Assembly: GCA_963817915.1 (NCBI GenBank)
Contig: CAWFQL010000009.1
Span: 308,271-372,270, forward strand
Reading direction: 5' to 3'
From: an uncultured candidate division Zixibacteria bacterium
Lineage (GTDB): Bacteria; Zixibacteria; MSB-5A5; UBA10806
DNA length: 64,000 nt
In this document: in pieces, positions 1-64,000 of the stretch
Layout of the letters: every line of letters begins with the position of its first letter
Numbering within the stretch: position 1 is the first letter of the stretch
The notes under the pieces: model-generated
Database searches by the model: none
What the model was told of the DNA's origin: nothing
What the model saw: the letters and a program-made list of their open reading frames with translations, nothing else
Position numbers and translations under genes: made by a program

Positions 1-1764
1 TACTGTTCCGGCATCAGTGATATATCTCATGCCCAGAAGTACAGACTGGCCAGCGTAGGACGCCAATGGGAATTTAGCCAAAACCCAGGCGTTCGAGAGT
101 CCGGTAATACCGTTGCCCTGATTAAGGCCGTGAGGATTGGTATTCGTGGTTATATTACCCGCCAGATTAGTGAATGTTACTCCACCATCCGTGGATAGTT
201 GTACATAAGCATAATCATAACCATCTTCGATTCGGTACCATGCCCAGAATTGCAATGTGTCATTGGCGCCGACGGTAATCGGGTTTTTGAGAACACAATA
301 GCCGTTATAATTGAAGCCCGTGCCGCCATATAATCCGTAAGTCCCCGAATGATGATGCGTGGTTCTGCGAACAAAACCATGCAGATTCCAATCGTTGGTG
401 TTATCGTCAAAATCATCGGTTAGTCTCTGGAATCCGGTCAATTCGGTTAATTCATAGGCGACGGCCGGATTCAATGTATCGCTATGAGTCCAGGAGACTG
501 TGAATGAATCGGCATAAATATCACCAATCGGATTCAAATGCGGCGCGACTGGAGCATCGATGCCATATGGATTCTCGGCGATTTTCGCGAGATACATTAG
601 AGCGCTGAGAGCGTGTCCCCAAAGTATCGGAATTCTTGATTGCGGCGCCCAAAAGCCATCGGTGTTATCGCCCATCTCCATTACGAAACCAAGCATCTTA
701 GGCTTCTCAGTCTGTTCGCCATACTGCCAATCAGTAGATTCGCCGTTTGTATTATAGAGAAGCTCCCAGGGAGTCCCCTGAGCATATCCGCTAAAAGCAG
801 TGCAGGAATCGCCAATAATCGTAAATAACGGCTGATCTGGGGCATGGATATTCGCATATCCCCAGGGATAAAGGAAATAACCGCCGTACGTGTGGAAATT
901 CATGATTACTTTAATATTGGGATGCGAGTTTATGAATTGTCTCATCGATTCGGTTTCGGACTCGGAAAATGCGGAAGCGCCGCGATAGGTCTCGTCGGAT
1001 TGATATGGCGATGAACCATTATTGTCATATCCCCACTCGTAACCCCAATTGCGGTTAAGATCGATTCCGTAGCCTCCGCGGCGATTTTTACGCCACATTC
1101 CGCCGCCACCGGGATTGGTCTGGCGATTATATTCATAACCATCAGGATTGACTATCGGCAAAATGTAGAATTCACGATTATTGACAAGGTGAGTCACGAT
1201 TGAATCGCTACCATAGTTTTGGCAAAGATAATTGATGAATCGAAGGCAATTTTCACCGCCCATGGGCTCTCTCGCGTGAATAAGACCGTTCACAAACATT
1301 CCCGGCTCATTCTCATTGCTATCGGGATTATCCGAAATCTTCATCATCCAAAGCGCCCTGCCCTGAATAGTGGGCCCAATGGAATCCCTGGCAGTCGTAA
1401 TATTGGGATAAGCGGCATGAAGCGAATCCATATAGGCTAACGCTTCGGCATAGGTCTTATAACCGCCCATAGTCGCGCCAAGCGGGTTTCTCGATTGATA
1501 GAACGCGACCAAGTCGGCGTGGATAACCTTCGGATTGAGGCCGGCGGCAGACAGGCGGGCTAAATCGGTGTCATCGGCGATAATATCCGCTATGCCATCT
1601 TTGGAAACTGATGGCACGTCAAAATCGCCGGTACGAAGAAATTCTGCGGCGCCCTTAATGCTCAAATCGACCTGAACAAGCATTGGCCGCTCATGAGTAG
1701 CCGCAATCAGTGTTGTCGCCGCTATCATCATTATTGCACATGTAAACCAGAATAACTTTTTCAT
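1..1764 (-). CDS. Secreted M14 zinc carboxypeptidase (carboxypeptidase T-like) with downstream beta-sandwich domains; runs off the window edge
   Basis: Not in the ORF track; translated by hand from ATG 1764 (RBS AAGGAG). Signal peptide MKKLFWFTCAIMMIAATTLIA; motifs HARE, NPDG, WRKNR, GIDLNRN, FHTYG; open to base 1. Confidence 0.9.
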   Translation of the reverse strand, partial: MKKLFWFTCAIMMIAATTLIAATHERPMLVQVDLSIKGAAEFLRTGDFDVPSVSKDGIADIIADDTDLARLSAAGLNPKVIHADLVAFYQSRNPLGATMGGYKTYAEALAYMDSLHAAYPNITTARDSIGPTIQGRALWMMKISDNPDSNENEPGMFVNGLIHAREPMGGENCLRFINYLCQNYGSDSIVTHLVNNREFYILPIVNPDGYEYNRQTNPGGGGMWRKNRRGGYGIDLNRNWGYEWGYDNNGSSPYQSDETYRGASAFSESETESMRQFINSHPNIKVIMNFHTYGGYFLYPWGYANIHAPDQPLFTIIGDSCTAFSGYAQGTPWELLYNTNGESTDWQYGEQTEKPKMLGFVMEMGDNTDGFWAPQSRIPILWGHALSALMYLAKIAENPYGIDAPVAPHLNPIGDIYADSFTVSWTHSDTLNPAVAYELTELTGFQRLTDDFDDNTNDWNLHGFVRRTTHHHSGTYGLYGGTGFNYNGYCVLKNPITVGANDTLQFWAWYRIEDGYDYAYVQLSTDGGVTFTNLAGNITTNTNPHGLNQGNGITGLSNAWVLAKFPLASYAGQSVLLGMRYITDAGTV

Positions 1765-1832
1765 TAAAAATCTCCTTTTAAACACTAAAACAGATAACTT
1801 TGGCCATTCGTTCCGAAATATCTCATTAATCT

Positions 1833-1861
1833 ATAATAAATCCAATTGATCATTCTGTCAA
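1833..1861 (-). promoter_or_regulatory. Putative sigma70 promoter of the carboxypeptidase
   Basis: TTGACA-17 nt-TATTAT on minus strand, about 70 nt upstream of the ATG. Confidence 0.55.
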
Positions 1862-1876
1862 ATCACCTTTTATAGA

Positions 1877-1908
1877 AATTGGGGTTGGCAATAATGTCAA
1901 CCCCAATT
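1877..1908 (-). terminator. Hairpin downstream of the RNase H-like gene
   Basis: AATTGGGGTTG...CAACCCCAATT inverted repeat; weak U-tract. Confidence 0.5.
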
Positions 1909-1939
1909 CCACCCTTATCATAGCTGAGAACTTTACTAT

Positions 1940-2317
1940 TTAAGCAGCAAGGCCATCTTGAGCCAGATTCTCATTAATTGGAATCCAATTTAGAGTAAAT
2001 GGTATTTTTCTTTTGTACCCGACTGCCATGTTTAAATACGGTTCCAGACCTTTGGGCGCTTTGAGTCCCTTATTTACCTGGCTAATAATCTTATAGTCGT
2101 TACCAAAAACTTCAATTCGTTTATTCTTAAAGAGATGGGGATTGAGTTCTACGAATTCAAGGAGAGCCAAGAGGCTGGCATATTCACATTCGTCCTGAGT
2201 GCCATTAAACTGGGCCCTGAAAGTGATACCGATGTCGGGAATGGCAAAGGTCACAAGACTATTATATCCCGCTAAACCGTTGTCATCTCTTTTTCGCCCG
2301 TGATAGAAGCATTTCAT
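1940..2317 (-). CDS. Small RNase HI-like fold protein with degenerate active site
   Basis: ATG 2317 with AAGGAGG RBS. Motifs ECEYASLLALL, FGNDYKIISQV and WIPINENLAQD parallel RNase HI AEY.AL, GDS.LV..Q and W.PRE.N..AD. Confidence 0.6.
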   Translation of the reverse strand: MKCFYHGRKRDDNGLAGYNSLVTFAIPDIGITFRAQFNGTQDECEYASLLALLEFVELNPHLFKNKRIEVFGNDYKIISQVNKGLKAPKGLEPYLNMAVGYKRKIPFTLNWIPINENLAQDGLAA

Positions 2318-2358
2318 TTTAAGGCCTCCTTTTGTTGTCTCCGTCCACAAGCATTTTC

Positions 2359-2375
2359 AGCAAATGCCGTGCCTG
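2359..2375 (-). promoter_or_regulatory. sigma54 (-24/-12) promoter
   Basis: Minus strand CAGGCACGGCATTTGCT matches GGCACG-N4-TTGC with correct spacing, about 40 nt upstream of ATG 2317. Confidence 0.7.
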
Positions 2376-2734
2376 CTTTACATTGGCCTTACAAGCCCCT
2401 CCTTTTCGACCAATATTGACGTCCTAATCCATTGTCTATCTTATTCTTACAAATCTAAATTTCCCAATAGCCCATAGCCTTCCTTACTAATAAATATTGA
2501 GACAATAATTGTGCATTGCAGAGGGGTGCTTCACTCGAAATGCAGCAAATGGTAAATATAGTGCATAAGTACTTTTAGATTCAAATTGTTGGTTCACAGG
2601 TTTCAAACTACTACCCATTTACTATAATATACAAAAATTATCAGTAATAATTCCTATCTATTTTAAAAATATATAGATAATCCCCTCCTCAATTTTATCT
2701 ATAAGCGGTCTCATAAGGAATAATGAGTGATTCC

Positions 2735-2773
2735 AAAAAACATAGCCCCCGCTCGAATTTGAGCGGGGGCTAT
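2735..2773 (-). terminator. Rho-independent terminator of the subtilase gene
   Basis: ATAGCCCCCGCTC/GAGCGGGGGCTAT stem followed by T6 on the minus strand. Confidence 0.85.
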
Positions 2774-2797
2774 TGGCGTAGGTGTTAAGAAACGATG

Positions 2798-5700
2798 CTA
2801 CTTCAGCATCATCATTTTCTTAGTAAAGGTTTTTCCGCCTGCATTGAGTTTGTAGAAGTACATACCCGAAGCGACACCTGAACCAGTTTCATCGGTGCCA
2901 TTCCAAATAATCGATTGATATCCGGCATTCATTGGGCCATTGGCGAGAGTTTTCACTTTCTGACCAAGGACGTTGAATATTTCCAGAGTAACAGCCGAAT
3001 TAGTCGGTAAAGCAAACCGAATTTCTGTGGACGGGTTGAACGGGTTAGGATAGTTCTGTGAGAGAGCGAATTCAGTTGGCAACATGGTAGGCTTATCATC
3101 GATGCCAGTAGGACCGACACGGAATATCACCGGTACTGTGATCTGAGCAACCTGGTGGTTGGCATCAGTTCCTGTTACCAGCAATGAGCCGTTGTAGGTA
3201 CCTATCTCGAGGAATGACGCGTCGAATGAAATGGTGCTATTAGTATTCTGGCCGTAATTAACAGTTCCCGATGCGGGATCAGCCGCTAGCCAGCCAGCAG
3301 TAAATCTAACCGCCAACTCGCTATGAACGTAGGTCTGATCGTAGGCAACCTGCAATCCAATAGAACCATCACCATTCTGGATACCAATCGTGTTGCTATC
3401 ATCCGGATAGCCGATATCCATATAGTTGAATGTGATCGCGCCGCTCGATGAAAGAACAATCTGGAATGAATAAGGTCCACCGCTGCTGTAATGAGGCACA
3501 TTAATGTAGGAGATAACCAACTGAGAACCATCGGTGTAGTAGTATGATTCACCGCCGGCAGAGAAATTAAGATCATCCCAGAACGGGGCGAGCATATTTT
3601 CCGGCGCTGATGGATCCGGTAAAGGACCATTAAAGTATACTGTACCATTGTTAGTGAATGATATCCAACCGTTGGAGCAGGCATAGAATTGACTGAACGT
3701 GCTTCCATAGTACGGGAATTCGAAACCGATATCCATCGGTCCCATACTCTGATCGTCTCCGCTTAGACCTATTGGTGTGCCTTCATTCTGGATATCAATC
3801 CAGTTATAAGTCGGTCCACCTGGTTCGTCTGAATCAATCCATAGATACCCGAATGAATCCGGGCCGCCGCGTCCAAGGGTCATCGGAGGATGTGTAGGCT
3901 GGCTTTGATCCTGCGATTTATCATAGGTTGTATTGTTGGAATGCGGTACTGCCTGGAACGACCATGTCGGACTCCAATCGCGCGCATTACGCACCCTGTT
4001 GGTATTGGCTACAATCGAGTAATTGATAGCCAGGCCGCCGGGGTTGGAGATATTCAAAGGTCTGGTAACTATCTGGCCAACGCCTCCACCAACATCAAAC
4101 GATGTGGGATTAAGTATCATTCTGCCGCCGAGTCTCGGAGTGCCGGATACTTCATTTGATCCAGGCGATTCTTCTACTGGCGGATTGTTGTAAACCGCTG
4201 TCACTTTATAGTAATAGGTTGTACCATTTACTACCGCGGAATCATTGTAAGCATTGCCCAGAACATAAGAGGAATTGATTTTATTCGCCGGGGTAATGAC
4301 TACGTTAGGAGTAGTCTGACGATAGACGTTGTATCCCAGCAATTCCTCTGTATCCAGCGGACGAGGATTATCGCCGCCGGAATTGGACATAGTGAGCATC
4401 GGAGCAGTTTTGCTGCTCAGAGGCACTACCACTGATGTGGCTTTTTCATTGATCGGCAATGTAGTCTTCCTTGCCAACTCCGGAGTCGGAGCCTTCTCGG
4501 AAAGGGTGAGGCTTCTGCCGTTATCAACGATTGTGACCCTGATCATCTGGTCGCCAGAATAAGTATCCTGCTGTCCCCAGATGCCGCCGACAAATGCCCA
4601 TTTGTTCTCAGGGAAATCGGTAAATGCATCGAGGCCGATACCTTCTTCACCGCCACCGGCTATATTCTGGAAACCAACCCAGAAATTAGGTCCGTTGACA
4701 ATCAAGCCGCCCTCGATCGGGGCCATAATGGTCTGACCAATTTCACCGGTAACTTCAGCATAGTATACCATGTCGCCGGGCTGACCAGAACCGTCGTCAT
4801 CGAATACTGAAACTCCGATCGGATCCGCTGTTCCATCCGGCCATGGCCAATAGGCATCGCCTTCAGTAAGAGTATGAATCCAGAGAGTATCGATTTCAAT
4901 AGGTGAATTGGCTGAGAAGCTATTAGCTATGATAGCATCATAAGCATAATAGTAGTATGCATTGACCAATACACCGTCGTCATAGACGATAGTTCTTGTC
5001 GGACGCATACCTGGAGCGGCCCAATGTAATGGAACACAACCTTCCTGATCGTTTGTGGCTCTCAGGTTGGTCGGAGGCAGATTTCCAACTGATACGAAAA
5101 CCTGGTTGGAGTATGCCGATTCCATCGCAGGATTGCCGTTATCGACAGCCGTAACGACTATTCCATAAGTGCCATCCTGGCCGACTGGAATATTAATAGT
5201 AGCGGCTGGTGAAGTGCTTGTACCAGCGAGAACGTAGGAACCGCCCGGAACAAGCTTCTTCCAAATGTTGTAGTGATTGAAATCGCCCATCTGATTCGTG
5301 AACGTCCAGGTCAGATTAACATTACGACCATTAACGACTGCGGCTAAATCTGCAGGCGGTTCAGGCGAATGGTTGGCCGGTGTAGCATTGGCTTCGTTGG
5401 AGGCCGGTGATGCTACAGAGTCTGACCATGTCGCTGTCATGGCATAATAATAAGTCGTACCATTGACGATTCCTGCGTGGTCAGTATAACGAGTATCCGC
5501 GCCAGGAATACCGGAAGTAATCAAGTGAGCGTTATCCAGCGGTACAGGCGAAGAAAGCGCACGGTATAGATTGTAGTGAGCGGGAGCAAATCCTTCCGGA
5601 CCTGTTCCTATCCTGATGGCCATTTCGCTATGGAGATAGTCGGCGTCAGCAACAACCTGCAATCCGATTGATCCATCACCATTCTGGATACCTACTGTGC

Positions 5701-8700
5701 AGCTATTTGTCGGCACGCCCAAATTTTCGTACTGAAGGATAATTGTGCCTGTCGCACGGAGTATCCACTGGAATGTATAAGGTCCGCCACCGCCGAAATG
5801 GTTAATTCCAATATATGAAATCACCAATTCCGAACCGTCGCTATAGTAATAGAATGATCCACCGTCTCCTGCATTTAAGTCATCCCAGAATGCGGCTATC
5901 ATATTTTCAGGAGCGGACGGATTGGGAAGCGGCCCATTAACGTAGTCTGTGCCATTGCTTGTGAAAGAAAGGAAGCCATTCGAGCACACATTAAATTGGC
6001 TGAACATATTGCCATAGAATGGGAAATCAAAGCCGATATCCATCGGGCCGACGCTTTGATCGTCAGCATTTAACGGTATTGGCGTACCATTATCAGTAAT
6101 GTCTACCCAAGCATAGGCGGGTCCACCTGGTTCATCTGAATCAATCCAGGTATAACCAAACGCATCCGGACCACCCTGATCAGCAATCACTGGAGGATTG
6201 ATCGGACCATTAATACCCTTCTTGGATAAATCAAGTGGTGCTTGATGGCGTACTGGGCGAGACGGTGTAGAGCCACTCGAAGCTCCACGCCACGAGCCAG
6301 GGAGCATCCAACGCAACGGTACTGCGAATTCCTCACCGCTGACTGCGATAAGGCCGCTCGGCGGCAGATGACCAACGAGGCCATAGGCTGTGTTTGATGG
6401 CTCAGAAGAAAGCGGAGGAGTTCCATCATCGACAGCGATAACTCTGTAACCGTAGGTTCCGTCCTGACCCTGGCCGATAACATCGACATAGGCCATAACG
6501 GTGGTCGTAGCAATCTGACCCCAAGCCCCATACGGCATGAGTTTGCGCTCTACCGAGAAATGAGCGAAATCGCGGTTAGCGTTGTTGAAATTCCATGTGA
6601 GGTTTACGTTACGTCCGACAACGTTAGCGACCAGGTTGGTCGGCGCTTCGGGCGAGGCATTAATAGGAGTGGCTGTGGCTTGATTGGAAGGACCAATTTC
6701 CACGTTCTGGCCGCCGCCTATATCGTAAACTGCTGATCCCTGATAATAATATAATGTACCATTGGTAAGACCGTTGGGAAGATCATCGCCCCAATCATCA
6801 TAGGCTGTAGCAGTTATGATCGAACCATTGATCTTTGGTAGATGACGATCATAAGGGCCGGTCGCGACATCACGATACAAGTTGTAGCCCAAAAGGACTG
6901 CAACGTCGGTGATTATCGGAGGATCCGAGCTCAACATGATCTTAGGATAGTGAGCGGTTCTATCAATGATCTTAGAGGCGCTGGAATTACCCGATGCCAC
7001 TACGGCATGAGTATTCGCTCTATTATTATTTACACCTAAATTGGCCGGTACGGTCCTTTTCGGACCTGAATCAAATGATAACCAGCCGTTGCTGCGGGCT
7101 CCACCAAATACTTTGGCGCGAATCATATGATCGCCATCGTAGTTGGATTCAAGACCCCAGACGCCGCCCATACGGGACCATTTGTTGCCGGGATAATCGG
7201 TGGTCGCATCAAGGCCTATGCCTTCTTCGCCACCTCCAGCGATGTTGTTCATGGCCACCCAGAATCTATCCGTGGCTTCAACTTCAGGTACGTCAACCTT
7301 AACCCACTGTCCCAATTCGCCGGTAACTTCGGTATAGAACGCGGCATCAGCCTGCGGATTACCGGAACCGTCGTCAAGATAAACCGAGACGCCGATAGGA
7401 TCGGGACTTGCATCAGGCCATGGCCAATAAGGATCGCCCTCTGTCAGGACATGAATCATGACGGAGTCAATGGTAGCGGCACCATTGATTTCAAACATTT
7501 CAGCCATTAAGGCGTCATAAGCATAGTAGTAATACGCATTGACCAATGCTCCGTCGTCGTACGCGATTTCGCGCGATTCGGTCATGCCAGGGGCTAACCA
7601 GGTTAGAGGAACATGATGATCAAGACCACCGGTTGCGTGAAGGTAAGTCTGAGGACCTTCGGTACCGGCTAATTGGATAATGAAAGTATCATCACGATCA
7701 TCAAATACGAAATCGTATGAACCATCAACTGTAGGTGTGAAGGTAATATTCGCGCCACCAACTCCGCCGATGCCATACCAGCCAACGTTGGAATGCATGA
7801 CCGTGAATTTAAATGTGTACATGGTGTTTGCAATTAGCGGAGTTGCAGCACCCCACTTGGTCGGCCTGTTGTTCACGCCACGGGCCAAATCAAGATTCAG
7901 ACCATGATCGCCAACTGCGGAGATAATCCAGTTATTGTAGGACCCGGAGGGGTTGACCGACAATGTAGGAACCGTAGGCGGATTAAGGTTTAGAATCTGG
8001 AATCCTGCGCCGTCATCCAAACGAGGCGCTTCGCCATTGTAGTTTTCAGAATAGATAGCCCATTGATAGGTATGAGTAAGATCGCGAGCAAGAAGCACGT
8101 TTCCGGTGAAAATACCGTCGTTGGCTGCTTGATCGGGAGATACGCCGTCATCTTTGATGGCAAGGAGATCGCCAGACCAACCGGCATCGTAGAAGCCATC
8201 GTTATTCCAACTACCTTTGAGGTAGAAGGTACGATAGGAAGCATCCACGGGATTGCCAAATTGAGCTTTTAAAGTGACAGTGACTTTGCCTTCAAGGGCA
8301 TAGTTCGCGAAAGTTGTTTCATTTTCAGCGACCATTTTCTGGTCAAAAACTGGGAGGTGTGTCGGCGGGAATTCAACTCTGATATTCCAGAGTGTATCGG
8401 CCGGCATGTATAATGAATAGGATCCATTTGCTCTGGAAGATGCGCTCCAGGGTCTGCCAACTACACTAACCATGGCACCCTGTAACGGGAGACCGGAAGC
8501 CTGGTCTGTAACTGTTCCAGCCAGGACGCCCCAACCATGCAACAGCGATAATGCTCTCTGCACTGCCGCGTATGCATTGACAATACCCATACCATATGAG
8601 TTGTCATTGCCTTGCGGGCCTAAATCTGTGGCAGTATCGAGAAGAATTTCGCGAACCTGAGCAGATGTTAGGTTCGGGTTTGCCTGACGCATTAAAGCGA

Positions 8701-10003
8701 CGACACCGGCGACGTGCGGAGTGGCCATTGAGGTACCGCTCCATCCGCCCTGGTATTGACCGCCAGGAACAGAACTGCGAACGTTAACGCCAGGAGCCGA
8801 AACTTCGGGCTTAATCGCTGCGTCACCATTCGGTGTGCAATAGGTCGGGCCGCGCGAAGAGAAGTCCGCGATCGGCAGACTCTGGTTATTGCCATCAACT
8901 GCGGCAATAGCAAAGCTGGTTATGTCTGTTGTGGCTCTGTCTGCCGGACGTCTGAGTGAAGTCGGGCCAGGGCCTTCATTACCTGCGGCGAAAACAACGA
9001 CAATACCGGCGGCTTCGGCGCCGTCAAGAACTGCCCAGAATGTTTCATCGCAATCGGGATAACCGTGACCGGTTGTAACACCCCATGAGTTGGAGTTGAC
9101 ATCGGGAACGTCCCAAACTGTGGCTGGATTGCCATCAGGATCAACGATCCACTGGAATGACAATAAAGCATTTGTTACGGTCGGACCAATGCCGCCTCTA
9201 TCAATTACGCCGGCTGACATCCACTGTGCGCCAAAAGCAACACCGATGGTATCGCCAGTATTGACACCGAGACCGCAAATCGTGCCCATTGTATGGGTAC
9301 CATGCTGACCGGAATCAAAGGGGAAATCTGTGAAAGTCACCGGATCAAACCAAGCCCAATCCGCATGACCGTCGTATCTGCTATCGTAACCTCTCCAGCG
9401 AGCATTTAACGCCGGGTGGTTGCCATCGACACCAGTATCGAGATGGCTGACAAGCCTTCCTTCACCGGTGAAACCCATAGCCCAAGCTTGGGGAGCATTG
9501 ATGGCGCGGAGGCCATTTTCCACACCTGCAATCGACGGCTCATCTTGGCCGTGGCTGACAGGTTCAGTATTGGAAATTTCATAGTCAGGGCTGACTTGAA
9601 GAACGTCATTGCGCTGAACCAGAATATCCAATACTTCAGGGGTGGCTGTCACCAAAACAATATTGGCAACCCAAAGGCCTTGGAATTTTTCAACCTTGCC
9701 TTGATTGGCCAGATCGGCCAACTGAGCCATGATGTCGCCCTGAGTTTCCGTTGCCTTGGCCTGAAGAGCCCTGACTACGACCTCATGCCACTCACGACGA
9801 TCAGCCTGCCTTGCAGTAAGCTCGGCCTGCAATGCATTAAGATCTACTTGGTCCGCCATTGTAATAATAGCGCCGACCATCGGCTGAGACGAATGATCAG
9901 CCAAGTACGGCTGGAACGCAGCACTATACTGACCGGCAAACGCGTAGGAGCCGATAGACATTAAAACCAAACAGAACAACACAATTTTGAATGGTTTTTT
10001 CAT
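2798..10003 (-). CDS. Giant secreted S8 subtilase (bacillopeptidase F-like) with FN3-like and duplicated accessory domains and a C-terminal T9SS-CTD/FlgD-like domain, ~2401 aa
   Basis: Triad motifs LDTGVD, HGTHTMGT, GTSMATPHVAG. Signal peptide from M27 of the ORF (GGAGA RBS). Duplicated GGPDxFGYxWIDSDEPGGP and YDDGxLVNAYYYYAYDA domains. Tail NYPNPFNPST...KMMMLK. Confidence 0.9.
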   Translation of the reverse strand: MKKPFKIVLFCLVLMSIGSYAFAGQYSAAFQPYLADHSSQPMVGAIITMADQVDLNALQAELTARQADRREWHEVVVRALQAKATETQGDIMAQLADLANQGKVEKFQGLWVANIVLVTATPEVLDILVQRNDVLQVSPDYEISNTEPVSHGQDEPSIAGVENGLRAINAPQAWAMGFTGEGRLVSHLDTGVDGNHPALNARWRGYDSRYDGHADWAWFDPVTFTDFPFDSGQHGTHTMGTICGLGVNTGDTIGVAFGAQWMSAGVIDRGGIGPTVTNALLSFQWIVDPDGNPATVWDVPDVNSNSWGVTTGHGYPDCDETFWAVLDGAEAAGIVVVFAAGNEGPGPTSLRRPADRATTDITSFAIAAVDGNNQSLPIADFSSRGPTYCTPNGDAAIKPEVSAPGVNVRSSVPGGQYQGGWSGTSMATPHVAGVVALMRQANPNLTSAQVREILLDTATDLGPQGNDNSYGMGIVNAYAAVQRALSLLHGWGVLAGTVTDQASGLPLQGAMVSVVGRPWSASSRANGSYSLYMPADTLWNIRVEFPPTHLPVFDQKMVAENETTFANYALEGKVTVTLKAQFGNPVDASYRTFYLKGSWNNDGFYDAGWSGDLLAIKDDGVSPDQAANDGIFTGNVLLARDLTHTYQWAIYSENYNGEAPRLDDGAGFQILNLNPPTVPTLSVNPSGSYNNWIISAVGDHGLNLDLARGVNNRPTKWGAATPLIANTMYTFKFTVMHSNVGWYGIGGVGGANITFTPTVDGSYDFVFDDRDDTFIIQLAGTEGPQTYLHATGGLDHHVPLTWLAPGMTESREIAYDDGALVNAYYYYAYDALMAEMFEINGAATIDSVMIHVLTEGDPYWPWPDASPDPIGVSVYLDDGSGNPQADAAFYTEVTGELGQWVKVDVPEVEATDRFWVAMNNIAGGGEEGIGLDATTDYPGNKWSRMGGVWGLESNYDGDHMIRAKVFGGARSNGWLSFDSGPKRTVPANLGVNNNRANTHAVVASGNSSASKIIDRTAHYPKIMLSSDPPIITDVAVLLGYNLYRDVATGPYDRHLPKINGSIITATAYDDWGDDLPNGLTNGTLYYYQGSAVYDIGGGQNVEIGPSNQATATPINASPEAPTNLVANVVGRNVNLTWNFNNANRDFAHFSVERKLMPYGAWGQIATTTVMAYVDVIGQGQDGTYGYRVIAVDDGTPPLSSEPSNTAYGLVGHLPPSGLIAVSGEEFAVPLRWMLPGSWRGASSGSTPSRPVRHQAPLDLSKKGINGPINPPVIADQGGPDAFGYTWIDSDEPGGPAYAWVDITDNGTPIPLNADDQSVGPMDIGFDFPFYGNMFSQFNVCSNGFLSFTSNGTDYVNGPLPNPSAPENMIAAFWDDLNAGDGGSFYYYSDGSELVISYIGINHFGGGGPYTFQWILRATGTIILQYENLGVPTNSCTVGIQNGDGSIGLQVVADADYLHSEMAIRIGTGPEGFAPAHYNLYRALSSPVPLDNAHLITSGIPGADTRYTDHAGIVNGTTYYYAMTATWSDSVASPASNEANATPANHSPEPPADLAAVVNGRNVNLTWTFTNQMGDFNHYNIWKKLVPGGSYVLAGTSTSPAATINIPVGQDGTYGIVVTAVDNGNPAMESAYSNQVFVSVGNLPPTNLRATNDQEGCVPLHWAAPGMRPTRTIVYDDGVLVNAYYYYAYDAIIANSFSANSPIEIDTLWIHTLTEGDAYWPWPDGTADPIGVSVFDDDGSGQPGDMVYYAEVTGEIGQTIMAPIEGGLIVNGPNFWVGFQNIAGGGEEGIGLDAFTDFPENKWAFVGGIWGQQDTYSGDQMIRVTIVDNGRSLTLSEKAPTPELARKTTLPINEKATSVVVPLSSKTAPMLTMSNSGGDNPRPLDTEELLGYNVYRQTTPNVVITPANKINSSYVLGNAYNDSAVVNGTTYYYKVTAVYNNPPVEESPGSNEVSGTPRLGGRMILNPTSFDVGGGVGQIVTRPLNISNPGGLAINYSIVANTNRVRNARDWSPTWSFQAVPHSNNTTYDKSQDQSQPTHPPMTLGRGGPDSFGYLWIDSDEPGGPTYNWIDIQNEGTPIGLSGDDQSMGPMDIGFEFPYYGSTFSQFYACSNGWISFTNNGTVYFNGPLPDPSAPENMLAPFWDDLNFSAGGESYYYTDGSQLVISYINVPHYSSGGPYSFQIVLSSSGAITFNYMDIGYPDDSNTIGIQNGDGSIGLQVAYDQTYVHSELAVRFTAGWLAADPASGTVNYGQNTNSTISFDASFLEIGTYNGSLLVTGTDANHQVAQITVPVIFRVGPTGIDDKPTMLPTEFALSQNYPNPFNPSTEIRFALPTNSAVTLEIFNVLGQKVKTLANGPMNAGYQSIIWNGTDETGSGVASGMYFYKLNAGGKTFTKKMMMLK

Positions 10004-10201
10004 AAAAAAAATCTCCATTTGAAGTTTAGAAAACGAAAACCCCTTATGAAATGTTTTGACCTTTGACCTCCTTTTTATCACTTAAAATGGTTTATTATTA
10101 GTGAAGACACTATTATACCTAATGATGTTTTTCTTGCGGAGCTTAAACTTAGTCATTTTGCTAACTTACGTTGACTAAAAAAATAAACATTTACCATTGC
10201 C

Positions 10202-10229
10202 AATATATTTTATATTCAATCTTTGTCAA
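10202..10229 (-). promoter_or_regulatory. Putative sigma70 promoter of the subtilase
   Basis: TTGACA-16 nt-TATATT on minus strand. Confidence 0.45.
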
Positions 10230-10392
10230 GAGATATTATCATTTTTTGAAACGCCCAAGTTGTAAGCTTGGCTTAACTTTTTGACTATAAATAATTTGCA
10301 TTTGAAAGAAATGTGAATAATGGAAGAAAAAGTATTTAATTTCATGCATGTTATTGGATTAAAACCCTTCATTTGCATCAATATAATGGTTT

Positions 10393-11553
10393 TTAAACCC
10401 GCTCAAAGGGGTCTATTAGCTTTTTGTATTCCGCGGCGGCAAATCGATCGGTCATCCCGGCGATATAATCGGCCACAACGGTGTGCGGAGGCTCAAATAC
10501 CAGTCTGGCTTTGACATGCTCCGGCAGAACATCGATATTCTTAATATATGATTCGTAAAGCGCATAAATTATTCGTTGGGCTTTCTCGCTCATTCGCACC
10601 ATCCTGAAATGGCGATACATATTATGGTATAGAAACCGTTTGAGTTCCGAATTTGAATTATTCATTTCTGACGAGAATCCGATAAGGTCTATCCGCTTTT
10701 TCCTAAATTCTTCAGAGCTGAGCGGCTTCACTTTTCCAATAGATTCGTTTGAATTATTTATTAAATCGGTGACCATGATATTTATCAAATTGCGCACCAT
10801 AACATGCCGCCTCATAGCCTCATCGTACCCAGAAGCATCGACAAATTGGTTATAGTTATCCCGCCAGATTTTGACTTCTTTCAGCTGATTTTCATTGAGC
10901 ACTCCGGAAGATAAACCGTCATCGACATCATGACAATTATACGCGATTTCGTCGGCCAAATTAACCACCTGACATTCAAGCGGCCGTCCCTCATCTTTGG
11001 AAAGCGCCGACGGGACTTGCGGATTATCATAGTGCGAATGATGTTTGAGAATCCCTTCCCGCAATTCGAACGTCAGATTCAGGCCGGGGAAATCGGGGTA
11101 GCGCCTTTCGAGAAGATCGACTACCCGGATGCATTGAAGATTATGCTCGAATCCGCCCTTGTCTTTTAACAATTCATTCAGCGCCTCCTCCCCCGAATGA
11201 CCGAAAGGAGTATGCCCCAGATCATGGGCGAGCGCTATCGCCTCGGTAAGGTCTTCATTGAGCCTCAAAGCGCGGGCTACTGATCGTGCGATAATGCTAA
11301 CCTCAATAGTATGCGTCATCCTGGTGCGATAATGATCGCCTTCGTGATTTACAAAAACCTGGGTTTTATATTCTAATCTTCTGAATGCGGTACAATGAAC
11401 TATTCGATCCCGATCACGCTGGAATTCTGTTCGGAAAGGATGCCGGGGTTCGGGATATTGCCGTCCGCACGATTCGCCGGATTTAATAGCATAAGGCGCC
11501 AGTATTTCTTTTTCCAGATTTTCGAAATATTCTCTAAAAGTACTCATATTCAT
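10393..11553 (-). CDS. dgt: dGTP triphosphohydrolase (HD domain)
   Basis: FQRDRDRI, RRLEYKTQVF, RTRMTHT, AHDLGHTPFGHSGE, DYIAGMTD. Confidence 0.95.
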   Translation of the reverse strand: MNMSTFREYFENLEKEILAPYAIKSGESCGRQYPEPRHPFRTEFQRDRDRIVHCTAFRRLEYKTQVFVNHEGDHYRTRMTHTIEVSIIARSVARALRLNEDLTEAIALAHDLGHTPFGHSGEEALNELLKDKGGFEHNLQCIRVVDLLERRYPDFPGLNLTFELREGILKHHSHYDNPQVPSALSKDEGRPLECQVVNLADEIAYNCHDVDDGLSSGVLNENQLKEVKIWRDNYNQFVDASGYDEAMRRHVMVRNLINIMVTDLINNSNESIGKVKPLSSEEFRKKRIDLIGFSSEMNNSNSELKRFLYHNMYRHFRMVRMSEKAQRIIYALYESYIKNIDVLPEHVKARLVFEPPHTVVADYIAGMTDRFAAAEYKKLIDPFERV

Positions 11554-11667
11554 TCGCTATTTGAACTATTGCCGGAAATCAGATTGCCCTTGAGGCAATT
11601 CATGGACCTAAATGTCATTACCAATTTAAGCCATCTAATGGACAAGTCAAGCCCCCAATATTGTTAA

Positions 11668-13197
11668 TCAATCCAGCCTACCCTCAATTATTAGATAAAA
11701 CGCCCCTAATTTGCCTTTGTATGAGCTATTCCATCTATAAGTAATCTTTGAGGAAAAACCGGCTGTCAAAAATGTCTTCTCCTCAATATAGTAATCCAAT
11801 TTTCCATTGAAACTTGACCTGATTCGCCCGGAAAATACGATATCGCGATCTAGCGGAGTCGATAGATAAAGGAAATATTTGGAGTTCTGATTTTCTAATT
11901 CCTTATCATTCCACTGAAATTTAATATCGAAGATTGCGTTTACTGGACCAATATAAGACAGGCTTGATCTTATCAGATTTTTGGGACCATCATGATAATC
12001 TTTTCGAGAAATTCCGCTACCTATTCTAAATGAATGATTCAGATCATATCGCAAAATTGCCGTATTCTCAGACTTCAGAAGGCGCTTATTCCCCGGTTTC
12101 CAGATTTCAGATGACACTTTGATATCCAGCCCATTTATGGCAAGTCTTCGAGATAAATACGCGCCTGTCTCACCGCTCTGCGGCTGCCTGAATGAGACGC
12201 CCGAATAATCATCCTCATATGAAATATAGTCAGGATTCGCGTAGCTTGACGACTGTAAATTGACAAATGATTTGCCATAATGCCAGCATTTGCCTGACAA
12301 ATCATTTTTATAGTATTGGATTATGGCACCTCCTCCGGATTCGCCGTAGCCTGCCTCCGCCCCAAGTCCCAAGGATGCATTGCTCATGAATATTGAGCCG
12401 GAATTTAGGTATCTCTTCCCGGCCTCGGATTTAAGTTCGGTTCTGGCAGCGGCCAAGCCCAAATTAAAATTGCCGGAATTGGCATGTATTGCGGATCCCA
12501 GGAAAGCCTTATCAAGACTATCGTACGATTTTAATGAATACAGGAAATCGAAATTGGCGCCTTTTACATAGAGCCCATTGTAATAGCTATTGACCGGGAA
12601 AATAAGATCATCATGCTTTTGATGCCCAGACCCATATCTTATTGGACGAAAATCGTATCGGCCTATCGCCAAACCCATACCGATTCGGGGCCAATAATTG
12701 CCGGCGGTCAATTCAAATTCGGGAAGACTTATCTTGAACGATCTATGATCGGTAGTCCAGGTATTATTTTCATATGACGATTTATAATCCAGTGAAATAA
12801 TATTATATGAGGGAGCAATATGAATATAACCGATGTTTTGATTATCTAAATATTTATTGCCGATTTGCCAATTAAGTTTACCTGGTCGAATTTCATTTGA
12901 ATACAATTTTGAGGTAGATAATATCTCGTTGTTGAGACTCCAGAAAGGGCCATTATATGATGACTGCGAATTAGTCAGCGCGAGCGTATTGACTGCAAGA
13001 TCGGCGGTATCCGCCGAAATCATTCCAAGCGAAATATCTTTTAATATAAGATATGAATTATAGTCATAGGAACCGTCACTATATAGATACTCCCAATCAG
13101 ACTCGGTCAGGACATCATCAAGCCATTGGGCATTGGAGCTGACGAATAATATTAAGATTAATGTAGATATTGATGCAAGCTTACCGCAAGAAATCAC
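11668..13197 (-). CDS. Hypothetical exported protein, probably an outer-membrane beta-barrel
   Basis: Signal peptide; aromatic-rich alternating strands; GNYxxxIGMGL motif; start overlaps the stop of the upstream regulator. Confidence 0.55.
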   Translation of the reverse strand: MISCGKLASISTLILILFVSSNAQWLDDVLTESDWEYLYSDGSYDYNSYLILKDISLGMISADTADLAVNTLALTNSQSSYNGPFWSLNNEILSTSKLYSNEIRPGKLNWQIGNKYLDNQNIGYIHIAPSYNIISLDYKSSYENNTWTTDHRSFKISLPEFELTAGNYWPRIGMGLAIGRYDFRPIRYGSGHQKHDDLIFPVNSYYNGLYVKGANFDFLYSLKSYDSLDKAFLGSAIHANSGNFNLGLAAARTELKSEAGKRYLNSGSIFMSNASLGLGAEAGYGESGGGAIIQYYKNDLSGKCWHYGKSFVNLQSSSYANPDYISYEDDYSGVSFRQPQSGETGAYLSRRLAINGLDIKVSSEIWKPGNKRLLKSENTAILRYDLNHSFRIGSGISRKDYHDGPKNLIRSSLSYIGPVNAIFDIKFQWNDKELENQNSKYFLYLSTPLDRDIVFSGRIRSSFNGKLDYYIEEKTFLTAGFSSKITYRWNSSYKGKLGAFYLIIEGRLD

Positions 13198-14627
13198 TTT
13201 AGTCCGTATTTTTCAATTTTCCTGTATAATGTCCTCTCGCCGATCCCGAGAAGACGGGCCGCCTTTTTTCTATTGCCATCTGAGTCTATTAACGCCTTCG
13301 AGATCAATTCTTTTTCGGCGCTTTCGATATTCACCGAATCGAATCGTTCACTTTCATTATTCTGATAATTGGAATTCGCGAATCTTATATTTTCGAGTTC
13401 TCTTTCAATCAAATTTCTCAGCGATGAGACTTCATTGGTAAGGGCCAAAATCGCCTGCATCATTACCTGATGCTCGGCCGCCTGAGGGGTTCTGCCAGTG
13501 ACCATGGGGAGTAGATGCGAGCGCGGTGTTCTCTCCCTGATATATTTTTCGAAATCAGCGGCTTTAATTCGTCCCGCCTGGCTGGTGACAGAAAATGAAT
13601 CTATGACATTTCTGAGTTCGCGAACATTGCCCGGCCATTCGTAACGATGAAAAAGCCTGAGCGCGCCCGGCTCGATCGTAAGCTCGTTGATTCCCAATTC
13701 AGCGCTACGCCTCTTCAGAAAATAAAATGTCAGCGGCGCGATATCGGGTTTTCGCTGTTGGAGCGAAGGCAGGTCGATTGACACGACGCTTAATCGATAG
13801 TAAAGGTCTTCTCTGAATCTGCCGGTCGCGATGTCATCGGAAAGTATTCTATTTGTGGCGGCAATAAGCCTGAAATTCGCTGCGATGGAGGTGTTGCCGC
13901 CGACTCGCGTGAAATTCCGATTTTCAAGAACTCTCAAAAGCTTTGCCTGGATTTCCGGAGGGATTTCGCCGATTTCATCGAGAAATATTGTGCCACCCGA
14001 TGCTTGCTCAAAGACTCCCAGCCGGCGGCCGTGAGCACCCGTAAATGATCCTTTTTCATGCCCAAAAAGCTCGGATTCAATAATTCCGGGAGCTAACGCG
14101 GCAACATTTACCGGAATGAACGGACCCGTAGGACGCGAAGACTTATTATGAATAGCGCGGGCGATTAATTCTTTGCCAGCTCCTGATGGTCCGGTCAGTA
14201 GAACGCTTATTTCCGATGGAGCTACTTGCGTGACGGTCTTGGCCGCCGCCGCCAGTTCTTTTGAACGGCCTATCAAGTCACATGATTTGATTATATCTCT
14301 ATCCTTTTGGGTTTCCTCAAACGATTTAACTATTTCGGAAGCCTCGATCGGCCAGTATAATTCCTTATCGCATATTATTTCTTCCGATATTCCAGTGCCG
14401 GGTATCAAGAGCAAAATCATTATTCCAGGTCGTTCAAAATAAATCTTTTCCAAAAGCTTAGTGGCCCTCATGCCTGTATGGAAATCGAAAAGAATGCCAT
14501 CCGGCTCTTTCGCATTTAGGGCCGATGCCAAATTGGTTTCGTCATTGAATAACTCGGCTCCACCCTGACCGACAGCCTCCTTAATATTCTCAGAGAATGT
14601 CAGATCATTTGAAAAGACATAGATCAT
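13194..14627 (-). CDS. sigma54-dependent enhancer-binding protein (degenerate receiver, AAA+, Fis HTH)
   Basis: Walker A GPSGAGKE, ESELFGHEKGSFTGA, FLDEIGE, WPGNVREL, C-terminal AARLLGIGERTLYRKI. Confidence 0.93.
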   Translation of the reverse strand: MIYVFSNDLTFSENIKEAVGQGGAELFNDETNLASALNAKEPDGILFDFHTGMRATKLLEKIYFERPGIMILLLIPGTGISEEIICDKELYWPIEASEIVKSFEETQKDRDIIKSCDLIGRSKELAAAAKTVTQVAPSEISVLLTGPSGAGKELIARAIHNKSSRPTGPFIPVNVAALAPGIIESELFGHEKGSFTGAHGRRLGVFEQASGGTIFLDEIGEIPPEIQAKLLRVLENRNFTRVGGNTSIAANFRLIAATNRILSDDIATGRFREDLYYRLSVVSIDLPSLQQRKPDIAPLTFYFLKRRSAELGINELTIEPGALRLFHRYEWPGNVRELRNVIDSFSVTSQAGRIKAADFEKYIRERTPRSHLLPMVTGRTPQAAEHQVMMQAILALTNEVSSLRNLIERELENIRFANSNYQNNESERFDSVNIESAEKELISKALIDSDGNRKKAARLLGIGERTLYRKIEKYGLK

Positions 14628-16768
14628 CTTTTCTTCTTCCTCACCTTTTTAGGCAAAACCGGCGGGCTTACAAGTACAAAATCCGCTCTGCGGTTTTCCG
14701 AATCCACTTTCGCGACAATGACCTTGACACTATCGCCGAGTCTGTAGATTTTGCCGGTCCTCTTTCCCTTGGCCTTGTGCTTGCCCTCTTCGATCTCATA
14801 GTAATCATCTTCTATCGATCTAAAAGGGACCATGCCCTCAACCAACGATCCCATTAATTTAACAAACAAACCGGCCTTCACCACTCCTGAGATAATACCA
14901 TCGAATATCCCGCCGACTCGTTCTGACAGAAATTCAATCTGTTTTATTTTCACGGATTCTCGTTCGGCTTCATCGGCGGCGATTTCAGTGGCTGAGCAAT
15001 GCTTGCCGATGTTTTTCAATGTCGACCTTATGATATTTGCAGTATCCGGTTTTAATCCGCCATTAATACAAAGACGCAAGACCCGGTGAGTCAGAAGGTC
15101 GGGGTATCGTCGGATAGGTGATGTAAAATGAGTGTAGCTCGTGAACGCCAGCCCGAAATGGCCGATATTTTCGGGCTGGTAGACGGCCTTGGCCAGCGAC
15201 CTTAAAAGCATCTCTTCGATGAATGGCTCTTCCGGTTTGCCTTGTACCTCATCAAAAACTCTCTGCAGCTTCTTGGGTGTGATTTCGCCTTTGAAGCTGA
15301 AATTGTAACCGATTTCATTGATGATCTCGGCGAAAATCTTGATTTTATCGGTATCCGGCTTTGCGTGAACCCTGAAAAGAAGCGGAGCTCCTAAAGATTC
15401 CAGGTAGCTTGCGGTATATTTATTTGCCAGAAGCATGAATTCTTCCACAATCTGATGCGAAGGCATTCGGGCGCGTGCCATAATATCGATAACTTTGCCT
15501 TCGGAATCAAGAAGCACTTTGGCCTCGGGCAAGTCGAAATCGAGACTGCCTTTTTCAAGCCGTTGCTTTCGTAACTCAATAGAAATTTTCAGCATGTTCT
15601 TTAAGGTTGCCCCGGCATCGGCGAATTTCTTCGACTTTTTGCCATCGAGAAATTCCTGAACTTCATCATAATTTAACGAGGCCGAGCTGCAAATGACGCT
15701 TTCGTGAAATTTCCAATTGTATATTTTGGCGGTCGCGTCGATTTCGGCCATGAATGACAATGTCAGCCTGTCCTTTCCCTCGTGCAGACTGCAGATATCA
15801 CCAGAGAGTTTCTCAGGAAGCATGGGGATGACACGATCGACGAGATAAATCGAATTTCCGCGCATCAACGCCTCACGATCGAGAGCGGTCCCGTGATTTA
15901 CATAGTAGGAGACATCGGCGATATGCACTCCGAGACTGAAACGGCCGTTCGGCAATGTCTCAAGGCTGATAGCATCATCGTGATCTTTGGCGTCGGCAGG
16001 GTCAATTGTAAAAAGCATGACATCCCGCAGATCGAGTCTTTTATCGATTTCGGATTTGGGGATTAATCGTTTTATCTTATCCAATTCCGGCTTGATTGAT
16101 TGATCGAAATCGCGCGGCAACCCATAGGTGATCACAAGTGAATCGATATCTATTCCGGGAGCGCCAGCTTCGCCCAACACCTCTTCGACGTGACCCCTCA
16201 CCGGAAGAAATGGCGCTTCCCAGGGATAGAGCCTGATAGTGACAACAAGATCCTGTTTTTTCGCGAGACGTTTAGGATCATCGATTTCAATTCGCTCCCC
16301 GAATCGCGGATCATCTGGGATAATATGCAGGCCGTAGCGATCCTTCATCAATTTGCCAACAACGCGTCCTTTTTCGCGATTGAGGACTTGAACTACTTTC
16401 CCTTCACGGCTCTTCCCTTGACGGGAATCTTTTATAATTACTTTGACATCCTCGCCATGGAGAGCGCCGCAAAGGTCTTTCTGCGCTATGAATATTTCCT
16501 CATTATTAGTTTGCGAAATTACGAATCCGTAGCCGGAACGGCCCATCAGCAGCTTACCCATTACGAATTGTTTTTCGGTAGGCAACACTAGCCTGCCTCC
16601 CCTCAGTCTTGCCAGGCGACCATCGGCGACCGCGCTTTTAACAAGCCGCCTGAATATGGGATAATCTTCAGCGGCTACTCCATAATGATTGGATAATTCT
16701 CTGATTTTCAATGGCCGCTGAGCTTTGGAAATCATGTCGATAATATTCTCGATATTGTAGTTTTTCAT
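14624..16768 (-). CDS. rnr: Ribonuclease R
   Basis: TIDPADAKDHDDA, HFTSPIRRYPDL, C-terminal S1 domain and basic tail; start taken at M13 of the ORF. Confidence 0.95.
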   Translation of the reverse strand: MKNYNIENIIDMISKAQRPLKIRELSNHYGVAAEDYPIFRRLVKSAVADGRLARLRGGRLVLPTEKQFVMGKLLMGRSGYGFVISQTNNEEIFIAQKDLCGALHGEDVKVIIKDSRQGKSREGKVVQVLNREKGRVVGKLMKDRYGLHIIPDDPRFGERIEIDDPKRLAKKQDLVVTIRLYPWEAPFLPVRGHVEEVLGEAGAPGIDIDSLVITYGLPRDFDQSIKPELDKIKRLIPKSEIDKRLDLRDVMLFTIDPADAKDHDDAISLETLPNGRFSLGVHIADVSYYVNHGTALDREALMRGNSIYLVDRVIPMLPEKLSGDICSLHEGKDRLTLSFMAEIDATAKIYNWKFHESVICSSASLNYDEVQEFLDGKKSKKFADAGATLKNMLKISIELRKQRLEKGSLDFDLPEAKVLLDSEGKVIDIMARARMPSHQIVEEFMLLANKYTASYLESLGAPLLFRVHAKPDTDKIKIFAEIINEIGYNFSFKGEITPKKLQRVFDEVQGKPEEPFIEEMLLRSLAKAVYQPENIGHFGLAFTSYTHFTSPIRRYPDLLTHRVLRLCINGGLKPDTANIIRSTLKNIGKHCSATEIAADEAERESVKIKQIEFLSERVGGIFDGIISGVVKAGLFVKLMGSLVEGMVPFRSIEDDYYEIEEGKHKAKGKRTGKIYRLGDSVKVIVAKVDSENRRADFVLVSPPVLPKKVRKKKR

Positions 16769-16862
16769 AATTGAAATTATATAATTTTCTGCCGAAACAA
16801 TCAACTATTTACTGCCATAATGACAGGAATTTAATGATTGGATTCAAAATCTCGAGCCCAAG

Positions 16863-16910
16863 GTCATTGCGAGAAGTTCGCCTAGGGCGAACTTCGAAGC
16901 AATCTGTGGG
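16863..16910. repeat. REP-like palindrome, family B (GTCWTTGCGAG...CGAAGCAATC)
   Basis: Same ends recur at 47905-47952 and 48989-49037. Confidence 0.7.
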
Positions 16911-17005
16911 TTGCGGCATCGCAAAGACCTTTATAAATTAAAATTTATCACTCCTGGCAATTGCCAGCCTCTGATTTGTCCATTCTTTACTTACGATTTA
17001 TTACG

Positions 17006-17040
17006 AAAAGCAAAGACCCCGGCGATTGCCAGGGCCCTTA
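17006..17040 (-). terminator. Rho-independent terminator after acyl-CoA dehydrogenase
   Basis: Minus strand AGGGCCCTGGC-AATC-GCCGGGGTCTT-TGCTTTT. Confidence 0.65.
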
Positions 17041-17066
17041 ATCTACTCACAATTTGTTAGGCTAAT

Positions 17067-18212
17067 TTATTTTTTACCCAGATTTCTGTAGATAACCATT
17101 CTCTGGGCTTCCGATGTGCCTTCGTAAATTTCGGTAACACGAGCGTCGCGGAAATATCGTTCGACCGGATACTCTTTTACATAGCCATAGCCGCCATGAA
17201 TCTGAACAGCTTGATTTGTCACCCAATTGGCTGCTTCCGATGCTGCCAATTTGGCCATGGAACAATATTTCGAAGCTTCCCTGCCGTATTTGTCCTTTTT
17301 CCAGGCTGCAGAATAAACCAGCAAACGGGCTGATTCAATTTTAAGCGCCATGTCCGCTAATTTGAATTGAGTTGATTGAAATTCCGAAATGGGCTGACCG
17401 AACTGCGTGCGGGTTTGAGCGTACTTATATGCTTCTTCGAAGGCTGCCTGAGCGATTCCGATTGCCTGGGATGCGATACCAATTCGGCCGCCATCGAGAA
17501 GCGAAAGGGCAATTTTGAATCCCTGGTTTTTCTCGCCAATAAGATTCTTCACCGGCACAGCGCAATCAGTAAAACTGACCTGCCTTGTATCCGAAGCCTT
17601 CAGGCCCATTTTCCGTTCTTTGGCACCTAATTCGAGACCGGGCGTGCCTTTTTCGATTGCCAGACAAGATATGCCTTTGGGGCCTTTTGATCTATCGGTG
17701 GATACGAAAACGATAAATATTCCCGCATGCCCTGCCGAGGTTACCCATGACTTGGTGCCATTGAGAATAAAATTATCGCCCTTTTGTTCTGCCTGACAGA
17801 CCAGCGCACCGGCATCGGTACCGGAACCGGGCTCGGAAAGACAATAGGAGCCAAAAAGCTCACCCGATGCCATTCCGGGCAGATATTTATCTTTAAGATA
17901 GTCCGAACCGAAATCCAAAATCGAGCGGCAGCAAAGCGAATTATGCACCGTAATTCCAACCATGATGCTGGCCGAACCCCTGGCCAGCTCTTCCATGGCG
18001 CAGACATACGAAAGGCTGTCGAGATCGAGCCCGCCGTATTTTTCAGGCAGGAGCATGCCGAAATATCCAAGTTCGGCGGCCTCTTTATAGAGTTCGGGTT
18101 TGGCGGCCTCTTCCTCATCCATTTTCTCGGCGGCGGGCATCAGCTTTTTCTCAGCGAATTCCCGGGCCGCGTCTCTCATTAGTATTTGATCTTCGCCTAA
18201 TTCAAAATCCAT
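17067..18212 (-). CDS. Acyl-CoA dehydrogenase (butyryl-CoA dehydrogenase-like)
   Basis: CLSEPGSGTD, NGTKSWVT, QIHGGYGY, RDARVTEIYEGTSE. Confidence 0.95.
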   Translation of the reverse strand: MDFELGEDQILMRDAAREFAEKKLMPAAEKMDEEEAAKPELYKEAAELGYFGMLLPEKYGGLDLDSLSYVCAMEELARGSASIMVGITVHNSLCCRSILDFGSDYLKDKYLPGMASGELFGSYCLSEPGSGTDAGALVCQAEQKGDNFILNGTKSWVTSAGHAGIFIVFVSTDRSKGPKGISCLAIEKGTPGLELGAKERKMGLKASDTRQVSFTDCAVPVKNLIGEKNQGFKIALSLLDGGRIGIASQAIGIAQAAFEEAYKYAQTRTQFGQPISEFQSTQFKLADMALKIESARLLVYSAAWKKDKYGREASKYCSMAKLAASEAANWVTNQAVQIHGGYGYVKEYPVERYFRDARVTEIYEGTSEAQRMVIYRNLGKK

Positions 18213-18289
18213 CAATCCACCTCATTTTTTCCGCTTGTATCGGTATCCATCTGCGCTGAATATTACGGCATTTGGATTAATTCGCAATA

Positions 18290-19144
18290 TTAATATTTAT
18301 AAAATCCGCGGCCGGATTTTCTGCCGAGATAACCGGCCATAACCATTTTCTTAAGCAATGGGCAGGGGCGATACTTGGAATCGGAGTAACCTTCGTAGAG
18401 GACTTCCATGACTTCGAGGCAGATGTCGAGCCCGATAAAATCGGCCAGGGTCAACGGCCCCATAGGATGATTCATGCCGAGCTTCATAACACTATCGATA
18501 GCCTCCGCCGAAGCCACACCTTCCATGAGACAATAAACGGCCTCATTGATCATGGGAATTAAGATACGGTTGGAAATAAAGCCGGGGTAATCATTCACTT
18601 CTACGGGAGTCTTATCGATTTTCAGACAAAGGTCTTTAATAGTTGCATAAGTCTCATCGGTAGTGGCGATACCTCTGATAACCTCAACCAGCTTCATCAG
18701 CGGGACCGGATTCATGAAATGCATTCCGATGACTTTATCGGCGCGTTTCGTAGTGGCCGCTATGGCAGTGATGGGAAGCGAGGAAGTATTCGATGCTAAA
18801 ATCGTATCAGGTTTACATACCGAATCGAGTTCCTCGAAGATTTCGGTTTTTGTATGCATATCTTCGAATACCGCTTCAATGACCAGATTCGATGATTTAG
18901 CGTCAGCGATCTTTATCGATGTTTTTAGTCTTCCGAGTGTGGCGGAAACATCTCCCGCTTGGATTACTCCTTTTTGCGCCTGACGTTCCAGATTCTTCTT
19001 GATAGTCGCGATCGCTTTGTCGGCGTGTTCTTGTTTCATTTCGATCAATAATACATCGTAACCCTTCAACGCAAACTGATGGGCGATGCCATTGCCCATT
19101 GTGCCGCCACCAATTACCGCTACATTCTTAATCTCCATAACCAC
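18290..19144 (-). CDS. hbd: 3-hydroxybutyryl-CoA dehydrogenase
   Basis: GGGTMGNG, ASNTSS, GMHFMNP, HPMGPL.LAD.IGLD. Confidence 0.93.
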   Translation of the reverse strand: MVMEIKNVAVIGGGTMGNGIAHQFALKGYDVLLIEMKQEHADKAIATIKKNLERQAQKGVIQAGDVSATLGRLKTSIKIADAKSSNLVIEAVFEDMHTKTEIFEELDSVCKPDTILASNTSSLPITAIAATTKRADKVIGMHFMNPVPLMKLVEVIRGIATTDETYATIKDLCLKIDKTPVEVNDYPGFISNRILIPMINEAVYCLMEGVASAEAIDSVMKLGMNHPMGPLTLADFIGLDICLEVMEVLYEGYSDSKYRPCPLLKKMVMAGYLGRKSGRGFYKY

Positions 19145-19186
19145 TTTAACCTTTCATCTTTTTTATCATGATATTTATTTTGAAAT

Positions 19187-19940
19187 TTATTCTTGTATTG
19201 TTGATGAATCAATATCAATTGAAAGCAAACCTATTCTTTTTATATTGTGAGTTGAATCTATGACCTGGCCGTATTCATTGCGGCGATACATCTTACCCCA
19301 GTCATCTTCCTCGGCAATCAGACCGTCATTGGTATACCAGTAAGACGTCGGGGGGAATGTAAAGTCTTCACCTATAAATCTAGTTTGAGAAACTATGACC
19401 TGGCAGTTAATAGCTCTATCATTAAAATGTTTTGTTTCCACACCGATAACCGTTCGCGAATTGTATGAATAACCGGTTTCGACCGCGTACCATGACTTAC
19501 CAACTTCCAAAGGAAAATCAAGCAGTACAATCGGATTATCGTATATCCAGATTGAATTATATTGACTTCTAATGTCCAGGTCTGCGTATTCTTTCAATTT
19601 ATTGTCGTCGATCCTACACCATCTACGAGTAAATGGATGAAATAATGTATCGTCCGCCGAAGAAATGGAATCATCAATCATAGCCATTACGCCCAATGCA
19701 CCGAGCGTATCAATACCTATGACACGTTGTATATGGTAACCTATAAGTGTATCCGGCGGAACAGATTCAATATATGGAATTTCAAAAACCGTATCAGCAT
19801 ATACCCAGCGATTCCCGACTTGAAGCGGAAACTTGTAGGTGCCGTCTATAAACTCGGTTTGGGTCGGGATGGCCGCTGCAGCCAATATAGATTACGATTG
19901 ATACTACAGCGAGTAATATAAGCATAATCTTTTTAGCCAT
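19187..19940 (-). CDS. Lipoprotein paralog 1; one apparent frameshift near 19870
   Basis: ATG 19940 with AGGAGG RBS gives lipoprotein signal MAKKIMLILLAVVSIVIYIGC, out of frame with the body 19187-19885 (FPLQVGNRWVY...WYTNDGLI). Confidence 0.7.
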
Positions 19941-19969
19941 ACACACCTCCTTAATATATCGTTTTTATT

Positions 19970-20722
19970 TTATCTCTTTATTGAAGTGGTATCGATATCT
20001 ATCGAAACCAGCATTCTTCTTCTCAATATTGCGAGTTGAGTCTCCGGTTTGGCGGGTTGTCGAAATGGTATACTTTGCCGAAATCAATTTCATTTCTGAT
20101 CAAACCGTCGTTGGTATACCAGTCGAAAGTCTGCGAAATGGTATCAGCATCGCCTATGGTTTTCAATTGAGAAAATACTACATCACAAGCGAATGTATTG
20201 ATTACCGACATACCTGATCTCCGCGCCAACTACTCTGCTCGTATAGTACGAAACAATATCTTGTCGAACAGTCCATGATTTGCCCGCATTCAACGGGTAA
20301 TCCAGCAATACTTTGGGCGCATCATAAATAGTTATCGGGTTAATTGTATCTCCAACTTGCTGAAACGCGAATTCTTTTAGTTTGTTATCCTCGATCTTCA
20401 ACCATCTTTGGTAAGCATAATCGAATAATGTGTCTTCTCCCGAGATGAAAGAATCCTGCATTACCGCCATTACCCCCGATGAACCCAGCGTATCTATCCC
20501 GATAATATGCATAATAAATTGGGATACAATTGTATCGGTCGGAAGCGAATCTATATAGGAGAATTTCAAAAGAGTATCAGCATATTCCCAGCGGCTGCCA
20601 ATAGTCAAAGGAAATGTCGATGTACCCTGTTTTGCAATCGGCTGGGTAGTCTTTTTACTGCAGTTGATAAATGCCATTGTTAACGCAATTACAGAAAGCG
20701 CTATTAAAATCTTTTTCACCAT
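19970..20722 (-). CDS. Lipoprotein paralog 2; three apparent +1 frameshifts at ~20010-20200
   Basis: MVKKILIAL...FINC lipobox; FPLTIGSRWEY. C-terminus continues in shifted frames (WYTNDGLI, DSTRNI, LVSIDIDTTSIKR*) matching paralog 1. Confidence 0.7.
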
Positions 20723-20763
20723 ATGCACTTCCTCTGCTTTTTATTCCACGGCAACGAGCTAAT

Positions 20764-21495
20764 TTAAGGCTCAATGTGGATTGCAGTCAATTCAGTAGTC
20801 TCATAAACTCGCATTGAATCAATAATAATACCCTGCTCGTCTTCAATCATCTGCGTGCCCCAGTCGTAGCGCCTCATTATCAGGCCCTCATTACTATACC
20901 ATTCCCGATTCATTGAAAAATCAGGATAGTCCATTTCACCCGCCATTCCGACAATATCACAATTGAATTCTCTTCCCGCTAACTTCAGTTCTTCCCTATT
21001 TATCACCTTTTTGTATCCAGTACCATCAATACCTTCAATTACTGCCCATTCCTTGTCCAAATCTAACGGTAAATCAAGCATAATCAGTGGACGCGAAAAA
21101 ATAATAGGGCCGCCAGTCTCATTTGGCCTGAAATTACGACTGCCATAAATCTTCAACTTGCTATTATCGAAACCATACCAAGAGCGGCTTATAAGCGTAT
21201 CTATAAATCCTAATTCGTTACCGATCCAAGTATCCTCAACGATTGTCAATTGAAGAGTATCGATGGATGGCTCAATTCCGATCACGCGCCGTGACATATG
21301 GGTGTAGAAGGTATCGGGGGGCACTGAATCATTGAAAGAAATATTATATCTATAATGATCATATTCCCACCGGCTCCCTGCTGTAAGCGGAAATGTGTTA
21401 GTAATCTCCGAATAAGGTTTGCCGGAATCGCCGCAATTAGAAATGAATGCCAACAATCCTAAGAGAATGATAAAGGATAATTTTCCAATTTTCAC
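20764..21495 (-). CDS. Lipoprotein paralog 3 (intact)
   Basis: GTG start with GAGGAGG RBS; ISNC lipobox; FPLTAGSRWEY, LDLPL..DKEW, WYSNEGLI. Confidence 0.75.
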   Translation of the reverse strand: MKIGKLSFIILLGLLAFISNCGDSGKPYSEITNTFPLTAGSRWEYDHYRYNISFNDSVPPDTFYTHMSRRVIGIEPSIDTLQLTIVEDTWIGNELGFIDTLISRSWYGFDNSKLKIYGSRNFRPNETGGPIIFSRPLIMLDLPLDLDKEWAVIEGIDGTGYKKVINREELKLAGREFNCDIVGMAGEMDYPDFSMNREWYSNEGLIMRRYDWGTQMIEDEQGIIIDSMRVYETTELTAIHIEP

Positions 21496-21563
21496 AAAAT
21501 CCTCCTCACAAATACATTCTCGCATGCTGTCAGGCTTCGATGTAAATAAATTCAAATACAAAA

Positions 21564-22748
21564 CTACATTACTTCAACTGCCAGGGCGACAGCGTTGCCG
21601 CCGCCAAGACATAATGTAGCCATGCCGGTTTTCATACCGCGGTCTTTGAGCGCATATATCAAGGTTGTCAGAATTCTGGCGCCGGAGGCTCCAATCGGAT
21701 GACCCAACGCGATAGCGCCGCCGTTGACATTGACTCGAGCCCAATCCCAATTGAGTTCCATGCCATTCGCTACCGCCTGGGCCGCGAAGGCTTCATTAGC
21801 CTCGATTAAATCCCAATGCTTGATATCGACTTTCATTTTGGCCATGAGCTTGCGAACCGCGTAAATAGGGGCATAGAATAAATCCTGCGGATCGGTTCCA
21901 GCCGCGGCGTAATCGACAATTTTCGCCAGCGGTTTTTTGCCGTGGTTCTCGGCATATTCCAATGATGATACTACAAGCGCCGCCGAGCCGTCATTGAGTC
22001 CGGGAGCGTTACCTGCAGTGATAACACCGCCTTCCAAAAATGCCGGTCTCAATTTGCCAAGCTTTTCGACTGTTGTATCGCCGCGCGGGCCTTCATCAGT
22101 ATCGAATAAGATCGGATCGCCCTTTTTCTGGGGAATGGCAATCGGGAATATTTCCTTTTTGAATTTCCCGGCTTTGATGGCGGCCGAGGCTTTCATCTGG
22201 GAATTGAACGCATACTCATCGAGCATATCGCGGCTGATGCCGGATTTCTTCGCTGTATATTCGGCGGCATTGCCCATGTGATAATTATTGAATGAATCCC
22301 AGAGACCGTCGCTAATCATAAGATCGATAATCTGTTTATGACCCATCTTCAAGCCGGTTTTAGCGCCATGCAAAACATAAGGTGTATTGGACATCGATTC
22401 CATCCCGCCGGCGACAAATAGATTACCATCTCCGGCCTTGATTGCCTGAGCTGATAGCATTACCGCCTTGAGACCACTTCCGCAAACTTTATTGATTGTT
22501 AGCGCCGGAATGCTGGATGGTATTCCACCGTGGATCGCCGCCTGACGAGCGGGAGCCTGGTTGCTACCGCCTTGCACGACATGACCGATAATGACTTCAT
22601 CGATATCATTCTGATTTATTTCGGCCCGTTTGACCGCTTCTCTGATAGCAAATGCTCCCAATTGCGGAGCAGTAAATCCCGATAATCCACCATGATATGT
22701 GCCTATCGCTGAGCGACACGCTGATAATATAACTGCTTGAGCTGACAT
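21564..22748 (-). CDS. Acetyl-CoA acetyltransferase (thiolase)
   Basis: NKVCGSG, NEAFA, GHPIGASG, CLGGG. Confidence 0.96.
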   Translation of the reverse strand: MSAQAVILSACRSAIGTYHGGLSGFTAPQLGAFAIREAVKRAEINQNDIDEVIIGHVVQGGSNQAPARQAAIHGGIPSSIPALTINKVCGSGLKAVMLSAQAIKAGDGNLFVAGGMESMSNTPYVLHGAKTGLKMGHKQIIDLMISDGLWDSFNNYHMGNAAEYTAKKSGISRDMLDEYAFNSQMKASAAIKAGKFKKEIFPIAIPQKKGDPILFDTDEGPRGDTTVEKLGKLRPAFLEGGVITAGNAPGLNDGSAALVVSSLEYAENHGKKPLAKIVDYAAAGTDPQDLFYAPIYAVRKLMAKMKVDIKHWDLIEANEAFAAQAVANGMELNWDWARVNVNGGAIALGHPIGASGARILTTLIYALKDRGMKTGMATLCLGGGNAVALAVEVM

Positions 22749-22857
22749 TAAAATATCCTCCCTTAAGATTCTTTATTCAAATTTCAGATTCAATCATCAA
22801 AATTACATGGCGAAATCAAAATTCAAAATTGCCATAAAACCAATTCCGTAATTTCAT

Positions 22858-23150
22858 AGTGGTGGCAGGTCTCCGCACCTGCCACATACACGCACTGTCG
22901 TCGGGTACGGCGACCCGACGACACGGGGAAACGCCAACGCCATAATTAATAATAATTCGTTATCAAATACAAGCTGAATTTCCCGGGCATCCGGTCGACC
23001 GTCAATATAGACTCCCCCCTAATCCGGGCAAGATTCCCGCTTTCGCGGGAATGACAATGCACAAGCACAGCTGACAAATTATTGGGCGGCAGTGGTCATA
23101 GACTGCCCCAAATGAAGTCCTAATTAAGGGCAGCCGGGACGGCTGCCGCT
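22858..23150. repeat. REP cluster: family D doublet (22858-22925), family A (23032-23055), family G doublet (23083-23150)
   Basis: GTGGCAGGTCTCCGCACCTGCCAC + GTCGTCGGGTACGGCGACCCGACGAC; GATTCCCGCTTTCGCGGGAATGAC; GGGCGGCAGT...ACTGCCCC + GGGGCAGC...GCTGCCGC. All recur elsewhere in the window. Confidence 0.85.
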
Positions 23151-23248
23151 CAAATGCTCTCGCCAGGGTAGCAATTGGCTTGACTATTATAGATAATTGC
23201 GGTTATTATTTTATACGGGACATGAACAATAAAATTACGGGGTGATGC

Positions 23249-23893
23249 ATGAAAATTGTCTCAAAGCATGTCAAAATGAGTAGTCGAGAAAATTACTTGT
23301 TTATTTATTTCACGATCATCCTTTTGATTTCGCTTTCGTGTGGCCAAAATCAAAGCAGTAACCCGGATTATCTTATTAATGGCAGTATCGAATACTCTCA
23401 TCAATTTGAATTTAGTTCGCTTAACGATCCCAGATATCCCGGGTCATACTGTGGGACGATTTTTATTCGAGGTTCTATCCCATTTCGAATTATAACCGCA
23501 CCGATCGGTTCAGACTCCATATCGGGAAGCGGGGAAACTGAATTTACCTTAAACGGCCTTTATTATGACGGTGCAGCCGAATGCCTTACCAGCGGCCATG
23601 CCAATAATCAGGTGGAATTATCCGGTGTTTTGAATAGAATAAATAACGATTCGCAATCGATCAGTATCATATTTACGGAGACCTGGTACAATCCCGGCAG
23701 ATATTATTGGCAATGCGGAGAGCAAGGCAATAGCAGCGGCGATTATCAAGTCGAGCATAATGTTTTCTCGGCTACCTTCGCTGTGCGTGATAGTTCCGTA
23801 GTTGAATATGATTCCACTATCACGGTTCCCGTCAGCCAATTGGTAGGTGCCGGCTCATATAATTGGACAATGCGAATTTCCGGAAGACAGTAA
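23249..23893 (+). CDS. Hypothetical lipoprotein
   Basis: Hydrophobic N-terminus ending in SLSC lipobox; start may be 23276. Confidence 0.65.
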   Translation: MKIVSKHVKMSSRENYLFIYFTIILLISLSCGQNQSSNPDYLINGSIEYSHQFEFSSLNDPRYPGSYCGTIFIRGSIPFRIITAPIGSDSISGSGETEFTLNGLYYDGAAECLTSGHANNQVELSGVLNRINNDSQSISIIFTETWYNPGRYYWQCGEQGNSSGDYQVEHNVFSATFAVRDSSVVEYDSTITVPVSQLVGAGSYNWTMRISGRQ

Positions 23894-23980
23894 GCTGTCT
23901 TTCGAAAAGACGCATGATGTGTTTCTCGCCCGCGATTTGTTTTTTTCCAATCGCCCTTTCGGGAAATTAATGTAAAATAT

Positions 23981-24007
23981 AAAGGGCGCCTGGTGACGCC
24001 CTTTTTC
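23981..24007. terminator. Probable bidirectional terminator
   Basis: AAAGGGCG-loop-CGCCCTTTTT between convergent genes. Confidence 0.7.
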
Positions 24008-24038
24008 ATTAAGCAAACCTAATTAACGAAAATCCACA

Positions 24039-25394
24039 TCAAGACCCGTACATGACATATCGATGCGGGATTTCGATAAATCCGGTATCCATCATCGAAC
24101 GAGTCAGGTTTCTTGCACGAGCGATTCGTTTGGCGGCCATCTGGAAAAGCTCATCATGCGAGAGTATTTTCTTGGCTACCCCTTGCTCAATTGCTTTTGT
24201 GCCGACAGCTGCAGCTTCGGATGGGAAAACCTCCCAGTCATCCATACTGGGCAGGATATAATTCGCATGCAACCCTTTATCGACCGCGAGTTGGGCCAAA
24301 GCGTTAGCGGCCGCAATACACATTTCATCCGTGATCGTGCTTGCCTGAACATCGAGAGTGCCTCTGAAAATTCCGGGGAATCCCAACGAGTTATTGACCT
24401 GATTCGGGAAATCGGAACGACCTGTCGCGACTACCGCCGCACCGGCTTCCTTGGCTTCCCAGGGCCAGATTTCCGGAGTTGGATTGGCGCAGACAAATAC
24501 GATAGGATCTTTCGCCATTTGGGTTATCCATTCTTTCTTAATAATGCCAGGTCCCGGAGTAGATAGAGCTATAACAGCGTCGGCACCCTTCATGGCCTCC
24601 GGAATGCCGCCTTTGACGCTTTTTTCATTGGTTTTTAGGCACATTTCCCATTTTTCGGGATAATCTTTTTGAAGCTCTGTTCTGTCCTTATGCAATGTGC
24701 CCTTGGAATCTGTCATAATGATATTCTTGGGTTCAGCGCCTGCAGCGATAAGAAGTGTCGCGATTCGATAATTTGATGCTCCGGCGCCAACCATGGCGAT
24801 CTTGACCTCATTTATCTTCTTTCCTACTACGCGGAGAGCGTTGATAAACCCGGCGACTGTAACAGTGGCTGTTCCCTGCTGGTCGTCATGCCAGACCGGT
24901 ATACGCGCTTTCTTGCGGAGTTCATCGAGGATACGGAAGCACTTCGGCTGAGAAATATCTTCAAGGTTAATCCCACCGAACGCGGGCTGGAGAAGCAGGA
25001 CTGTCTCGATAATTTTGTCTGGGTCCTTTGTATCGAGAGCGATCGGGAATACATCGACACCACCGAGATATTTGAAGAGCAAACTTTTGCCTTCCATTAC
25101 CGGCAGGCTGGCCTCAGGACCAATATCACCCAATCCGAGCACGCGGGTACCATCGGTAATAACTGCTACGAGATTTCCTTTATTAGTATGCTCATATACT
25201 GTTTCAGGATTTTTTTGAATATCGAGGCATGGCTTGGCGACTCCTGGAGTATACCAGATAGCGAAATCCTGGAAATCGCGAATACAGGCCTTAGGCACCA
25301 CTTCGATCTTGCCTTTGTAGAAAGGATGAAGCTTCATCGCCTCTACTCCGGGTTGATCGGCTTTAGCTAATAATTGTTCTTTGTTATCCATCAT
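24039..25394 (-). CDS. NAD(P)-dependent malic enzyme
   Basis: YTPGVA, TDGTRVLGLGDIG, PVMEGK, NLEDI, HDDQQGT, TGRSDFPNQVNN. Confidence 0.95.
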   Translation of the reverse strand: MMDNKEQLLAKADQPGVEAMKLHPFYKGKIEVVPKACIRDFQDFAIWYTPGVAKPCLDIQKNPETVYEHTNKGNLVAVITDGTRVLGLGDIGPEASLPVMEGKSLLFKYLGGVDVFPIALDTKDPDKIIETVLLLQPAFGGINLEDISQPKCFRILDELRKKARIPVWHDDQQGTATVTVAGFINALRVVGKKINEVKIAMVGAGASNYRIATLLIAAGAEPKNIIMTDSKGTLHKDRTELQKDYPEKWEMCLKTNEKSVKGGIPEAMKGADAVIALSTPGPGIIKKEWITQMAKDPIVFVCANPTPEIWPWEAKEAGAAVVATGRSDFPNQVNNSLGFPGIFRGTLDVQASTITDEMCIAAANALAQLAVDKGLHANYILPSMDDWEVFPSEAAAVGTKAIEQGVAKKILSHDELFQMAAKRIARARNLTRSMMDTGFIEIPHRYVMYGS

Positions 25395-25511
25395 CTTCCC
25401 TTCTTAAAAATCAACACTCGATCCCTGCAACCACTACTACCACTTCCAAAAACTAATCATAATAATCCATTTTTTATAAATCAACTGATTTATGATAGCA
25501 ATATTTCTCGC

Positions 25512-25578
25512 GCCGTCAGGAATCCTTTCCTGACGGTTCACCGTCGTAAGGTGTCAGGAAGGGATTCCTGACACCGCT
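25512..25578. repeat. REPIN-like doublet, family C
   Basis: CCGTCAGGAA-TCCT-TTCCTGACGG...GGTGTCAGGAA-GGGA-TTCCTGACACC. Confidence 0.85.
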
Positions 25579-25657
25579 ATTAATAATTGTAATTGCACAA
25601 TTATGGTCAATTGGGCATATTTGATTCAAGAGTGGTTGTTTTCGAAAAGATGGCTGA

Positions 25658-26311
25658 ATGAAAGAATGTTATTTTACAAGCGATAATATCGACGAAAAGG
25701 CTTATCAGATGGCTGAAGATGTCGCCGCAAATGGTCGCAAAAGAAAATCGACGTTCTTGAGTCAGAAAGCGGCATTGCTCATTATCGATATGCAAGATTA
25801 TTTTCTGAGCAAGGCTTCGCACGCGTTCATACCAAGTTCACCGGCGATAATCCAAAAGATAATCGACTTGCGAAAAGAGTTTGAGATGACTAAACGGCCG
25901 ACAATCTTTACCCGTCATCTAAATACAACTCGTGACGCGGGAATGATGGGAACTTGGTGGAGCGAAATAATCGAACGCGAAAATCCACTTAGCAGAATAA
26001 CCGCTCTTTTAGATTCCAATGACGGGATTGTTATCGAAAAACCGCAATATGATGCATTTTATAGTACCTCGTTAGAGGCAATTCTTCACGCCAGGAATAT
26101 TAAGCAGTTGGTAATTTGTGGAGTTATTGCGAATTTATGCTGTGAGACCACGGCAAGGGCGGCGTTCGTGCGCGGGTTTGAGGTCTTTTTCGCAATTGAT
26201 GGCACGGCAGCATATAATGCCGATCTTCATCGCGCGACACTTTTGAATCTCTCTCATGGATTCGCGACCAATATTCTAACAGATGATTTGCTGGCAAGGA
26301 TGCGAAAATAA
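25658..26311 (+). CDS. Isochorismatase-family cysteine hydrolase
   Basis: Asp-Lys-Cys triad motifs IIDMQ, EKPQYDAF, ANLCCETTAR. Confidence 0.9.
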   Translation: MKECYFTSDNIDEKAYQMAEDVAANGRKRKSTFLSQKAALLIIDMQDYFLSKASHAFIPSSPAIIQKIIDLRKEFEMTKRPTIFTRHLNTTRDAGMMGTWWSEIIERENPLSRITALLDSNDGIVIEKPQYDAFYSTSLEAILHARNIKQLVICGVIANLCCETTARAAFVRGFEVFFAIDGTAAYNADLHRATLLNLSHGFATNILTDDLLARMRK

Positions 26312-26314
26312 GAT

Positions 26315-27205
26315 ATGAAGCCGGCAGATATCGTCATTATTGGCGCAGGACCTTCGGGAATAGCCGCCGCGATTCAGCTTAAACGTTACGGGCTCAATCT
26401 GATTGTGCTTGAGAAAAATAAGATCGGCGGCCTTCTAAGAAGCGCGAACAAGGTGGAAAATTATCCTGGATTTCCGGAAGGAATTTCGGGTTTGAATTTG
26501 GTTGATTTGCTTGAACAGCATGTTAAGCGATATGACGTTGAAATAATCTTTCATGAGGTGATTGATCTGGATTGGCAAAAGAAGTTTTTTGCTATCAAAT
26601 GCGCCAATGCTGAATACTATTCAAAACTTTTGATTATCGGGACAGGTACGAAGCCAAAAAGGTTTAGGGATATAAATATTTCGAATGAAACGGAGCGAAA
26701 TATTATTTACGATATTACTTCTATCCTAAAAGAAAAAGGGAAACGAATCGCAATTATCGGCGCGGGTGACGCGGCATTCGATTATGCTCTTAATCTGGCA
26801 AAACATAATCAGGTATTCATATTCAATCGCGGTACTGAAATAAAATGCATTCCAATCTTATGGCAAATGGCCAACGAGTCATCAAATGTCGAGTATCACG
26901 AGAATACGAAGATATCAAGTATATCGGCCATAGCGAATGACAGGCTTCGAATCGGAATATCGCGTGAGAGTGAGATATCAACAATGGATTTCGATTATCT
27001 GATTCCTGCTTTGGGACGAGTACCACAGCTCGATTTTATTTCAAGTAATTTGAAAGCGAAACTTATCGAACTTGAACAAGAAGGCTTTTTATATTTTATT
27101 GGTGATGTCAAAAACAATCTCTACAGGCAAACGGCGATTGCGGCCGGTGATGGGATTAAGGCGGCCATGGCGGCCTATTCAAAATTAAGGACAATTCGGG
27201 ATTAG
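26315..27205 (+). CDS. TrxB-fold FAD/NAD(P)H oxidoreductase without CXXC
   Basis: GAGPSG, VENYPGF, GAGDAAFD, IGD...RQTAIAAGDG; the CATC position reads IIYDITSI. Confidence 0.85.
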   Translation: MKPADIVIIGAGPSGIAAAIQLKRYGLNLIVLEKNKIGGLLRSANKVENYPGFPEGISGLNLVDLLEQHVKRYDVEIIFHEVIDLDWQKKFFAIKCANAEYYSKLLIIGTGTKPKRFRDINISNETERNIIYDITSILKEKGKRIAIIGAGDAAFDYALNLAKHNQVFIFNRGTEIKCIPILWQMANESSNVEYHENTKISSISAIANDRLRIGISRESEISTMDFDYLIPALGRVPQLDFISSNLKAKLIELEQEGFLYFIGDVKNNLYRQTAIAAGDGIKAAMAAYSKLRTIRD

Positions 27206-27217
27206 AGGATACACGAA

Positions 27218-28177
27218 ATGCAGATAGTGGCTTCGACAGGAAATAAAAATATCAGTACAGTTTATATCGCTGACCTTGGGCAGGACAAATTTGTCGAGAT
27301 GGTGGAATCATTACAGCCCCCATTGCCTATTGATAAGAAATGGGTGCTGATCGTATCGACCTTATTCGGCTGTCCGGTTAAATGCCCCATGTGTGACGCC
27401 GGCGGGCATTACAAGGGACGATTGACAAAAGATGACATATTCGAACAGATTGATTTTTTGGTTAAAAGCAAATTCCCCGACTGCCATATTCCTGTCGATA
27501 AATTCAAAATCCAATTCGCGCGAATGGGCGAACCGGCATTTAATCAGAATGTAATCGATGTCCTGGAGGAATTGCCACGAAGATATGACGCGCCCGGCCT
27601 GATGCCATCGATATCAACTATCGCGCCCTTTGGGACGGATGATTTCTTCAATAAGCTTTTCGAGGTCAAACAAAAGCATTATGGCAACGGCGGATTCCAA
27701 TTGCAATTCTCGATTCACACGACAGATCTGAAATTGCGAGACAGACTTATTCCAGTACGAAAATGGGACTTTGCGAAAATCTCGCAATACGGCCAAAAGT
27801 TTTACCTTCCTGGCGATAGAAAGATTGCGCTAAATTTCGCATTTGCCAATATTATGCCAATAGAATCATCGATACTCAGAGAATATTTTGATCCGGAGAT
27901 CTTTCTGATAAAGTTGACGCCGTTGAACCCTACTCATACAGCGGTTCAAAACAATCTCTTCGCCGGCCCGCAATCAGCCGCTGAATCATCATATGATGCT
28001 ATCGCAATGAGCCTGCGAGATGCCGGATATGAGACCATTGTGAGTATAGGCGAGATGGAGGAAAATCTGATTGGAAGCAATTGCGGACAATATCTGTTGA
28101 AGCATCTGGAATCGAAAGAGAAAATCGATGAAGGATATACGTATGATGTGGACTCGCCATCAATCATTGTTTCCTGA
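27218..28177 (+). CDS. RlmN/Cfr-like radical SAM protein, short, lacking the resolving Cys
   Basis: C52xxxC56xxC59, MGEP, SIHTTD...RDRLIP, C-terminal SNCGQ (C289). Confidence 0.85.
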   Translation: MQIVASTGNKNISTVYIADLGQDKFVEMVESLQPPLPIDKKWVLIVSTLFGCPVKCPMCDAGGHYKGRLTKDDIFEQIDFLVKSKFPDCHIPVDKFKIQFARMGEPAFNQNVIDVLEELPRRYDAPGLMPSISTIAPFGTDDFFNKLFEVKQKHYGNGGFQLQFSIHTTDLKLRDRLIPVRKWDFAKISQYGQKFYLPGDRKIALNFAFANIMPIESSILREYFDPEIFLIKLTPLNPTHTAVQNNLFAGPQSAAESSYDAIAMSLRDAGYETIVSIGEMEENLIGSNCGQYLLKHLESKEKIDEGYTYDVDSPSIIVS

Positions 28178-28207
28178 CAATATGCGTGTAAGGTGTCAAC
28201 CCATCCT

Positions 28208-28275
28208 GTCATTCCCGCGAATGCGGGAATCTAAACTGAACTACACGCAAAATTCCGCAATAAATGCGGAATGAC
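28208..28275. repeat. REP doublet, family A
   Basis: GTCATTCCCGCGAATGCGGGAATC ... ATTCCGCAATAAATGCGGAATGAC. Confidence 0.85.
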
Positions 28276-28349
28276 AGGTTGAGACTGCGTCATTGTTTTG
28301 GGCGGCTCATTGGAGTTGACCTGAACAACATTCCATAATATTAATCAAT

Positions 28350-28979
28350 ATGAACGAACGACTTTATAAATCCACGAAACGTTTGGGGCTCGCAATCAGC
28401 CATGTCGCCGAGGTGGGCGTCTATCACCCGGAAACATCAAATATTCTCGGCTATATTCGCGATGGCGTACCCGCCGACTTGTTCGAGCCGGATCCCGATT
28501 CGATTTCGCGCATACATGAAGCATTTGGAAAGTATGCGCATGTAAAAGTGCATCCATTCGCCATATACAAAGAAAATACGACTTTAAAACTGTATCGGGC
28601 GGGTGCGTCGACCTTTGCCGCGGACCTGCCGTCTTCCCCTGCTTTAGCTAATGATAGTTATCAGCCAAGTGCGGATGATGCTTTCGAAGCTGAGGCCCGC
28701 CGATTTGATGAATTCGATGACGGCACAATCGATCTCTTGAGTATCGATACCGAAGGCTGCGAATGGTACGTGCTTATGCATCTAAAAAGCCGTCCGCTGG
28801 TTATTTCTGCTGAAATGGGATGGAAAAAATACCAGAATCCGTTTTTAAAAGAGATCAAGGAATGGATGCAATCGAATGGCTATCGCGTCTGGTACAGTGA
28901 TAAATCTGATACTGTCTATGTACATCAGCGGATTCGGATCGGATTTTGGAGAAAGTGGCTAGACCAGCTGGGGTGGTAG
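28350..28979 (+). CDS. FkbM-family SAM-dependent methyltransferase
   Basis: AEVG, LFEPDP, IDLLSIDTEGCEW motifs. Confidence 0.8.
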   Translation: MNERLYKSTKRLGLAISHVAEVGVYHPETSNILGYIRDGVPADLFEPDPDSISRIHEAFGKYAHVKVHPFAIYKENTTLKLYRAGASTFAADLPSSPALANDSYQPSADDAFEAEARRFDEFDDGTIDLLSIDTEGCEWYVLMHLKSRPLVISAEMGWKKYQNPFLKEIKEWMQSNGYRVWYSDKSDTVYVHQRIRIGFWRKWLDQLGW

Positions 28980-29006
28980 GACGAAAGATATGCCGCGATA
29001 TAATGC

Positions 29007-29119
29007 ACCGTCAGGAATCCTTTCCTGACGGGAACAAGCTGTAGGTCCGAACCCCTGTGGTTCGGACTCCTTCTTTTTATATATGGCAAATTGGCGGAAC
29101 CACAGGGGTTCCGCCCTAC
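29007..29119. repeat. REP cluster: family C single copy plus a GTAG-type doublet
   Basis: CCGTCAGGAATCCTTTCCTGACGG; GTAGGTCCGAACCCCTGTGGTTCGGAC ... GGCGGAACCACAGGGGTTCCGCCCTAC. Confidence 0.8.
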
Positions 29120-29122
29120 CGA

Positions 29123-30373
29123 TTACTTTCTTAATTCCGGATACAGCGGGAATCTTTCGCAGAGGGTGTGGACATCGTTGCGGACATCGGCAATGACATT
29201 ATCGTCATTCAGATTCTTGATGACTTTCGAAATCATGCCCGCGATCTGCTTCATCTCATTTGTGCCCATGCCGCGCGTGGTGACAGCCGGAGTGCCGATT
29301 CTGATACCCGATGTCACGAACGGCTTGGCGGGATCGAATGGGACAGTGTTCTTATTGACAGTGATATCGGCCTTCTCTAATGCCTTTTCGACATCCTTGC
29401 CGGTGATATTCTGCCCGATAAACGATAGCAGCATCAGATGAGTATCAGTACCGCCGGAAACCACATGATAGCCGTCATCGATAAATGACTGCGCCATCGT
29501 TTTGGCATTCTCTAATATTCGCTTTTGATATTCCTTGAATTCCGGCTTTAGTGCTTCCTTGAAGGCGACGGCCTTGGCGGCGATGACATGCATGAGCGGC
29601 CCGCCCTGGATACCGGGCATGACTTCGCGATCGAGGTCCTTGGCATATTTCTCTTTGCACATGATCATGCCGCCGCGCGGCCCGCGGAGCGTCTTGTGGG
29701 TTGTCGTGGTTACGAAATCGGCATAGGGTATCGGCGATGGATGAAGCCCAGTCGCAACCAGCCCCGCGATATGCGCGATATCGACCGCCATGTACGCTCC
29801 GACCGCGTCGCAGACATCGCGGAACGCTTTGAAATCGAGCGTACGCGGATAGGCCGACGCACCTGCCATGATTAGTTTCGGTTTGACTTCTTTGGCGCGT
29901 TTCATCAATTCATCATAATCGATGGTTTCGGTTTCTTTGCTGACCGAATACGGCTCGACCTTGTAAAGCTTGCCGGAGAAATTTATCGGATGGCCATGTG
30001 TCAGATGGCCGCCATGCGAAAGGTTGAGTCCCATTATCGTATCGCCCGGCTGCAGCACAGTAAAATAGACCGCCATATTGGCTTGCGATCCCGAATGCGG
30101 CTGGACATTAACATGCTCGCATCCAAATAGCTCTTTGGCGCGTGCTTTGGCAAGCTCTTCCGCCTGATCGACAAATGTGCATCCGCCGTAATACCGTTTG
30201 CCGGGGTAACCTTCGGCGTATTTGTTAGTCATTACCGAGCCCATAGCCTGCATTACCGGAATCGAGACGAAATTTTCAGACGCGATCAATTCCAGCCCGC
30301 CGTGTTGACGTTTTACCTCGTTGAGCAGGGTCTCGTAAATTTCCGGGTCGAATTTTTTTAACTCATCTAACAT
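29123..30373 (-). CDS. glyA: Serine hydroxymethyltransferase
   Basis: [27 protein letters not shown]. Confidence 0.98.
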
Positions 30374-30816
30374 TTATTATCATCCTCGTATTTTTTAATT
30401 TTGCTGAGACGTCTTTCATGACGTCCCCCCTCAAATTTAGTCTTTACAAAATTATCTAAAATTTCTTTTATCTGCGATTCGGGAGTATATTTGCCGGATA
30501 ACACCAGCACATTGGCATCATTGTGGCTGCGCATGAGTTGCGCCATTTCAGGGCTTAACGCCAGCCCGGCCCGGATGCCTTTGACTTTATTGGCAGTGAT
30601 CGCCATACCGTTGCCGGTCCAGCATATCAGGACACCGGCGTCGGCCTTGCCCGCTGACACTTCTTCCGCGGTTAATAGACCATAATCAGAGTAGTCGGTG
30701 CTTTCATCGGAGAATGTGCCGAAATCCTCGACATCATATCCTTTTTCAAGTAGATATGACTTAATTATATTCTTGAAGGCAAAGCCTTTATGATCGGCGC
30801 CCAGTGCGAATTTCAT
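30367..30816 (-). CDS. rpiB: Ribose-5-phosphate isomerase B
   Basis: [30 protein letters not shown] overlap with ilvE stop. Confidence 0.95.
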
Positions 30817-31736
30817 TTTACGAATGTGAGCCAATGATGTTTGTCGGTTTCGGGCTTTTCGAAGATATCGAAAAATGTCTTCTGCAATTTTGCCGTGATC
30901 GGGCCTCGTTTGCCAATACCGATTGAGATACCATCGATTTTCTTGATTGGTGTAATCTCAGCCGCAGAGCCGGTAAAGAAGACCTCATCGGCGATATAGA
31001 GAGCCTCGCGAGGAATCAATTCCTCGATGACCTTCATGCCCATATCCTCGGCGAGCTTGATAACGGTGTTTCGGGTGATGCCGGGGAGAATCGATGATCC
31101 GAATGGCGGCGTAATGATAGCGTTATCCCTGACAAGAAATATATTTTCGCCTGAGCCCTCGGAGACATGCCCATAAACATCGAGCGCGATCCCCTCGCTG
31201 TATCCATGCGCCCTGGCTTCGAGACGTATCAATTGGCTATTCATATAATTTGCCGATGATTTGGCCATAGCAGGCATGGTGCCGGGAGCGTTGCGACGCC
31301 ATGATGATACGCCGACATCGACGCCAATTTCCAGAGCTTCGGGCCCGAGATATTTCCCCCAGGGCCAGACAGCGATTGAAACGTTTATCGGCACTCCGGT
31401 AGGGTCAACGCCCAGGCTCGAATAGCCGCGATATACTAACGGACGGATATAGCAGGCATCCAATTTGTTTACTTTGATAAGGTCAATTATGGCCTGGTTT
31501 ATTTCATCCTTGGAAAATGGCACTTCGATGCGATATATTTTGCAGGAATTGAACATGCGGTCAGTATGTTCAGCCAAACGGAATATTGCCGGGCCTTTTG
31601 GGGTGGAATAGCACCTCGCGCCCTCGAATATCCCCGAACCATAATGTATAACATGCGATAAAATATGGATTTTGGCATCGTCCCAATTAACGAATTTGCC
31701 GTCCATCCAGATTTTTTCTGTTTTATTAAAAGCCAT
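30813..31736 (-). CDS. ilvE: Branched-chain amino acid aminotransferase
   Basis: HYGSGIFEG, YIRP, EGSGENIF, LPGITR. Confidence 0.95.
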   Translation of the reverse strand: MAFNKTEKIWMDGKFVNWDDAKIHILSHVIHYGSGIFEGARCYSTPKGPAIFRLAEHTDRMFNSCKIYRIEVPFSKDEINQAIIDLIKVNKLDACYIRPLVYRGYSSLGVDPTGVPINVSIAVWPWGKYLGPEALEIGVDVGVSSWRRNAPGTMPAMAKSSANYMNSQLIRLEARAHGYSEGIALDVYGHVSEGSGENIFLVRDNAIITPPFGSSILPGITRNTVIKLAEDMGMKVIEELIPREALYIADEVFFTGSAAEITPIKKIDGISIGIGKRGPITAKLQKTFFDIFEKPETDKHHWLTFVK

Positions 31737-31832
31737 TGTTCCTCCGTAAACTCATTATTTCAAAAATCAGATTACCAAAAGACACCATACAAATATTAAA
31801 TTAGTATACGAAGCAGGTTTCAATAATACAAC

Positions 31833-31865
31833 AAAAAATCGGCCGGATCGATGATCCAGCCGATT
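31833..31865 (-). terminator. Rho-independent terminator after the RRM gene
   Basis: Minus strand AATCGGCTGGATC-ATC-GATCCGGCCGATT-TTTT. Confidence 0.8.
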
Positions 31866-31891
31866 CTCTTAAAGACTTTTCAGCTTAAGGA

Positions 31892-32200
31892 TTAATAACG
31901 GTTTCTGCCGCCGCCGGAGCGACCGCCGCCGCCGCCGCCACGTCTTTCACTGCGTTCTTCGCGCGGACGGGCTTCGGAGACCTTTAACGGACGACCCTTG
32001 AGGTCCTTACCGTTTAGAGCGTCAATGGCTGCTTCGCCTTCGTTGTTGGCGGACATTTCGACAAATCCGAAACCTCTGGGGTCTCCTGTCTCTCTATCCT
32101 TAATAATCGTGACTTTCGATACCTGACCAAAAGCCTCGAATGCTGTTCTCAAATCGTCTTCATTTGTCTCGTAAGACAGATTGCCTACGTAAATGTTCAT
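31892..32200 (-). CDS. RRM RNA-binding protein with Gly/Arg-rich tail
   Basis: RNP2 IYVGNL, RNP1 RGFGFVEM. Confidence 0.95.
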   Translation of the reverse strand: MNIYVGNLSYETNEDDLRTAFEAFGQVSKVTIIKDRETGDPRGFGFVEMSANNEGEAAIDALNGKDLKGRPLKVSEARPREERSERRGGGGGGRSGGGRNRY

Positions 32201-32629
32201 TTGATTCCTCGTACTAAAGTTAAAATTTTGGTTATTTGAAAGAACATTTTTTCAGATCAATATACGAACCTCCCAGACATTAAAAAAGCGTCTTGATACA
32301 GATGAATAGCCATTCTATGATTTCCTCTGGTGAGGTTTTTGTGCTCTTTTTTGATTTCGAACTGACACTGAGTAAACTGACCTGCCGACAAAACTTATCC
32401 CCTGAAGTCCTTCTCATTGAAGGCGCGATAATTCAAATTTGGTAAAGATTGCATAATATCCTTAAGACATTCATCTAACAATTATTTTAGGGGAATTAAA
32501 TTTGGTCTTTGCAGTTCTGACGGTCTTTCTTTCCTAAAAAATCCACTTCTGTGTTTTATATAAGTAATAATACTCGATTTGTCAAGCTAAAGTTTGATTT
32601 ATTTTCTGAGCTTTCTCTCGATATCTCTT

Positions 32630-34024
32630 CTACTTGTGAATACCCGGTTCGGTCAAATCCCTCAAATTGAGGATCTCATCTATTTTATCGGTAGGAATAA
32701 GTTTTTCTTGAATAAGAATTTCGCGAATAGTCTTGTTTTCGGCATAAGATCGCTTGGCGACCTCGGCCGCCTTCATGTAACCGATTATCGGGTTTAACGC
32801 CGTGACTATCGCCGCCGATGATTCCGCGTAGGCTTTACATTTCTCGGCATCGGCCCGTAACCCGGTAAGGCACAAACGGGTAAAGACATCAATCCCATGA
32901 GTTAGAACCGTCAATGAATCCGGCAATTTGTATGCAACCAGCGGCATCATAACGTTCAGGTCAAGCTGGCCGGCAGCCGACGCCCAGAGAATCGCGGTAT
33001 CATTGCCGATAACCGAGAAACAGACCATATTTAGCATTTCAGCCATAACAGGATTGACTTTGCCCGGCATTATCGACGACCCCGGCTGTAATGTCGGCAA
33101 AAGCAGTTCGCCCAGCCCCGTTCTTGGCCCTGATGCCATCAGGCGGAAATCATTGGCAATTCTGGATAAATCCTGGGCCAGATCGCGCAATGCCGATGAC
33201 AGCTTGATCGCCGGAGCCAATGATTGCATTGCTTCGAAGTAATTTTTCGCCGGACGAATATTAAATCGCGTCAATTGAGCCAGGTTTTTGGCGACATTAT
33301 CACGATAATCGGGATGGCAATTAAGCCCTGTACCAGCGGCTGAACCGCCGAAGCCGATTTCCTCTAATTCGGACGACGCCGATTTAATCCATTCGATATG
33401 CCTCTCTATAGTTCTGGCATATCCCGAGAATTCCTGCCCGAGGCGTATCGGCACGGCATCCTGCAGATGAGTCCTTGCGGATTTGATGATATCATCGAAT
33501 TCATTGGCTTTATATTCAAAACCTTTTTTGAGAGCGTCAAGACCCGTAATAAGCTCTATCGATAATTTTAGCCCTGCAATCCGAATCGCTGTCGGTATAA
33601 AATCATTGGTTGATTGCGACATGTTGACAGTGTCATTGGGATGAATAGGCTTATATGAACCTTTGGGAGAGCCGAGCAGTTCGTTAGCTCGATTGGCTAT
33701 AACCTCATTGCAGTTCATATTATGCGATGTCCCGGCGCCGGCCTGGAATATATCGACCACGAATTGATCGAGCATCTTGCCACGCAGGATTTCATCGCAG
33801 GCGCTCATCATGGCATCGGCCTGCTCTTTCTCGATAAGCCCGAGATTGCGATTAGAAAGTATGGCGGCTTTTTTGGTAATAATCGATGCCCAGATAAAAG
33901 CCGGATGGGCATTGATGCCGGATATCTTGAAATTCGCGACAGCGCGTTGAGTTTGAGCGCCCCAATATGCCTCGGATGGTACCTCGACCTCGCCCAATGA
34001 ATCTTTTTCTATTCTGAATTCCAT
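32630..34024 (-). CDS. aspA: Aspartate ammonia-lyase / class II fumarase family (motifs closer to AspA)
   Basis: GSSIMPGKVNP, QAGAGTSHNMN, QSTND. Confidence 0.75.
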   Translation of the reverse strand: MEFRIEKDSLGEVEVPSEAYWGAQTQRAVANFKISGINAHPAFIWASIITKKAAILSNRNLGLIEKEQADAMMSACDEILRGKMLDQFVVDIFQAGAGTSHNMNCNEVIANRANELLGSPKGSYKPIHPNDTVNMSQSTNDFIPTAIRIAGLKLSIELITGLDALKKGFEYKANEFDDIIKSARTHLQDAVPIRLGQEFSGYARTIERHIEWIKSASSELEEIGFGGSAAGTGLNCHPDYRDNVAKNLAQLTRFNIRPAKNYFEAMQSLAPAIKLSSALRDLAQDLSRIANDFRLMASGPRTGLGELLLPTLQPGSSIMPGKVNPVMAEMLNMVCFSVIGNDTAILWASAAGQLDLNVMMPLVAYKLPDSLTVLTHGIDVFTRLCLTGLRADAEKCKAYAESSAAIVTALNPIIGYMKAAEVAKRSYAENKTIREILIQEKLIPTDKIDEILNLRDLTEPGIHK

Positions 34025-34057
34025 GCTTGCTCCTCAAATATGACGCAACATGTTAAT

Positions 34058-34478
34058 AGTGGCGACAGGTCTCCGCACCTGCCGCATTAGCAGGAATTTC
34101 GTCGGGTACGGCGACCCGACGACACGGAAAATGGTACCTCGACCTTGCCCAATGAATCTTTTTCTATTCTGAATTCCATGCTTTTCTCCCGCAAAAGAGC
34201 GAATGACTGTGACACTGACTTTTCCCGCTGTCGCGGAGGGGGTTTACGGCAGCAAGCTCGCCACAGCCATTCGCCTTCTACTGTATTTGAAAACGGATTT
34301 CAAGATATATTTGTTCCGCTGGGGCTACAATAGCCTGTGGTGTCGGGTCGCCTGACCGAGCACAAGGGCAACAGGCGGGTGAGGCCACCCGACTGCACTC
34401 TGAGCAATAAATTTGTGGTGTCGGGTCGCCTGACCCGACACAATGGCTGGGTTCGAATGACGCCACCCGACTACACTC
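34058..34478. repeat. REP cluster (families D, D', E) containing a 53-nt copy of the aspA 5' end at 34131-34183
   Basis: D doublet 34058-34125; GTGTCGGGTCGCCTGACC at ~34339 and ~34418; CGGGTGAGGCCACCCGAC at ~34376. Confidence 0.85.
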
Positions 34479-34523
34479 TATAATTTTATTTGCCGTTCGA
34501 TCTATGGAAGTATCATATTTTGA

Positions 34524-35333
34524 TTATTCGTTAATAGCTTTTCCGCAATGAGGGCAGATAGATTTCTTTGAATTTTTTTGACGAATTTCATCAACAAATC
34601 CAGATCCCAATATGCCGGCCGGCAATGCAAATAAACCTATCCCTAGAATGGCTATACAAGCTCCTAACAATTTCCCAAGGGCTGTCACTGGATATATATC
34701 CCCGTATCCGACAGTGGTTAACGTAATTATGGCCCACCACATCGCCGCCGGAATGCTGGAAAATGCCTTGGGCTGGACATCGTATTCTACTAAGTACATC
34801 AAGCTCGATGTGATAATAAGGAGAATAATCACTGCAAAAGCTGTAGTCATTAGTTCGCTCTTTTTGGCATTCATAACTTTTAAAATTGTCCTTAAAGACT
34901 CAGTATATCTACCGAGCTTAAATATTCTGAAAAGGCGAATTAGCCTCAGTGCCCTTAAGAATCTCATATCAAACGGTATCAAGAGCGGGAGATAAAAAGG
35001 CAAAATTGCAAGTAAATCTGTTATCGCAAAAGGAGTGATAATATAATGAATTCTTCCGCTTATCGGTTTTCGAAATTCATTATGTTCAGTGCAGCTCCAA
35101 ACTCTAACAGCATATTCAATTGAGAATATAATTACCGAGACTATTTCAAAGGTTTTAAAATATGAATTATATTCTATTGAAAGCGTTTGGATTGACTCTA
35201 AAATGACTGCAAGAACATTTAGGCTGATAAGAATGAATAAAGCAATATCAAATGCCCGACTTAGCTTATCCCCATCAACGGCGACATCAACAATATCATG
35301 GAGCCGTTTTTTCAATTTGCGTAAATTGTTCAT
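34524..35333 (-). CDS. Voltage-gated potassium channel (6TM) with C-terminal CPHC
   Basis: TTVGYGD filter; S4 RFLRALRLIRLFRIFKLGR. Confidence 0.93.
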   Translation of the reverse strand: MNNLRKLKKRLHDIVDVAVDGDKLSRAFDIALFILISLNVLAVILESIQTLSIEYNSYFKTFEIVSVIIFSIEYAVRVWSCTEHNEFRKPISGRIHYIITPFAITDLLAILPFYLPLLIPFDMRFLRALRLIRLFRIFKLGRYTESLRTILKVMNAKKSELMTTAFAVIILLIITSSLMYLVEYDVQPKAFSSIPAAMWWAIITLTTVGYGDIYPVTALGKLLGACIAILGIGLFALPAGILGSGFVDEIRQKNSKKSICPHCGKAINE

Positions 35334-35410
35334 TTTAATTGTAGAATGGCTCTTCTAAGTTCAATCTCTCAATTGTGCAAGATTTAAAGTTTCAAATATG
35401 CTCTATTGGG

Positions 35411-35438
35411 ATTATAGCTTAGCTAAATAGAATGTCAA
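35411..35438 (-). promoter_or_regulatory. sigma70 promoter of the K+ channel gene
   Basis: TTGACA-16 nt-TATAAT on minus strand. Confidence 0.7.
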
Positions 35439-35671
35439 TATTATTTTGGGTATTTTTTATGCCCCGAATTCTTTTGAAATTATGGGAATATCATCAATGC
35501 GGGTGAGACCACCCGACTACATATCGAATTAACGGTCATGAATTCCTGAGAGCCCAAAACTCCAAAATCTGAATTGACAAATCGGGCAAATACTCTATAT
35601 TATTTTAAAGATTGTTATTGGGTTTGATAGACACTGCCCTGAAATAATAAAATAATTCCGGGGAGGAAATT

Positions 35672-37249
35672 ATGTCGAAAATTATCATATTTGCGGCCAT
35701 AGTTTTCCTATTCGCTATTCCCTTAGCTTACGGACAACTATGGGTAGATACATCGTGGGTACAATTCTTCAGCACTGATGCCGGAACCAATACGCCCGTA
35801 AAAATAGCATTGGATTCCAACGGGAACGTTATTGCTATTGGGAATCACCGGCTCGATTACAGCCATATGAATCAATTCATCGTAAATTATTCATACTATG
35901 GCGATTTGAATTGGTCCAACGGGTTTGAAAGTCCATACTATTATTCCAATACAGTCAATAGCATCGTCCTTGATAATAATCATAACGCTTACATTGTCTG
36001 CGGAATGTCAGGCGATATTCTGATCGCGAAGTACCTGGCAAATGGCGACACATCCTGGGTTCGTAGCCTTAGAATGGGCGATGATTGTTTCGGACGGAAG
36101 ATCATGCTCGATGGCGACGGCAATATAATTATAGCCGGTTCATATCACACGGAAGTAATAGACCAGGTCTTGTTGATAAAATACTATCCCAATGGCGATT
36201 TGGCCTGGATCAAGCCTCAAAATCAAATGATGTGGCCGATCGACGCTGTAATGGATAGCCAGGGCAATATATGTGTCACCGGGCTCGGATTCGGGGATAT
36301 CGCAACAGCCAAGTATTCGCCTGATGGTGACTCACTCTGGATGGTTCGTTATAACGGCCCCGCAAATGGATATGACCAGCCCAGCAAGATGGCAATCGAT
36401 TCAAACGACAATATCATAATCACCGGATGCACCAATTTCGATTATAGAAACAGATCATCGGGCGATATGGTTACGATGAAATACAATCCATCCGGCGATA
36501 CGCTCTGGACCAGAATTGTCAATGGCTCCGAATTTAATTCGCTTTTGGATATCAGCAATGACGTCTTGGTAGATAATGGCGGTAATGTCTATATAACCGG
36601 ATCGATTATGTCGGAAGAATTGGGCCAGCTTTGCCTTACAAAAGAATACGATCCGAATGGCGGCGATGTCTGGACAAGAATCTTCAGTGTCGGTTCATCG
36701 GGAAGCGAAGGGCGGGCGCTGACTCTCGATAATTTAGGCAATCTATATGTCACTGGATTGAGTAACGAACAGATCGCTACTTTTAGTTACGATCTTATTG
36801 GAGAATTGAGATGGTCCAAATTGTACAGCCCCGGTTACGGACCCTGTCTTGGCGGTAACGATATCGCGGTCGATTACATTGGCAATGTCATAGTCACCGG
36901 CGAATGCGGCGATTCTACGGCTAGTGATATGGTCACAATCAAATATCATCAGACCCGTATTGGGATAGACGATAATCCACTGCCTGAGAAATTGTTCAGC
37001 CTCAGCAATTACCCGAACCCATTTAATAGCACTACTCGTCTATCCTATGATATTCCGTTCGCTGCCAATGTTGCGATTTCGGTTTATAATATGCTGGGGC
37101 AAAAGGTTGCCGTATTGGCTGATGGTTTCCAGAATGCGGGATCGTATAAGTTGAATTGGAATGCTGACAAAATCCCATCGGGAATATATTTTGTCAGAAT
37201 AAACTTCAATCAGAAATCAGAAATCGTCAAAACAGTCTTGCTGAAATAA
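35672..37249 (+). CDS. Secreted SBBP-type beta-propeller protein with C-terminal T9SS-CTD/FlgD-like domain
   Basis: Repeats of D..GN.Y.TG / KY...GD..W; tail NYPNPFNST...TVLLK; GGAGG RBS. Confidence 0.85.
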   Translation: MSKIIIFAAIVFLFAIPLAYGQLWVDTSWVQFFSTDAGTNTPVKIALDSNGNVIAIGNHRLDYSHMNQFIVNYSYYGDLNWSNGFESPYYYSNTVNSIVLDNNHNAYIVCGMSGDILIAKYLANGDTSWVRSLRMGDDCFGRKIMLDGDGNIIIAGSYHTEVIDQVLLIKYYPNGDLAWIKPQNQMMWPIDAVMDSQGNICVTGLGFGDIATAKYSPDGDSLWMVRYNGPANGYDQPSKMAIDSNDNIIITGCTNFDYRNRSSGDMVTMKYNPSGDTLWTRIVNGSEFNSLLDISNDVLVDNGGNVYITGSIMSEELGQLCLTKEYDPNGGDVWTRIFSVGSSGSEGRALTLDNLGNLYVTGLSNEQIATFSYDLIGELRWSKLYSPGYGPCLGGNDIAVDYIGNVIVTGECGDSTASDMVTIKYHQTRIGIDDNPLPEKLFSLSNYPNPFNSTTRLSYDIPFAANVAISVYNMLGQKVAVLADGFQNAGSYKLNWNADKIPSGIYFVRINFNQKSEIVKTVLLK

Positions 37250-37276
37250 AGCAGAATTACCTGAAGATATCCTATA

Positions 37277-37518
37277 TAGGGGCGGGTTTTGAAACCCGCC
37301 CTTACATTAACTACTTTAATTGAGCAGTCGAAGGTTGGGGTTGAAAATCCCGACGACTCGGTTTTTGACCATGCACTAACAGAAAGCAATTAGGCAGTCG
37401 GGTGGGGCCACCCGACTGCACTCCGAGTATAAAAAAAAGAACACGCTTGTTGTGTTGGGGTGCCTGACCCGATACAAAGGCAGCGTTCAGGTGAAGCCAC
37501 CCGATTGAACTCCGAGCA
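37277..37518. repeat. REP cluster (GTAG-type, E and D' families)
   Basis: GGGGCGGGTTTTGAAACCCGCCC; GTCGGGTGGGGCCACCCGAC; degenerate copies. Confidence 0.8.
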
Positions 37519-37521
37519 TGA

Positions 37522-37550
37522 AAAAAAGGGCGCTCGTGTGAACGCCCTTT
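37522..37550 (-). terminator. Terminator of the ECF operon
   Basis: AAAGGGCG/CGCCCTTT stem with T7 on the minus strand. Confidence 0.75.
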
Positions 37551-37575
37551 GAGATTGAAACCAAAGACGGAATAG

Positions 37576-38214
37576 CTATTTATCTTCTTTTTCGCCTTCT
37601 TTTTCGTCATCATTCATTTTGATAATTCGGATTTCCTTCTTGTCTCCATGTCCCATCTTCATGCCGCCCATATCGCATCCCGGCATTCCCATTTCCATAC
37701 CCATGCCCATTCCCGGACCGCACCCCATTTCGCCACCGCCGCAACATCCTTTTTCTCCACGGCCGAATTTCATCATATGCTTTTCAAAGCCTCTGGGGCC
37801 GCCATGCATCTTGACAGCCTTGGCAAGCTGCTCGTCGGTCAACACTTTACGCATCGCCAAACGATTTTGCATTTTTGCCTTGGCGATATCCGCTTTGATC
37901 TTCGAAATCTTATCAACCTGGTTCAACGCCGCCTTTTCATCGACCTTTGTCTTCATCATGATTTCACGAAGCTCGAGCTGCGCCAGTTTGAGATCGGCTT
38001 TTGTCTGAACCATGGCTTTTTGATGCTGGAGCATCAGATTCTGCATCGATTCTTTCTGCTGGTCGGTGAGATTCAATTGATCTCCCGTCGCCATCTTGTC
38101 TCCCATACCCATCATTGCTGGCGGTTGGGCAGAGGCGGATACTATAGCTAAAGCCAATAGAATCATAGTTAGTAATGCTGTCTTTTTCATCATCATCCCT
38201 TCTTGTTTAATCAT
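37576..38214 (-). CDS. Spy/CpxP/ZraP-like periplasmic protein with Met/Gly/Cys-rich tail (start probably ~38190-38196)
   Basis: Signal peptide; LNLTDQQ and VLTDEQ (LTxxQ) motifs; tail GCCGGGEMGCGPGMGMGMEMGMPGCDM. Confidence 0.8.
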   Translation of the reverse strand: MIKQEGMMMKKTALLTMILLALAIVSASAQPPAMMGMGDKMATGDQLNLTDQQKESMQNLMLQHQKAMVQTKADLKLAQLELREIMMKTKVDEKAALNQVDKISKIKADIAKAKMQNRLAMRKVLTDEQLAKAVKMHGGPRGFEKHMMKFGRGEKGCCGGGEMGCGPGMGMGMEMGMPGCDMGGMKMGHGDKKEIRIIKMNDDEKEGEKEDK

Positions 38215-38713
38215 CCCTGTTTCTCATTCCACCGCCTTTGAAATCCCGGCGGATATCTTGAATAATTTCCTGCATTCTCTGCTTAAATCGTTCCTCAAAC
38301 ACCAGCCATTTGGCCATCTGCTTCTGGCTCAGGACTCCTGAGATATCATTAAAGAGTTTTTCCCGTTCGACCATCGATTGTCTGCCTAAATCGATTAATT
38401 GTTTTGTCGATTCCACGATCTCTTGATCACTGGAATTAGAGTCATTGGCCAGCCGGTCGAGCTTATCGGTAATTTCATTTTTTCTCATTTCCAGAGCTTC
38501 AATAGCATCCTGATGCTTATTGTAGATGGGGAAAAATTTTTCCGACTGCTCCGGTGTCAGACCGACTACTTCAGTAAGTCTCCAGACCTTGATTGTTTTA
38601 ACTTTTTCGCGAATTCGCTCTCTCATTGGGCCGCCGGGCGGTCCCGGTTGCGCCAGTACTGTAGCTGCCATTAGCATTATCAGAATAAATAATGCGGGGC
38701 GTGCTTCTCTCAT
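38207..38713 (-). CDS. Periplasmic helical LTxxQ (Spy/CpxP-like) protein
   Basis: Signal peptide; GLTPEQSEKFFPIY, VLSQKQ. Confidence 0.7.
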   Translation of the reverse strand: MREARPALFILIMLMAATVLAQPGPPGGPMRERIREKVKTIKVWRLTEVVGLTPEQSEKFFPIYNKHQDAIEALEMRKNEITDKLDRLANDSNSSDQEIVESTKQLIDLGRQSMVEREKLFNDISGVLSQKQMAKWLVFEERFKQRMQEIIQDIRRDFKGGGMRNRDD

Positions 38714-39318
38714 CCTGCCCTCCCATTTATATTCTCGAGTTTGTTATAAAGTTCACTTAATTCTTCTTCCGACATTGTTTGCAATATCTCGCTGATTTCA
38801 GTATTTTTCATTAACTCATCTTCCGCCTGATCGAATTCCCTGGGACTGTCCGCCATCGATTTTATGAATTCCCCGCTTAGGCTGTCCGATGAAAAAATGT
38901 CATCAAAACTAAACAGTCCCAGATCGGTATTCAAGGATATCGCGTAATTATCAGTGCCTTGTGTGTGATCCACATTGATCATCTGAGGCACATACAAAAA
39001 CCCCAATATCGCGACTATTACCGTGGCAGGAATCCATCCCCATCTGGGAATCCAGGATAAATGACTGATGATGGATTTTTGTCTGATTCTATCGGCGCCG
39101 GATTTCGCCTTGATGCTCTCGAATGTTATGCCTTCGAGCTCGTGAGCCCTGATGACAAATTTCTGGCTATCGAGCGCGGACTTCAGGTTGAATAACTCAT
39201 CCTGATACGCCGAACATTCCGGGCAGCTTCCAGCGTGGCCGAGCAACTCAGCAGGAATCTCGGCCTTGCCATTCTTGAATAGATCTTCGATTTTATCTCT
39301 AAATTGGCCGCATCTCAT
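38710..39318 (-). CDS. Zinc-binding anti-sigma factor (HxxxCxxC) with one TM helix
   Basis: MRC...HAGSCPEC; TM WGWIPATVIVAILGFLY; overlaps the sigma factor stop. Confidence 0.8.
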   Translation of the reverse strand: MRCGQFRDKIEDLFKNGKAEIPAELLGHAGSCPECSAYQDELFNLKSALDSQKFVIRAHELEGITFESIKAKSGADRIRQKSIISHLSWIPRWGWIPATVIVAILGFLYVPQMINVDHTQGTDNYAISLNTDLGLFSFDDIFSSDSLSGEFIKSMADSPREFDQAEDELMKNTEISEILQTMSEEELSELYNKLENINGRAG

Positions 39319-39875
39319 AATACATCTCCGGTTAACAATGATGCCAATCCGGTTTGCAATTTTTTTATCGCCTGATGATAATTCGCCTTCACAGCGCCTT
39401 CGGTTATTCCTAATGCTTTGGCGATCTCGGCATTCGATTTCTCTTCATAATATCTGAGAACAAAAACCATCCTCTGCCTTGCCGGTAATTTTGAGACTGC
39501 CTGGTCGACCTGCTTATTAATCTCAGCATTCGTAACACTATCCGCCGGGCTGGCGCTGTCATATAGATCAGGTGAATCTTCTATGGATTGCAGTGATGAT
39601 GTATGACTTCGCGATTTGTGGTTCAATGCCAGATTGACAGCGATTTTATAGAGCCACGTATAAATCCCCGAATCGCCTCGAAACGATTCGCGCGAACGGT
39701 AGGCTCGTATAAAAGTCTCTTGTGTCAAATCGAGAGCGTCATCTCTATTTCGAACATATCTTAAGAGCAAGAGAAAGATCCTTTCCTTAAAATCACCGAC
39801 TGCCTTCTGGAAAGTCTCGTCATCCAAAATTCCCCGCGTTTTCTGGTTTTCCATCGACTCCAATGGATTAGACAC
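39315..39875 (-). CDS. ECF sigma factor (RpoE-like)
   Basis: DLTQETFIRA, YTWLYKIAVN, LPARQRMVFVLRYYE, EIAKALGITEGAVKA. Confidence 0.93.
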   Translation of the reverse strand: MSNPLESMENQKTRGILDDETFQKAVGDFKERIFLLLLRYVRNRDDALDLTQETFIRAYRSRESFRGDSGIYTWLYKIAVNLALNHKSRSHTSSLQSIEDSPDLYDSASPADSVTNAEINKQVDQAVSKLPARQRMVFVLRYYEEKSNAEIAKALGITEGAVKANYHQAIKKLQTGLASLLTGDVL

Positions 39876-39922
39876 CTCTTTCAGTCCGCAGGTTTAATGT
39901 GATTTGAAGGACAAGTTAAGTC

Positions 39923-40996
39923 TTAGTCGCGGCTTGACTTGGAAAGGACTTTTGAGAATAAACGGATATTCTCCAGGCATTTACCTGTGCCTCGTACAAC
40001 GCATGTCAAGGGGTCATCGGCGACAAGCACCGGCAGGTTAGTTTCCTGCCTGAGTCTCTTATCGAGACCGCGAATCAGGGCTCCTCCGCCGGTCATGATA
40101 ATTCCACGATCCAGAATATCGGAGGCTAATTCGGGCGGTGTTTGTTCCAATGCCATTCTAACAGCGTCAATTATAGCGGAAATAGGTTCCGCGAGGGCTT
40201 CCCGTATCTGACCGGATGTAATTTTCATTGTCTTGGGTACTCCGGCGACGAGATCACGGCCTTTGATTTCCATGCTCTCTTCTTTTTCAAGCGGGTAGGC
40301 GGATCCTATTTTGCATTTTATCTCTTCGGCGGTTCTTTCGCCGATAAGCAGATTATAATTCTTCTTTAGATAAGTAACTATGGCCTCATCGAGCTCATCG
40401 CCGGCAATACGGATCGAGGTATTATTGACAATACCATTAAGGGCGATAACCGCGATTTCCGATGTTCCGCCGCCGATATCGATAATCATCGAACCCGATG
40501 GCTGATCGACCGGCAAGCCGACACCGATAGCGGCCGCCATTGGCTCGGCGAGAAGATATACTTCTCTGGCGCCGGCATTCTCGGCTGAATCGCGCACGGC
40601 TCGCTTTTCCACTTCGGTAATTCCCGATGGGACAGATATGATAATTCGAGGTTTCATCAGATAGCGATGCTTGACGACTCGTCTGATGAAATCGGAAAGC
40701 ATTTTCTCGGCAATTTCAAAATCGGCAATGACGCCATCTTTCATAGGGCGAATCGCCGTAATCTCGAATGGTGTGCGGCCGATCATTTCCTTCGCCGCAA
40801 TACCAATAGCCAATATCTTCTTGGTGCGATTTTCAATCGCAACCACAGATGGCTCATTTAAAACAATTCCCTGGTCCTTCACGAACACGAGCGTGTTGGC
40901 AGTACCAAGGTCTATTCCAATATCGTTAGTCAATAATCCGAACAATGATGATTTCTCTACTGCTTCGCCTCTTTTGGCCTCTAAAACTGCATCCAT
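39923..40996 (-). CDS. mreB: Rod-shape protein MreB (start uncertain, ~40946-40996)
   Basis: [30 protein letters not shown]. Confidence 0.95.
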
Positions 40997-41218
40997 TACG
41001 TCCCATCCGCGCAATAATATGGTTAACGATTCGAAATTACAACCTCTTTTTTTAATAATATTCGGCAAAATTCGAAGTATCTTAACGCTATTACCATTAA
41101 CTATTTGCAGATATGTTAAATTTTTAATCATCTTTTGAAGGTTTTGTCCAAAATCCCGCCAAATCGGCGAAAAATCGTATTTTCGCGTCGCTGAGGTCAT
41201 GTCGAGAACATGGTTGCT

Positions 41219-41286
41219 GGGCGGCAGTCATCATCGACTGCCCCAAACGCTCATGTCCTAAGGGGCAGCTGAGGACAGCTGCCGCC
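41219..41286. repeat. REP doublet, family G
   Basis: GGGCGGCAGTC...GACTGCCCC ... GGGGCAGCTG...CAGCTGCCGCC; similar to 23083-23150. Confidence 0.8.
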
Positions 41287-41381
41287 GAATAAGCGAAAAC
41301 ATGCCACCACATTATATTCCCCTAATTGGATTTGACTTATTTCATTTTATCATCTACGATAATTTTGGGAGGAAAGTAATT

Positions 41382-41567
41382 TACAATTTGATTATTTGTT
41401 TTTACCACATTTTTCAAAGGAAATGATATGAATTTATTTTTTGTGCGTGTCAAAGCTTGCTTTGACCGCAAATGGCGGTATATGCGGTCACAGTAAACTG
41501 TGACACGCAATACAATTCTCTTATTTGCGATTACCACATTTTTCAAAGGAAATGATATGAATTTATT
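41382..41567. repeat. Direct duplication (period 129 nt) of RBS + start codon flanking an inverted-doublet palindrome (41441-41510)
   Basis: TTACCACATTTTTCAAAGGAAATGATATGAATTTATT identical at 41402-41438 and 41531-41567. Confidence 0.9.
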
Positions 41568-43380
41568 CAGCAAATTCCCATCATTCGATAATCTTGTTAA
41601 AGGATCGGCGACTTCGTTTAAACGTTTCCCGGTCACCTTGATATGCACTGTTCTGGTGACTTTGGCGTTAGTCATCATTATTAATGCCGATCAAAATGCT
41701 CATCCGAAGTGGCTCGAACGATTGGCGCTCACATGCGCGCTGGGAGTGCCGCTCTTTTTTGTGTTTATCACCAGACCTGAAATTCAGGAATGTGATAAAA
41801 CTGCCAGGATAATAGCACATAGTTTCGGGACCGCATTATTGGTCATATATTATTTTACGCTTCCGCAAAACCCCTCCGCGAACTTTTCGAATATAATAAG
41901 ATTCCTGCTCCTAATGATAGCTGTGCATTTCGCGGTCTCATTTTTGCCGTATATCGGCCCAAAAAAACTTGATGGTTTCTGGCAATACAATAAGACCCTG
42001 TTTCTGCGGTTTCTAAATTCGGCCCTGTTTTCGGCAGTGATGTATATCGGGTTGCTCCTGGCGCTCGTAGCGGCCAAGGAGTTGTTCGGATTCAAAATTC
42101 CCGATAAACGGTTTTTCCAGCTATTTATAATCATCGGAATACTTTTTAATACCTGGGTATTCCTTTCGGGTATTCCGCAGAATCTCAAAGGACTCGGCGA
42201 AACCTCTCAATATCCCAATGGACTTCGAATATTCGCGCAATATATCCTGCTGCCGCTTATAGGAATCTATTTTGTAATTCTATACGCTTACGAATTAAAA
42301 ATCATTATCAACTGGAATTGGCCCAAGGGATGGGTATCGCAGCTTGTACTCTGGTATTCGGTGGTCGGCATTCTGTCATTGCTATTGCTCTGGCCATTGA
42401 GAAATCTCACTGAAAATCGCTGGATCAAAACATTCACGACCTGGTTTTTCCGCGCGTTGATACCTTTGGTGGTGATGCTCTTTCTCGCCATCCTGGAACG
42501 AGTCGGGACCTATGGAATCACGATCAACCGTTATCTCGTACTTGCGATGGCGGTTGGGCTTTCGATTGTCGTCTTGTATTTTGTCTTTGGCAAAGCAAAG
42601 GACATCAGAGCCATTCCGATCGTAATATGCATCATAGCTATTTTGTCGGCGCTAGGACCCTGGAGCGCGTTCGCGGTTTCACGACATAGCCAGACCGGGC
42701 GGCTCGAAAAGTATCTTGTCAAAAACTCTCTCTTGACCAATGGCAAACTTATCCCCTCTCAAGCTGAAATCCCTCTCGAAGACCGCATGGAGATGAGCGA
42801 AATTATCTCATACCTCGTGGAATGGCACGGGGTAGAATCATTTGAACCATGGATAGCTGACAGCACTATGAAATCGATTGTAAGCACACCCAGGAAATAT
42901 GACATACCCGATTCAGTCGCGCATCATATGGGATTCCAATATGTTGCCGGACGGCATTACGTGCCGGGCGAAGGTGAATATTTTTCAATGGAAAAAAGCG
43001 ATACTCTGGGAGTCGATATTTCCGGGTATGATCAAATGTTTCATTACAGCCGTTTCGGGGACGAAAAATCTGATACTAAAAGTTTGTTCTATTTCGGCAA
43101 TGATACCATCAGCGTCTGGCAGGCGAGTTTAACCCCGGCTCTGAAAATTATGGTTGGACCTGACAGTGTTATCGGGGAAATCCCATTTTCCGATTCCATA
43201 AAGGCAATGCTGCCATCGCGTGATCGTGGCCATTTAGACAATGACCGCTGGAACTATGATGTGACTATCGGAAAATATGACGCCAGATTCGATATCCGAA
43301 GGCTAACCGCTCGCGTATTTCCCGATTCCATCAAAGTCAGCTATGTGAATGCTTATATGCTTTTGCGAGAGAAGAAGTGA
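41557..43380 (+). CDS. Multi-pass membrane protein, DUF4153-like
   Basis: FWQYNKTLF, YILLPL...Y..ILYAY, WPKGWVS, RVGTYGITINRY, GPWSAFAVS; candidate promoter TTGACT-17-TACGAT at ~41332. Confidence 0.8.
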   Translation: MNLFSKFPSFDNLVKGSATSFKRFPVTLICTVLVTLALVIIINADQNAHPKWLERLALTCALGVPLFFVFITRPEIQECDKTARIIAHSFGTALLVIYYFTLPQNPSANFSNIIRFLLLMIAVHFAVSFLPYIGPKKLDGFWQYNKTLFLRFLNSALFSAVMYIGLLLALVAAKELFGFKIPDKRFFQLFIIIGILFNTWVFLSGIPQNLKGLGETSQYPNGLRIFAQYILLPLIGIYFVILYAYELKIIINWNWPKGWVSQLVLWYSVVGILSLLLLWPLRNLTENRWIKTFTTWFFRALIPLVVMLFLAILERVGTYGITINRYLVLAMAVGLSIVVLYFVFGKAKDIRAIPIVICIIAILSALGPWSAFAVSRHSQTGRLEKYLVKNSLLTNGKLIPSQAEIPLEDRMEMSEIISYLVEWHGVESFEPWIADSTMKSIVSTPRKYDIPDSVAHHMGFQYVAGRHYVPGEGEYFSMEKSDTLGVDISGYDQMFHYSRFGDEKSDTKSLFYFGNDTISVWQASLTPALKIMVGPDSVIGEIPFSDSIKAMLPSRDRGHLDNDRWNYDVTIGKYDARFDIRRLTARVFPDSIKVSYVNAYMLLREKK

Positions 43381-43402
43381 AATTGCTCTTATAATTGTCG
43401 TT

Positions 43403-43509
43403 GTAGAGACATGCTATAGCATGTCTCTACGGTAATCCTCGCGCGCGGTTATGAATCTTTTCATGACCGTCCCCTGCGTAAGGTGTCAGGAAGGGAGCCT
43501 GATACCGCT
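43403..43509. repeat. GTAG-type palindrome plus family C doublet
   Basis: GTAGAGACATGCTATAGCATGTCTCTAC; GGTTATGAATCTTTTCATGACC...GGTGTCAGGAAGGGAGCCTGATACC. Confidence 0.85.
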
Positions 43510-43516
43510 GTAAATT

Positions 43517-44017
43517 TCAGAACTTCAATAATACGATTGTATGAAGAATCAGAGAAATGAAGAGCGGCAGGATATAGTAAGGAACCCGTATTTCAGCAAA
43601 CAGGAAAAAACCTGGGTTTATCATTTTGCTCTGATAATTATTTCTTCGTTGCTTTTGTGCATATTTGTAAAAGACATATACTGCTATTAGTTGAAACGGA
43701 TAACTAATCGATAACCAAATCAAGGCAGTCATAAACGAAATTCCTGGGGGTGCTCCTACTCTAACAATAATTGCAAACATAAGGATCGCACAAAAAACTG
43801 ATCCACCGCCAATAAGAACTTTGATTATTATTGGTGATATTGCTGCATACAAAGGCGTACAAAGCCTAAATACATAATTATGATTTTTCATCTGCTCCAA
43901 AAACCTTTTATACTTTTCTCTGTTTAGTCCAACAAAGGCAGTGGCAGCTATCCATGAACAAAGAAATGTCCACAAGACACCAATGAATGACCTCATATTT
44001 ATAGTTGTTTCTTCCAT
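43517..44017 (-). CDS. Hypothetical AT-rich membrane protein
   Basis: 166-aa ORF with several hydrophobic segments; no family recognised. Confidence 0.6.
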   Translation of the reverse strand: MEETTINMRSFIGVLWTFLCSWIAATAFVGLNREKYKRFLEQMKNHNYVFRLCTPLYAAISPIIIKVLIGGGSVFCAILMFAIIVRVGAPPGISFMTALIWLSISYPFQLIAVYVFYKYAQKQRRNNYQSKMINPGFFLFAEIRVPYYILPLFISLILHTIVLLKF

Positions 44018-44058
44018 AATTACCAGTCTAATTCAATTCGTCAAGTTAGTTATTGCCC

Positions 44059-44161
44059 CGTCATGAATCCTCACTTGACCGTCCCCAGCTTAAGGTTCAG
44101 GAATGGATTTCGGCTCGGGGGCAGGAATTATATGTTGTCGGGTTTTTCAAACCCGACCTAC
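44059..44161. repeat. Degenerate family C doublet plus GTAG-type REP
   Basis: GTCATGAATCCTCACTTGACCGTCCCC...TAAGGTTCAGGAATGGATT; GTCGGGTTTTTCAAACCCGACCTAC. Confidence 0.7.
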
Positions 44162-44183
44162 AGCTGGCCTTTCAGTGCCACTC

Positions 44184-45542
44184 CTACCCATCCCCTTGCT
44201 CGTGCGGGGCGCCGTGGAAGACGTCGAGCAATTCGAATTTGGCGTAGTCCTTCACGAATGACAGATTGACAATGCCGGTCGGGCCGTTACGCTGCTTGCC
44301 GATTATAATCTCGGCGAGAGTGCCCGGATGGCCGTCCTCATCTCTCGGGCGATGAATGAACAGCACCAGATCGGCGTCCTGCTCGATCGCGCCGGATTCG
44401 CGCAAATCCGAAAGCTGCGGCCGCGCGTCCTTGCCGCGCAATTCAACCTGTCGAGATAACTGTGATAATGCCACAACGGGGACTTTCAATTCTCTGGCCA
44501 GATGCCTTCAATGACTGCGATATATAGGTGATCTCCTGCTGGCGGCTTTCGGGACGTTTCTGCCCGGACACCAGCTGAAGATAATCGACAACGATCATTC
44601 CGATATTGTAACGAAGCTTCATTCGCCTTGCCTTGGCGCGAATCTCGATCACCGAAAGCGACGAGCTGTCATCGATATAAATCGGCGCCTCCGATAACGG
44701 CCCCACCGCTATCGATAAGATTCGTCCATTGGTGGTCGGCGATTCGTCCGGTGCGCATGTGATGCGATGATATCCGTGGCCCGGCTGCAGAGCAATCTCT
44801 GCGCCACCTGCTCCTTGGCCATTTCAAGTGAAAATAAGGCCACCGGCGTCCCCCGTGTAACAGCAATATTCTCCATGATATTCAGGGCGAACGCTGTCTT
44901 GCCCATCGAGGGTCGTCCCGCGATAATCACCAGATCCGATGGCTGAAATCCGGCGGTCAAGCTGTCCAAATCCGTATATCCTGTCGCGACTCCGGTGACA
45001 TGCCCTTCCCGTTTGGCGTATTCCTCGATCTGCTCAAATGTCTGCGGCAGTATGTTTTTCAAGGCGATAAAATCGCCCTTGAGCGTCTTATCTTTGATAG
45101 ATAATATTTTGCTTTCGGAATAATCCAGCAGGTCGTCGGCGACATTGGCCTGATCGTAGCATCGGCCGACTATATCACTGCAATCGGCAATCAATTGATT
45201 CTTGATCGAGGCCTCGAGCACCAGCCTGATATGATGTTCGAGATTGCCGTAGGTGACAACCGAATCGGCCAGGTCGAGCAGGTATCGCCGCCCGCCGATG
45301 TCCTCTAATTGCCCTCGTCTCTCAAGCTCCGATGGCATGGTCAGCATATCGACCGCGCCGGAAGAATCGTACAATGCTCTTATGGCCGCGAATATCTTGC
45401 GATGCTTCGGCACATAAAAGCTTTCATCATTTAATTGCTCGATACCCATATGCAGGGCATCTTCATGCTGCATCATCGCCCCAAGCACCGACTGCTCGGC
45501 TTCTATCGCCTGCGGCGGTATTCTATCTCTGCTGTCTGCCAT
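44184..45542 (-). CDS. dnaB: Replicative DNA helicase, split by three apparent +1 indels (~44775, ~44715, ~44500)
   Basis: [54 protein letters not shown] spread over four ORF pieces. Confidence 0.93.
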
Positions 45543-45548
45543 ATATTT

Positions 45549-46257
45549 TTACCCGTTGGAACGGATAATTTCCAATTCCCCTTTTAATTTTTTCAGATCC
45601 TCTATGGTTGATGGATACCAGCTCATGCTTCTTAGTAACGCCGCCGGATGGTATGTCACCATGAATTTGATGCCGCGATAATCGAACCATCGTCCGCGCA
45701 TGCCGCCCAATGTCGAATTGGTCTTCAGCAATGTCTGCCCGGCGATTCTGCCGAGACTGCAGATCACTTTCGGCTTGATCAATTTGATCTGCATATGCAG
45801 ATGCGGCTCGCATTCGGCAACCTCATCAGGCAATGGATCACGATTTTCCGGCGGACGGCATTTCAAAATATTGGCGATATAGACTTCATCGCGGTTGATA
45901 CCAACCTCGGCCAGCATTTTATCAAGCAGCTTCCCGGCTCTGCCCACGAATGGTATCCCCTGCAGGTCTTCATCACGTCCGGGAGCCTCGCCGATGAACA
46001 TGATGTCAGCATCGGGATTGCCGACACCGAATACGAATTTGGTGCGGGTCTTCCCTAACGGACATTTCTGGCAGATGCAGATTGTCTTATCAAGCTGGGC
46101 CAATGATTCCGATTCGGTGAATTTTTCTAATCGGCAACTGCTTGATTTTTTTCGCCGCTACTGGACGAGTCGATAATGGCAAATATATCTCCCTGTAACC
46201 TAATTCAATCTGTTGTTGAAAATATTTTATGAAGTCACTTTTTGACCCGTGGGCCAC
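45549..46257 (-). CDS. Family-4 uracil-DNA glycosylase; N-terminus apparently frameshifted near 46120-46150
   Basis: [34 protein letters not shown] in 45549-46103; upstream frame from GTG 46257 reads [17 protein letters not shown]. Confidence 0.85.
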
Positions 46258-47449
46258 GTTTAATCACCAGCTTCAACGATTCATCGATTATTTTAACAGC
46301 GACTTCGAATTTCGGCATTCTTTCGAGCTTCATGACCTTACTGTCGCGGGTTATCATGGTCACCTTATTGTATTCTGAGCCGAATTCGACACCCTCTTCG
46401 GTGGGGTTATTGGCAACTATCATATCCAATTTCTTAGCGCGCAATTTCTCTGTGGCCAGGGCTTCGAGATTCTCTGTCTCCAACGCGAACCCCACTACCA
46501 CTCTCGGACGATTCTCGCCGAGGCTCTTCAGCAGATCGGGATTGGGAATCAGATCGAGTTTGAGATTATCATTGGTTCGTTTGATCTTCTGCTTGTAGTA
46601 GCTTGATGGACGATAATCCGCCACCGCCGCCGCCATAAAGAGAAATTCGGTTTTGTAGCAGTATTTCTGTAACGCGCTCTGCATCTGCGATGCCGTCTGT
46701 ACCTTGATCAACTGGACGCCAGGCGGCGGTTCGAGATGAGTCGGTCCCGATATCAGGGTGACATCGGCGCCAAACCCGATCGCGGCATCGGCCAATGAAT
46801 ACCCCATCTTGCCGGATGAATGATTCGAGATATAGCGCACTGGATCCAATGGCTCCCGTGTCGGTCCCGCAGTCACAACAACTTTTTTACCCAGCAAATC
46901 ATTTCGTCCGACCAGCACCTGACGGGTCTTGTAATAAATATTGATCGGTTCGGTCATTCGTCCGGTGGCTGTTATCAATGTTGCCAGTTGTCCTGTTTCC
47001 GGCCCGATGAAATGAACGCCGCTCGATTCGAGGTACTGGATATTTTTGCGGACTGCCTTATTATTGTACATCTTGAAATTCATGGCTGGGGCAAGTAAGA
47101 TCGGCCCGGAGAACGCGATAGCCTGAGTCGATAAAACCTCATCGGCGATACCGCCCGCCATCTTGCCGATCATATTGGCGGTGCAGGGCGCAATAACGAG
47201 GATATTTCCCCAATCGGCCCAGGCCACATGCTCGATAGTATATTGATTCGGCTCGAAAATATCGGTGGTGACCGCCTCGGCGCCGAGCGACTGCATGGTG
47301 AGCGGCGAGACAAATTTCGATGCTGATTCCGTCATGACTACCCGCACCCGCGCGCCGGATTTGATATAGAGCCTGAGCAGTTCGCAGGTTTTGTACGCGC
47401 CGATACCGCCACTGACACCTAATAGAATATTTTTACCGTTCATTGCCAT
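46235..47449 (-). CDS. coaBC: Phosphopantothenoylcysteine decarboxylase / phosphopantothenate-cysteine ligase
   Basis: GVSGGIGAYK, PAMN, TAGPTREPLDPVRYISNHSSGKMG, AAVADY, GFALET. Confidence 0.95.
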   Translation of the reverse strand: MAMNGKNILLGVSGGIGAYKTCELLRLYIKSGARVRVVMTESASKFVSPLTMQSLGAEAVTTDIFEPNQYTIEHVAWADWGNILVIAPCTANMIGKMAGGIADEVLSTQAIAFSGPILLAPAMNFKMYNNKAVRKNIQYLESSGVHFIGPETGQLATLITATGRMTEPINIYYKTRQVLVGRNDLLGKKVVVTAGPTREPLDPVRYISNHSSGKMGYSLADAAIGFGADVTLISGPTHLEPPPGVQLIKVQTASQMQSALQKYCYKTEFLFMAAAVADYRPSSYYKQKIKRTNDNLKLDLIPNPDLLKSLGENRPRVVVGFALETENLEALATEKLRAKKLDMIVANNPTEEGVEFGSEYNKVTMITRDSKVMKLERMPKFEVAVKIIDESLKLVIKRGPRVKK

Positions 47450-47579
47450 ATTCGATTCATCGAGACATTTGGTTTTTGGTCTCCCTCCTGCTGTAAGAAA
47501 TAGAAATCGCACCCCCCTTGCAAGTTTAATCTCAAATTATTTCTCCACATTAGGATGTGGATAACTCCGCTTGTGTTCT

Positions 47580-47988
47580 GTCATTCCCGCGAAAGCGGGA
47601 ATCTTGCGAGTCTTTGCAGGATAGATTCCGCAATAAACCGACTTAGGCCCGCCGTGGCGGGTGCGGAATGATAGGTTTTTCTTTGTCATTCCTGCGAAAG
47701 CCCGTCAAGGGCCGGGCCACTGACTGGCAGAAATCTTGCGAGTCTTTGCAGGATAGATTCCGCAATAAATGCGGAATGACAGGTTCTTCTTTGTCATTCC
47801 TGCGAAAGCCCGTCAAGGGCCGGGCCACTGACTGGCAGAAATCTTGCGAGTCTTTGCAGGATAGATTCCGCAATAAATGCGGAATGACATGTTTTTTCCG
47901 CGCTGTCTTTGCAGGAAACCGGCGTCTGCCGGTCGACGAAACAATCTGTGGGTAGCCTAGAGCTCGAACCACAGGGATTCGGGCCTAC
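47580..47988. repeat. Tandem array of family A doublets (periods 105 and 108 nt) followed by family B and GTAG-type REPs
   Basis: GTCATTCC unit starts at 47580, 47685, 47793; units 2 and 3 are essentially identical. Confidence 0.9.
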
Positions 47989-48105
47989 TGCACTGTGACA
48001 CGCTATAAAACGTCGATTAATTCTTGACAAAATAGATACATATGGTTATGTATTAAATAAGGTGAATCTAAAATCATCTCAAAAATCCGAATCAGGAGGA
48101 TTTCG

Positions 48106-48705
48106 ATGAGGCGCAAATTTATTTCGATAATTATTTGTATATTATTGAGTACTGTTATTGGATTTGCTGCCGCGGCAGAATCCAAAGCACTATTTCCAGA
48201 TAATGGCAAACCAAGACCCGTCATTCTCAGGCAAGCAGACCCTTATATGATAGACCTGGATATGTCCCGGACTGATTACGCAAATTACAGATATTCATTG
48301 TCCACGGACATTAATCAGGATGCGTCATATTCATATGAAACCAGATCACCATTAGCCGCTTTCGTCGTAGGATTCGCGCCGGGCTTTATTATACATGGAC
48401 TTGGGCATGCCTATATAGGAGACCACAAGACAGCATCATGGCTATTGCTTTCTGAATGCGCGGCGGTCTTCCTTTCATTCGAATCCGCGAGGGAGGCGAT
48501 GGGTAAATATCATGGCGCAAGTAATAAGATGTCGAATTTCATGGGGTATGCGGGCCTGGTGATATTTGCCGGCGGATGGATTATAGATTTTATCCACGCC
48601 CCAATTCAGCTTGCGAACAAGCAGGCGATAATGGCTCAGCGCAGAGCGTTATTATTTGATATACAGAAAAGAAACGTGATTCTTAAATATTCGGTAGCTT
48701 TTTAG
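48106..48705 (+). CDS. Hypothetical exported/membrane protein
   Basis: AGGAGG RBS; signal peptide; SP..A....F.PG...HGLGHAYIG motif; C-terminal Phe. Confidence 0.7.
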   Translation: MRRKFISIIICILLSTVIGFAAAAESKALFPDNGKPRPVILRQADPYMIDLDMSRTDYANYRYSLSTDINQDASYSYETRSPLAAFVVGFAPGFIIHGLGHAYIGDHKTASWLLLSECAAVFLSFESAREAMGKYHGASNKMSNFMGYAGLVIFAGGWIIDFIHAPIQLANKQAIMAQRRALLFDIQKRNVILKYSVAF

Positions 48706-48716
48706 GATATCGTGCT

Positions 48717-49160
48717 GTCCGAGTTCCGTACCCGACGATATATCAGATGCTTCGCAGGGTTCAATATTGAACCCCTACATTGATTTCGTGCCCCGTAAAT
48801 AATCCATTTATGGCAATCAATCTTTTGTAGAGGCGAACCCATGTGTTCGCCCTCAAGCGCGGGCCGACACTGTAGGTCGGCCCCTACAAAGCATCTTCTC
48901 CTGTCATTCCCGCGAAAGCGGGAATCTTGCGAGCCTTAGCAGCGATAGATTCCGCAATAAATGCGGAATGACATGGTTTTGTCGCTCCGTCTTTGCGAGG
49001 AGACCGGCATCTGCCGGTCGACGAAGCAATCCGTGGGTAGCATCCTTCAGATTGCTTCATCCGCCTGCGGCGGATTCGCAATGACACTTTGGTGCGCGGT
49101 CATGAATCCTTTCATGACCGTCCCCCGCGTCGGTGTCAATAGGGGATTCCTGAAACCGCC
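48717..49160. repeat. Dense mixed REP cluster (D remnant, GTAG-type doublets, A doublet 48903-48972, B doublet 48989-49085, C doublet 49094-49160)
   Basis: At least nine hairpins matching families seen elsewhere, between convergent genes. Confidence 0.9.
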
Positions 49161-49171
49161 TTGTCGTCGAA

Positions 49172-49603
49172 TCAAATATTTATTTTATAATCTTGAACAT
49201 CATCCATTTCGTCGCCGACTTTCATAATTAAGATGATTAGGAAAATCAGCACCATGAAGGATCGTACATTCAAATATGATATAATTGGATTGGCGCTCCA
49301 AAAAAGGCGATGATTTGAATAGCTTAAATATAAAACTATACCCGTAGCCAAAATAAAAATAAGGTATTTCGCATAAGTTGGTAACGCGACGATAATTTTG
49401 CTGATATGCTTTAGTAAATACAAGATTAAAATCTCTATGGCCCAGAAGGGAGTTAATTTAACCCAAAAATTCAGGTTTAATATGCCGTCTCTAATTGAAG
49501 CTATAATACCGCTATTTACCAAAACGCCAAAATCAAACAAAAGCTGTAATAGGCCTAATAGAAGAAAGACTATTATGAGAATGTACTTCGTCTTTGTTTT
49601 CAT
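49172..49603 (-). CDS. Hypothetical AT-rich 4-TM membrane protein
   Basis: ATG 49603 with GAGGA RBS; four hydrophobic stretches. Confidence 0.6.
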   Translation of the reverse strand: MKTKTKYILIIVFLLLGLLQLLFDFGVLVNSGIIASIRDGILNLNFWVKLTPFWAIEILILYLLKHISKIIVALPTYAKYLIFILATGIVLYLSYSNHRLFWSANPIISYLNVRSFMVLIFLIILIMKVGDEMDDVQDYKINI

Positions 49604-49618
49604 TTTCCTCGTACTGAA

Positions 49619-49675
49619 ATGAATCCCTTCATGACAGTCCACCGCGTAAGGTGTCAGGAAGGGATTCCTGACGGC
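49619..49675. repeat. Family C doublet
   Basis: ATGAATCCCTTCATGAC...GTAAGGTGTCAGGAAGGGATTCCTGAC. Confidence 0.85.
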
Positions 49676-49689
49676 TACTTCGCTATTTG

Positions 49690-51240
49690 CTAATGCTTGA
49701 AATGCCTGACTCCGGTCAGCACCATAGCCACACCGGCTTGGTCTGCGGCTTTGATGACTTCGGGGTCTTGCTTACAGCCGCCCGGCTGAATCACCGCCAC
49801 CACACCGGCGTTGGCCAGCACTTCGAGCCCGTCAGGCATCGGGAAGAAGGCATCGGATGCCGCCACCGCGCCCTTGGCCTTGTCGCCGGCCTTGCGGACC
49901 GCGATCCCCGATGATTCCACGCGCGAGGTCTGCCCCGGCCCGACTCCGATAGTCGTGAAATCCTTGCAGATAACTATAGCGTTGGATTTGATATGCTTGA
50001 CCATCTTAAATGCGAACAGCAATTCGTCGATCTGGTGATCGCTCGGTTTTTTGATTGTCACGAATTGCAGGTCATCGCAAGTGATATCTTTGCGGTCTGG
50101 AGTCTGCGCAAGTAGCCCTCCGGCAATCGGGCGATAGTCGAATGATTCTGCAGGGGATGGTTTCAGATCGCCGATATCGAGCAGTCGTCGGTTCTTCTTG
50201 GTTTTGAGCAATGCCAGCGAATCAGGGTCGAATCCTGGCGCGAGGATACATTCCACGAACGCTGTCTCGTGCAATAGCTTAGCTGTCTCCATATCAATTA
50301 CTCGATTAAGCGCAATCACCGAGCCGTACGCCGATACCGGATCGGCCTCCAGCGCCTTTCTGTATGCCTCCGCCAATGTTTTCCCGATCGCCGCGCCGCA
50401 GGGATTGGTATGCTTGATCACCGCCGCGAACGGCTCTTTAAAATCCAATATCATCTGCAATCCGGCCTCGAGGTCCCAGATATTATTAAACGAGAGCTCC
50501 TTGCCGGAAAGCAGTCGGCCTTTGGCGATTGACGAATAACGATAATTCGGCGACTCATACAACGCTGCCTTCTGATGCGGATTCTCGCCATAACGAAGTG
50601 TCTCCCTGAGCCTGAATGATTGAGTGATAGGCGAACGGAAATCGTGATTGTCTTTATTGAAGTAACTATTTATGGCGCTATCATAAGCCGCTGTGCGGGC
50701 AAATGTTAACCCTGCCATTCGTCGGCGGAATTCAAGTGTCGTGTCGCCATTGTGGGATGACATCTCGGCCAGCAGTTCGGCGTAATCATCGGGGGATGTT
50801 ATCACGGTTACATGGGCGAAGTTCTTGGATGCTGAACGGATCATCGCCGGCCCGCCGATATCGATATTCTCGATAGCGTCCTCTTCGCTGACATCGGGAT
50901 TTTCGGTTACCTTCTCAAATGGATATAAATTGACCACGACCAGATCGATCGGCTCGATGCCATGCTTCTTCATCTGCGCCAAATGATCGGGCAGGTCACG
51001 ACGACCCAAAATTCCGCCATGCACTTTCGGATGAAGTGTCTTGACTCGGCCATCGAGTATCTCCGGGAATCCGGTGATATCGGAAACCGATTTGACCGCG
51101 ATCCCGGCATCCTGAAGGGTCTTCATCGTGCCGCCCGTGGAGATTATCTCGATACCATATTCGACAAGCTTTTTGCCGAACTCGACAATGCCCTGCTTAT
51201 CGTAAACTGTCAACAATGCCCTCTTAATACCCATCATCAA
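49690..51240 (-). CDS. purH: Bifunctional AICAR formyltransferase / IMP cyclohydrolase
   Basis: GRVKTLHP, IDIGGP, LRYGENPHQ, KHTNPCG, ASDAFFP. Confidence 0.98.
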   Translation of the reverse strand: MMMGIKRALLTVYDKQGIVEFGKKLVEYGIEIISTGGTMKTLQDAGIAVKSVSDITGFPEILDGRVKTLHPKVHGGILGRRDLPDHLAQMKKHGIEPIDLVVVNLYPFEKVTENPDVSEEDAIENIDIGGPAMIRSASKNFAHVTVITSPDDYAELLAEMSSHNGDTTLEFRRRMAGLTFARTAAYDSAINSYFNKDNHDFRSPITQSFRLRETLRYGENPHQKAALYESPNYRYSSIAKGRLLSGKELSFNNIWDLEAGLQMILDFKEPFAAVIKHTNPCGAAIGKTLAEAYRKALEADPVSAYGSVIALNRVIDMETAKLLHETAFVECILAPGFDPDSLALLKTKKNRRLLDIGDLKPSPAESFDYRPIAGGLLAQTPDRKDITCDDLQFVTIKKPSDHQIDELLFAFKMVKHIKSNAIVICKDFTTIGVGPGQTSRVESSGIAVRKAGDKAKGAVAASDAFFPMPDGLEVLANAGVVAVIQPGGCKQDPEVIKAADQAGVAMVLTGVRHFKH

Positions 51241-51244
51241 TCCT

Positions 51245-52162
51245 TTACACTATATCTGTACCAACTAAAATCTTGTGCGCTTGTTTGTATTTCTCCAATG
51301 TCTTAATGATCACATCATCGGGGATTTGCGGCGGCGGCGAGTTTTTATCCCAGCCACTGGTCTCCAGCCAATCGCGGATGAATTGCTTATCGTACGATGG
51401 CGGATTGGCGCCAGGCTTGTATAAATCCATTGGCCAGAAACGAGACGAATCGGGCGACAGGATTTCATCGATCAATGACAATTCGCCATTGATAAATCCG
51501 AATTCAAACTTGGTATCGGCGATAATAATCCCTCGAGTATTGGCGTAGGAATTGGCCATGGAGTAGATCGATAGCGTCGCCACCCGCAGCCGTTTGGCGA
51601 TATCCTCACCGATCATCGAAACCATCTTAGAGAATGATATATTCTCATCGTGGCCTTCCTCGGCCTTGATGGCAGGTGTGAAGATCGGTACTTCCAGTTT
51701 TTGCGCCAGCATGAGATTCGATGGGATCACATTATCATATAGACTAACTCTTTCGGCATCTGGCGATTCTATCACAAGTTTGCAATAGTCCTTCCAACCC
51801 GAACCGATCAAATAGCCGCGCGCGACACATTCGATATCGATCCGTTTGGCCTTCTTGACTATCATCGAACGGTCTTTTAGCTGGTCTTCGTATTTCAGCA
51901 GGTCCTTTGGATAATCATTAAAATCAACGATAGCTTTATGATTCGGTATAATCGCGCGGCTCAATTTAAACCAGAATAGCGACATCGAATTGAGAATCTT
52001 CCCCTTGCCGGGGACACCATTCGGCATCACCCAATCGAATGCCGAAATGCGGTCGGTGGCGATCATCAGAAGATGCTCACCGAGATCGTAAACATCGCGG
52101 ACTTTACCCCTGGCGACCAGCGGGTACTCCTTGATGTTGGTATTTAAAAGCGCCTTATTCAC
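51245..52162 (-). CDS. purC: SAICAR synthetase
   Basis: GKVRDVY, TDRISAFD, ADTKFEFG, PDSSRFW, DKQFIRDW. Confidence 0.97.
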   Translation of the reverse strand: MNKALLNTNIKEYPLVARGKVRDVYDLGEHLLMIATDRISAFDWVMPNGVPGKGKILNSMSLFWFKLSRAIIPNHKAIVDFNDYPKDLLKYEDQLKDRSMIVKKAKRIDIECVARGYLIGSGWKDYCKLVIESPDAERVSLYDNVIPSNLMLAQKLEVPIFTPAIKAEEGHDENISFSKMVSMIGEDIAKRLRVATLSIYSMANSYANTRGIIIADTKFEFGFINGELSLIDEILSPDSSRFWPMDLYKPGANPPSYDKQFIRDWLETSGWDKNSPPPQIPDDVIIKTLEKYKQAHKILVGTDIV

Positions 52163-52171
52163 AGGTCCTCC

Positions 52172-53617
52172 TTATTTCAACGCAAGATAATCGTAGCATT
52201 TGATGACATGAAATCTGGTAAGAGTTTTTCCACTTTTAATTATTAATAAATCGTCTATCTGTCCTATTTTTCCGAAATATTTCGAAAGCTTATCCCTGTC
52301 AGGTTTTGCGCGGTCATCATAAATAAAAACTGCATTATACCCCCTTAAAGTGTCCGGGTTACACCAATAATCGTATTCAAGCCCCGGCTCTCCAATGATA
52401 TTATTGCTGACGGTCTCGGGATTATCTTTCAAATAGAATGCCATCATCGAGGCGGTCTTGTATTCGTAGCCGCAGATAAAATACGGTCCCGGCATCTCCG
52501 CGCGGATTACTTCTACCTTTGCGGCCAATTCCTTCCATCCGCTGAAGTAGTCGCCCCGCCCAACATAAATATTAGGAGCAACCGCAATGATGTGTACCGC
52601 GATCAACGCCAAGGCGATGAATACCAAGCAGATATTGCCCCATACTCGCACCCATTTTTTCTCATCGCGATAATTGAAATAATAAGCTACAGCCGCGATA
52701 AACCATCCGATAAATGCCGGCGCTGTCCAGTTCATCTTGACCCATGATTTTGTCGCCAGTGGGAAAAGAAACAGGACCAGCGGAAGTGAGAATGAGATTA
52801 TCAGAATATATGCGGATGATTTTTCTATAAATGATTTCTTGATCGCCTCGATAATACCGGCGAATAATAGCGGTAACGGCAGAAATCCATAGATTGCCAA
52901 AACAGTGCCTACAAAGCCGAAGAAATAATCGGCACGGAATCTAATAAGTTCGCTGGCACGCCGTTCGGTCTGGAATAAGAAGCTGGCCCAGTGAGTAGAG
53001 TAATTCCAATATAAAACCGGCAACACGACTACAATTGAAACTGCCAAAGCTACATAAGGCCATAAAGTACGGAAATGCTGACGCCGTTCTTTCGATGAAA
53101 GTAGGAAAATGATCGTTCCCAGTCCGGCGAAGACCATTGGGTATTTGCTATCGAATCCCGCACCGAGGAAGATGCCCAATAAAATCCACCAGATATTCCC
53201 TTCATCTCTATCAATTTTGACGCAGGCAGTCATCGTAAGCACCCAAAATAGAAGCATTGGCGCATCGGGAGTTATTATCATCGCACCGAGAGCGTAGATG
53301 AATGTAAGATTAAGCACCACGACTGTCCAGAAAGCTACTATTTCATCGAATAGCATCTTGGTCAATTGATACAGCGCCAACGCCATCAGCACTGAGATTA
53401 TGATCGCCGCCAGATGAATAGCGAATCCCGACGAGCCAAACGATGTTGTCAGCCTGATAAAATAGGCGGCTATCGGCGGATGATCGAAATACGATAATGC
53501 CGGATGGCGCGAGTAATTCCAGTAATAAGCTTCTTGCGGAGCGATAGGGAGTATAATCGCGTATAAAAGCCTGAAGACGGTTATTCCAAAAAGGAATCTA
53601 TACAGCTTTTGATCCAT
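52172..53617 (-). CDS. ArnT/PMT-like GT-C glycosyltransferase
   Basis: EAYYWNYS, YFDHPP, TPDAP, SKY motifs; many TM helices. Confidence 0.88.
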   Translation of the reverse strand: MDQKLYRFLFGITVFRLLYAIILPIAPQEAYYWNYSRHPALSYFDHPPIAAYFIRLTTSFGSSGFAIHLAAIIISVLMALALYQLTKMLFDEIVAFWTVVVLNLTFIYALGAMIITPDAPMLLFWVLTMTACVKIDRDEGNIWWILLGIFLGAGFDSKYPMVFAGLGTIIFLLSSKERRQHFRTLWPYVALAVSIVVVLPVLYWNYSTHWASFLFQTERRASELIRFRADYFFGFVGTVLAIYGFLPLPLLFAGIIEAIKKSFIEKSSAYILIISFSLPLVLFLFPLATKSWVKMNWTAPAFIGWFIAAVAYYFNYRDEKKWVRVWGNICLVFIALALIAVHIIAVAPNIYVGRGDYFSGWKELAAKVEVIRAEMPGPYFICGYEYKTASMMAFYLKDNPETVSNNIIGEPGLEYDYWCNPDTLRGYNAVFIYDDRAKPDRDKLSKYFGKIGQIDDLLIIKSGKTLTRFHVIKCYDYLALK

Positions 53618-53620
53618 AGT

Positions 53621-55801
53621 TTATCTTCCGAACGCTTCCAAATCGAATACCAACGTACCCGATATTGCTATGAAGTAATGCTTTTCGGTGAGAGCTCTCG
53701 CTATATCGAAGCTGAGTATGCGCGCTGTTGCCGATTTGACCAGCCCAAGGCGAAGGCCGACTCCGACATCAGATTTCATTTGTGTCAAATCCACCTTCTG
53801 GCTGGCCCGCCAGACATTACCGCAATCGAAAAATGCCGCGCCGCCCAATCTAACTGTAAGCAGATCGAATGGCAGATAAATTCTATATTCGATATTCCCT
53901 AATGCTAACTTGGTACCTGAGTATTTGAAATACGGATAGCCTCGCAAACCGTTATCGCCACCTAATAGAACCTGATACGACGATGGCTGACGCCAGGCGA
54001 AATCAGTTAACGCGTGAATTGCCAATACTTGTCTTTCAGTGGTTTTCAAATAGATATAACCTTCGGAGATATTGCGTATCCGTTGGCTCTGGCCGCCTTG
54101 ACCGCGCCAGCTGACAGACGAAATACCGCCGACAATCAGATTGTTGAACGGCTTTACCAGGAATCTCGCCGAAACGCCGCTTATCCAGCTTTCGATATCC
54201 GCGCCGAGGCTCTTCAATGATTTTCCGAATGAGAATCCGATCGACGGCCCAAATGTCAGATCCTCAGGCGTGCCTGCCTCGTCTATATATCGTTCAACAC
54301 CATAACGAACACGCCCGACACCGATTCCAATCGATGGATACGACAATATTTCATCATGGGGAATGAGATGATTATTCAGGAGCGTATCCGAATAATAAGG
54401 GCTGTATTTATTGGCAAAATAATCGTAGGCCGCGGTCAGATTGAGCCGGTTTCTTTCGCCAAATGAATATGATGCCTGTGAATGAAAACCATCATTGACG
54501 GAATTATATCTAAAATATTCGATTCCACTATAAAACAACCTGTTTTGAGCGGTAGAATGACTATACACAGTCGCGAAAGTCGAATGGATTTTTAATGAGT
54601 ACTGGGGACGATCCAATTGAAAATAGTAATTTTTACCATAGGTAAAATTGGAATAATTGAATATGCCCTCGATACGGCTTCCTATCAAACGTCTATTCTG
54701 ATAATAAAATGACAGGCCTTTCTGATCTTTTCCAGTCTCGCCGGTCACTTCTACCAACTGCCCGGTACCCAGGAAATTCTTCTCGGCAAACAGTATACCA
54801 ATTTTATAATTGCCGCCGCCGGTCTGAATATTAGGCGCAAGCTCGGTCGTCCAGAGATCGATAGTTGTCACTTTGAGATCGACACTGTCGGCGCCGACTG
54901 GTGAGGCATTGATCACCACATCTTCAATGAATTGCGCCATACGGATATTCCGTTGGCTCTCAAGAACCCGTTCCTCATCGAGCGAATCCCCCTCGGCGAA
55001 GAGCAGCTCGCGCCGGACGATTCGCTCTTTGGTCTTCACATGGATAGCATCGGCCCATTTATAAACGAAAAACGAACCATCCTTCGACTGGTCTTCGAAG
55101 ACATTCTTGCGGACAATCTCGATTTTGCGGATGATCCTGCCATGATATTGCCTGAGATCGGTATCGTTGGCGAATACTATGGATGATATCAGGATCGTGA
55201 TTGCGAGAAGCTTAATGACAAGACCTGTCATTCCAGCGAAAGCTGGAATCTTGCCCGTTCCTTTTGGGTGGCAGTCATCTTTGATTGCCCCTTCGTATCG
55301 CACCCTTTGTGTCGGGTCAGGCGACCCGACACCACAGGCAATACCTGCCGTCTGGTTTTTCAATCCCGACCTACTACTGGTAAGACTTGTCATTCCCGCG
55401 AAGGCCCGTTGCGCGCCAGGCCCCTGACTGGCGGGAATCCAGTTTTCTTTTTTTGTCATTCCCGCGAAGGCGGGAATCTTGCCGGTTCCTTTTGGGCGGC
55501 AGTCATCTTTGATTGCCCCTTCGTATCCCACCCTTTGTGTCGGGTCAGGCGACCCGACACCACAGGCAATACCTGCCGTCAGGTTTTTCAATCCCGACCT
55601 ACTACTGGTAAGACTTGTCATTTCCGCGAAGGCGGGAATCTTGCAAGTTCCTTTTGGGCGGCAATCATCCTTAGCTGCCCCATCGTATCGCACCCTTAGT
55701 GTCGGGTCAGGCGACCCGACACTGCAGGAATCACATGATTTATTGTAGGGGCGGGTTTCAAACCCGCCCCTACGGAAGCATACTGCCAGATTAAACATCA
55801 T
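53621..55801 (-). CDS. Omp85 (BamA/TamA-like) outer-membrane protein; first 190 codons are mostly REP-derived (alternative start 55231)
   Basis: POTRA-like TKERIVRRELLF..GD; E.NFLGTGQ; LGGDNGLRGY; NIEYR; FFDCGNVW; DVGVGLR. Signal peptide IKLLAITILISSIVFA follows the repeats. Confidence 0.85.
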   Translation of the reverse strand: MMFNLAVCFRRGGFETRPYNKSCDSCSVGSPDPTLRVRYDGAAKDDCRPKGTCKIPAFAEMTSLTSSRSGLKNLTAGIACGVGSPDPTQRVGYEGAIKDDCRPKGTGKIPAFAGMTKKENWIPASQGPGAQRAFAGMTSLTSSRSGLKNQTAGIACGVGSPDPTQRVRYEGAIKDDCHPKGTGKIPAFAGMTGLVIKLLAITILISSIVFANDTDLRQYHGRIIRKIEIVRKNVFEDQSKDGSFFVYKWADAIHVKTKERIVRRELLFAEGDSLDEERVLESQRNIRMAQFIEDVVINASPVGADSVDLKVTTIDLWTTELAPNIQTGGGNYKIGILFAEKNFLGTGQLVEVTGETGKDQKGLSFYYQNRRLIGSRIEGIFNYSNFTYGKNYYFQLDRPQYSLKIHSTFATVYSHSTAQNRLFYSGIEYFRYNSVNDGFHSQASYSFGERNRLNLTAAYDYFANKYSPYYSDTLLNNHLIPHDEILSYPSIGIGVGRVRYGVERYIDEAGTPEDLTFGPSIGFSFGKSLKSLGADIESWISGVSARFLVKPFNNLIVGGISSVSWRGQGGQSQRIRNISEGYIYLKTTERQVLAIHALTDFAWRQPSSYQVLLGGDNGLRGYPYFKYSGTKLALGNIEYRIYLPFDLLTVRLGGAAFFDCGNVWRASQKVDLTQMKSDVGVGLRLGLVKSATARILSFDIARALTEKHYFIAISGTLVFDLEAFGR
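55227..55773. repeat. Composite REP array (units 162, 66, 162 nt, partial unit, GTAG-type REP)
   Basis: GTCATT unit starts at 55227, 55389, 55455, 55617. Each 162-nt unit strings families A, G, D' and GTAG-type. Ends with GTAGGGGCGGGTTTCAAACCCGCCCCTAC at 55745-55773. Confidence 0.92.
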
Positions 55802-56382
55802 TGCTCGAACATCCTCACCGCCTGAGGCAATATAATATGCTCGACCTGCAAGACCCTATCCGCCAGCGATTCCGCCGTATCGCCGGGCAACACAGGGATT
55901 GTCCGTTGAATTAGAATTGCCCCGTGGTCATATTCTTCATCCACAAAATGCACGGTCGCGCCGGAGATTCTATCACCAGATTCGATGACCGCCTTGTGGA
56001 CATTGAGGCCGTACATTCCCGCACCGCCATATTTGGGCAGCAATGCCGGGTGGATATTGATGATCCTGTTTTTGTATTTGCGGACTAATTCTATCGGCAA
56101 AAGCTTCATATACCCGGCTAATACGATTAGGTTTATTTTGTGGAATTCCAATATCGTTAACAGCTTTTCTATATACTTGCTTTCATCGGCAAATTGTCTG
56201 GCGCTGATATGAAATGATTCAATATTGTTTTGAATCGCCCGCTGGAGAACAAATGCCCCGGAGTTGTTCGAAATGACGCAGTTAATACGGCCTTTTAAAT
56301 GGCCCTTATTTATCTCATCAATTATAGCTTGCATATTGCTGCCATTTCCCGACGCTAATACTGCTATTGATAGCTCTGACAT
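55798..56382 (-). CDS. purN: Phosphoribosylglycinamide formyltransferase
   Basis: ASGNGSN, LAGYM, NIHPALLP, GATVHFVDEEYDHG. Confidence 0.96.
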   Translation of the reverse strand: MSELSIAVLASGNGSNMQAIIDEINKGHLKGRINCVISNNSGAFVLQRAIQNNIESFHISARQFADESKYIEKLLTILEFHKINLIVLAGYMKLLPIELVRKYKNRIINIHPALLPKYGGAGMYGLNVHKAVIESGDRISGATVHFVDEEYDHGAILIQRTIPVLPGDTAESLADRVLQVEHIILPQAVRMFEQ

Positions 56383-56463
56383 AGTACCTCGCATTTCATG
56401 GGGCATGAATATATTTTAAATTTGCGGAATTATCAATTTAAATAAGGGGGGGCAATCTACAGA

Positions 56464-56615
56464 GGTATCAGGAATCCATTCCTGACATCTTGCGCAGGAA
56501 CGGTCATGAAGGGATTCACGACCGCGCACAAAATAGCGGAGAAACTGAAGCAGGAGTTCGAAATTTTAACCCCTACATTGCATCTGATCTTTTGTCAGGT
56601 CAGGCGACCCGATGA
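56464..56615. repeat. Family C doublet (reverse orientation) plus degenerate REPs
   Basis: TCAGGAATCCATTCCTGAC...GGTCATGAAGGGATTCACGACCGCGCAC. Confidence 0.85.
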
Positions 56616-56628
56616 CGCTCGCACTCTA

Positions 56629-58263
56629 CTATTTCAGCAATACTATTTTTAACGTATTCGAATTACGACCTGAGTCGAGTCTGGCAAAATAAACGCCGGA
56701 CGATAAATTGCCGGCATCCCAAACAACGCTATGCTCGCCCGCCTGCTGAATACCATCGAATAGAACCGCCGCCCTCTCCCCCATAATATTATAAATTGTT
56801 AGAGACACTGCCCCTGGCTCGCTGATATTATAATAGAATCGGGTTTGGGAATTGAATGGGTTTGGGAAGCTCGAAAGCAATTGATGATTTTCGGGCGGAT
56901 TAACTTCATCGCTTATGCCCGTCCTCTGAAGGCCATAGATAAGAAGCGTGGCGCCTTCAATCGCGAAAAGCTCGTCGTCACCATCGTTATTATAGTCGCT
57001 TATAGCTGTAATCCAGGCCTCGGATGAAGTCACACTGGCAGTCTGCTGGCCATTGGAACCGTCAATAAACCGCACCTCGCCATAAGGCCCAACCTGACAG
57101 GCTATTTGCGGACGGGTAAAGAGGGATGATTCATACTTGGAAATAATAGTATTTAGCCTATCAATGTGTCGCTGCCAGACTTGGCTGCCGCCACCTATAC
57201 CGCACAGTGAGAGATAATCATTCAAGCAATAGCAGATTTCCATGCCGGGGCGAGTGGGCTTGAAATCATCCATAATGGGGCCCTTTAAATCCGAATCGTC
57301 GAACTGCTGAACCTCCCATAACGTCCCTATTTGCCTGCCGGTATCGGCAGCAATAACAAACGAGTAATCGCTCCTATAGGGTATCGCCCATGGATAATCG
57401 ATCCCGCGTGATGATCCAATCGCGTAAATAAATGTGCTGTCATTTAAGATAATCGAATCTCGAAAATAAATCTTTCCGCCGCCTAACGTATATCTCAAAC
57501 CTAAATCTCCGCCTCTATACGCGTATACGACGCCATCGTTGATTCTGGTCCCAACACCACCGACATGCTGATAGTCTTCTCTGGCAACAGATAAAAATAT
57601 AGATATATCATCAGGATCGTTTGAAAACTTATTCAAGAATACCTCATAAGGTTCTTGATAATACTCAGTTATCCATTCCGAAAACGGATTCTGATAATAA
57701 TAGTTAGCCAGCCTTTTGATATATGTAACGGGGGGATCGAATGAGGCTCCATTATATGTTTCAATCCAGACAGTGTCGGAATTATCATAATTGCCATATC
57801 TCGTGAATGGCTCTTTGCTGACAACAACGATATCGCCCCAGCCATCGCCATTCCTGTCACCGATAGTGTAGCATTTATAGTTGGCGTCGACCGACGGGCT
57901 CGTCCAGATTAGGTTGTCGATATGCGGATTGAATATATAAATATTCTGGCCGGCGAAACATGAAATATCAAGCTTTGAATCATTATCCATATCGGCGAAT
58001 AGCAGGTTTTGCGGGTAATTTAAAACAGGACTGGTCCATACTGGATAATTGCCGGATGCATTATAGAAGAAAATATGATTTTCTGAACATAGCACGATAT
58101 CCTTCAGACTGTCACCATCGAAATCTTCAATGTATATTCTATTGAAGCCTTCAGATACTGGTATACTGGATATCTCGGCAAGTACCAGCGTATCTACCTG
58201 CGCTAATACCGGAGACGCAAATACGGACGCGGATAGTATCACCAACTTCAATATCTTTCCCAT
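56629..58263 (-). CDS. Secreted FG-GAP/VCBS-repeat protein with C-terminal T9SS-CTD/FlgD-like domain
   Basis: DFDGDSLKDI, DMDNDSKLDI, DRNGDGWGDI, DYNNDGDDEL; FPNPFNS...KIVLLK; GGAGG RBS. Confidence 0.85.
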   Translation of the reverse strand: MGKILKLVILSASVFASPVLAQVDTLVLAEISSIPVSEGFNRIYIEDFDGDSLKDIVLCSENHIFFYNASGNYPVWTSPVLNYPQNLLFADMDNDSKLDISCFAGQNIYIFNPHIDNLIWTSPSVDANYKCYTIGDRNGDGWGDIVVVSKEPFTRYGNYDNSDTVWIETYNGASFDPPVTYIKRLANYYYQNPFSEWITEYYQEPYEVFLNKFSNDPDDISIFLSVAREDYQHVGGVGTRINDGVVYAYRGGDLGLRYTLGGGKIYFRDSIILNDSTFIYAIGSSRGIDYPWAIPYRSDYSFVIAADTGRQIGTLWEVQQFDDSDLKGPIMDDFKPTRPGMEICYCLNDYLSLCGIGGGSQVWQRHIDRLNTIISKYESSLFTRPQIACQVGPYGEVRFIDGSNGQQTASVTSSEAWITAISDYNNDGDDELFAIEGATLLIYGLQRTGISDEVNPPENHQLLSSFPNPFNSQTRFYYNISEPGAVSLTIYNIMGERAAVLFDGIQQAGEHSVVWDAGNLSSGVYFARLDSGRNSNTLKIVLLK

Positions 58264-58369
58264 AAATCCTCCAGAATCGGTTAAGCCGGATTTATCAAGC
58301 ATTAGTTGTATGATCAAATTAATGATACAGGATTATTTTGTCAACAATTAATATCTGGCATCTTCGTTC

Positions 58370-58508
58370 GGGGTCAGGAATCACTTCCTGACACCTTACG
58401 TTAAGAACGGCCATGAAAGGATTCATGACCGCGCACATTTGATTTCTATAAATGGATTTTAACAAAGCCCGGAATTCATGTAGGGATTCAATATATAAAT
58501 CCCTACAT
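58370..58508. repeat. Family C doublet (reverse orientation) plus GTAG-type palindrome
   Basis: GTCAGGAATCACTTCCTGACACCTTACG...GGCCATGAAAGGATTCATGACCGCGCAC; GTAGGGATT...AATCCCTAC. Confidence 0.85.
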
Positions 58509-58735
58509 AGGATTTGGTGATTCATTTACCTTTAAAGGTTTGATTAATCAAACCCCGGCTTGATACATTATCCGATTTATAGCACGAAGGCCGATAATAA
58601 TTAGTGATTTATTCTCTATAAAAGGTTAATATCTATTTTAAGAGGAACTTATCTATTTTAATGAACGTAGAATATCGCAACATGATTTTACTCCATCGCG
58701 CGACATCGCAAATAGAATTACAAGGAGGAATTATT

Positions 58736-59977
58736 TTGAAATCCTTGAAAACCATTATCTCAATTATGGTTTTGGCCTGCATGACAACTGCGGCGGCCCA
58801 GGTTTCAGACAAACAATCGTCCGATATGCGAAAAGCTGCGCCCACTATTTTTCTCGACGGTTATTCACCCGATATCGATTATGTCAGAACTGAAATACAA
58901 TTCGTGAATTTCGTGCGCGATAAATTCGAGGCAGATATTCATGTAATCATTACTGAATTGCCCACAGCGTCAGGCGGAACCGAATACACTTATAATTTTA
59001 TAGGCCAGCGCAAGTACTCCGCCGTCAACGATACAATCAAATATTACTCGCAATCGACAGCTACACCCGACGAGATCAGGAAGGGATTTACGAACGCATT
59101 GAAGGCGGGAATTCTAAGATTTATGATCGGCACTCCCTACATGGATCATATTACTATTGGATATGATTTGAAGGCTATGCCCGAGGCTCCCAGAGACAAA
59201 TGGGACTACTGGACATTTCTTATTGCTCCGAGTTTTCGATATTCAACAAATAATGATTGGGAGATACAGAAAAACTCAAACAGCAGAATATATCTGAGCG
59301 CAAATAGAATCACCGACGCTTCCAAAACCGGCGTGTCACTTGATGCCAATTATAACGATGATCGGTCGGCGATGTATTATGATTACGGCCCGCCAGCTAA
59401 TTACTATTCAAGTTTGTTTTATACTGCCGGGTCCCGCGTATTCAGTTTTGGAGATCATTTTTCGGCCGGCGCGTTCGGCTCAGTCAGTTACCAAAAATAT
59501 GGCGGCGCAGCCCATACCAGTAATCTATCCAATCAGATAGGCCCGCAGATCGAATACGATGTTTTTCCTTACTATGAATTCACGAGGCGCCGATTCTATA
59601 TCGATTATTCGGTCTTTGTCAATTATTATAGGACAAGATATTTCAGTGATGTTTCTGACCATACAAACTCTAGATGGCACTATTCAGAAGAACTGAGCGC
59701 AAATTACATTATTAAACAGCCGTGGGGATCCTTCTCGGCCGGAATAGCATTTTCCAACAATCTCGAAAAATTAGTAGATAATCAACTGTCCTGGTCGGCT
59801 TCCGTTTACTATCGCTTAATCGAGGGTTTAAATTTGTCGCTTTCAGCAAACGGGACAAGACATGAGTATGTGCATAATTATCAGCATATGAGATATTCCA
59901 ATACCGTAATGTTTGGAATAAATTACTCATTCGGAAATATCTACAGCAATGTGGTAAATCCGCGGATGTCGTTCTAA
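58736..59977 (+). CDS. Hypothetical outer-membrane beta-barrel protein
   Basis: TTG start with AGGAGG RBS; signal peptide; aromatic beta-strands; ends YSFGNIYSNVVNPRMSF. Confidence 0.7.
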   Translation: MKSLKTIISIMVLACMTTAAAQVSDKQSSDMRKAAPTIFLDGYSPDIDYVRTEIQFVNFVRDKFEADIHVIITELPTASGGTEYTYNFIGQRKYSAVNDTIKYYSQSTATPDEIRKGFTNALKAGILRFMIGTPYMDHITIGYDLKAMPEAPRDKWDYWTFLIAPSFRYSTNNDWEIQKNSNSRIYLSANRITDASKTGVSLDANYNDDRSAMYYDYGPPANYYSSLFYTAGSRVFSFGDHFSAGAFGSVSYQKYGGAAHTSNLSNQIGPQIEYDVFPYYEFTRRRFYIDYSVFVNYYRTRYFSDVSDHTNSRWHYSEELSANYIIKQPWGSFSAGIAFSNNLEKLVDNQLSWSASVYYRLIEGLNLSLSANGTRHEYVHNYQHMRYSNTVMFGINYSFGNIYSNVVNPRMSF

Positions 59978-60003
59978 GAATTAAAGCCGTTTTTTTTTGT
60001 GCG

Positions 60004-60079
60004 GTCGGGTGGGGCCACCCGACCGCATTCTGAATCATAATTATTGTAGGGACGTCAGGCGTTTGCCGGATGCCCCACG
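60004..60079. repeat. Family E palindrome plus degenerate GTAG-type REP
   Basis: GGTCGGGTGGGGCCACCCGACC; GTAGGGACGTC...GATGCCCCAC. Confidence 0.75.
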
Positions 60080-60085
60080 GGAAAT

Positions 60086-61003
60086 CTACACTAAGCCGTA
60101 CCTAGCTACATTGTCATCGGCGATCTTGCGGATCTTCGCTAGCTCGGCTTCCCCGCCTTCTTTGAAGAGGTGCTTGAAACGGCCCTGCGGCTTGAGATAA
60201 TCCTCAACCGGACGACGGTCCTTCGTAATCTTGCGAACACGAGTCAGCTTGTTATATTCGAATTCGACTATCGGGAATAAGGCTGTTTGTACCGCCACGC
60301 GGGCGATGTCGATAGTCAATTCCGATTTGTAAATCCATCCTAATGGACAGGGCACATGGACATGAAGGAATTTCGGGCCTTTGATCTTCAAGGCTTTCTT
60401 GACCTTCATGGCCAGATCAGCCGGATAGCCGACTGTGGCCGTGGCCGCGAATGGTATCCCATGCGCCGCGCAAATTTCAAGAAGGTTCTTCTTCTGATGC
60501 TGATTGCCCCAGCTTTCGCTGCCGGGAGGCGATGTCGATGTACGGGCATCGAATGGTGTCAGGCCGGAACGCTGCACGCCGGTGTTCATGTAGGCTTCGT
60601 TATCGTAGCATACATATAGAATGTTATGGCCTCGTTCGAGCATGCCGGACAGACAGCCGATACCGATATCGGCAGTGCCGCCATCGCCGCCCTGCGCGAT
60701 TATATTGACGCCTTCAGCTCTGCCCATTGATATCAATGCGGCTTCTATTCCCGCGGCAACCGCTGACGAATTTTCGAATAGCGAATGAATCCAAGGCATT
60801 CTCCAGGCTGATTCGGGATACGCGGTTGAAAATACTTCCAGACAGCCTGTGGATGTCGCCACCATCGTATTGGGACCGGCGGCTTCCATAACCAGCTTGG
60901 CGCCCAGAGCCTCGCCGCATCCGGCGCACGCCCTATGGCCGCTGGTAAGAAGAGCCTCTTCTACCGGGGGCTTGGTCTTTTTTGGTTTTGTTGCTTCAGT
61001 CAT
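60086..61003 (-). CDS. porB: Pyruvate/2-oxoacid:ferredoxin oxidoreductase beta subunit
   Basis: GHRACAGCG, TGCLEV, GGDGGTADIG, YDNEAYMNTG, PCPLGW. Confidence 0.92.
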   Translation of the reverse strand: MTEATKPKKTKPPVEEALLTSGHRACAGCGEALGAKLVMEAAGPNTMVATSTGCLEVFSTAYPESAWRMPWIHSLFENSSAVAAGIEAALISMGRAEGVNIIAQGGDGGTADIGIGCLSGMLERGHNILYVCYDNEAYMNTGVQRSGLTPFDARTSTSPPGSESWGNQHQKKNLLEICAAHGIPFAATATVGYPADLAMKVKKALKIKGPKFLHVHVPCPLGWIYKSELTIDIARVAVQTALFPIVEFEYNKLTRVRKITKDRRPVEDYLKPQGRFKHLFKEGGEAELAKIRKIADDNVARYGLV

Positions 61004-61023
61004 TTATATCCTCCAGACTGCCA

Positions 61024-62217
61024 TTAACGAGATGAATAAAGGGGACTGTTCTTTGGCGCTATCTCGGGGCGAAGATCGACGAATTCATTGGAAAGGGTCT
61101 TACCCTTGGCAACCTCGAAGACCTTCTTGATCGAGGACGGCGGAATATCTCTGCCGCCTAAGCCCAGAACGAATCCCGATACTATCGGTTGATGTTTTTG
61201 GCCATAGAATGCCGATCTCAGCTCTTCTTGTAACATCGGACCGGAGCCGAGCGAAATGGCCTTTTCGAATGTTATCAATTGTTTTGCTTGTCCGCAGACT
61301 TCATTGACCTTCTCTTTCGGGAATGGTCTGTACGACCTGATTTTCAGAATACCAACTTTCTCGCCTTTGGCACGAAGATCATCGACAACCTCTTTCAAGG
61401 TGCCGATTAGCGAACCCATGGCTACGAATAGATACTCGGCATCATCGGCGCGATAAGTATCAATCAAGCCGCCGGAGTACCGTCCGAATGATTTTTTGAA
61501 ATCATCTGCGGTTTTCTCGATAGCCTTCTTGGCGTCTTCCATCGTTTCCTGAATCTTATATCGACACTCAGCGTAATATTGCGGCTCGGCCAAATTGCCG
61601 AAAGTTCTCGGATTATTGATATCGAGAAATTCTGCTGGCGCGTATTTGGGAAGGAATTTATCCACCTGCTCCTGCTCCGGCATATCAACCGATTCAAAAG
61701 CATGTGTAAGAATAAATCCATCCATGTTGACCATGGTCGGCAAAAGGATATTGGCATCCTCGGCGATTTTGAATGCCTGCGGATGCATGTCTGCCGCTTC
61801 CTGGTTATCTTCGGCAAATAACATTATCCAGCCTGCATCACGCACAACTACCGCGTCCGAATGATCATTCCAGATATTGATCGGCGCGGAAATGGCGCGG
61901 TTGGCGCAGGTGATAATCACCGGCAATCTCATCCCGGCGATATTGAACAGCACTTCCGCCATCAGGAGCAATCCCTGGGCGGTGGTTGTCGAATAGGCTC
62001 TGGCTCCGGCCGCCGATGCACCAAGCACTACCGACGCCGCTCCGAATTCGGATTCGACATTGAGGAATTCCGCTTTGAGCTCGCCATCGGCGACCATCTG
62101 CGAGAGATTTTCGACTATATGGGTCTGGGGCGTAATCGGGTAGGCGGCGACGACATTAGGCCGACAGAGCTTCACCATTTCGGCGACAGCCATTGACCCT
62201 TCAATTAGTTTTCTCAT
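61024..62217 (-). CDS. porA: Pyruvate/2-oxoacid:ferredoxin oxidoreductase alpha subunit
   Basis: AYPITPQT, VESE, NRAISAPINIWNDHSD, GLGGRD. Confidence 0.92.
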   Translation of the reverse strand: MRKLIEGSMAVAEMVKLCRPNVVAAYPITPQTHIVENLSQMVADGELKAEFLNVESEFGAASVVLGASAAGARAYSTTTAQGLLLMAEVLFNIAGMRLPVIITCANRAISAPINIWNDHSDAVVVRDAGWIMLFAEDNQEAADMHPQAFKIAEDANILLPTMVNMDGFILTHAFESVDMPEQEQVDKFLPKYAPAEFLDINNPRTFGNLAEPQYYAECRYKIQETMEDAKKAIEKTADDFKKSFGRYSGGLIDTYRADDAEYLFVAMGSLIGTLKEVVDDLRAKGEKVGILKIRSYRPFPKEKVNEVCGQAKQLITFEKAISLGSGPMLQEELRSAFYGQKHQPIVSGFVLGLGGRDIPPSSIKKVFEVAKGKTLSNEFVDLRPEIAPKNSPLYSSR

Positions 62218-62474
62218 TATTTGACCTCCAGAACCATTTCGATATCATTGACAGGACATTCATGGGCGCAGATGCCGCAGCCCTTGCAATAATCCAAGTC
62301 GGCGTCGTATTTGTTATCCGACCCGAATATGCAGGCATCGGGACAGACCGTGACGCAGATTCTGCAATCATTGCATGTCTTATGCAGGAATATCGGTTTT
62401 AATGTTCTCCATGAGCCTGTCTTATAGGCCTTGGATGAACCCGGCCCTGTGGAAATTTGTATTGGCTTAGACAT
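62217..62474 (-). CDS. porD: Oxidoreductase delta subunit (2x[4Fe-4S])
   Basis: TGSWR; CNDCRICVTVCP; CKGCGICAHECP. Confidence 0.9.
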   Translation of the reverse strand: MSKPIQISTGPGSSKAYKTGSWRTLKPIFLHKTCNDCRICVTVCPDACIFGSDNKYDADLDYCKGCGICAHECPVNDIEMVLEVK

Positions 62475-63019
62475 GGACAGCCTCCTTCGCCATTCCGAAC
62501 GCTTTTTCAGCGGAGGCGACATTCTTCTTGCCGATCATGCCGGGGAATCGCTCTTCGATAGCCATCTTGACGCCATCGAATGAGATCAGCCCGGTAATCG
62601 CGGCGAAATATCCCAGCAGAGTGGTGTTTTGAACCGCCCTGCCGATTATCTCGAGCGCGATCTTGGTTGCAGGTATTGTATAAACCTGCCCTTTTATATT
62701 GATGCCCAATTCCTTGGGAGTCAATTCGCTATCGATAATCATCAGGCCGATCGGCTTGAGGCCCTTGGTGACATCGATAGCTTTTATCAGAGTAGCATCC
62801 TGAACGATCAGGTAATCCGGTTCGTATATCTGATTTCTGGCCCGGATAGGCATCATCGGATATGCGGACGAAGGACTGCACAGGAGCTCCCATTCTCTCG
62901 GACCCGAACGATGGAAATGCCAGCGAGTATTTGCCATCCGCAAACGCCGCTTGAGCGATCAACTCAGCCGCAGTCACCACACCCTGGCCACCCCGTCCGT
63001 GCAGACGTATTTCCTTCAA
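62467..63019 (-). CDS. porC: Oxidoreductase gamma subunit; one apparent +1 indel near 62853
   Basis: [24 protein letters not shown] in one frame; [17 protein letters not shown] in the next. Confidence 0.88.
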
Positions 63020-63138
63020 TTTATCCTCCTTACTTGAATTTATCTATTTAGAGGGGAAAAGTTTCGAAAAATTCAGCCCATTACTAACTTCGGCTTTTGA
63101 ATGTACTACTTTATCCCCGTTAAGTTATATTAAACACA

Positions 63139-63696
63139 TCAGTCGACTTTCGGGTAGGTTATCGACGCCTGCCCCTGATACTTGCCTTTTTTATCGGCAT
63201 AGGATACCTCGCAGATATCATTGGCCTCGAAAAAGACCACCTGCGCGATACCCTCATTGGCGTAAATCTTGGCCGGCAATGGTGTCGTGTTGGATATCTC
63301 CAATGTCGGGAAGCCTTCCCATTCCGGCTCGAACGGCGTTACATTGACTATGATCCCGCAACGGGCGTAGGTGGATTTGCCGACACATATAGTCAGCACA
63401 TTGCGCGGGATGCGAAAATATTCGACCGTCTTGGCCAGCACGAACGAATTCGGCGGGATGATACAGACCTCGCCTTTGAAATCGATAAAGCTTTTCTGGT
63501 CGAAATTCTTGGGATCGACCACCGCCGAATTGACATTGGTGAAAATCTTGAATTCATCCGACACCCTGATATCATAGCCGTACGACGACACGCCGTATGA
63601 TATAATACCCTGGCGCACCTGTTTTTCGGCGAATGGTTCGATCATTCGCTCTTCCAGGGCCATTTTTCGTATCCATCTATCGGATTTAATCGACAA
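63139..63696 (-). CDS. dcd: dCTP deaminase
   Basis: [37 protein letters not shown]. Confidence 0.96.
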
Positions 63697-63722
63697 TCAA
63701 TCCCCAATCTGATAGCATCTTG

Positions 63723-63898
63723 AGTGGTGGCAGGTCTCCGCACCTGCCACAAAACCCGTCTTATCGTCGGGTACGGAGACCCGACGACACAAGCATTGCC
63801 CGCTGTAGGTCATTTCCCCTGGGAAATGACGGCGTGCTTCTTGTCAGGTCGCAGGCGACCCAATTAGCCTGTCATTCCCGCGAAAGCGGGAATCTTGC
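63723..63898. repeat. REP cluster (D doublet, GTAG-type, D' remnant, family A at 63871-63894)
   Basis: Same sequences as at 22858 and 34058; GTCATTCCCGCGAAAGCGGGAATC. Confidence 0.85.
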
Positions 63899-64000
63899 AA
63901 GCAACTGCCTCGCACCGCGCGATCGGGTTATTTGGCCCGACCGGGATGCTATCAGAGCGTGAAGCTAAGTCGAGCTTACATATAAGTCAATGTTTATTTT

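Follow-up and report, generated by a model that had tools for sequence, protein, structure and literature searches.

A radical SAM gene cassette that probably supplies pABA for folate synthesis without chorismate or oxygen

The pABA that is needed by FolP in folate synthesis is classically provided by the PabA/PabB/PabC route. A non-orthologous replacement is CADD (NE1434; TIGR04305), which is described as a pABA synthase of self-sacrificing type that needs O2, consumes its own Tyr and Lys, and does not in every case lie in a cluster with folate genes (PMC11965152). In many bacteria the folate pathway is complete but no pABA source is known, and for oxygen-free conditions CADD does not offer a solution. 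The closest described relatives of the central enzyme of the locus presented here are of a different kind, namely the class A radical SAM enzymes RlmN and Cfr (TIGR00048, TIGR04432; PDB 3rfa, 5hr7, 6fz6, 9p0p). The locus lies in a window, i.e. the whole stretch of DNA that was analysed, of 64,000 nucleotides from an uncultured Zixibacteria bacterium. It contains three ORFs on the forward strand with gaps of only 3 and 12 nt, which confirms the tight spacing reported in the initial annotation:

25658..26311, forward strand: hydrolase ORF, 217 aa; cysteine amidohydrolase of the isochorismatase family (Pfam/NCBIfam), predicted p-aminobenzoyl amidase
26138-26140, forward strand: codon of hydrolase C161, the nucleophile of the D44, K128, C161 triad
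26315..27205, forward strand: flavoprotein ORF, 296 aa; TrxB-fold, FAD/NAD(P)H, predicted dedicated two-electron-to-one-electron reductase serving the radical SAM enzyme
27218..28177, forward strand: radical SAM ORF, 319 aa; RlmN-like class A enzyme that keeps the [4Fe-4S] motif, E27, RMGEP and C289
27350..27352, forward strand: codon of Ile45, the site matching RlmN Cys118
27371..27394, forward strand: CxxxCxxC cluster motif (C52, C56, C59)
27521..27523, forward strand: Arg102 of RMGEP, predicted substrate-binding residue
28082..28084, forward strand: codon of Cys289, equivalent to RlmN Cys355, predicted methyl carrier

A promoter and terminator scan of the locus gave signals at shuffle level only. 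The downstream FkbM gene (28350-28979) was rejected as a cassette member, since among the first 81 loci clustered it was present at the window's locus only.

We regard the cassette as a likely, hitherto undescribed oxygen-free pABA route. The probability that it supplies pABA for folate, without chorismate or oxygen, is estimated at about 0.65, because cassette genomes possess FolP and lack PabB.

The radical SAM protein has the fold of RlmN and Cfr in common, as well as CxxxCxxC (C52/C56/C59), the GEP motif (here RMGEP, with R102 and E105), the conserved Glu before the barrel and the C-terminal methyl-carrier Cys (C289, in SNCGQ). It differs in having only ~19% identity, RMGEP where RlmN and Cfr have GMGEP, its own flavoprotein and amidase partners, and a predicted small-molecule substrate. 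Matches to RlmN/Cfr HMMs are weak, with 35 bits against a cut-off of 290 for TIGR00048 and 21 against 550 for a further curated model. An AlphaFold model (pLDDT 85) could be superposed on residues 80-363 of E. coli RlmN (Z 26.3, rmsd 2.9 Å over 266 residues); since its first residue matches RlmN residue 80, the N-terminal helical domain of RlmN (the first ~79 residues) is missing. In an alignment with the host's own RlmN, I45 stands opposite the resolving Cys, and a profile alignment to Cfr gives the same column. Both losses claimed in the initial annotation, of Cys118 and of the N-terminal domain, are borne out. Among 190 cellular members the Cys118 column holds I (83), M (51), L (48), Q (2), C (2), N (2), V (1) and T (1). 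Thus, loss of the cysteine is nearly universal (188/190), whereas the suggested conservation of isoleucine itself did not hold, and a Cys at the resolving position, which had been named as an argument against unusual chemistry, occurs in just two members of one genus. Cys289 and RMG[ED]P are retained in 190/190 members, as compared to SMGEP in 55/55 short RlmN-like proteins of phages in which Cys118 is present.

It is very improbable that the protein is an ordinary second RlmN or Cfr with m2A or m8A in rRNA or tRNA as its product. RlmN is its best fold match and many homologs are labelled 23S rRNA C2-methyltransferase by JGI, but the scores far under the family cut-offs, the missing N-terminal domain, the absence of Cys118 and the dedicated partner genes all oppose such a role, as does a separate, full-length and normal RlmN encoded elsewhere in the host genome. 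The N-terminal domain that is missing is the RNA-binding one, and the earlier proposal of chemistry on a small molecule is likely to be correct.

The class C radical SAM methylene transferases NosN and NocN differ in having a HemN-like fold, while their product, like the one predicted for the cassette enzyme, does not end as a simple methyl. They move a methylene that stems from SAM to an sp2 ring carbon and have no Cys118 for this, which resembles the reaction proposed here, but use a second bound SAM instead of a methyl-cysteine and act on a RiPP substrate (PMC13266988).

The flavoprotein has the FAD and NAD(P)H binding motifs (GAGPSG, GAGDAA; Gly columns invariant) and the two-domain layout of TrxB and the TrxB-type, YumC-like ferredoxin-NADP reductases, and scores 161 bits with TIGR01292 (cut-off 343). 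Unlike these proteins it has no CXXC, as had been noted before: C96 and C178 are its only cysteines, the consensus FYEVYP occupies the CXXC place, and it belongs to a clade of its own that goes together with the radical SAM protein and includes fusions with it. The initial annotation also proposed that it could resolve a covalent adduct. It was described that C118A RlmN stays trapped on RNA and yields no m2A (PMC5130265), and a stable Cys289-CH2-substrate adduct might similarly be resolved in trans by the flavoprotein (e.g. by C178) or by the hydrolase. The existence of flavoprotein fusions and the retention of C178, the only conserved cysteine, in 64/75 homologs would agree with this. However, C178 is replaced in the other 11/75 and in several fusion proteins, and it lies outside the CXXC site, away from the flavin-adjacent redox site in TrxB alignments, which makes such in-trans resolution a long shot. 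A complex prediction for the radical SAM protein and the flavoprotein gave a score of 0.00 and was counted neither for nor against an interaction.

The hydrolase shares its fold and the position of the Asp-Lys-Cys triad with the isochorismatase-family hydrolases EntB/PhzD, PncA, RutB, BiuH and NicF. The triad D44, K128, C161 is invariant in 56/56 homologs (C161 in 59/59), as in cysteine amidohydrolases of the RutB/BiuH/NicF type. EntB is the best structural match, and W100-W101 and Y131, like the triad lysine, are in common with the EntB/PhzD branch, but Cys161 aligns with the Gly that replaces the Cys nucleophile in EntB/PhzD isochorismatases. The protein scores below every NCBIfam cut-off, with 25 bits against 174 for the nicotinamidase PncA. 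A role as housekeeping nicotinamidase was rejected in view of a separate PncA-like gene in the host genome (L355, 169 against the same cut-off), the product of which has D-W-H of the metal site where the cassette hydrolase has T-R-H when the motifs are compared by eye. TIGR04305, the HDO dimetal helical bundle family of CADD, gave no match in any of the three cassette proteins.

Conservation of the trio, which had been recommended for checking, is considerable. In GTDB loci with enough flanking sequence the flavoprotein gene is adjacent in 67/68 cases and the hydrolase gene in 58/68, 10/10 longer matches are fusions of the flavoprotein with the radical SAM protein, and hydrolase-radical SAM fusions occur in 5 cluster representatives. 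At one locus (L250) the radical SAM gene lacks the flavoprotein gene and stands in a run with trpE-trpG. The cassette is also found within Wood-Ljungdahl gene clusters, with DUF3786 upstream in 19 loci, and mostly in lineages known to be anaerobic.

A phylogenetic profile was drawn up against PabB. In the genomes searched, the cassette and PabB are mutually exclusive. The sample from the host's own phylum comprised 239 genomes, each at least 85% complete; 43 have the radical SAM gene and PabB is present in none of these, as compared to 95 of the 196 others (tallied by hand). The family-stratified exact p value for this exclusion is 5e-6, which is overstated by kinship, as the genomes are MAGs and related genomes are not independent. 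When only genomes with any TrpE/PabB-type match are considered, PabB is found in 0/15 with and in 95/120 without the radical SAM gene. The hydrolase is present in 114/239 genomes, including 42 of the 43 with the radical SAM gene, and PabB accompanies it in 2/114, against 93/125 of the genomes that lack it. Swaps also occur within genera (G203 versus G187/G306/G307; G174 versus G164/G169/G190). A second phylum gave 0/5 versus 41/69, which are small numbers, and PabB was absent from 80/80 genomes behind the GTDB cassette loci. The Chloroflexota-wide sample was too sparse for profiling, since only the seed genome matched among 141, and the positives of that phylum are thus without a matched background. 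The initial annotation had named no pathway; it is this profile that points to pABA supply for folate.

Other observations count against such a role. In the own phylum, 72 of the 114 hydrolase-bearing genomes lack the radical SAM gene, so that the amide must also come from elsewhere, for which salvage is assumed; 32/239 genomes have neither PabB nor the hydrolase; and one (G181) has both CADD and the hydrolase. In the second phylum, a second PabB-type match is present in 1/7 hydrolase-only genomes. In some positive genomes TrpE-TrpG could serve as ADC synthase as well. It may also be that the hydrolase alone is tied to pABA, salvaging pABA-Glu or some other p-aminobenzoyl amide, or that the exclusion reflects lifestyle, while the radical SAM-flavoprotein pair methylates another small molecule, a cofactor or an RNA base with a non-cysteine base such as E27. 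The 72 hydrolase-only genomes and the 10/68 GTDB loci without an adjacent hydrolase gene are in line with this, and so are a sister clade from phages, which shows the same Cys pattern and has neither partner gene (79 proteins in 80 loci), and distant relatives that form fusions with a QueT-like transporter and a nucleosidase. We nevertheless consider it improbable, since the radical SAM gene itself never occurs together with PabB (0/43, 0/5 and 0/80), is fused to the hydrolase in the 5 representatives mentioned, and is accompanied by the hydrolase in all but one of the 43 own-phylum genomes that have it.

A pABA supply role is further consistent with the remaining folate genes. The host genome has folE, folB, folK and folP, and PabB, CADD and AroC (chorismate synthase) were looked for there and not found; chorismate synthase was likewise absent from 5/5 positive genomes tested. 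FolP is present in 44/45 positive genomes. In the own phylum, 144 of 239 genomes are without a PabB call, and FolP is present in 44/44 tested. In the genome profile the cassette takes the slot of PabA/PabB/PabC, and it is predicted to give the same product, but has no sequence relation to these enzymes, and it relies on a [4Fe-4S] radical SAM enzyme, unlike CADD with its need for O2. Most cassette loci have no folate gene nearby: folP is found in 8 of about 190, being directly upstream in 6 loci and convergent at L285, while L273 has a divergent folC-folP pair and in G211 folB lies 2.3 kb away. Methanopterin has a C-methylated pterin, and the cassette might act on the pterin half of folate, either by such C-methylation or by restoring C1 to a dihydropterin. 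The folP adjacency and the placement in Wood-Ljungdahl clusters would suit this, but the pterin branch is intact (FolB in 80/80 genomes tested, FolK in 4/5), and PabB exclusion and the amidase would be left unexplained, so that we consider a pterin role highly unlikely. On the same counts a missing pterin step was rejected, and replacement of thymidylate synthase was discarded on the basis of a ThyX or ThyA-family match, one of them weak, in 5/5 positive genomes.

The evidence on the cassette comprises anatomy, linkage, fusions and the PabB/FolP/FolB profile, and all chemical steps are predicted. With some reserve, and at odds somewhat below even, we propose that the nicotinamide ring in NAD(P)+ (or NMN) is converted via 4-aminobenzamide to pABA. 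By homology to RlmN, SAM would methylate Cys289, and a second SAM would give a 5'-dA radical and from it a Cys289-S-CH2 radical. This could add at C6 of the pyridinium ring in a Minisci-type reaction. Being cationic, the adduct would then need no cysteine base to give up its C6 proton, and cleavage of the C-S bond would leave an exocyclic-methylene dihydropyridine and a thiyl radical. An acid like Cys118 would only quench the intermediate, with a dead-end methyl as the result, and this would account for the loss of Cys118. Following the chemical precedent of the Kost-Sagitullin switch, the ring may then be opened by water at C2 and closed again by the enamine carbon, by which ring N1 would become an amine para to the carboxamide; nicotinamide plus CH2 equals C7H8N2O, i.e. 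4-aminobenzamide, which would be freed from the N-glycoside. The hydrolase would cleave the amide via Cys161 to yield pABA for FolP, and in each turnover the flavoprotein would pass on two electrons from NAD(P)H, one at a time. NAMPT genes beside phage relatives were dismissed as support for an NAD substrate, as they occur in 4/80 loci against 3/57 in a control clade keeping Cys118, and in 0/160 cellular loci.

Alternatively, pABA or a pABA-like amine for FolP may be formed from a non-nicotinamide precursor, again via a p-aminobenzoyl amide. The whole profile evidence bears on the end product and not on the substrate. Such a precursor is unlikely, although less so than a pABA role of the hydrolase alone: chorismate synthase is missing in the positive genomes tested, and among the abundant carboxamides with a six-membered ring we are aware of no other that lacks just one carbon and has its N para to the amide carbon.

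If the proposed conversion of nicotinamide occurs, which we hold to be possible rather than probable, a class A radical SAM enzyme would carry out pyridine-to-benzene skeletal editing, by which the vitamin B3 ring of NAD becomes the pABA of vitamin B9, with a SAM-derived carbon moving in and the ring nitrogen being expelled to form the amine. About a thousand species would then have a third pABA route, free of oxygen and chorismate, and 4-aminobenzamide would be a shared compound that is salvaged by the stand-alone hydrolase in many more species. Together, the cassette and the stand-alone hydrolase would fill the pABA gap gene for gene. To our knowledge, the RlmN class would thereby gain its first reaction on a small molecule. 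The enzymatic pyridine-to-aniline ring switch would be useful for biocatalysis, and many database entries for '23S rRNA methyltransferase' would be misannotated. A literature search that covered few subscription papers gave no account of the cassette, of a NAD-to-pABA route or of an enzymatic pyridine-to-benzene switch of the proposed kind.

Two minor observations concern related loci. At 20 stand-alone hydrolase loci no conserved neighbour was found. The long fusions predicted at L013, L014, L042 and L049 were set aside as mostly start-codon artefacts of ORF calling, that at L013 possibly being a GDPD read-through.

The window carries a real, conserved and uncharacterised three-gene cassette, for which supply of p-aminobenzoate (pABA) for folate is the reading we favour, at a probability of about 0.65. 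The genes were assigned by ORF call and domain match:

25658-26311, plus strand, isochorismatase-family hydrolase
26315-27205, plus strand, TrxB-like flavoprotein, under the TrxB cut-off
27218-28177, plus strand, RlmN-like radical SAM protein, 35 bits on the RlmN model

The tight spacing noted in the initial annotation was found again, with gaps of 3 nt and then 12 nt. Hairpin-forming inverted repeats, unlike in sequence on the two sides, flank the cassette at 25502-25585 (a 33-nt arm pair, being two small hairpins) and 28202-28281 (a 14-nt arm pair). Approximately 950 bp away lies glyA-rpiB-ilvE (29123-31736, minus strand); glyA encodes a folate enzyme, and the same trio near a stand-alone hydrolase gene at locus L334 is a weak parallel.

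Relatives of the radical SAM protein numbered 6482 among 7262 candidates, and matching stretches in GTDB are estimated at about 1300, with record titles (all MAGs) that include Chloroflexota, Zixibacteria, Cloacimonadota, Thermoplasmatota and Thermodesulfobacteriota. Where the upstream flank reached 1.9 kb or more, in three sets of loci overlapping by few genomes, the flavoprotein gene was adjacent to the radical SAM gene in 67 of 68 GTDB, 40 of 42 metagenome and 23 of 23 own-phylum loci, and the hydrolase gene in 58 of 68, 31 of 42 and 11 of 23, respectively. Each of the 10 longer homologs is fused to the flavoprotein, and five cluster representatives to the hydrolase. The trio proposed earlier is thus conserved, and no published description of it was found in the literature searched. 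At Anaerolineae-type loci (L029, L032, L033, L037, L041, L043, L045, L237, L256, L281 and others) the cassette has DUF3786 on one side and one or two CooC/AcsF-like ATPase genes on the other, near putative CooS and AcsB genes (read by eye), which are folate-dependent C1 surroundings. Nitroreductase-family genes occur in the fetched flank of 10 loci (L143, L232, L242, L246, L282 and others), once between the flavoprotein and radical SAM genes.

The own genome has the folate genes folE, folB, folK and folP, and a search of it for PabB (the standard pABA-route enzyme), TrpE, MenF, CADD and chorismate synthase found none; the missing part of its folate route is pABA synthesis. FolP was present in 44 of 45 genomes with the radical SAM gene (positives) and in 32 of 32 negatives tested. 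Immediately upstream of the hydrolase gene, folP was seen in five Dehalococcoidia/Chloroflexi loci, with L277 as a sixth; other folate neighbours are a divergent folC-folP (L273), a convergent folP (L285) and a folB 2.3 kb off (genome G211). Near the cassette, folP occurs in 8 of about 190 loci, and that folate-gene flanks are a minority counts against the pABA reading. Roles as a thymidylate synthase replacement or as the missing pterin step were ruled out.

Profiles for the radical SAM protein, PabB and the hydrolase were run on all 239 own-phylum genomes at least 85% complete, table counts being tallied by hand. PabB was called on a pair of hits at E <= 1e-75 or a single hit at <= 1e-104; as to fragments, G335 was counted as PabB by judgement and G281 excluded, and calls were checked on fetched DNA in 11 genomes. 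PabB occurred in 0 of 43 positives versus 95 of 196 others, with a family-stratified exact p of 5e-6 that is overstated by kinship.

Table. PabB in own-phylum families
f3: 60 of 81 negatives, 0 of 5 positives
f4: 7 of 12 negatives, 0 of 2 positives
f5: 13 of 18 negatives, 0 of 2 positives
f7: 9 of 12 negatives, 0 of 1 positives
f8: 1 of 3 negatives, 0 of 2 positives
f11: 1 of 16 negatives, 0 of 11 positives

Lifestyle could contribute to this exclusion, but swaps within genera (G203 versus G187, G306 and G307; G174 versus G164, G169 and G190) speak against it. Among genomes with any TrpE/PabB-type hit, PabB was found in 0 of 15 positives versus 95 of 120 negatives, and the single hits in positives were TrpE in 14 of 15. 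Two points against the pABA reading are that TrpE could double as ADC synthase and that at locus L250 a cassette without the flavoprotein lies in a run with trpE-trpG. PabB-PabC fusion proteins occur in family f5 (L187, L196, L208).

The hydrolase, nearly always a single copy per genome (cassette-type or stand-alone), is present in 114 of the 239 genomes, two with PabB and 112 without; PabB without hydrolase was found in 93 genomes and neither in 32. It accompanies the radical SAM gene in 42 of 43 genomes. In 72 it occurs without that gene, which counts against the pABA reading, since the amide would there have to come from salvage or another source. In a second phylum (that of the genome of locus L013; 151 genomes sampled), the radical SAM gene occurred in five genomes, each with TrpE only, and two TrpE/PabB-type hits in 41 of 69 negatives tested, with PabB and PabC confirmed in four of four fetched (Fisher p = 0.015; 0.033 without the seed genome). 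PabB was found in none of 80 genomes behind GTDB loci (33 by PF00425, 47 by the PabB profile), a set with completeness not given and no matched background. Against the pABA reading counts genome G181 of the own phylum, in which a CADD pABA synthase above cut-off (L316:1414-2343) occurs together with a stand-alone hydrolase, as does a phage sister clade with the same cysteine pattern and neither partner.

The radical SAM protein carries C52/C56/C59, RMGEP and SNCGQ (C289). A full RlmN (384 bits) is encoded on a separate contig of the own genome; in alignment to it, Met1 corresponds to residue 66, E27 to a conserved Glu (E105 in E. coli numbering), and I45 to the resolving Cys, as had been claimed. 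The predicted structure (pLDDT 85) has RlmN as best fold match and superposes on RlmN 80-363 only (Z 26.3, rmsd 2.9 A), in agreement with the claimed absence of the N-terminal domain. All 190 cellular members keep C289 and RMG[ED]P; the Cys118 column holds I, M, L or another residue in 188 and Cys in two of a single genus, the latter a point against the pABA reading. The missing Cys noted in the initial annotation thus holds for members outside that genus; Ile itself is not conserved in its place. According to PMC13266988 and PMC5130265, RlmN requires Cys118 for adduct deprotonation, and C118A yields no m2A. The cassette protein shares the radical SAM motif, fold and C-terminal Cys with RlmN/Cfr but lacks Cys118 and the N-terminal part; it is not a member of RlmN/Cfr, and its mechanism is likely similar as far as the methylene radical.

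The hydrolase (D44, K128 and C161 kept in 56 of 56) is closest to EntB by sequence and fold (model pLDDT 95), sharing pocket Trp, Lys and Tyr but having Cys where EntB has Gly. Sequence and model suggest an amidase whose pocket would take a benzoate-like ring; a PncA-like gene is separate in the own genome. The flavoprotein retains its FAD and NAD(P)H motifs and indeed lacks CXXC, like TrxB-type ferredoxin-NADP reductases. Since RlmN assays need a flavodoxin system (PMC5130265), its simplest role by analogy would be that of dedicated reductase for the radical SAM enzyme.

That pABA would be made via an NAD ring switch is a tentative proposal, which we put somewhat below even odds. Class A radical SAM enzymes transfer one carbon onto an sp2 ring carbon, and amidases hydrolyse an amide to its acid. 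For pABA to arise without chorismate, one would expect as precursor a ring carboxamide lacking one carbon; nicotinamide plus CH2 would give the formula of 4-aminobenzamide, C7H8N2O. The carbon would be added at pyridinium C6, and the ring would open at C2 and reclose via the exocyclic carbon, leaving the former ring nitrogen para to the carboxamide, with the regiochemistry of pyridinium-to-aniline recyclisation. Radical addition to such ring carbons by class A enzymes is called Minisci-like (PMC13266988), and conversion of pyridinium salts to anilines by recyclisation is known chemistry (ANRORC, Kost and Sagitullin; PMC12322128). The scheme would account for C1 transfer, the amidase, the missing Cys118 and RNA-binding domain, and O2 independence; CADD, the known alternative, is O2-dependent (PMC11965152). 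A hint from NAMPT neighbours in phages for an NAD substrate failed against the control.

One phage clade of short RlmN-like proteins without the N-terminal domain keeps both cysteines (L101:5878-6807, L099:5977-6936, L102:5872-6816; L459-L515). All 55 proteins scored, from 57 loci, show Cys in the 118 column together with SMGEP, so that Arg102 marks the clade mostly without Cys118. The short phage proteins may be tRNA methylases of phages, as the ANB28 copy has tRNA genes around it. Another large phage clade (L365-L444, L516-L532; L098:5833-6840), part of 569 viral relatives, carries Thr in place of Cys118 along with RMGEP and, for the most part, ITCGN, with neither flavoprotein nor hydrolase found near its loci. 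In a split form from Moorella phage MTATph1 (L097:5827-6651 and 6667-6789), with which L100:5821-6696 was grouped, the radical SAM ORF ends ahead of the loop with the methyl carrier, and GAACGQ lies on a small ORF of its own (40 aa), immediately upstream of thymidylate synthase. The loop is absent from the Arno18 gene, where the next ORF does not supply it, and the same truncation occurs in four representatives of 274-283 aa. Three distant Cys118-less relatives (P0256, P0276, P0234) are fused to a QueT-like transporter, two of them also to an MTA/SAH-nucleosidase-like domain, which points to an imported small molecule as substrate.

Follow-up and report, generated by a model that had tools for sequence, protein, structure and literature searches.

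Direct bracketing of genes by two copies of the same repeat is common to many REP families throughout the genome of the uncultured candidate division Zixibacteria bacterium studied here, and such pairs also surround vertically inherited, syntenic genes that have no repeats in relatives. A 64,000-nt stretch of one contig (the window) contains three of these pairs, in which a sequence-only reading had seen the capture or exchange of cargo genes, integron-like in outcome. This claim was not borne out, given that bracketing is general across REP families and extends to resident syntenic genes, and that no cargo recurs. On balance, we favor the view that REPIN-like elements spread over short distances into free spacers and keep their orientation in doing so, with the genes in between probably not brought in by the repeats.

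The element belongs to a REPIN-like family, i.e., paired, foldable REP palindromes that are extragenic, dispersed, and organized as a master-sequence population. Alignment of 17 copies revealed that two REP hairpins, one inverted relative to the other, flank a ∼14-nt spacer (∼65 nt in total), and folding recovered both hairpins in 6/7 window copies (z scores of −3.4 to −7.5), which confirms the REPIN architecture proposed earlier. The loops are indeed complementary, as also proposed, but trivially so, because hairpin 2 repeats hairpin 1 in inverted form. With the window copies as the basis of an nhmmer profile, 17 full dimers were retrieved from this 3.33-Mb genome, all of them in intergenic spacers, and 73 single hairpins of the family were counted with up to 2 mismatches. 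The hairpin-1 pattern occurred at four loci, on both strands (eight matches versus 0.02 expected from shuffles), and the hairpin-2 pattern gave four matches (versus 0.00 expected). The consensus, GCGC(C/G)GTCAKGAA..., lacks a GTAG at the hairpin foot, whereas other REP families in the same genome have it. Dimers were found in 15/24 genomes of the order (this one included), at low copy number in the relatives, and their stems covary (G-C to T-A and A-T to G-C), the relatives also having GTAAGGAA and GGCAGGAA forms. The TCATGAA subtype, defined by a compensatory replacement of G-C by T-A in the stem, comprises 9/17 dimers: the six copies of the window pairs and three near-consensus solo copies that are 92 to 97% identical to one another and around which the identity matrix is star-like. 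Rfam holds no family matching the element, and a metagenome scan for the TCATGAA hairpin returned 0 matches.

The six paired copies lie where the sequence-only reading had placed them, as three direct pairs, each around a single gene; one copy is decayed. In the first pair, copy a (43443..43509, + strand) consists of a TCATGAA-type REP hairpin 1, the spacer, and the inverted REP hairpin 2 (two hairpins; z score, −3.35), and ends 7 nt from the stop codon of gene 1 (43517..44017, − strand), which encodes a 166-amino-acid hydrophobic orphan. On the other side, 37 nt away, the decayed copy b (44055..44120, + strand) occupies the space between the gene 1 start and the dnaB stop; it forms no stable hairpins (z score, +0.34) and is 64 to 68% identical to the other copies. 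Gene 2 (49172..49603, − strand) encodes a 143-amino-acid hydrophobic orphan and has a ribosome-binding site. It is flanked by copy c (49094..49160, + strand; hairpin 2 partly decayed), 11 nt from its stop codon, and by copy d (49611..49677, + strand; 5′ GCGCGG end replaced), which occupies the spacer between purH and gene 2. Both genes are AT rich (GC contents of 0.353 and 0.322, respectively, versus 0.445 for the contig). Homology searches returned gene 1 alone among 5.8 billion clusters and gene 2 as the sole match to itself, in line with the earlier description of two AT-rich orphans, and no fold leads emerged for either product (Atlas scores of <0.9). That gene 2 has no room for its own promoter also holds, since flanking gaps of 11 and about 9 nt leave space for a ribosome-binding site alone. 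The gene is probably expressed by read-through from purH, in which case copy d must be transcribed. Gene 3 (56629..58263, − strand; GC content, 0.443) lies about 100 nt from each of its elements: copy e (56464..56529, − strand), between the purN start and the gene 3 3′ end, and copy f (58370..58436, − strand), in the divergent spacer upstream of the gene. It encodes a 544-amino-acid FG-GAP protein with a type IX secretion C-terminal domain, belongs to a very large paralogous set, and sits at a synteny break upstream of purN. The window further contains a solo copy of the ancestral type (25510..25575, + strand), with GTCAGGAA in both hairpins (z score, −7.45), and a half copy consisting of hairpin 1 only (29005..29031, + strand).

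Copies a, c, and d lie 7 to 12 nt from ORF 3′ ends, in agreement with the REP pattern described in the part of PMC3733652 consulted. Such positions would suit a selected function, in which the double hairpins act as RNA or DNA signals (transcript-end stabilizers, insulators, or protein-binding sites) that isolate foreign genes from the essential purH and dnaB transcripts. Order-wide stem conservation with compensatory changes and the necessary transcription of copy d, if purH drives gene 2, also speak for this explanation, to which we nonetheless assign little probability. The elements are oriented opposite to the gene in pairs 1 and 2 but in the same direction in pair 3 and in a further pair on contig C12, no T-run follows the hairpins, copy b is decayed, and the element has no Rfam match. 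Moreover, a selected function alone cannot account for a direct-pair excess across many unrelated REP families.

All three bracketed genes were inserted into a block of genes conserved in relatives, which upholds their accessory status. In relatives, purN-omp85-PMT-purC-purH-coaBC-UDG-dnaB are contiguous, purH and coaBC being just ∼100 nt apart; the nearest of these relatives, among a 24-genome set of the order and metagenome loci encoding PurH, are at the family level (best PurH identity, 76%). A palindromic TCTCCACA..TGTGGATAA motif (47541..47566) that directly follows the purH stop codon in relatives is retained here beside coaBC, thus placing the whole insert between 47570 and 49689. On either side of the second gene of this 2.1-kb insert (48106..48705, + strand) lie direct copies from another REP family (47595-47912 and 48918-48996). 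Family-level relatives have neither gene insert nor element at the purH/coaBC site. Insertion of four accessory genes generated 7/9 usable spacers in the purN-dnaB block, and the element family is present in 6 of these 7.

Direct pairing extends well beyond the window. When the 300-nt flanks on the two sides of each gene were compared, a shared 28- to 130-nt repeat was found in direct orientation in 44 cases and inverted in 3, whereas random pairing predicts 3.2 in total. Strict REP criteria (at least four genome copies) left 26 direct and 0 inverted pairs around single genes. With a rising number of genes spanned, the direct/inverted counts changed from 16:1 to 10:4, 5:2, 4:2, and 3:6, and among same-contig pairs at least 30 genes apart the direct excess was gone (181:194), which rules out a replichore-wide strand bias. 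Transcription-coupled orientation was likewise rejected as the cause of direct pairs: repeats are weakly biased with respect to transcription (837:664 and 630:884), and a bias of merely 56:44 cannot yield 94% direct pairs. For the element family itself, uniform random placement of 15 copies, weighted by length and repeated 20,000 times, produced no adjacent-spacer pair in 18,379 cases, one in 1,564, two in 57, and three or more in 0. The observed number was three according to a crude gene map, which placed two element copies inside spurious ORFs, and five by eye. Chance bracketing due to repeat density is therefore ruled out by both the placements and the genome-wide counts, and the direct, non-random bracketing noted earlier stands. 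One of five single-gene brackets formed by full dimers of the family is inverted (C9:21264+/23464−). The partner was the best non-self match in 12/26 pairs, compared with about 4 estimated by hand from family sizes. The partners of the window pairs are not mutual closest copies (ranks 9, 4, and 3; 64 to 78% identity), so that direct traces of mother-daughter copying are lacking in these pairs; nor do the two partners of a pair share private variants.

Some of the bracketed genes are residents. A rubrerythrin-like gene on contig C12, flanked by the window element family, keeps its upstream neighbor in 6/7 relatives' loci, at a distance of 0 to 40 nt in the relatives versus 200 nt here, and a bracketed DUF420 gene keeps both upstream neighbors in 5/5 relatives. 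Genes for citrate synthase, superoxide dismutase, and TonB are also bracketed; synteny is uninformative for citrate synthase because its neighbors are not conserved among relatives. The evidence thus cuts both ways for the cassette claim: bracketing exceeds the density expectation, as that claim needs, but vertically conserved genes (rubrerythrin-like and DUF420) are bracketed here and free of repeats in relatives. Other bracketed genes are probably foreign, namely the AT-rich ones. A GC content below 0.39 was found for 7/26 REP-bracketed genes (3 of the 7 being RAYT genes), compared with 120/2,795 genes genome-wide and 36/649 genes with two spacers of at least 70 nt. Four further bracketed genes were undetected, or detected only in part, in five relatives, and the pairs around three genes of such distribution are young (95 to 98% identity). 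In one relative (G010), a 69-nt direct pair, 98.6% identical and limited exactly to the dimer, surrounds an AT-rich PKD-domain ORF.

The AT-rich enrichment and the G010 pair would fit a REP-bounded passenger transposon, with the direct copies as left and right ends of the IS200/IS605 type and a Y1 (RAYT-like) transposase acting in trans to cut out the element-gene-element unit as a single-stranded circle, which is then inserted at another site. The direct orientation of the pairs resembles IS200/IS605 ends, the window genes are inserted orphans, at least nine Y1 transposase matches occur in the genome, and where flanking REPs have a readable orientation (four RAYT genes), they are direct at three and inverted at one. 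We consider this explanation unlikely. For the 26 REP-bracketed units, no second copy turned up at any independent site; the lone full-length match of such a unit was a strain-variant contig of the same locus, and no second copy of any window cargo gene was found. Alignments of strain-variant contigs (C20, C14, C13, and part of C1), checked for presence/absence, displayed small gaps alone and no REP-sized indels. A query of public reads for excision junctions listed no run for 43300-50000. The bracketing of resident syntenic genes also argues against passengers. A cognate RAYT was sought at 11 Y1/RAYT loci, none of which is flanked by intact copies of the element family, and no other transposase so flanked was found. 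A single decayed dimer lies about 150 nt upstream of the RAYT gene at C16:227854, but the REP proper to this gene, which occurs within the ORF as well as upstream of it, is of another family, and 0/29 relatives' RAYT loci carry the family hairpin. The "empty" purH/coaBC site of family-level relatives, which lacks the element, points the same way, but these genomes are too distant for it to weigh much. Quite doubtful, too, is the more specific proposal that Y1 (RAYT-like) transposases of this lineage use direct REP hairpins as ends, bracketed genes being non-autonomous IS200/IS605-like passengers and the dnaB and purH orphans cargo delivered via single-stranded circles. If true, the first of these readings would make REP pairs a new route for moving single genes, and the second would amount to dispersed, integrase-free gene capture.

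Campbell-type integration would produce the same layout by recombination of a one-gene-one-element circle with a chromosomal copy, either homologously or with the help of a site-specific recombinase, leaving the gene between direct repeats; this is the integron-like outcome first suggested for the window. Exclusively direct pairs (26:0) are predicted only by circle integration at a repeat, the two orphan ORFs take up nearly the whole space between their elements, and the pairs around the three genes undetected or only partly detected in relatives are young. We judge it improbable all the same, as pairs around resident syntenic genes are left unexplained and candidate enzymes did not emerge. 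The best match to the integron integrase model TIGR02249 scored 81.1 bits against a cutoff of 265, consistent with the absence of IntI in the original description, and no IS110-type enzymes were found in the genome. Family hairpins do occur upstream of two Xer-like genes, but at 0/24 relatives' Xer loci, and no Xer homologue lies near relatives' dimers; this link was dismissed as coincidence. The window pair partners share no private variants, and the element is missing from the purH/coaBC site of family-level relatives. Altogether, nothing shows REP repeats moving genes as cassettes.

Short-range spread would instead proceed as follows. An old, order-wide, low-copy REPIN-like family would have given rise to a lineage-specific subfamily through compensatory exchange of the stem GTCAGGAA/TTCCTGAC for GTCATGAA/TTCATGAC. 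Most new copies would be placed no more than a few kilobases from one already present, in the same orientation, and would persist in intergenic spacers only, so that a single gene usually ends up between two direct copies. Within the tight purN-dnaB block, spacers are mainly available beside inserted genes, and the family would have settled there, the repeats not serving as recombination sites of a cassette system. A candidate copying mechanism is HUH/Y1-type excision as a single strand, followed by re-insertion close to the donor on the same template strand. Several findings count against local copying: the AT-rich enrichment, the genes undetected or only partly detected in relatives, the distant window partners, the inverted bracket on C9, and the two orphan ORFs that fill nearly all the space between elements, which a cassette origin explains neatly. 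Short-range, same-strand REPIN copying is not described in the parts consulted of either PMC3116915 (Bertels and Rainey, 2011) or PMC3733652. How REPs and REPINs copy themselves is still unsettled, and 26/26 direct pairs, with an excess that vanishes beyond a few genes, suggest local, strand-keeping copying as a constraint on the mechanism. The pattern also calls for caution in genome reading, as direct hairpin repeats around an orphan gene resemble a cassette, yet they also surround resident core genes.

Among known systems, REP sequences were reportedly associated with RAYT transposases by Nunvar in 2010. Like REPs and REPINs as covered in the part of PMC3116915 consulted, the present elements combine two short inverted palindromic units with a short conserved spacer and are extragenic and dispersed. 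They share the master-copy structure and the maintenance by lineage across the order, in a genome with several Y1/RAYT genes, each beside its own REP family. They differ in the very low number of dimers (17), the missing GTAG tag, and the lack of a RAYT with intact family copies. They also differ in the strong same-orientation pairing across genes, whereas REP spacing in SBW25 does not deviate from random beyond 200 bp, according to the same portion of PMC3116915. CGTC-tagged REPs, in the part of Di Nocera et al. (2013; PMC3733652) consulted, are similarly head-to-head dimers with short conserved spacers and 4-nt loops, located near ORF 3′ ends, with no dedicated transposase known. That text defines them by an unpaired CGTC-like tag, an 8- to 9-bp stem starting from A-T pairs, a 4- to 5-nt loop, and a short tail. 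Here, CGTC is present at the 5′ edge of the ancestral unit (GCGCCGTCAGGAA...), but it is paired within the stem, which starts without A-T pairs. Another repeat family in the window (TGTCATTCCCGCGAAAGCGGGAATC) matches the description of CGTC-tagged REPs much better.

With IS200/IS605 elements and their non-autonomous derivatives, the pairs share similar hairpins in direct orientation at both segment ends (3/3 window pairs and the C12 pair) and a genome that encodes the Y1 HUH family. The ends of IS200/IS605 elements are themselves in direct orientation. In contrast, both ends of the present pairs are whole symmetric dimers, where IS200/IS605 elements have distinct left and right ends, with no transposase in between and no second copies at independent sites. 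Integron cassettes are also promoterless single ORFs held tightly between structured repeats, like gene 2 with its probable read-through. Unlike them, the present pairs have no IntI, no consistent gene-to-repeat orientation, and no single-platform array, as they are spread across 15 kb and further contigs, and the repeats also surround resident core genes. Xer sites of the pdif type, which are linked to Xer recombinases, have two recombinase-binding arms around a 6- to 8-bp center; the arms of the element are instead 4 nt apart. In Neisseria, exchange rests on transformation and on homology in conserved flanking genes. The intergenic mosaics and minimal mobile elements of that genus, bounded by dRS3, resemble the present arrangement as mosaics of small repeats around strain-variable genes between conserved ones, and dRS3 corresponds to CGTC-1 in the part of PMC3733652 consulted.

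Six copies of a repeat of about 65 nt lie in the window, which forms the right end of contig C9 in the 3.33-Mb assembly of the genome under study (G000; 22 contigs, labelled C with a number, with 44-46% GC). They occur, as the sequence-only reading had placed them, in three pairs: at 43443-43509 and 44059-44113 around a 166-aa gene (43517-44017), at 49094-49160 and 49619-49675 around a 143-aa gene (49172-49603), and at 56464-56529 and 58370-58436 around an FG-GAP/type IX secretion gene (56629-58263). Pattern searches recovered both parts of the proposed double hairpin far over chance, namely hairpin 1 (GCGCGGTCATGAA-TCCY-TTCATGACCG; 8 matches versus 0.02 expected) and, after a spacer of ~14 nt, hairpin 2 (GGTGTCAGGAA-GGGA-TTCCTGACACC; 4 versus 0.00 expected). 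The two hairpins are units of one kind, the second inverted relative to the first. Their loops are complementary as an outcome of this inversion, and the arrangement makes the element a REP dimer joined head to head, in the REPIN layout. Folding predictions for single-stranded DNA gave both hairpins in six of seven window copies (z -3.4 to -7.5), whereas that at 44055 is decayed (z +0.34); no match to the element was found in Rfam.

Searching G000 with a profile of the window copies identified 17 full dimers, and a looser pattern 73 single hairpins. Hairpin 1 of nine dimers carries GTCATGAA/TTCATGAC instead of the ancestral GTCAGGAA/TTCCTGAC, with both sides of one base pair changed. The three window pairs make up six of the nine. 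The remainder (C9:23464, C10:54306, and C16:280308) are solitary, near consensus, and mutually 92-97% identical; the window copies are 64-91% identical to them, each with private changes. The same dimer design was found in 15 of the 24 genomes of the order (G000 counted), at 1-9 matches per genome, with variants bearing further paired stem changes (e.g., GTAAGGAA, GGCAGGAA, and GTCGGGAA). This distribution and the paired changes show the family to be old, with stems maintained through compensatory change.

Bracketing of single genes exceeds chance: when copies were placed at random, weighted by length, into the 1,361 spacers of at least 70 nt, none of 20,000 trials reached three adjacent-spacer pairs. 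Full dimers of the family bracket five single genes, four directly (the three window pairs and C12:261813/262574) and one in inverted orientation (C9:21264/23464). We then compared the left and right 300-nt flanks of every gene of at least 100 aa genome-wide. Any shared flank repeat was direct in 55 genes versus inverted in 2, and REP-sized matches (28-130 nt) were direct in 44 versus inverted in 3, where random flank pairing predicts 3.2 in total. Requiring at least four genome copies left 26 direct and no inverted cases. The direct excess fades with the number of genes spanned (direct:inverted, 16:1, 10:4, 5:2, 4:2, then 3:6) and has vanished for pairs spanning at least 30 genes (181:194) or lying on different contigs (3,080:3,173), a balance that also controls for method bias and for a replichore-wide strand rule. 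REP orientation follows local transcription weakly (far pairs with the same transcription direction, 837 direct versus 664 inverted; with opposite directions, 630 versus 884), and direct pairs occur in convergent and divergent spacers too. The partner was the best non-self genome match in 12 of the 26 pairs, compared with about 4 by a hand estimate from family sizes. REP families in G000 probably spread over short range with their orientation kept, which generates direct pairs around single genes.

The sequence-only reading had instead proposed a gene-cassette system that captures or exchanges accessory genes. The accessory nature of the genes, and the orphan nature of the two small ones, were borne out. 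In relatives from the order, which are no nearer than family level (PurH identity ≤72%), purN, omp85, a PMT glycosyltransferase gene, purC, purH, coaBC, the uracil-DNA glycosylase gene, and dnaB form a contiguous block without them. The 166-aa gene directly follows dnaB, and the FG-GAP/type IX gene lies at the end of synteny upstream of purN. The purH-coaBC gap measures about 100 nt in relatives versus 2.1 kb in G000, where it comprises, from the coaBC side, other REP families in arrays, a 199-aa gene (48106-48705) that itself sits between direct copies of a different REP family, additional REPs, and the 143-aa gene between its two elements. The 166-aa and 143-aa genes (GC, 0.353 and 0.322) almost fill the space between their elements. 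They are orphans: G000 has no paralogue of either, and a search of 5.8 billion protein clusters turned up no relative; the Atlas yielded no useful lead for either. The 199-aa gene has three tandem paralogues at 46-49% identity on C6 (C6:15150-16751). The old purH-coaBC spacer is marked by a palindrome whose TTATCCACA-like halves resemble DnaA boxes. It is conserved in relatives ahead of the coaBC-UDG-dnaB genes, where it comes after the purH stop (loci L013:16617-16716, L015:17147-17244, and L019:14232-14336), and in G000 it adjoins coaBC (47541-47566). We also observed that dnaB (44184-45542, minus strand) reads in one frame except for its middle ~90 codons (ORFs 44709-45542, 44443-44706, and 44184-44489). 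The frame is lost and restored by two compensating frameshifts, due either to indels in the assembly or to a break in this essential gene. Another shift of frame, close to the C-terminus, occurs in a Xer-like gene at C9:23617-24510.

The cassette interpretation itself, unlike the observation behind it, was not supported, since the same direct pairing surrounds resident, syntenic genes. It is special neither to the element family nor to accessory genes: bracketed genes include those for citrate synthase, superoxide dismutase, TonB, DsrE-like, DUF420, rubrerythrin-like, secreted type IX, and GIY-YIG proteins, and three RAYT genes. Copies of the same family as in the window pairs bracket the rubrerythrin-like gene, on C12, whose upstream neighbour is kept in six of seven relatives' loci (the seventh does not extend far enough on that side); the upstream gap measures 0-40 nt in relatives versus 200 nt in G000, in which it contains the dimer. 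Both upstream neighbours of the DUF420 gene are kept in 5/5 relatives. The repeats therefore came to these resident genes, and a direct pair is no evidence that a gene arrived together with its repeats. A gene-moving role is nevertheless a minor possibility, given the tight ORF fit, the enrichment of AT-rich genes (GC <0.39 in 7 of 26 bracketed genes, RAYT genes in three cases, versus 120 of 2,795 overall), the raw count of four more bracketed genes for which five relatives gave no match or a partial one, and, in a relative (G010), an AT-rich PKD-domain ORF bracketed by a direct pair that spans 69 nt, is 98.6% identical, and does not extend beyond the dimer. Repeats would be drawn anyway to new, unconstrained spacers beside foreign genes. 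By our reading of the gene map, seven of the nine spacers of at least 70 nt in the 43-59-kb stretch adjoin an inserted gene, and six of these seven contain the element.

Not one of the 26 bracketed units recurred at an independent site; the sole long match was a strain-variant contig of the same locus. The small contigs C20, C14, and C13 and part of C1 match portions of C16/C21, C12, and C3 at 94-98% identity, so the assembly holds strain-variant duplicates, among which no REP-sized indels were found. Metagenome scans found no close relative. Separately, a 51-nt direct repeat with 98% identity between its copies, resembling a tRNA gene 3′ end, lies on either side of a 347-aa AT-rich gene (C12:220230-221270; GC, 0.371), which may thus be an integrative-element remnant.

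Searches of G000 for a moving enzyme returned no IS110 enzyme and, as anticipated from the sequence alone, no integron integrase. Nine Y1-transposase matches were obtained, and more by protein search; most of these genes lie beside a GTAG-type REP family of their own. A nearby copy of the element family, decayed and about 150 nt upstream, was present only at the C16:227854 RAYT gene; the REP of this gene, upstream and inside the ORF, belongs to another family. The element hairpin occurred at 0 of 29 relatives' RAYT loci. Two Xer-like genes in G000 have hairpins of the family upstream, as against 0 of 24 Xer loci in relatives. Two RAYT genes (C16:227854-228393 and C16:373616-374152) each carry their cognate REP hairpin twice, one copy just upstream and the other within the ORF, in frame and some 270 nt from the start. 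REP copies around RAYT genes are usually described as inverted; around those with readable flanks here, they were direct in 3/4 and inverted in 1/4.

The genome-wide, short-range, orientation-keeping spread of REPs is a more interesting result than the cassette question. A full-text literature search retrieved no paper on repetitive extragenic palindromic elements flanking in direct orientation; passages of Bertels & Rainey 2011 (PMC3116915) report no deviation from random for SBW25 neighbour distances >200 bp, and those of a 2022 preprint (10.1101/2021.07.10.451892) make no mention of local or same-orientation copying. Within the window, the Omp85-family ORF (53621-55801) has an annotated N-terminus (55226-55795) made up of three units of 162-228 nt in tandem, in each of which three REP families form a mosaic, and its true start probably lies downstream of the annotated one. 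The element itself represents a new REP/REPIN member, present in low copy number. Passages of Di Nocera et al. 2013 (PMC3733652) describe head-to-head REP dimers, REPs close against ORF 3′ ends, CGTC-type REPs without a dedicated transposase, and a CGTC-1 class that includes the Neisseria dRS3 repeat. Another window repeat, TGTCATTCCCGCGAAAGCGGGAATC (28205-28239, 47577-47611, 48900-48934, 55224-55648, and 63868-63902), fits the published CGTC-1 description; G000 apparently belongs to a very distant phylum.

Follow-up and report, generated by a model that had tools for sequence, protein, structure and literature searches.

A BIME-like mosaic of REP hairpins in an open frame next to the conserved start codon in an Omp85-family gene

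The locus described here raises the question of what happens to a gene when a cluster of palindromic repeats separates its start codon from its signal peptide: is the cluster translated, or does the gene use another start? In a window of 64,000 nt (the whole stretch of DNA that was analyzed), an Omp85-family gene is called as an ORF of 726 aa at 53621..55801 on the minus strand, and its ATG (55801-55799) overlaps the TGA of purN (55800-55798) as ATGA. The first-pass annotation had described 190 stop-free codons running from this overlap through REP sequences to KLLAITILISSIVFA. This was borne out, as the gene frame has no stop between 55801 and 55232 (570 nt, 190 codons). Another in-frame ATG lies at 55231, near the end of the repeats.

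Host gene and ancestral start

The gene encodes an Omp85 C-terminal beta-barrel domain (PF01103, aa 601-704, E 1.2e-10, 41.8 bits against a cut-off of 24), and the source databases label its homologues BamA/TamA family. The mature part (53621..55168, minus strand, stop codon included; 536 aa) is free of stops and frameshifts, and homologues of 535-546 aa match all of it (100% query coverage); the gene family was found in 41 of 41 relatives. The neighboring purN gene (phosphoribosylglycinamide formyltransferase; 55798..56406, minus strand; PF00551, E 5.7e-56) is syntenic in all 19 orthologue loci. The next gene in the operon, a PMT_2 glycosyltransferase gene that follows 3 nt past the Omp85 stop (52172..53617, minus strand; PF13231), is syntenic in 18 of these, with locus L013 ending before it. 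Promoter-like sites were detected only upstream of purN and terminator-like sites only on the antisense strand, while Rfam returned only sub-threshold chance hits at the locus (e.g. BSnc120, 23 bits against a cut-off of 114).

In 19/19 orthologue loci the start ATG overlaps the purN stop (17 times as ATGA and twice as ATGTTAG), with the signal peptide directly after it; the untranslated gap behind purN that had been considered earlier was seen in none. Homologue lengths were 321-605 aa in all 119 others listed of 191 hits (E<=1e-30). Because of the 19 orthologue starts and these shorter homologues, we take the ATG overlapping the purN stop to be the ancestral start and the array to be a lineage-specific insert. 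This ATG (55799..55801, minus strand) is still present with GAGGA at -15..-11, which favors translation through the array. None of these 119 listed homologues has the 726-aa form, and its uniqueness in this set counts against such translation.

Residues 1-196 of the ORF, the leader, were compared with 5.8 billion proteins of 399-1271 aa and matched only the query itself; the lack of a relative among proteins of this size again counts against translation of the array. Metagenome contigs give no closer relative: even the best of the five loci found there, in which the N-terminus is missing, reaches 57% identity. The short ancestral signal peptide of the form MMFNLAV...IKLL that had been expected did not appear, as the orthologues begin with MK or MR. 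MMFNLAV was rejected as the ancestral N-terminus for this reason, and because the sequence that follows ATGA is similar to what flanks a REP-A copy elsewhere (81% over 54 nt, C11:281767-281819; C11 and C16 coordinates refer to the host genome).

Anatomy of the array and its repeat families

Directly behind the conserved start codon lies a lineage-specific, BIME-like mosaic of ~585 nt that comprises 13 REP hairpins of five families and owes part of its length to tandem duplication, in place, of 162 nt. Four families had been claimed at first; blastn-short yielded five (A-E), all of which are dispersed in the genome. Counting the array's own copies, REP-A (GTAGGGGCGGGTTTGAAACCCGCCCCTAC) occurs at ~15 places, REP-B at ~55, REP-C at 21, the GTAG-tagged REP-D at 7 and REP-E at 5. 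The GTAG tag is carried by REP-A (GTAGGGGCGGG...) and REP-D (GTAGGTCGGG...), and families B, C and E are without it. Since 12-mers were too permissive for the repeat map, 16-mers were used instead.

In the direction of the gene (all features on the minus strand), the array opens with REP-A (55733..55781), an inverted repeat with a palindrome core at 55745-55773 and family flanks, which is 96% identical over 49 nt to C16:426196-426244. Three colinear 105-nt blocks, each composed of REP-B, REP-E and REP-C, make up much of the remainder. Block 1 (55616..55720) encodes VGSPDPT...IPAFAEMT and consists of families with copies elsewhere in the genome. It is followed by the 57-nt segment D1 (55559..55615), a degenerate GTAG-tagged REP-D plus linker. 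Block 2 (55454..55558) is identical to block 1 at 94/105 positions and to block 3 at 99/105 (blocks 1 and 3: 91/105), and leads into segment X (55388..55453), a 66-nt stretch of A-rich linker and a long REP-C variant with a 27-nt inner part. These 27 nt had been taken for a nested insert, but they are no separate local event; they are a trait of the long variant, which is also found at C11:22541-22607 (79% over ~66 nt). Segment D2 (55331..55387; 57 nt, 56/57 identical to D1) precedes block 3 (55226..55330), the REP-C of which holds the in-frame ATG at 55231-55229. The repeat-derived tail GGTCTTGTCATT (55214..55225) forms an AATGACA/TGTCATT hairpin with the REP-C end and is 79% identical over 47 nt to C11:300835-300881. 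The array unit therefore measures 105 + 57 = 162 nt and, with the single 66-nt insert, the repeats are spaced 228 and 162 nt apart. All length steps (162 and 66) are multiples of 3, as first annotated, and the copies are without small indels.

In the genome, GGAATGACAGG is read in 7/21 REP-C copies, CTTGTCATT after REP-C is found again at 5/20 other copies, and C[CT]TGTCATT stands directly 3' of 5/20 other copies. Because both the bases after ATGA and CTTGTCATT look repeat-derived, native sequence probably resumes only at AAG CTT (KLL...). The TGL of MTGLVI was considered as an ancestral remnant (cf. MKITGL... in the closest homologues) but a REP origin was judged more probable, since both GGAATGACAGG and CTTGTCATT are also found at further REP-C copies.

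The array is the largest cluster of families A-E, and a larger tandem REP-type array lies at C11:71268-72536. Short palindromic units of A-E are present in 30 of 41 related genomes; the composite 162-nt unit was not found in 40 relatives, where matches are confined to units of 25-73 nt. Eight matches to PF01797 mark Y1_Tnp/RAYT-like genes in the genome, and three REP-D copies lie around one of these (C16:408949-409119). Moreover, queC (PF06508) of the same genome carries an in-frame insert of ~26 aa with a REP-B copy between its PP-loop motif and the remaining enzyme. This insert has host-gene sequence on both sides, as expected of RPE-like inserts, and is a precedent within the same genome that favors translation through the array. 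The array is in frame and stop-free, but the start codon is the only host-gene part upstream of it.

The open frame and the start of translation

In its other frames the array has 8 and 16 stops (sense) and 2, 2 and 6 stops (antisense). Mononucleotide shuffles were open in 3/20000 cases, but this result overstates the significance because the units are repeated, and genomic controls are the fairer test. Among repeat clusters of the same genome, open frames amounted to 2/120 at 260-400 nt and 0/18 at 400-800 nt (2/138 overall). Of 16 tandem arrays (period at least 45, length at least 250), a control for which TRF at the settings used did not report the studied array itself, 12 had stops in all six frames, among them the array of four 318-nt copies at C11:71268-72536 with 9-28 stops per frame. 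Long open frames are thus atypical of repeat clusters in this genome, and the open frame of the array is non-random.

On balance, we lean toward the view that the frame was kept open because ribosomes that initiate at the coupled ATG translate across the repeats and thereby produce a disposable leader of ~196 aa. Ribosomes would finish purN, restart at the overlapping ATG (55801) and translate the whole array, after which the hydrophobic core KLLAITILISSIVFA would direct the chain to the Sec machinery while the leader remains cytoplasmic. Signal peptidase would then cut after VFA, and such a cut would yield a mature protein as in relatives, with the repeat-encoded part discarded. That the array is translated, and its product exported and cleaved, is what we infer from the sequence. 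The native core (55169..55213, minus strand) aligns to the orthologues' signal peptides and has a putative signal peptidase site after VFA, which stands directly before ND. Apart from this core, no 13-residue window within the first 233 aa is strongly hydrophobic, LLAITILISSIVF being the top hydrophobic window. The leader contains 27 K+R versus 16 D+E, is rich in Gly, Pro and Ser and has no second hydrophobic segment; its net positive charge and the single hydrophobic segment fit a cytoplasmic n-region. The n-region would be of normal length with a start at 55231 and ~196 aa long with a start at 55801, and we know of no precedent for a 196-aa n-region before a cleavable signal, a point against translation from 55801.

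Differences between the array copies were also inspected. About 9/17 of these fall at third codon positions, an excess that is not significant and was rejected as a coding signature. Nor were the three synonymous changes in the final REP-C accepted as a sign of coding selection, as intergenic copies vary at these positions too. This lack of a clear coding signature counts against translation of the array.

A different reading, which we regard as possible though doubtful, is that the gene now starts at the ATG at 55231. The array would then be an intercistronic BIME that is untranslated, or at most read to no purpose as an upstream frame; that its frame is open and in phase would be coincidental, and the 726-aa call would be over-extended. 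That this ATG is supplied by a REP, as the first-pass annotation stated, holds true, since it falls within the REP-C consensus GGAATGACA(A/G)G. It opens in frame a 21-aa signal peptide, MTGLVIKLLAITILISSIVFA (MTGLVIK + LLAITILISSIVFA), similar in length to those of the orthologues; an in-frame ATG exactly where a normal signal peptide would begin counts against translation from 55801. A start at 55231 also agrees with the lengths of the other listed homologues. In addition, REPs are mostly intergenic in this genome, where most copies sit outside long open frames and few of 79 clusters lie in open frames of at least 120 codons, and single REP units are poor in stops, with 4-5 of 6 frames open. 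According to Di Nocera, De Gregorio and Rocco (2013, PMC3733652), REPs annotated at the N-termini of predicted proteins are mostly extragenic and misannotated. The present array lies behind the ancestral start in an open frame; whether it counts as extragenic depends on the start that is used.

Several observations argue against a start at 55231. No Shine-Dalgarno motif (GGAG/GAGG/AGGA) is found at -15..-5 of this ATG, although the genome uses such motifs strongly, with a clear peak at -14..-8 ahead of 2094 ORFs. Furthermore, two bases of this ATG, the A and the U, are paired within the stem of REP-C, and the promoter scan detected no promoter-like site inside the array. A start at this position also requires a coincidence of a frame that is open (2/138 control frames), in phase and extended in 162- and 66-nt steps divisible by 3. 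By our own arithmetic this amounts to roughly 0.1-2%. Because the array was picked for its open frame, the estimate against chance is inflated by selection across many windows, and this weakens the case for translation of the array. Finally, the ancestral coupled ATG is still there and would feed ribosomes into the array anyway. In Neisseria, Correia/NIME-type elements are mobile repeats that provide genes with starts or promoters. REP-C (GGAATGACA) would resemble these if it supplied the host gene's start codon, but unlike them it brings no Shine-Dalgarno or promoter-like site, and its ATG is buried in a hairpin stem. Even if the array is translated, the ATG at 55231 may be used as an additional, minor start. 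Each of the two explanations offered by the first-pass annotation has thus gained something: frame-preserving growth in the n-region from the ancestral coupled start in 19/19 loci and the atypical open frame, and a REP-donated start from the ATG within REP-C.

It is very improbable, in our view, that the array marks a recently inactivated or crippled gene (an incipient pseudogene), or that its copy number and phase result from faulty assembly of a draft genome from a metagenome. The host genome (G000) is indeed a draft of 22 contigs, 93.9% complete, and the repeat copy number of the array is possibly misassembled as a result; units that are 90-96% identical are hard to assemble from short reads. 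The sole public DNA run found (X1, share 0.06) has reads over only REP-A and part of purN, and yields no array variants. Nevertheless, the intact mature part and the presence of the family in all relatives speak against inactivation. Block 1 is 10-13% divergent from blocks 2 and 3, and neutral decay over so long a time would be expected to leave several stops in 1.6 kb. Moreover, collapse or expansion by whole 162-nt units leaves the frame unchanged.

Relation to known repeats and implications

The array is probably a larger instance of something already known, namely intragenic REPs and RPEs. Rickettsia palindromic elements are intragenic (Ogata et al. 2000/2002, as summarised in PMC10969869), and according to PMC3733652, RPE-1-decorated proteins of R. 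conorii are expressed and carry the elements at the N-terminus. The array resembles these in consisting of short palindromes in frame near the N-terminus, which would add non-conserved residues and leave the gene unbroken. It differs in mixing five REP families with local tandem duplication and in its coding length of ~190-196 aa, whereas repeat-encoded stretches are typically 20-30 aa, and 43-82 aa in the largest clusters, in PMC3733652. In addition, unlike RPEs it would lie within the removable part of a predicted signal peptide, so that the mature protein would be unchanged, and its host is Zixibacteria-like rather than a proteobacterium.

As in the BIMEs and REPtrons of E. coli, Pseudomonas and Stenotrophomonas (PMC3733652), the palindromes measure 20-40 bp and occur in tens of dispersed copies, families are mixed in one cluster, and a RAYT-like gene is flanked by REPs, here REP-D. 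The same source defines the REP GTAG superfamily by a GTAG tetranucleotide at one end, which A and D carry; B, C and E, without the tag, depart from it. The array also lies between co-directional genes, as BIMEs do. However, classical BIMEs are located in untranslated spacers downstream of stop codons, whereas the array stands behind a start codon with 190 open codons. Our literature search returned no related report on in-frame REPs in signal peptides or on palindromic repeats in Zixibacteria.

If the array is translated, its ~190 aa would be the longest repeat-encoded stretch known to us, compared with the 43-82 aa reported in PMC3733652, and selfish hairpin repeats could invade genes almost cost-free in the discarded part of exported proteins. 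Since signal peptidase would remove the encoded junk, selection would need only to keep the frame open. A tentative extension, which we think rather unlikely to hold, is that signal-peptide n-regions are a general safe harbor for the growth of REP arrays within coding sequences, and that such leaders perhaps also act as RNA-structure throttles that govern how many ribosomes move on from purN to the Omp85-family gene and the downstream purine genes. If the array is untranslated, it would be a clean case of a REP donating a new start codon after severing a gene from its coupled start. Either reading bears on start-site annotation, as the public call is 726 aa versus 321-605 aa in relatives (119 listed of 191). 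The locus is also a simple, testable system for ribosomes that meet 13 consecutive hairpins within an operon.

The Omp85-family gene and the origin of its insert

The 726-aa ORF on the minus strand (53621..55801) matches the Omp85 family (PF01103) at aa 601-704. Its start ATG (55801-55799) overlaps the TGA stop (55800-55798) of purN (PF00551 match), which lies directly upstream on the same strand, in the ATGA arrangement that the first-pass annotation had described. Both genes belong to a tight minus-strand gene string (49690-56406) that continues with a PMT_2 glycosyltransferase gene and with two minus-strand ORFs named by eye only, a likely purC (51245..52162) and a likely purH (49690..51240). 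The purN - Omp85 - PMT_2 order is retained in 18-19 of 19 related loci; envelope genes within a purine operon make an odd, conserved arrangement. Nearby, a 562-aa ORF (56629-58317, minus strand) has a C-terminal end that resembles, by eye only, a type IX secretion sorting domain.

The Omp85-family protein was found in all 41 related genomes. In the 19 orthologous loci examined, purN is always directly upstream; 18 have the PMT_2 gene downstream, and the remaining locus is incomplete. In every one, the start ATG shares bases with the purN stop (ATGA in 17, ATGTTAG in 2), and a signal peptide comes directly after it. Among the best 120 of 191 homologues (E<=1e-30), the only long protein was the window's own with 726 aa; the others measured 321-605 aa (535-546 aa for the 60 closest of full length). 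The homologues' names, as given by their sources, put the organism in the Zixibacteria. Because all 19 loci share the overlap and the other listed homologues lack the long form, the start in the overlap is ancestral, and the repeat array between it and the signal-peptide core is a lineage-specific insertion.

The bases right after ATGA, whose translation MMFNLAV had at first been taken for a native remnant, resemble instead the flank of another copy of the palindrome family REP-A (81% over 54 nt, C11:281767-281819). The consensus of the REP-C family extends through GGAATGACA(A/G)G, with ...ACAGG in 7 of 21 copies, and CTTGTCATT, which comes next after REP-C in the array, was found again behind 5 of 20 other REP-C copies. 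Because of these likenesses, the whole stretch from ATGA to AAG CTT (55213), ~585 nt or 195 codons, is probably repeat-derived. The ancestral N-terminus would then be MKLLAITILISSIVFA, which resembles MKLLSAIISIVIL... of one orthologue. Alternatively, the TGL of MTGLVI may consist of ancestral residues, since the N-termini of the closest homologues read MKITGL...

Composition of the array

The insert consists of repeats end to end. In gene sense, ATGA is followed first by a short leader carrying the GTAG-tagged palindrome REP-A (55745-55773) and then by three colinear 105-nt blocks, each composed of REP-B, REP-E and REP-C. The blocks are separated by two 57-nt segments, each with a degenerate GTAG-tagged REP-D, which complete a 162-nt unit (105 + 57); a single 66-nt insert is a long REP-C variant. 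Identities between blocks were 94/105, 91/105 and 99/105, the two 57-nt segments agreed at 56/57 positions, and no small indels were seen when blocks and REP-D segments were compared. The copy comparison bore out the earlier observation that the 162- and 66-nt steps are multiples of 3. The nested 27-nt insert recurs in a second long REP-C copy (C11:22541-22607) and is a REP-C subfamily trait, not a local event of its own. The first-pass annotation counted four REP families; the array holds five (A-E). The array region has a G+C content of 54% (45% genome-wide), and its RNA folds much more strongly than shuffled sequences (z = -9.3).

Counting the array's own copies, the families occupy ~15 (A), ~55 (B), 21 (C), 7 (D) and 5 (E) places in the genome. 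Short REP units were found as 25-73-nt pieces in 30 of 41 related genomes, and the composite unit had no other occurrence among the genomes searched. The Y1 transposase family PF01797 has eight matches in the genome, including one gene flanked by three REP-D copies. Given the dispersed copies and this gene, the array units are REPs in the usual sense. The transposase gene itself is RAYT-like (G000:C16:408647-409410, G000 being the source genome), and with GTAG-tagged REP-D (GTAGGTCGGGTTTGAAAAACCCGAC) on its flanks the arrangement looks like a REPtron.

By conversion of contig positions, the window was found to hold five more single REP-C copies (23027-23057, 28207-28232, 47579-47607, 48902-48930 and 63870-63898), as well as REP-B (~34335-34443), REP-A (~37277-37306) and REP-D (~44141-44161). 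REP-A (GTAGGGGCGGGTTTGAAACCCGCCCCTAC, 55744-55776) also occurs, with differing flanks, in several unrelated contigs of the soil metagenome run X1, and is therefore widespread beyond the source genome. On the antisense (plus) strand, 55426-55644 contains four terminator-like hairpins followed by T-runs, with 1.2 expected; the array could be a barrier to antisense transcription entering purN.

The open frame and the choice of start

Between 55801 and 55232 the gene frame contains no stops, the other sense frames contain 8 and 16, and the antisense frames 2, 2 and 6. As a control, we considered repeat-dense clusters of the same genome, mapped by 16-mers occurring five or more times and excluding the array itself and three regions >800 nt, at least one of which is a coding repeat. 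The frames that were open numbered 21 of 138 in clusters of 150-200 nt, 15 of 126 at 200-260 nt, 2 of 120 at 260-400 nt and 0 of 18 at 400-800 nt. Long open frames are thus rare in such clusters (2 of 138 frames at 260-800 nt).

Tandem Repeats Finder (period >=45, length >=250) returned 16 arrays in the genome and, at these settings, did not report the window's own. Stops were present in all six frames of 12 arrays, with 9-28 per frame in a REP-type array of 318 nt x 4.0 (C11:71268-72536); its 318-nt composite unit shows 95% matches, and it exceeds the studied array in size. The four open arrays all have periods divisible by 3 and may be coding repeats. Since the tandem units repeat one another, only ~306 nt of the array are independent; the chance of one given frame being open is then roughly 2-5%, and that of its being open and in phase (1/3), with steps divisible by 3, about 0.1-2% by our own arithmetic, both figures being inflated because the case was picked for its open frame.

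Shine-Dalgarno motifs in this genome (GGAG/GAGG/AGGA) peak sharply at -14..-8 (first starts of 2094 ORFs >=200 aa). ATG 55801 is preceded by GAGGA at -15..-11 and retains the conserved coupling to the purN stop. It is on balance probable that the frame stays open under selection, since ribosomes that restart at the coupled ATG continue into the array; the product would be a precursor whose REP-encoded leader is disposable. An ordinary alternative, plausible though held with less confidence, is that the gene now starts at ATG 55231 within REP-C, the array being an untranslated intercistronic BIME and its open frame a coincidence. This is the default view of N-terminal REPs in the literature (PMC3733652). 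No Shine-Dalgarno motif precedes ATG 55231 at -15..-5, and its A and U are paired in the REP-C stem. The scan revealed no promoter-like site within the array, and the stretch from 55231 to the hydrophobic core contains no further canonical in-frame start. Decay of the gene or a faulty assembly is improbable; the mature part is intact despite 10-13% divergence of the blocks, which speaks against decay. Anything else is slightly less probable still.

If the array is read through, ATG 55231 may serve as an additional minor start. The 196-residue leader is rich in G, A, T, P and S (K+R 27, D+E 16), and none of its hydrophobic windows comes close to the native core LLAITILISSIVF. The leader would remain cytoplasmic while this core engages the Sec system, with signal peptidase presumably cleaving after VFA.

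In-frame repeats in queC and in known systems

Beyond the window, queC of the same genome (G000:C9:192007-192741; locus L038, 508..1245; PF06508, E 2.3e-62) contains ~26 additional residues in frame (aa 28-53), which include a REP-B copy and another small hairpin. The insert separates the PP-loop motif SGGLDS, on its upstream side, from the rest of the enzyme; aa 54 is the first residue both of the Pfam match and of the alignment to the solved QueC 2pg3_A, where it corresponds to chain residue 29. Because the insert holds REP-B, REPs of these families evidently reach fixation in frame within genes of this genome.

In the literature, Rickettsia RPEs are palindromic repeats in frame within genes (PMC10969869), and GTAG- and CGTC-tagged REPs also occur inside genes, usually as inserts of 20-30 aa or clusters of 43-82 aa (PMC3733652). 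The latter considers many N-terminal cases extragenic, and N-termini decorated by RPE-1 are said there to be expressed. Compared with the in-frame elements these texts describe, the array is far larger (~190 aa), mixes five REP families with tandem duplication, and lies between a translationally coupled start, conserved in 19/19 relatives, and a signal peptide's hydrophobic core. Nothing relevant on REPs in signal peptides or in Zixibacteria was found in the literature searched, most subscription journals being outside its scope. In-frame palindromic repeats are thus already known, and the array is a clear example of unusual size whose internal control is good; the queC insert amounts to an RPE-like event in a Zixibacteria-like genome.
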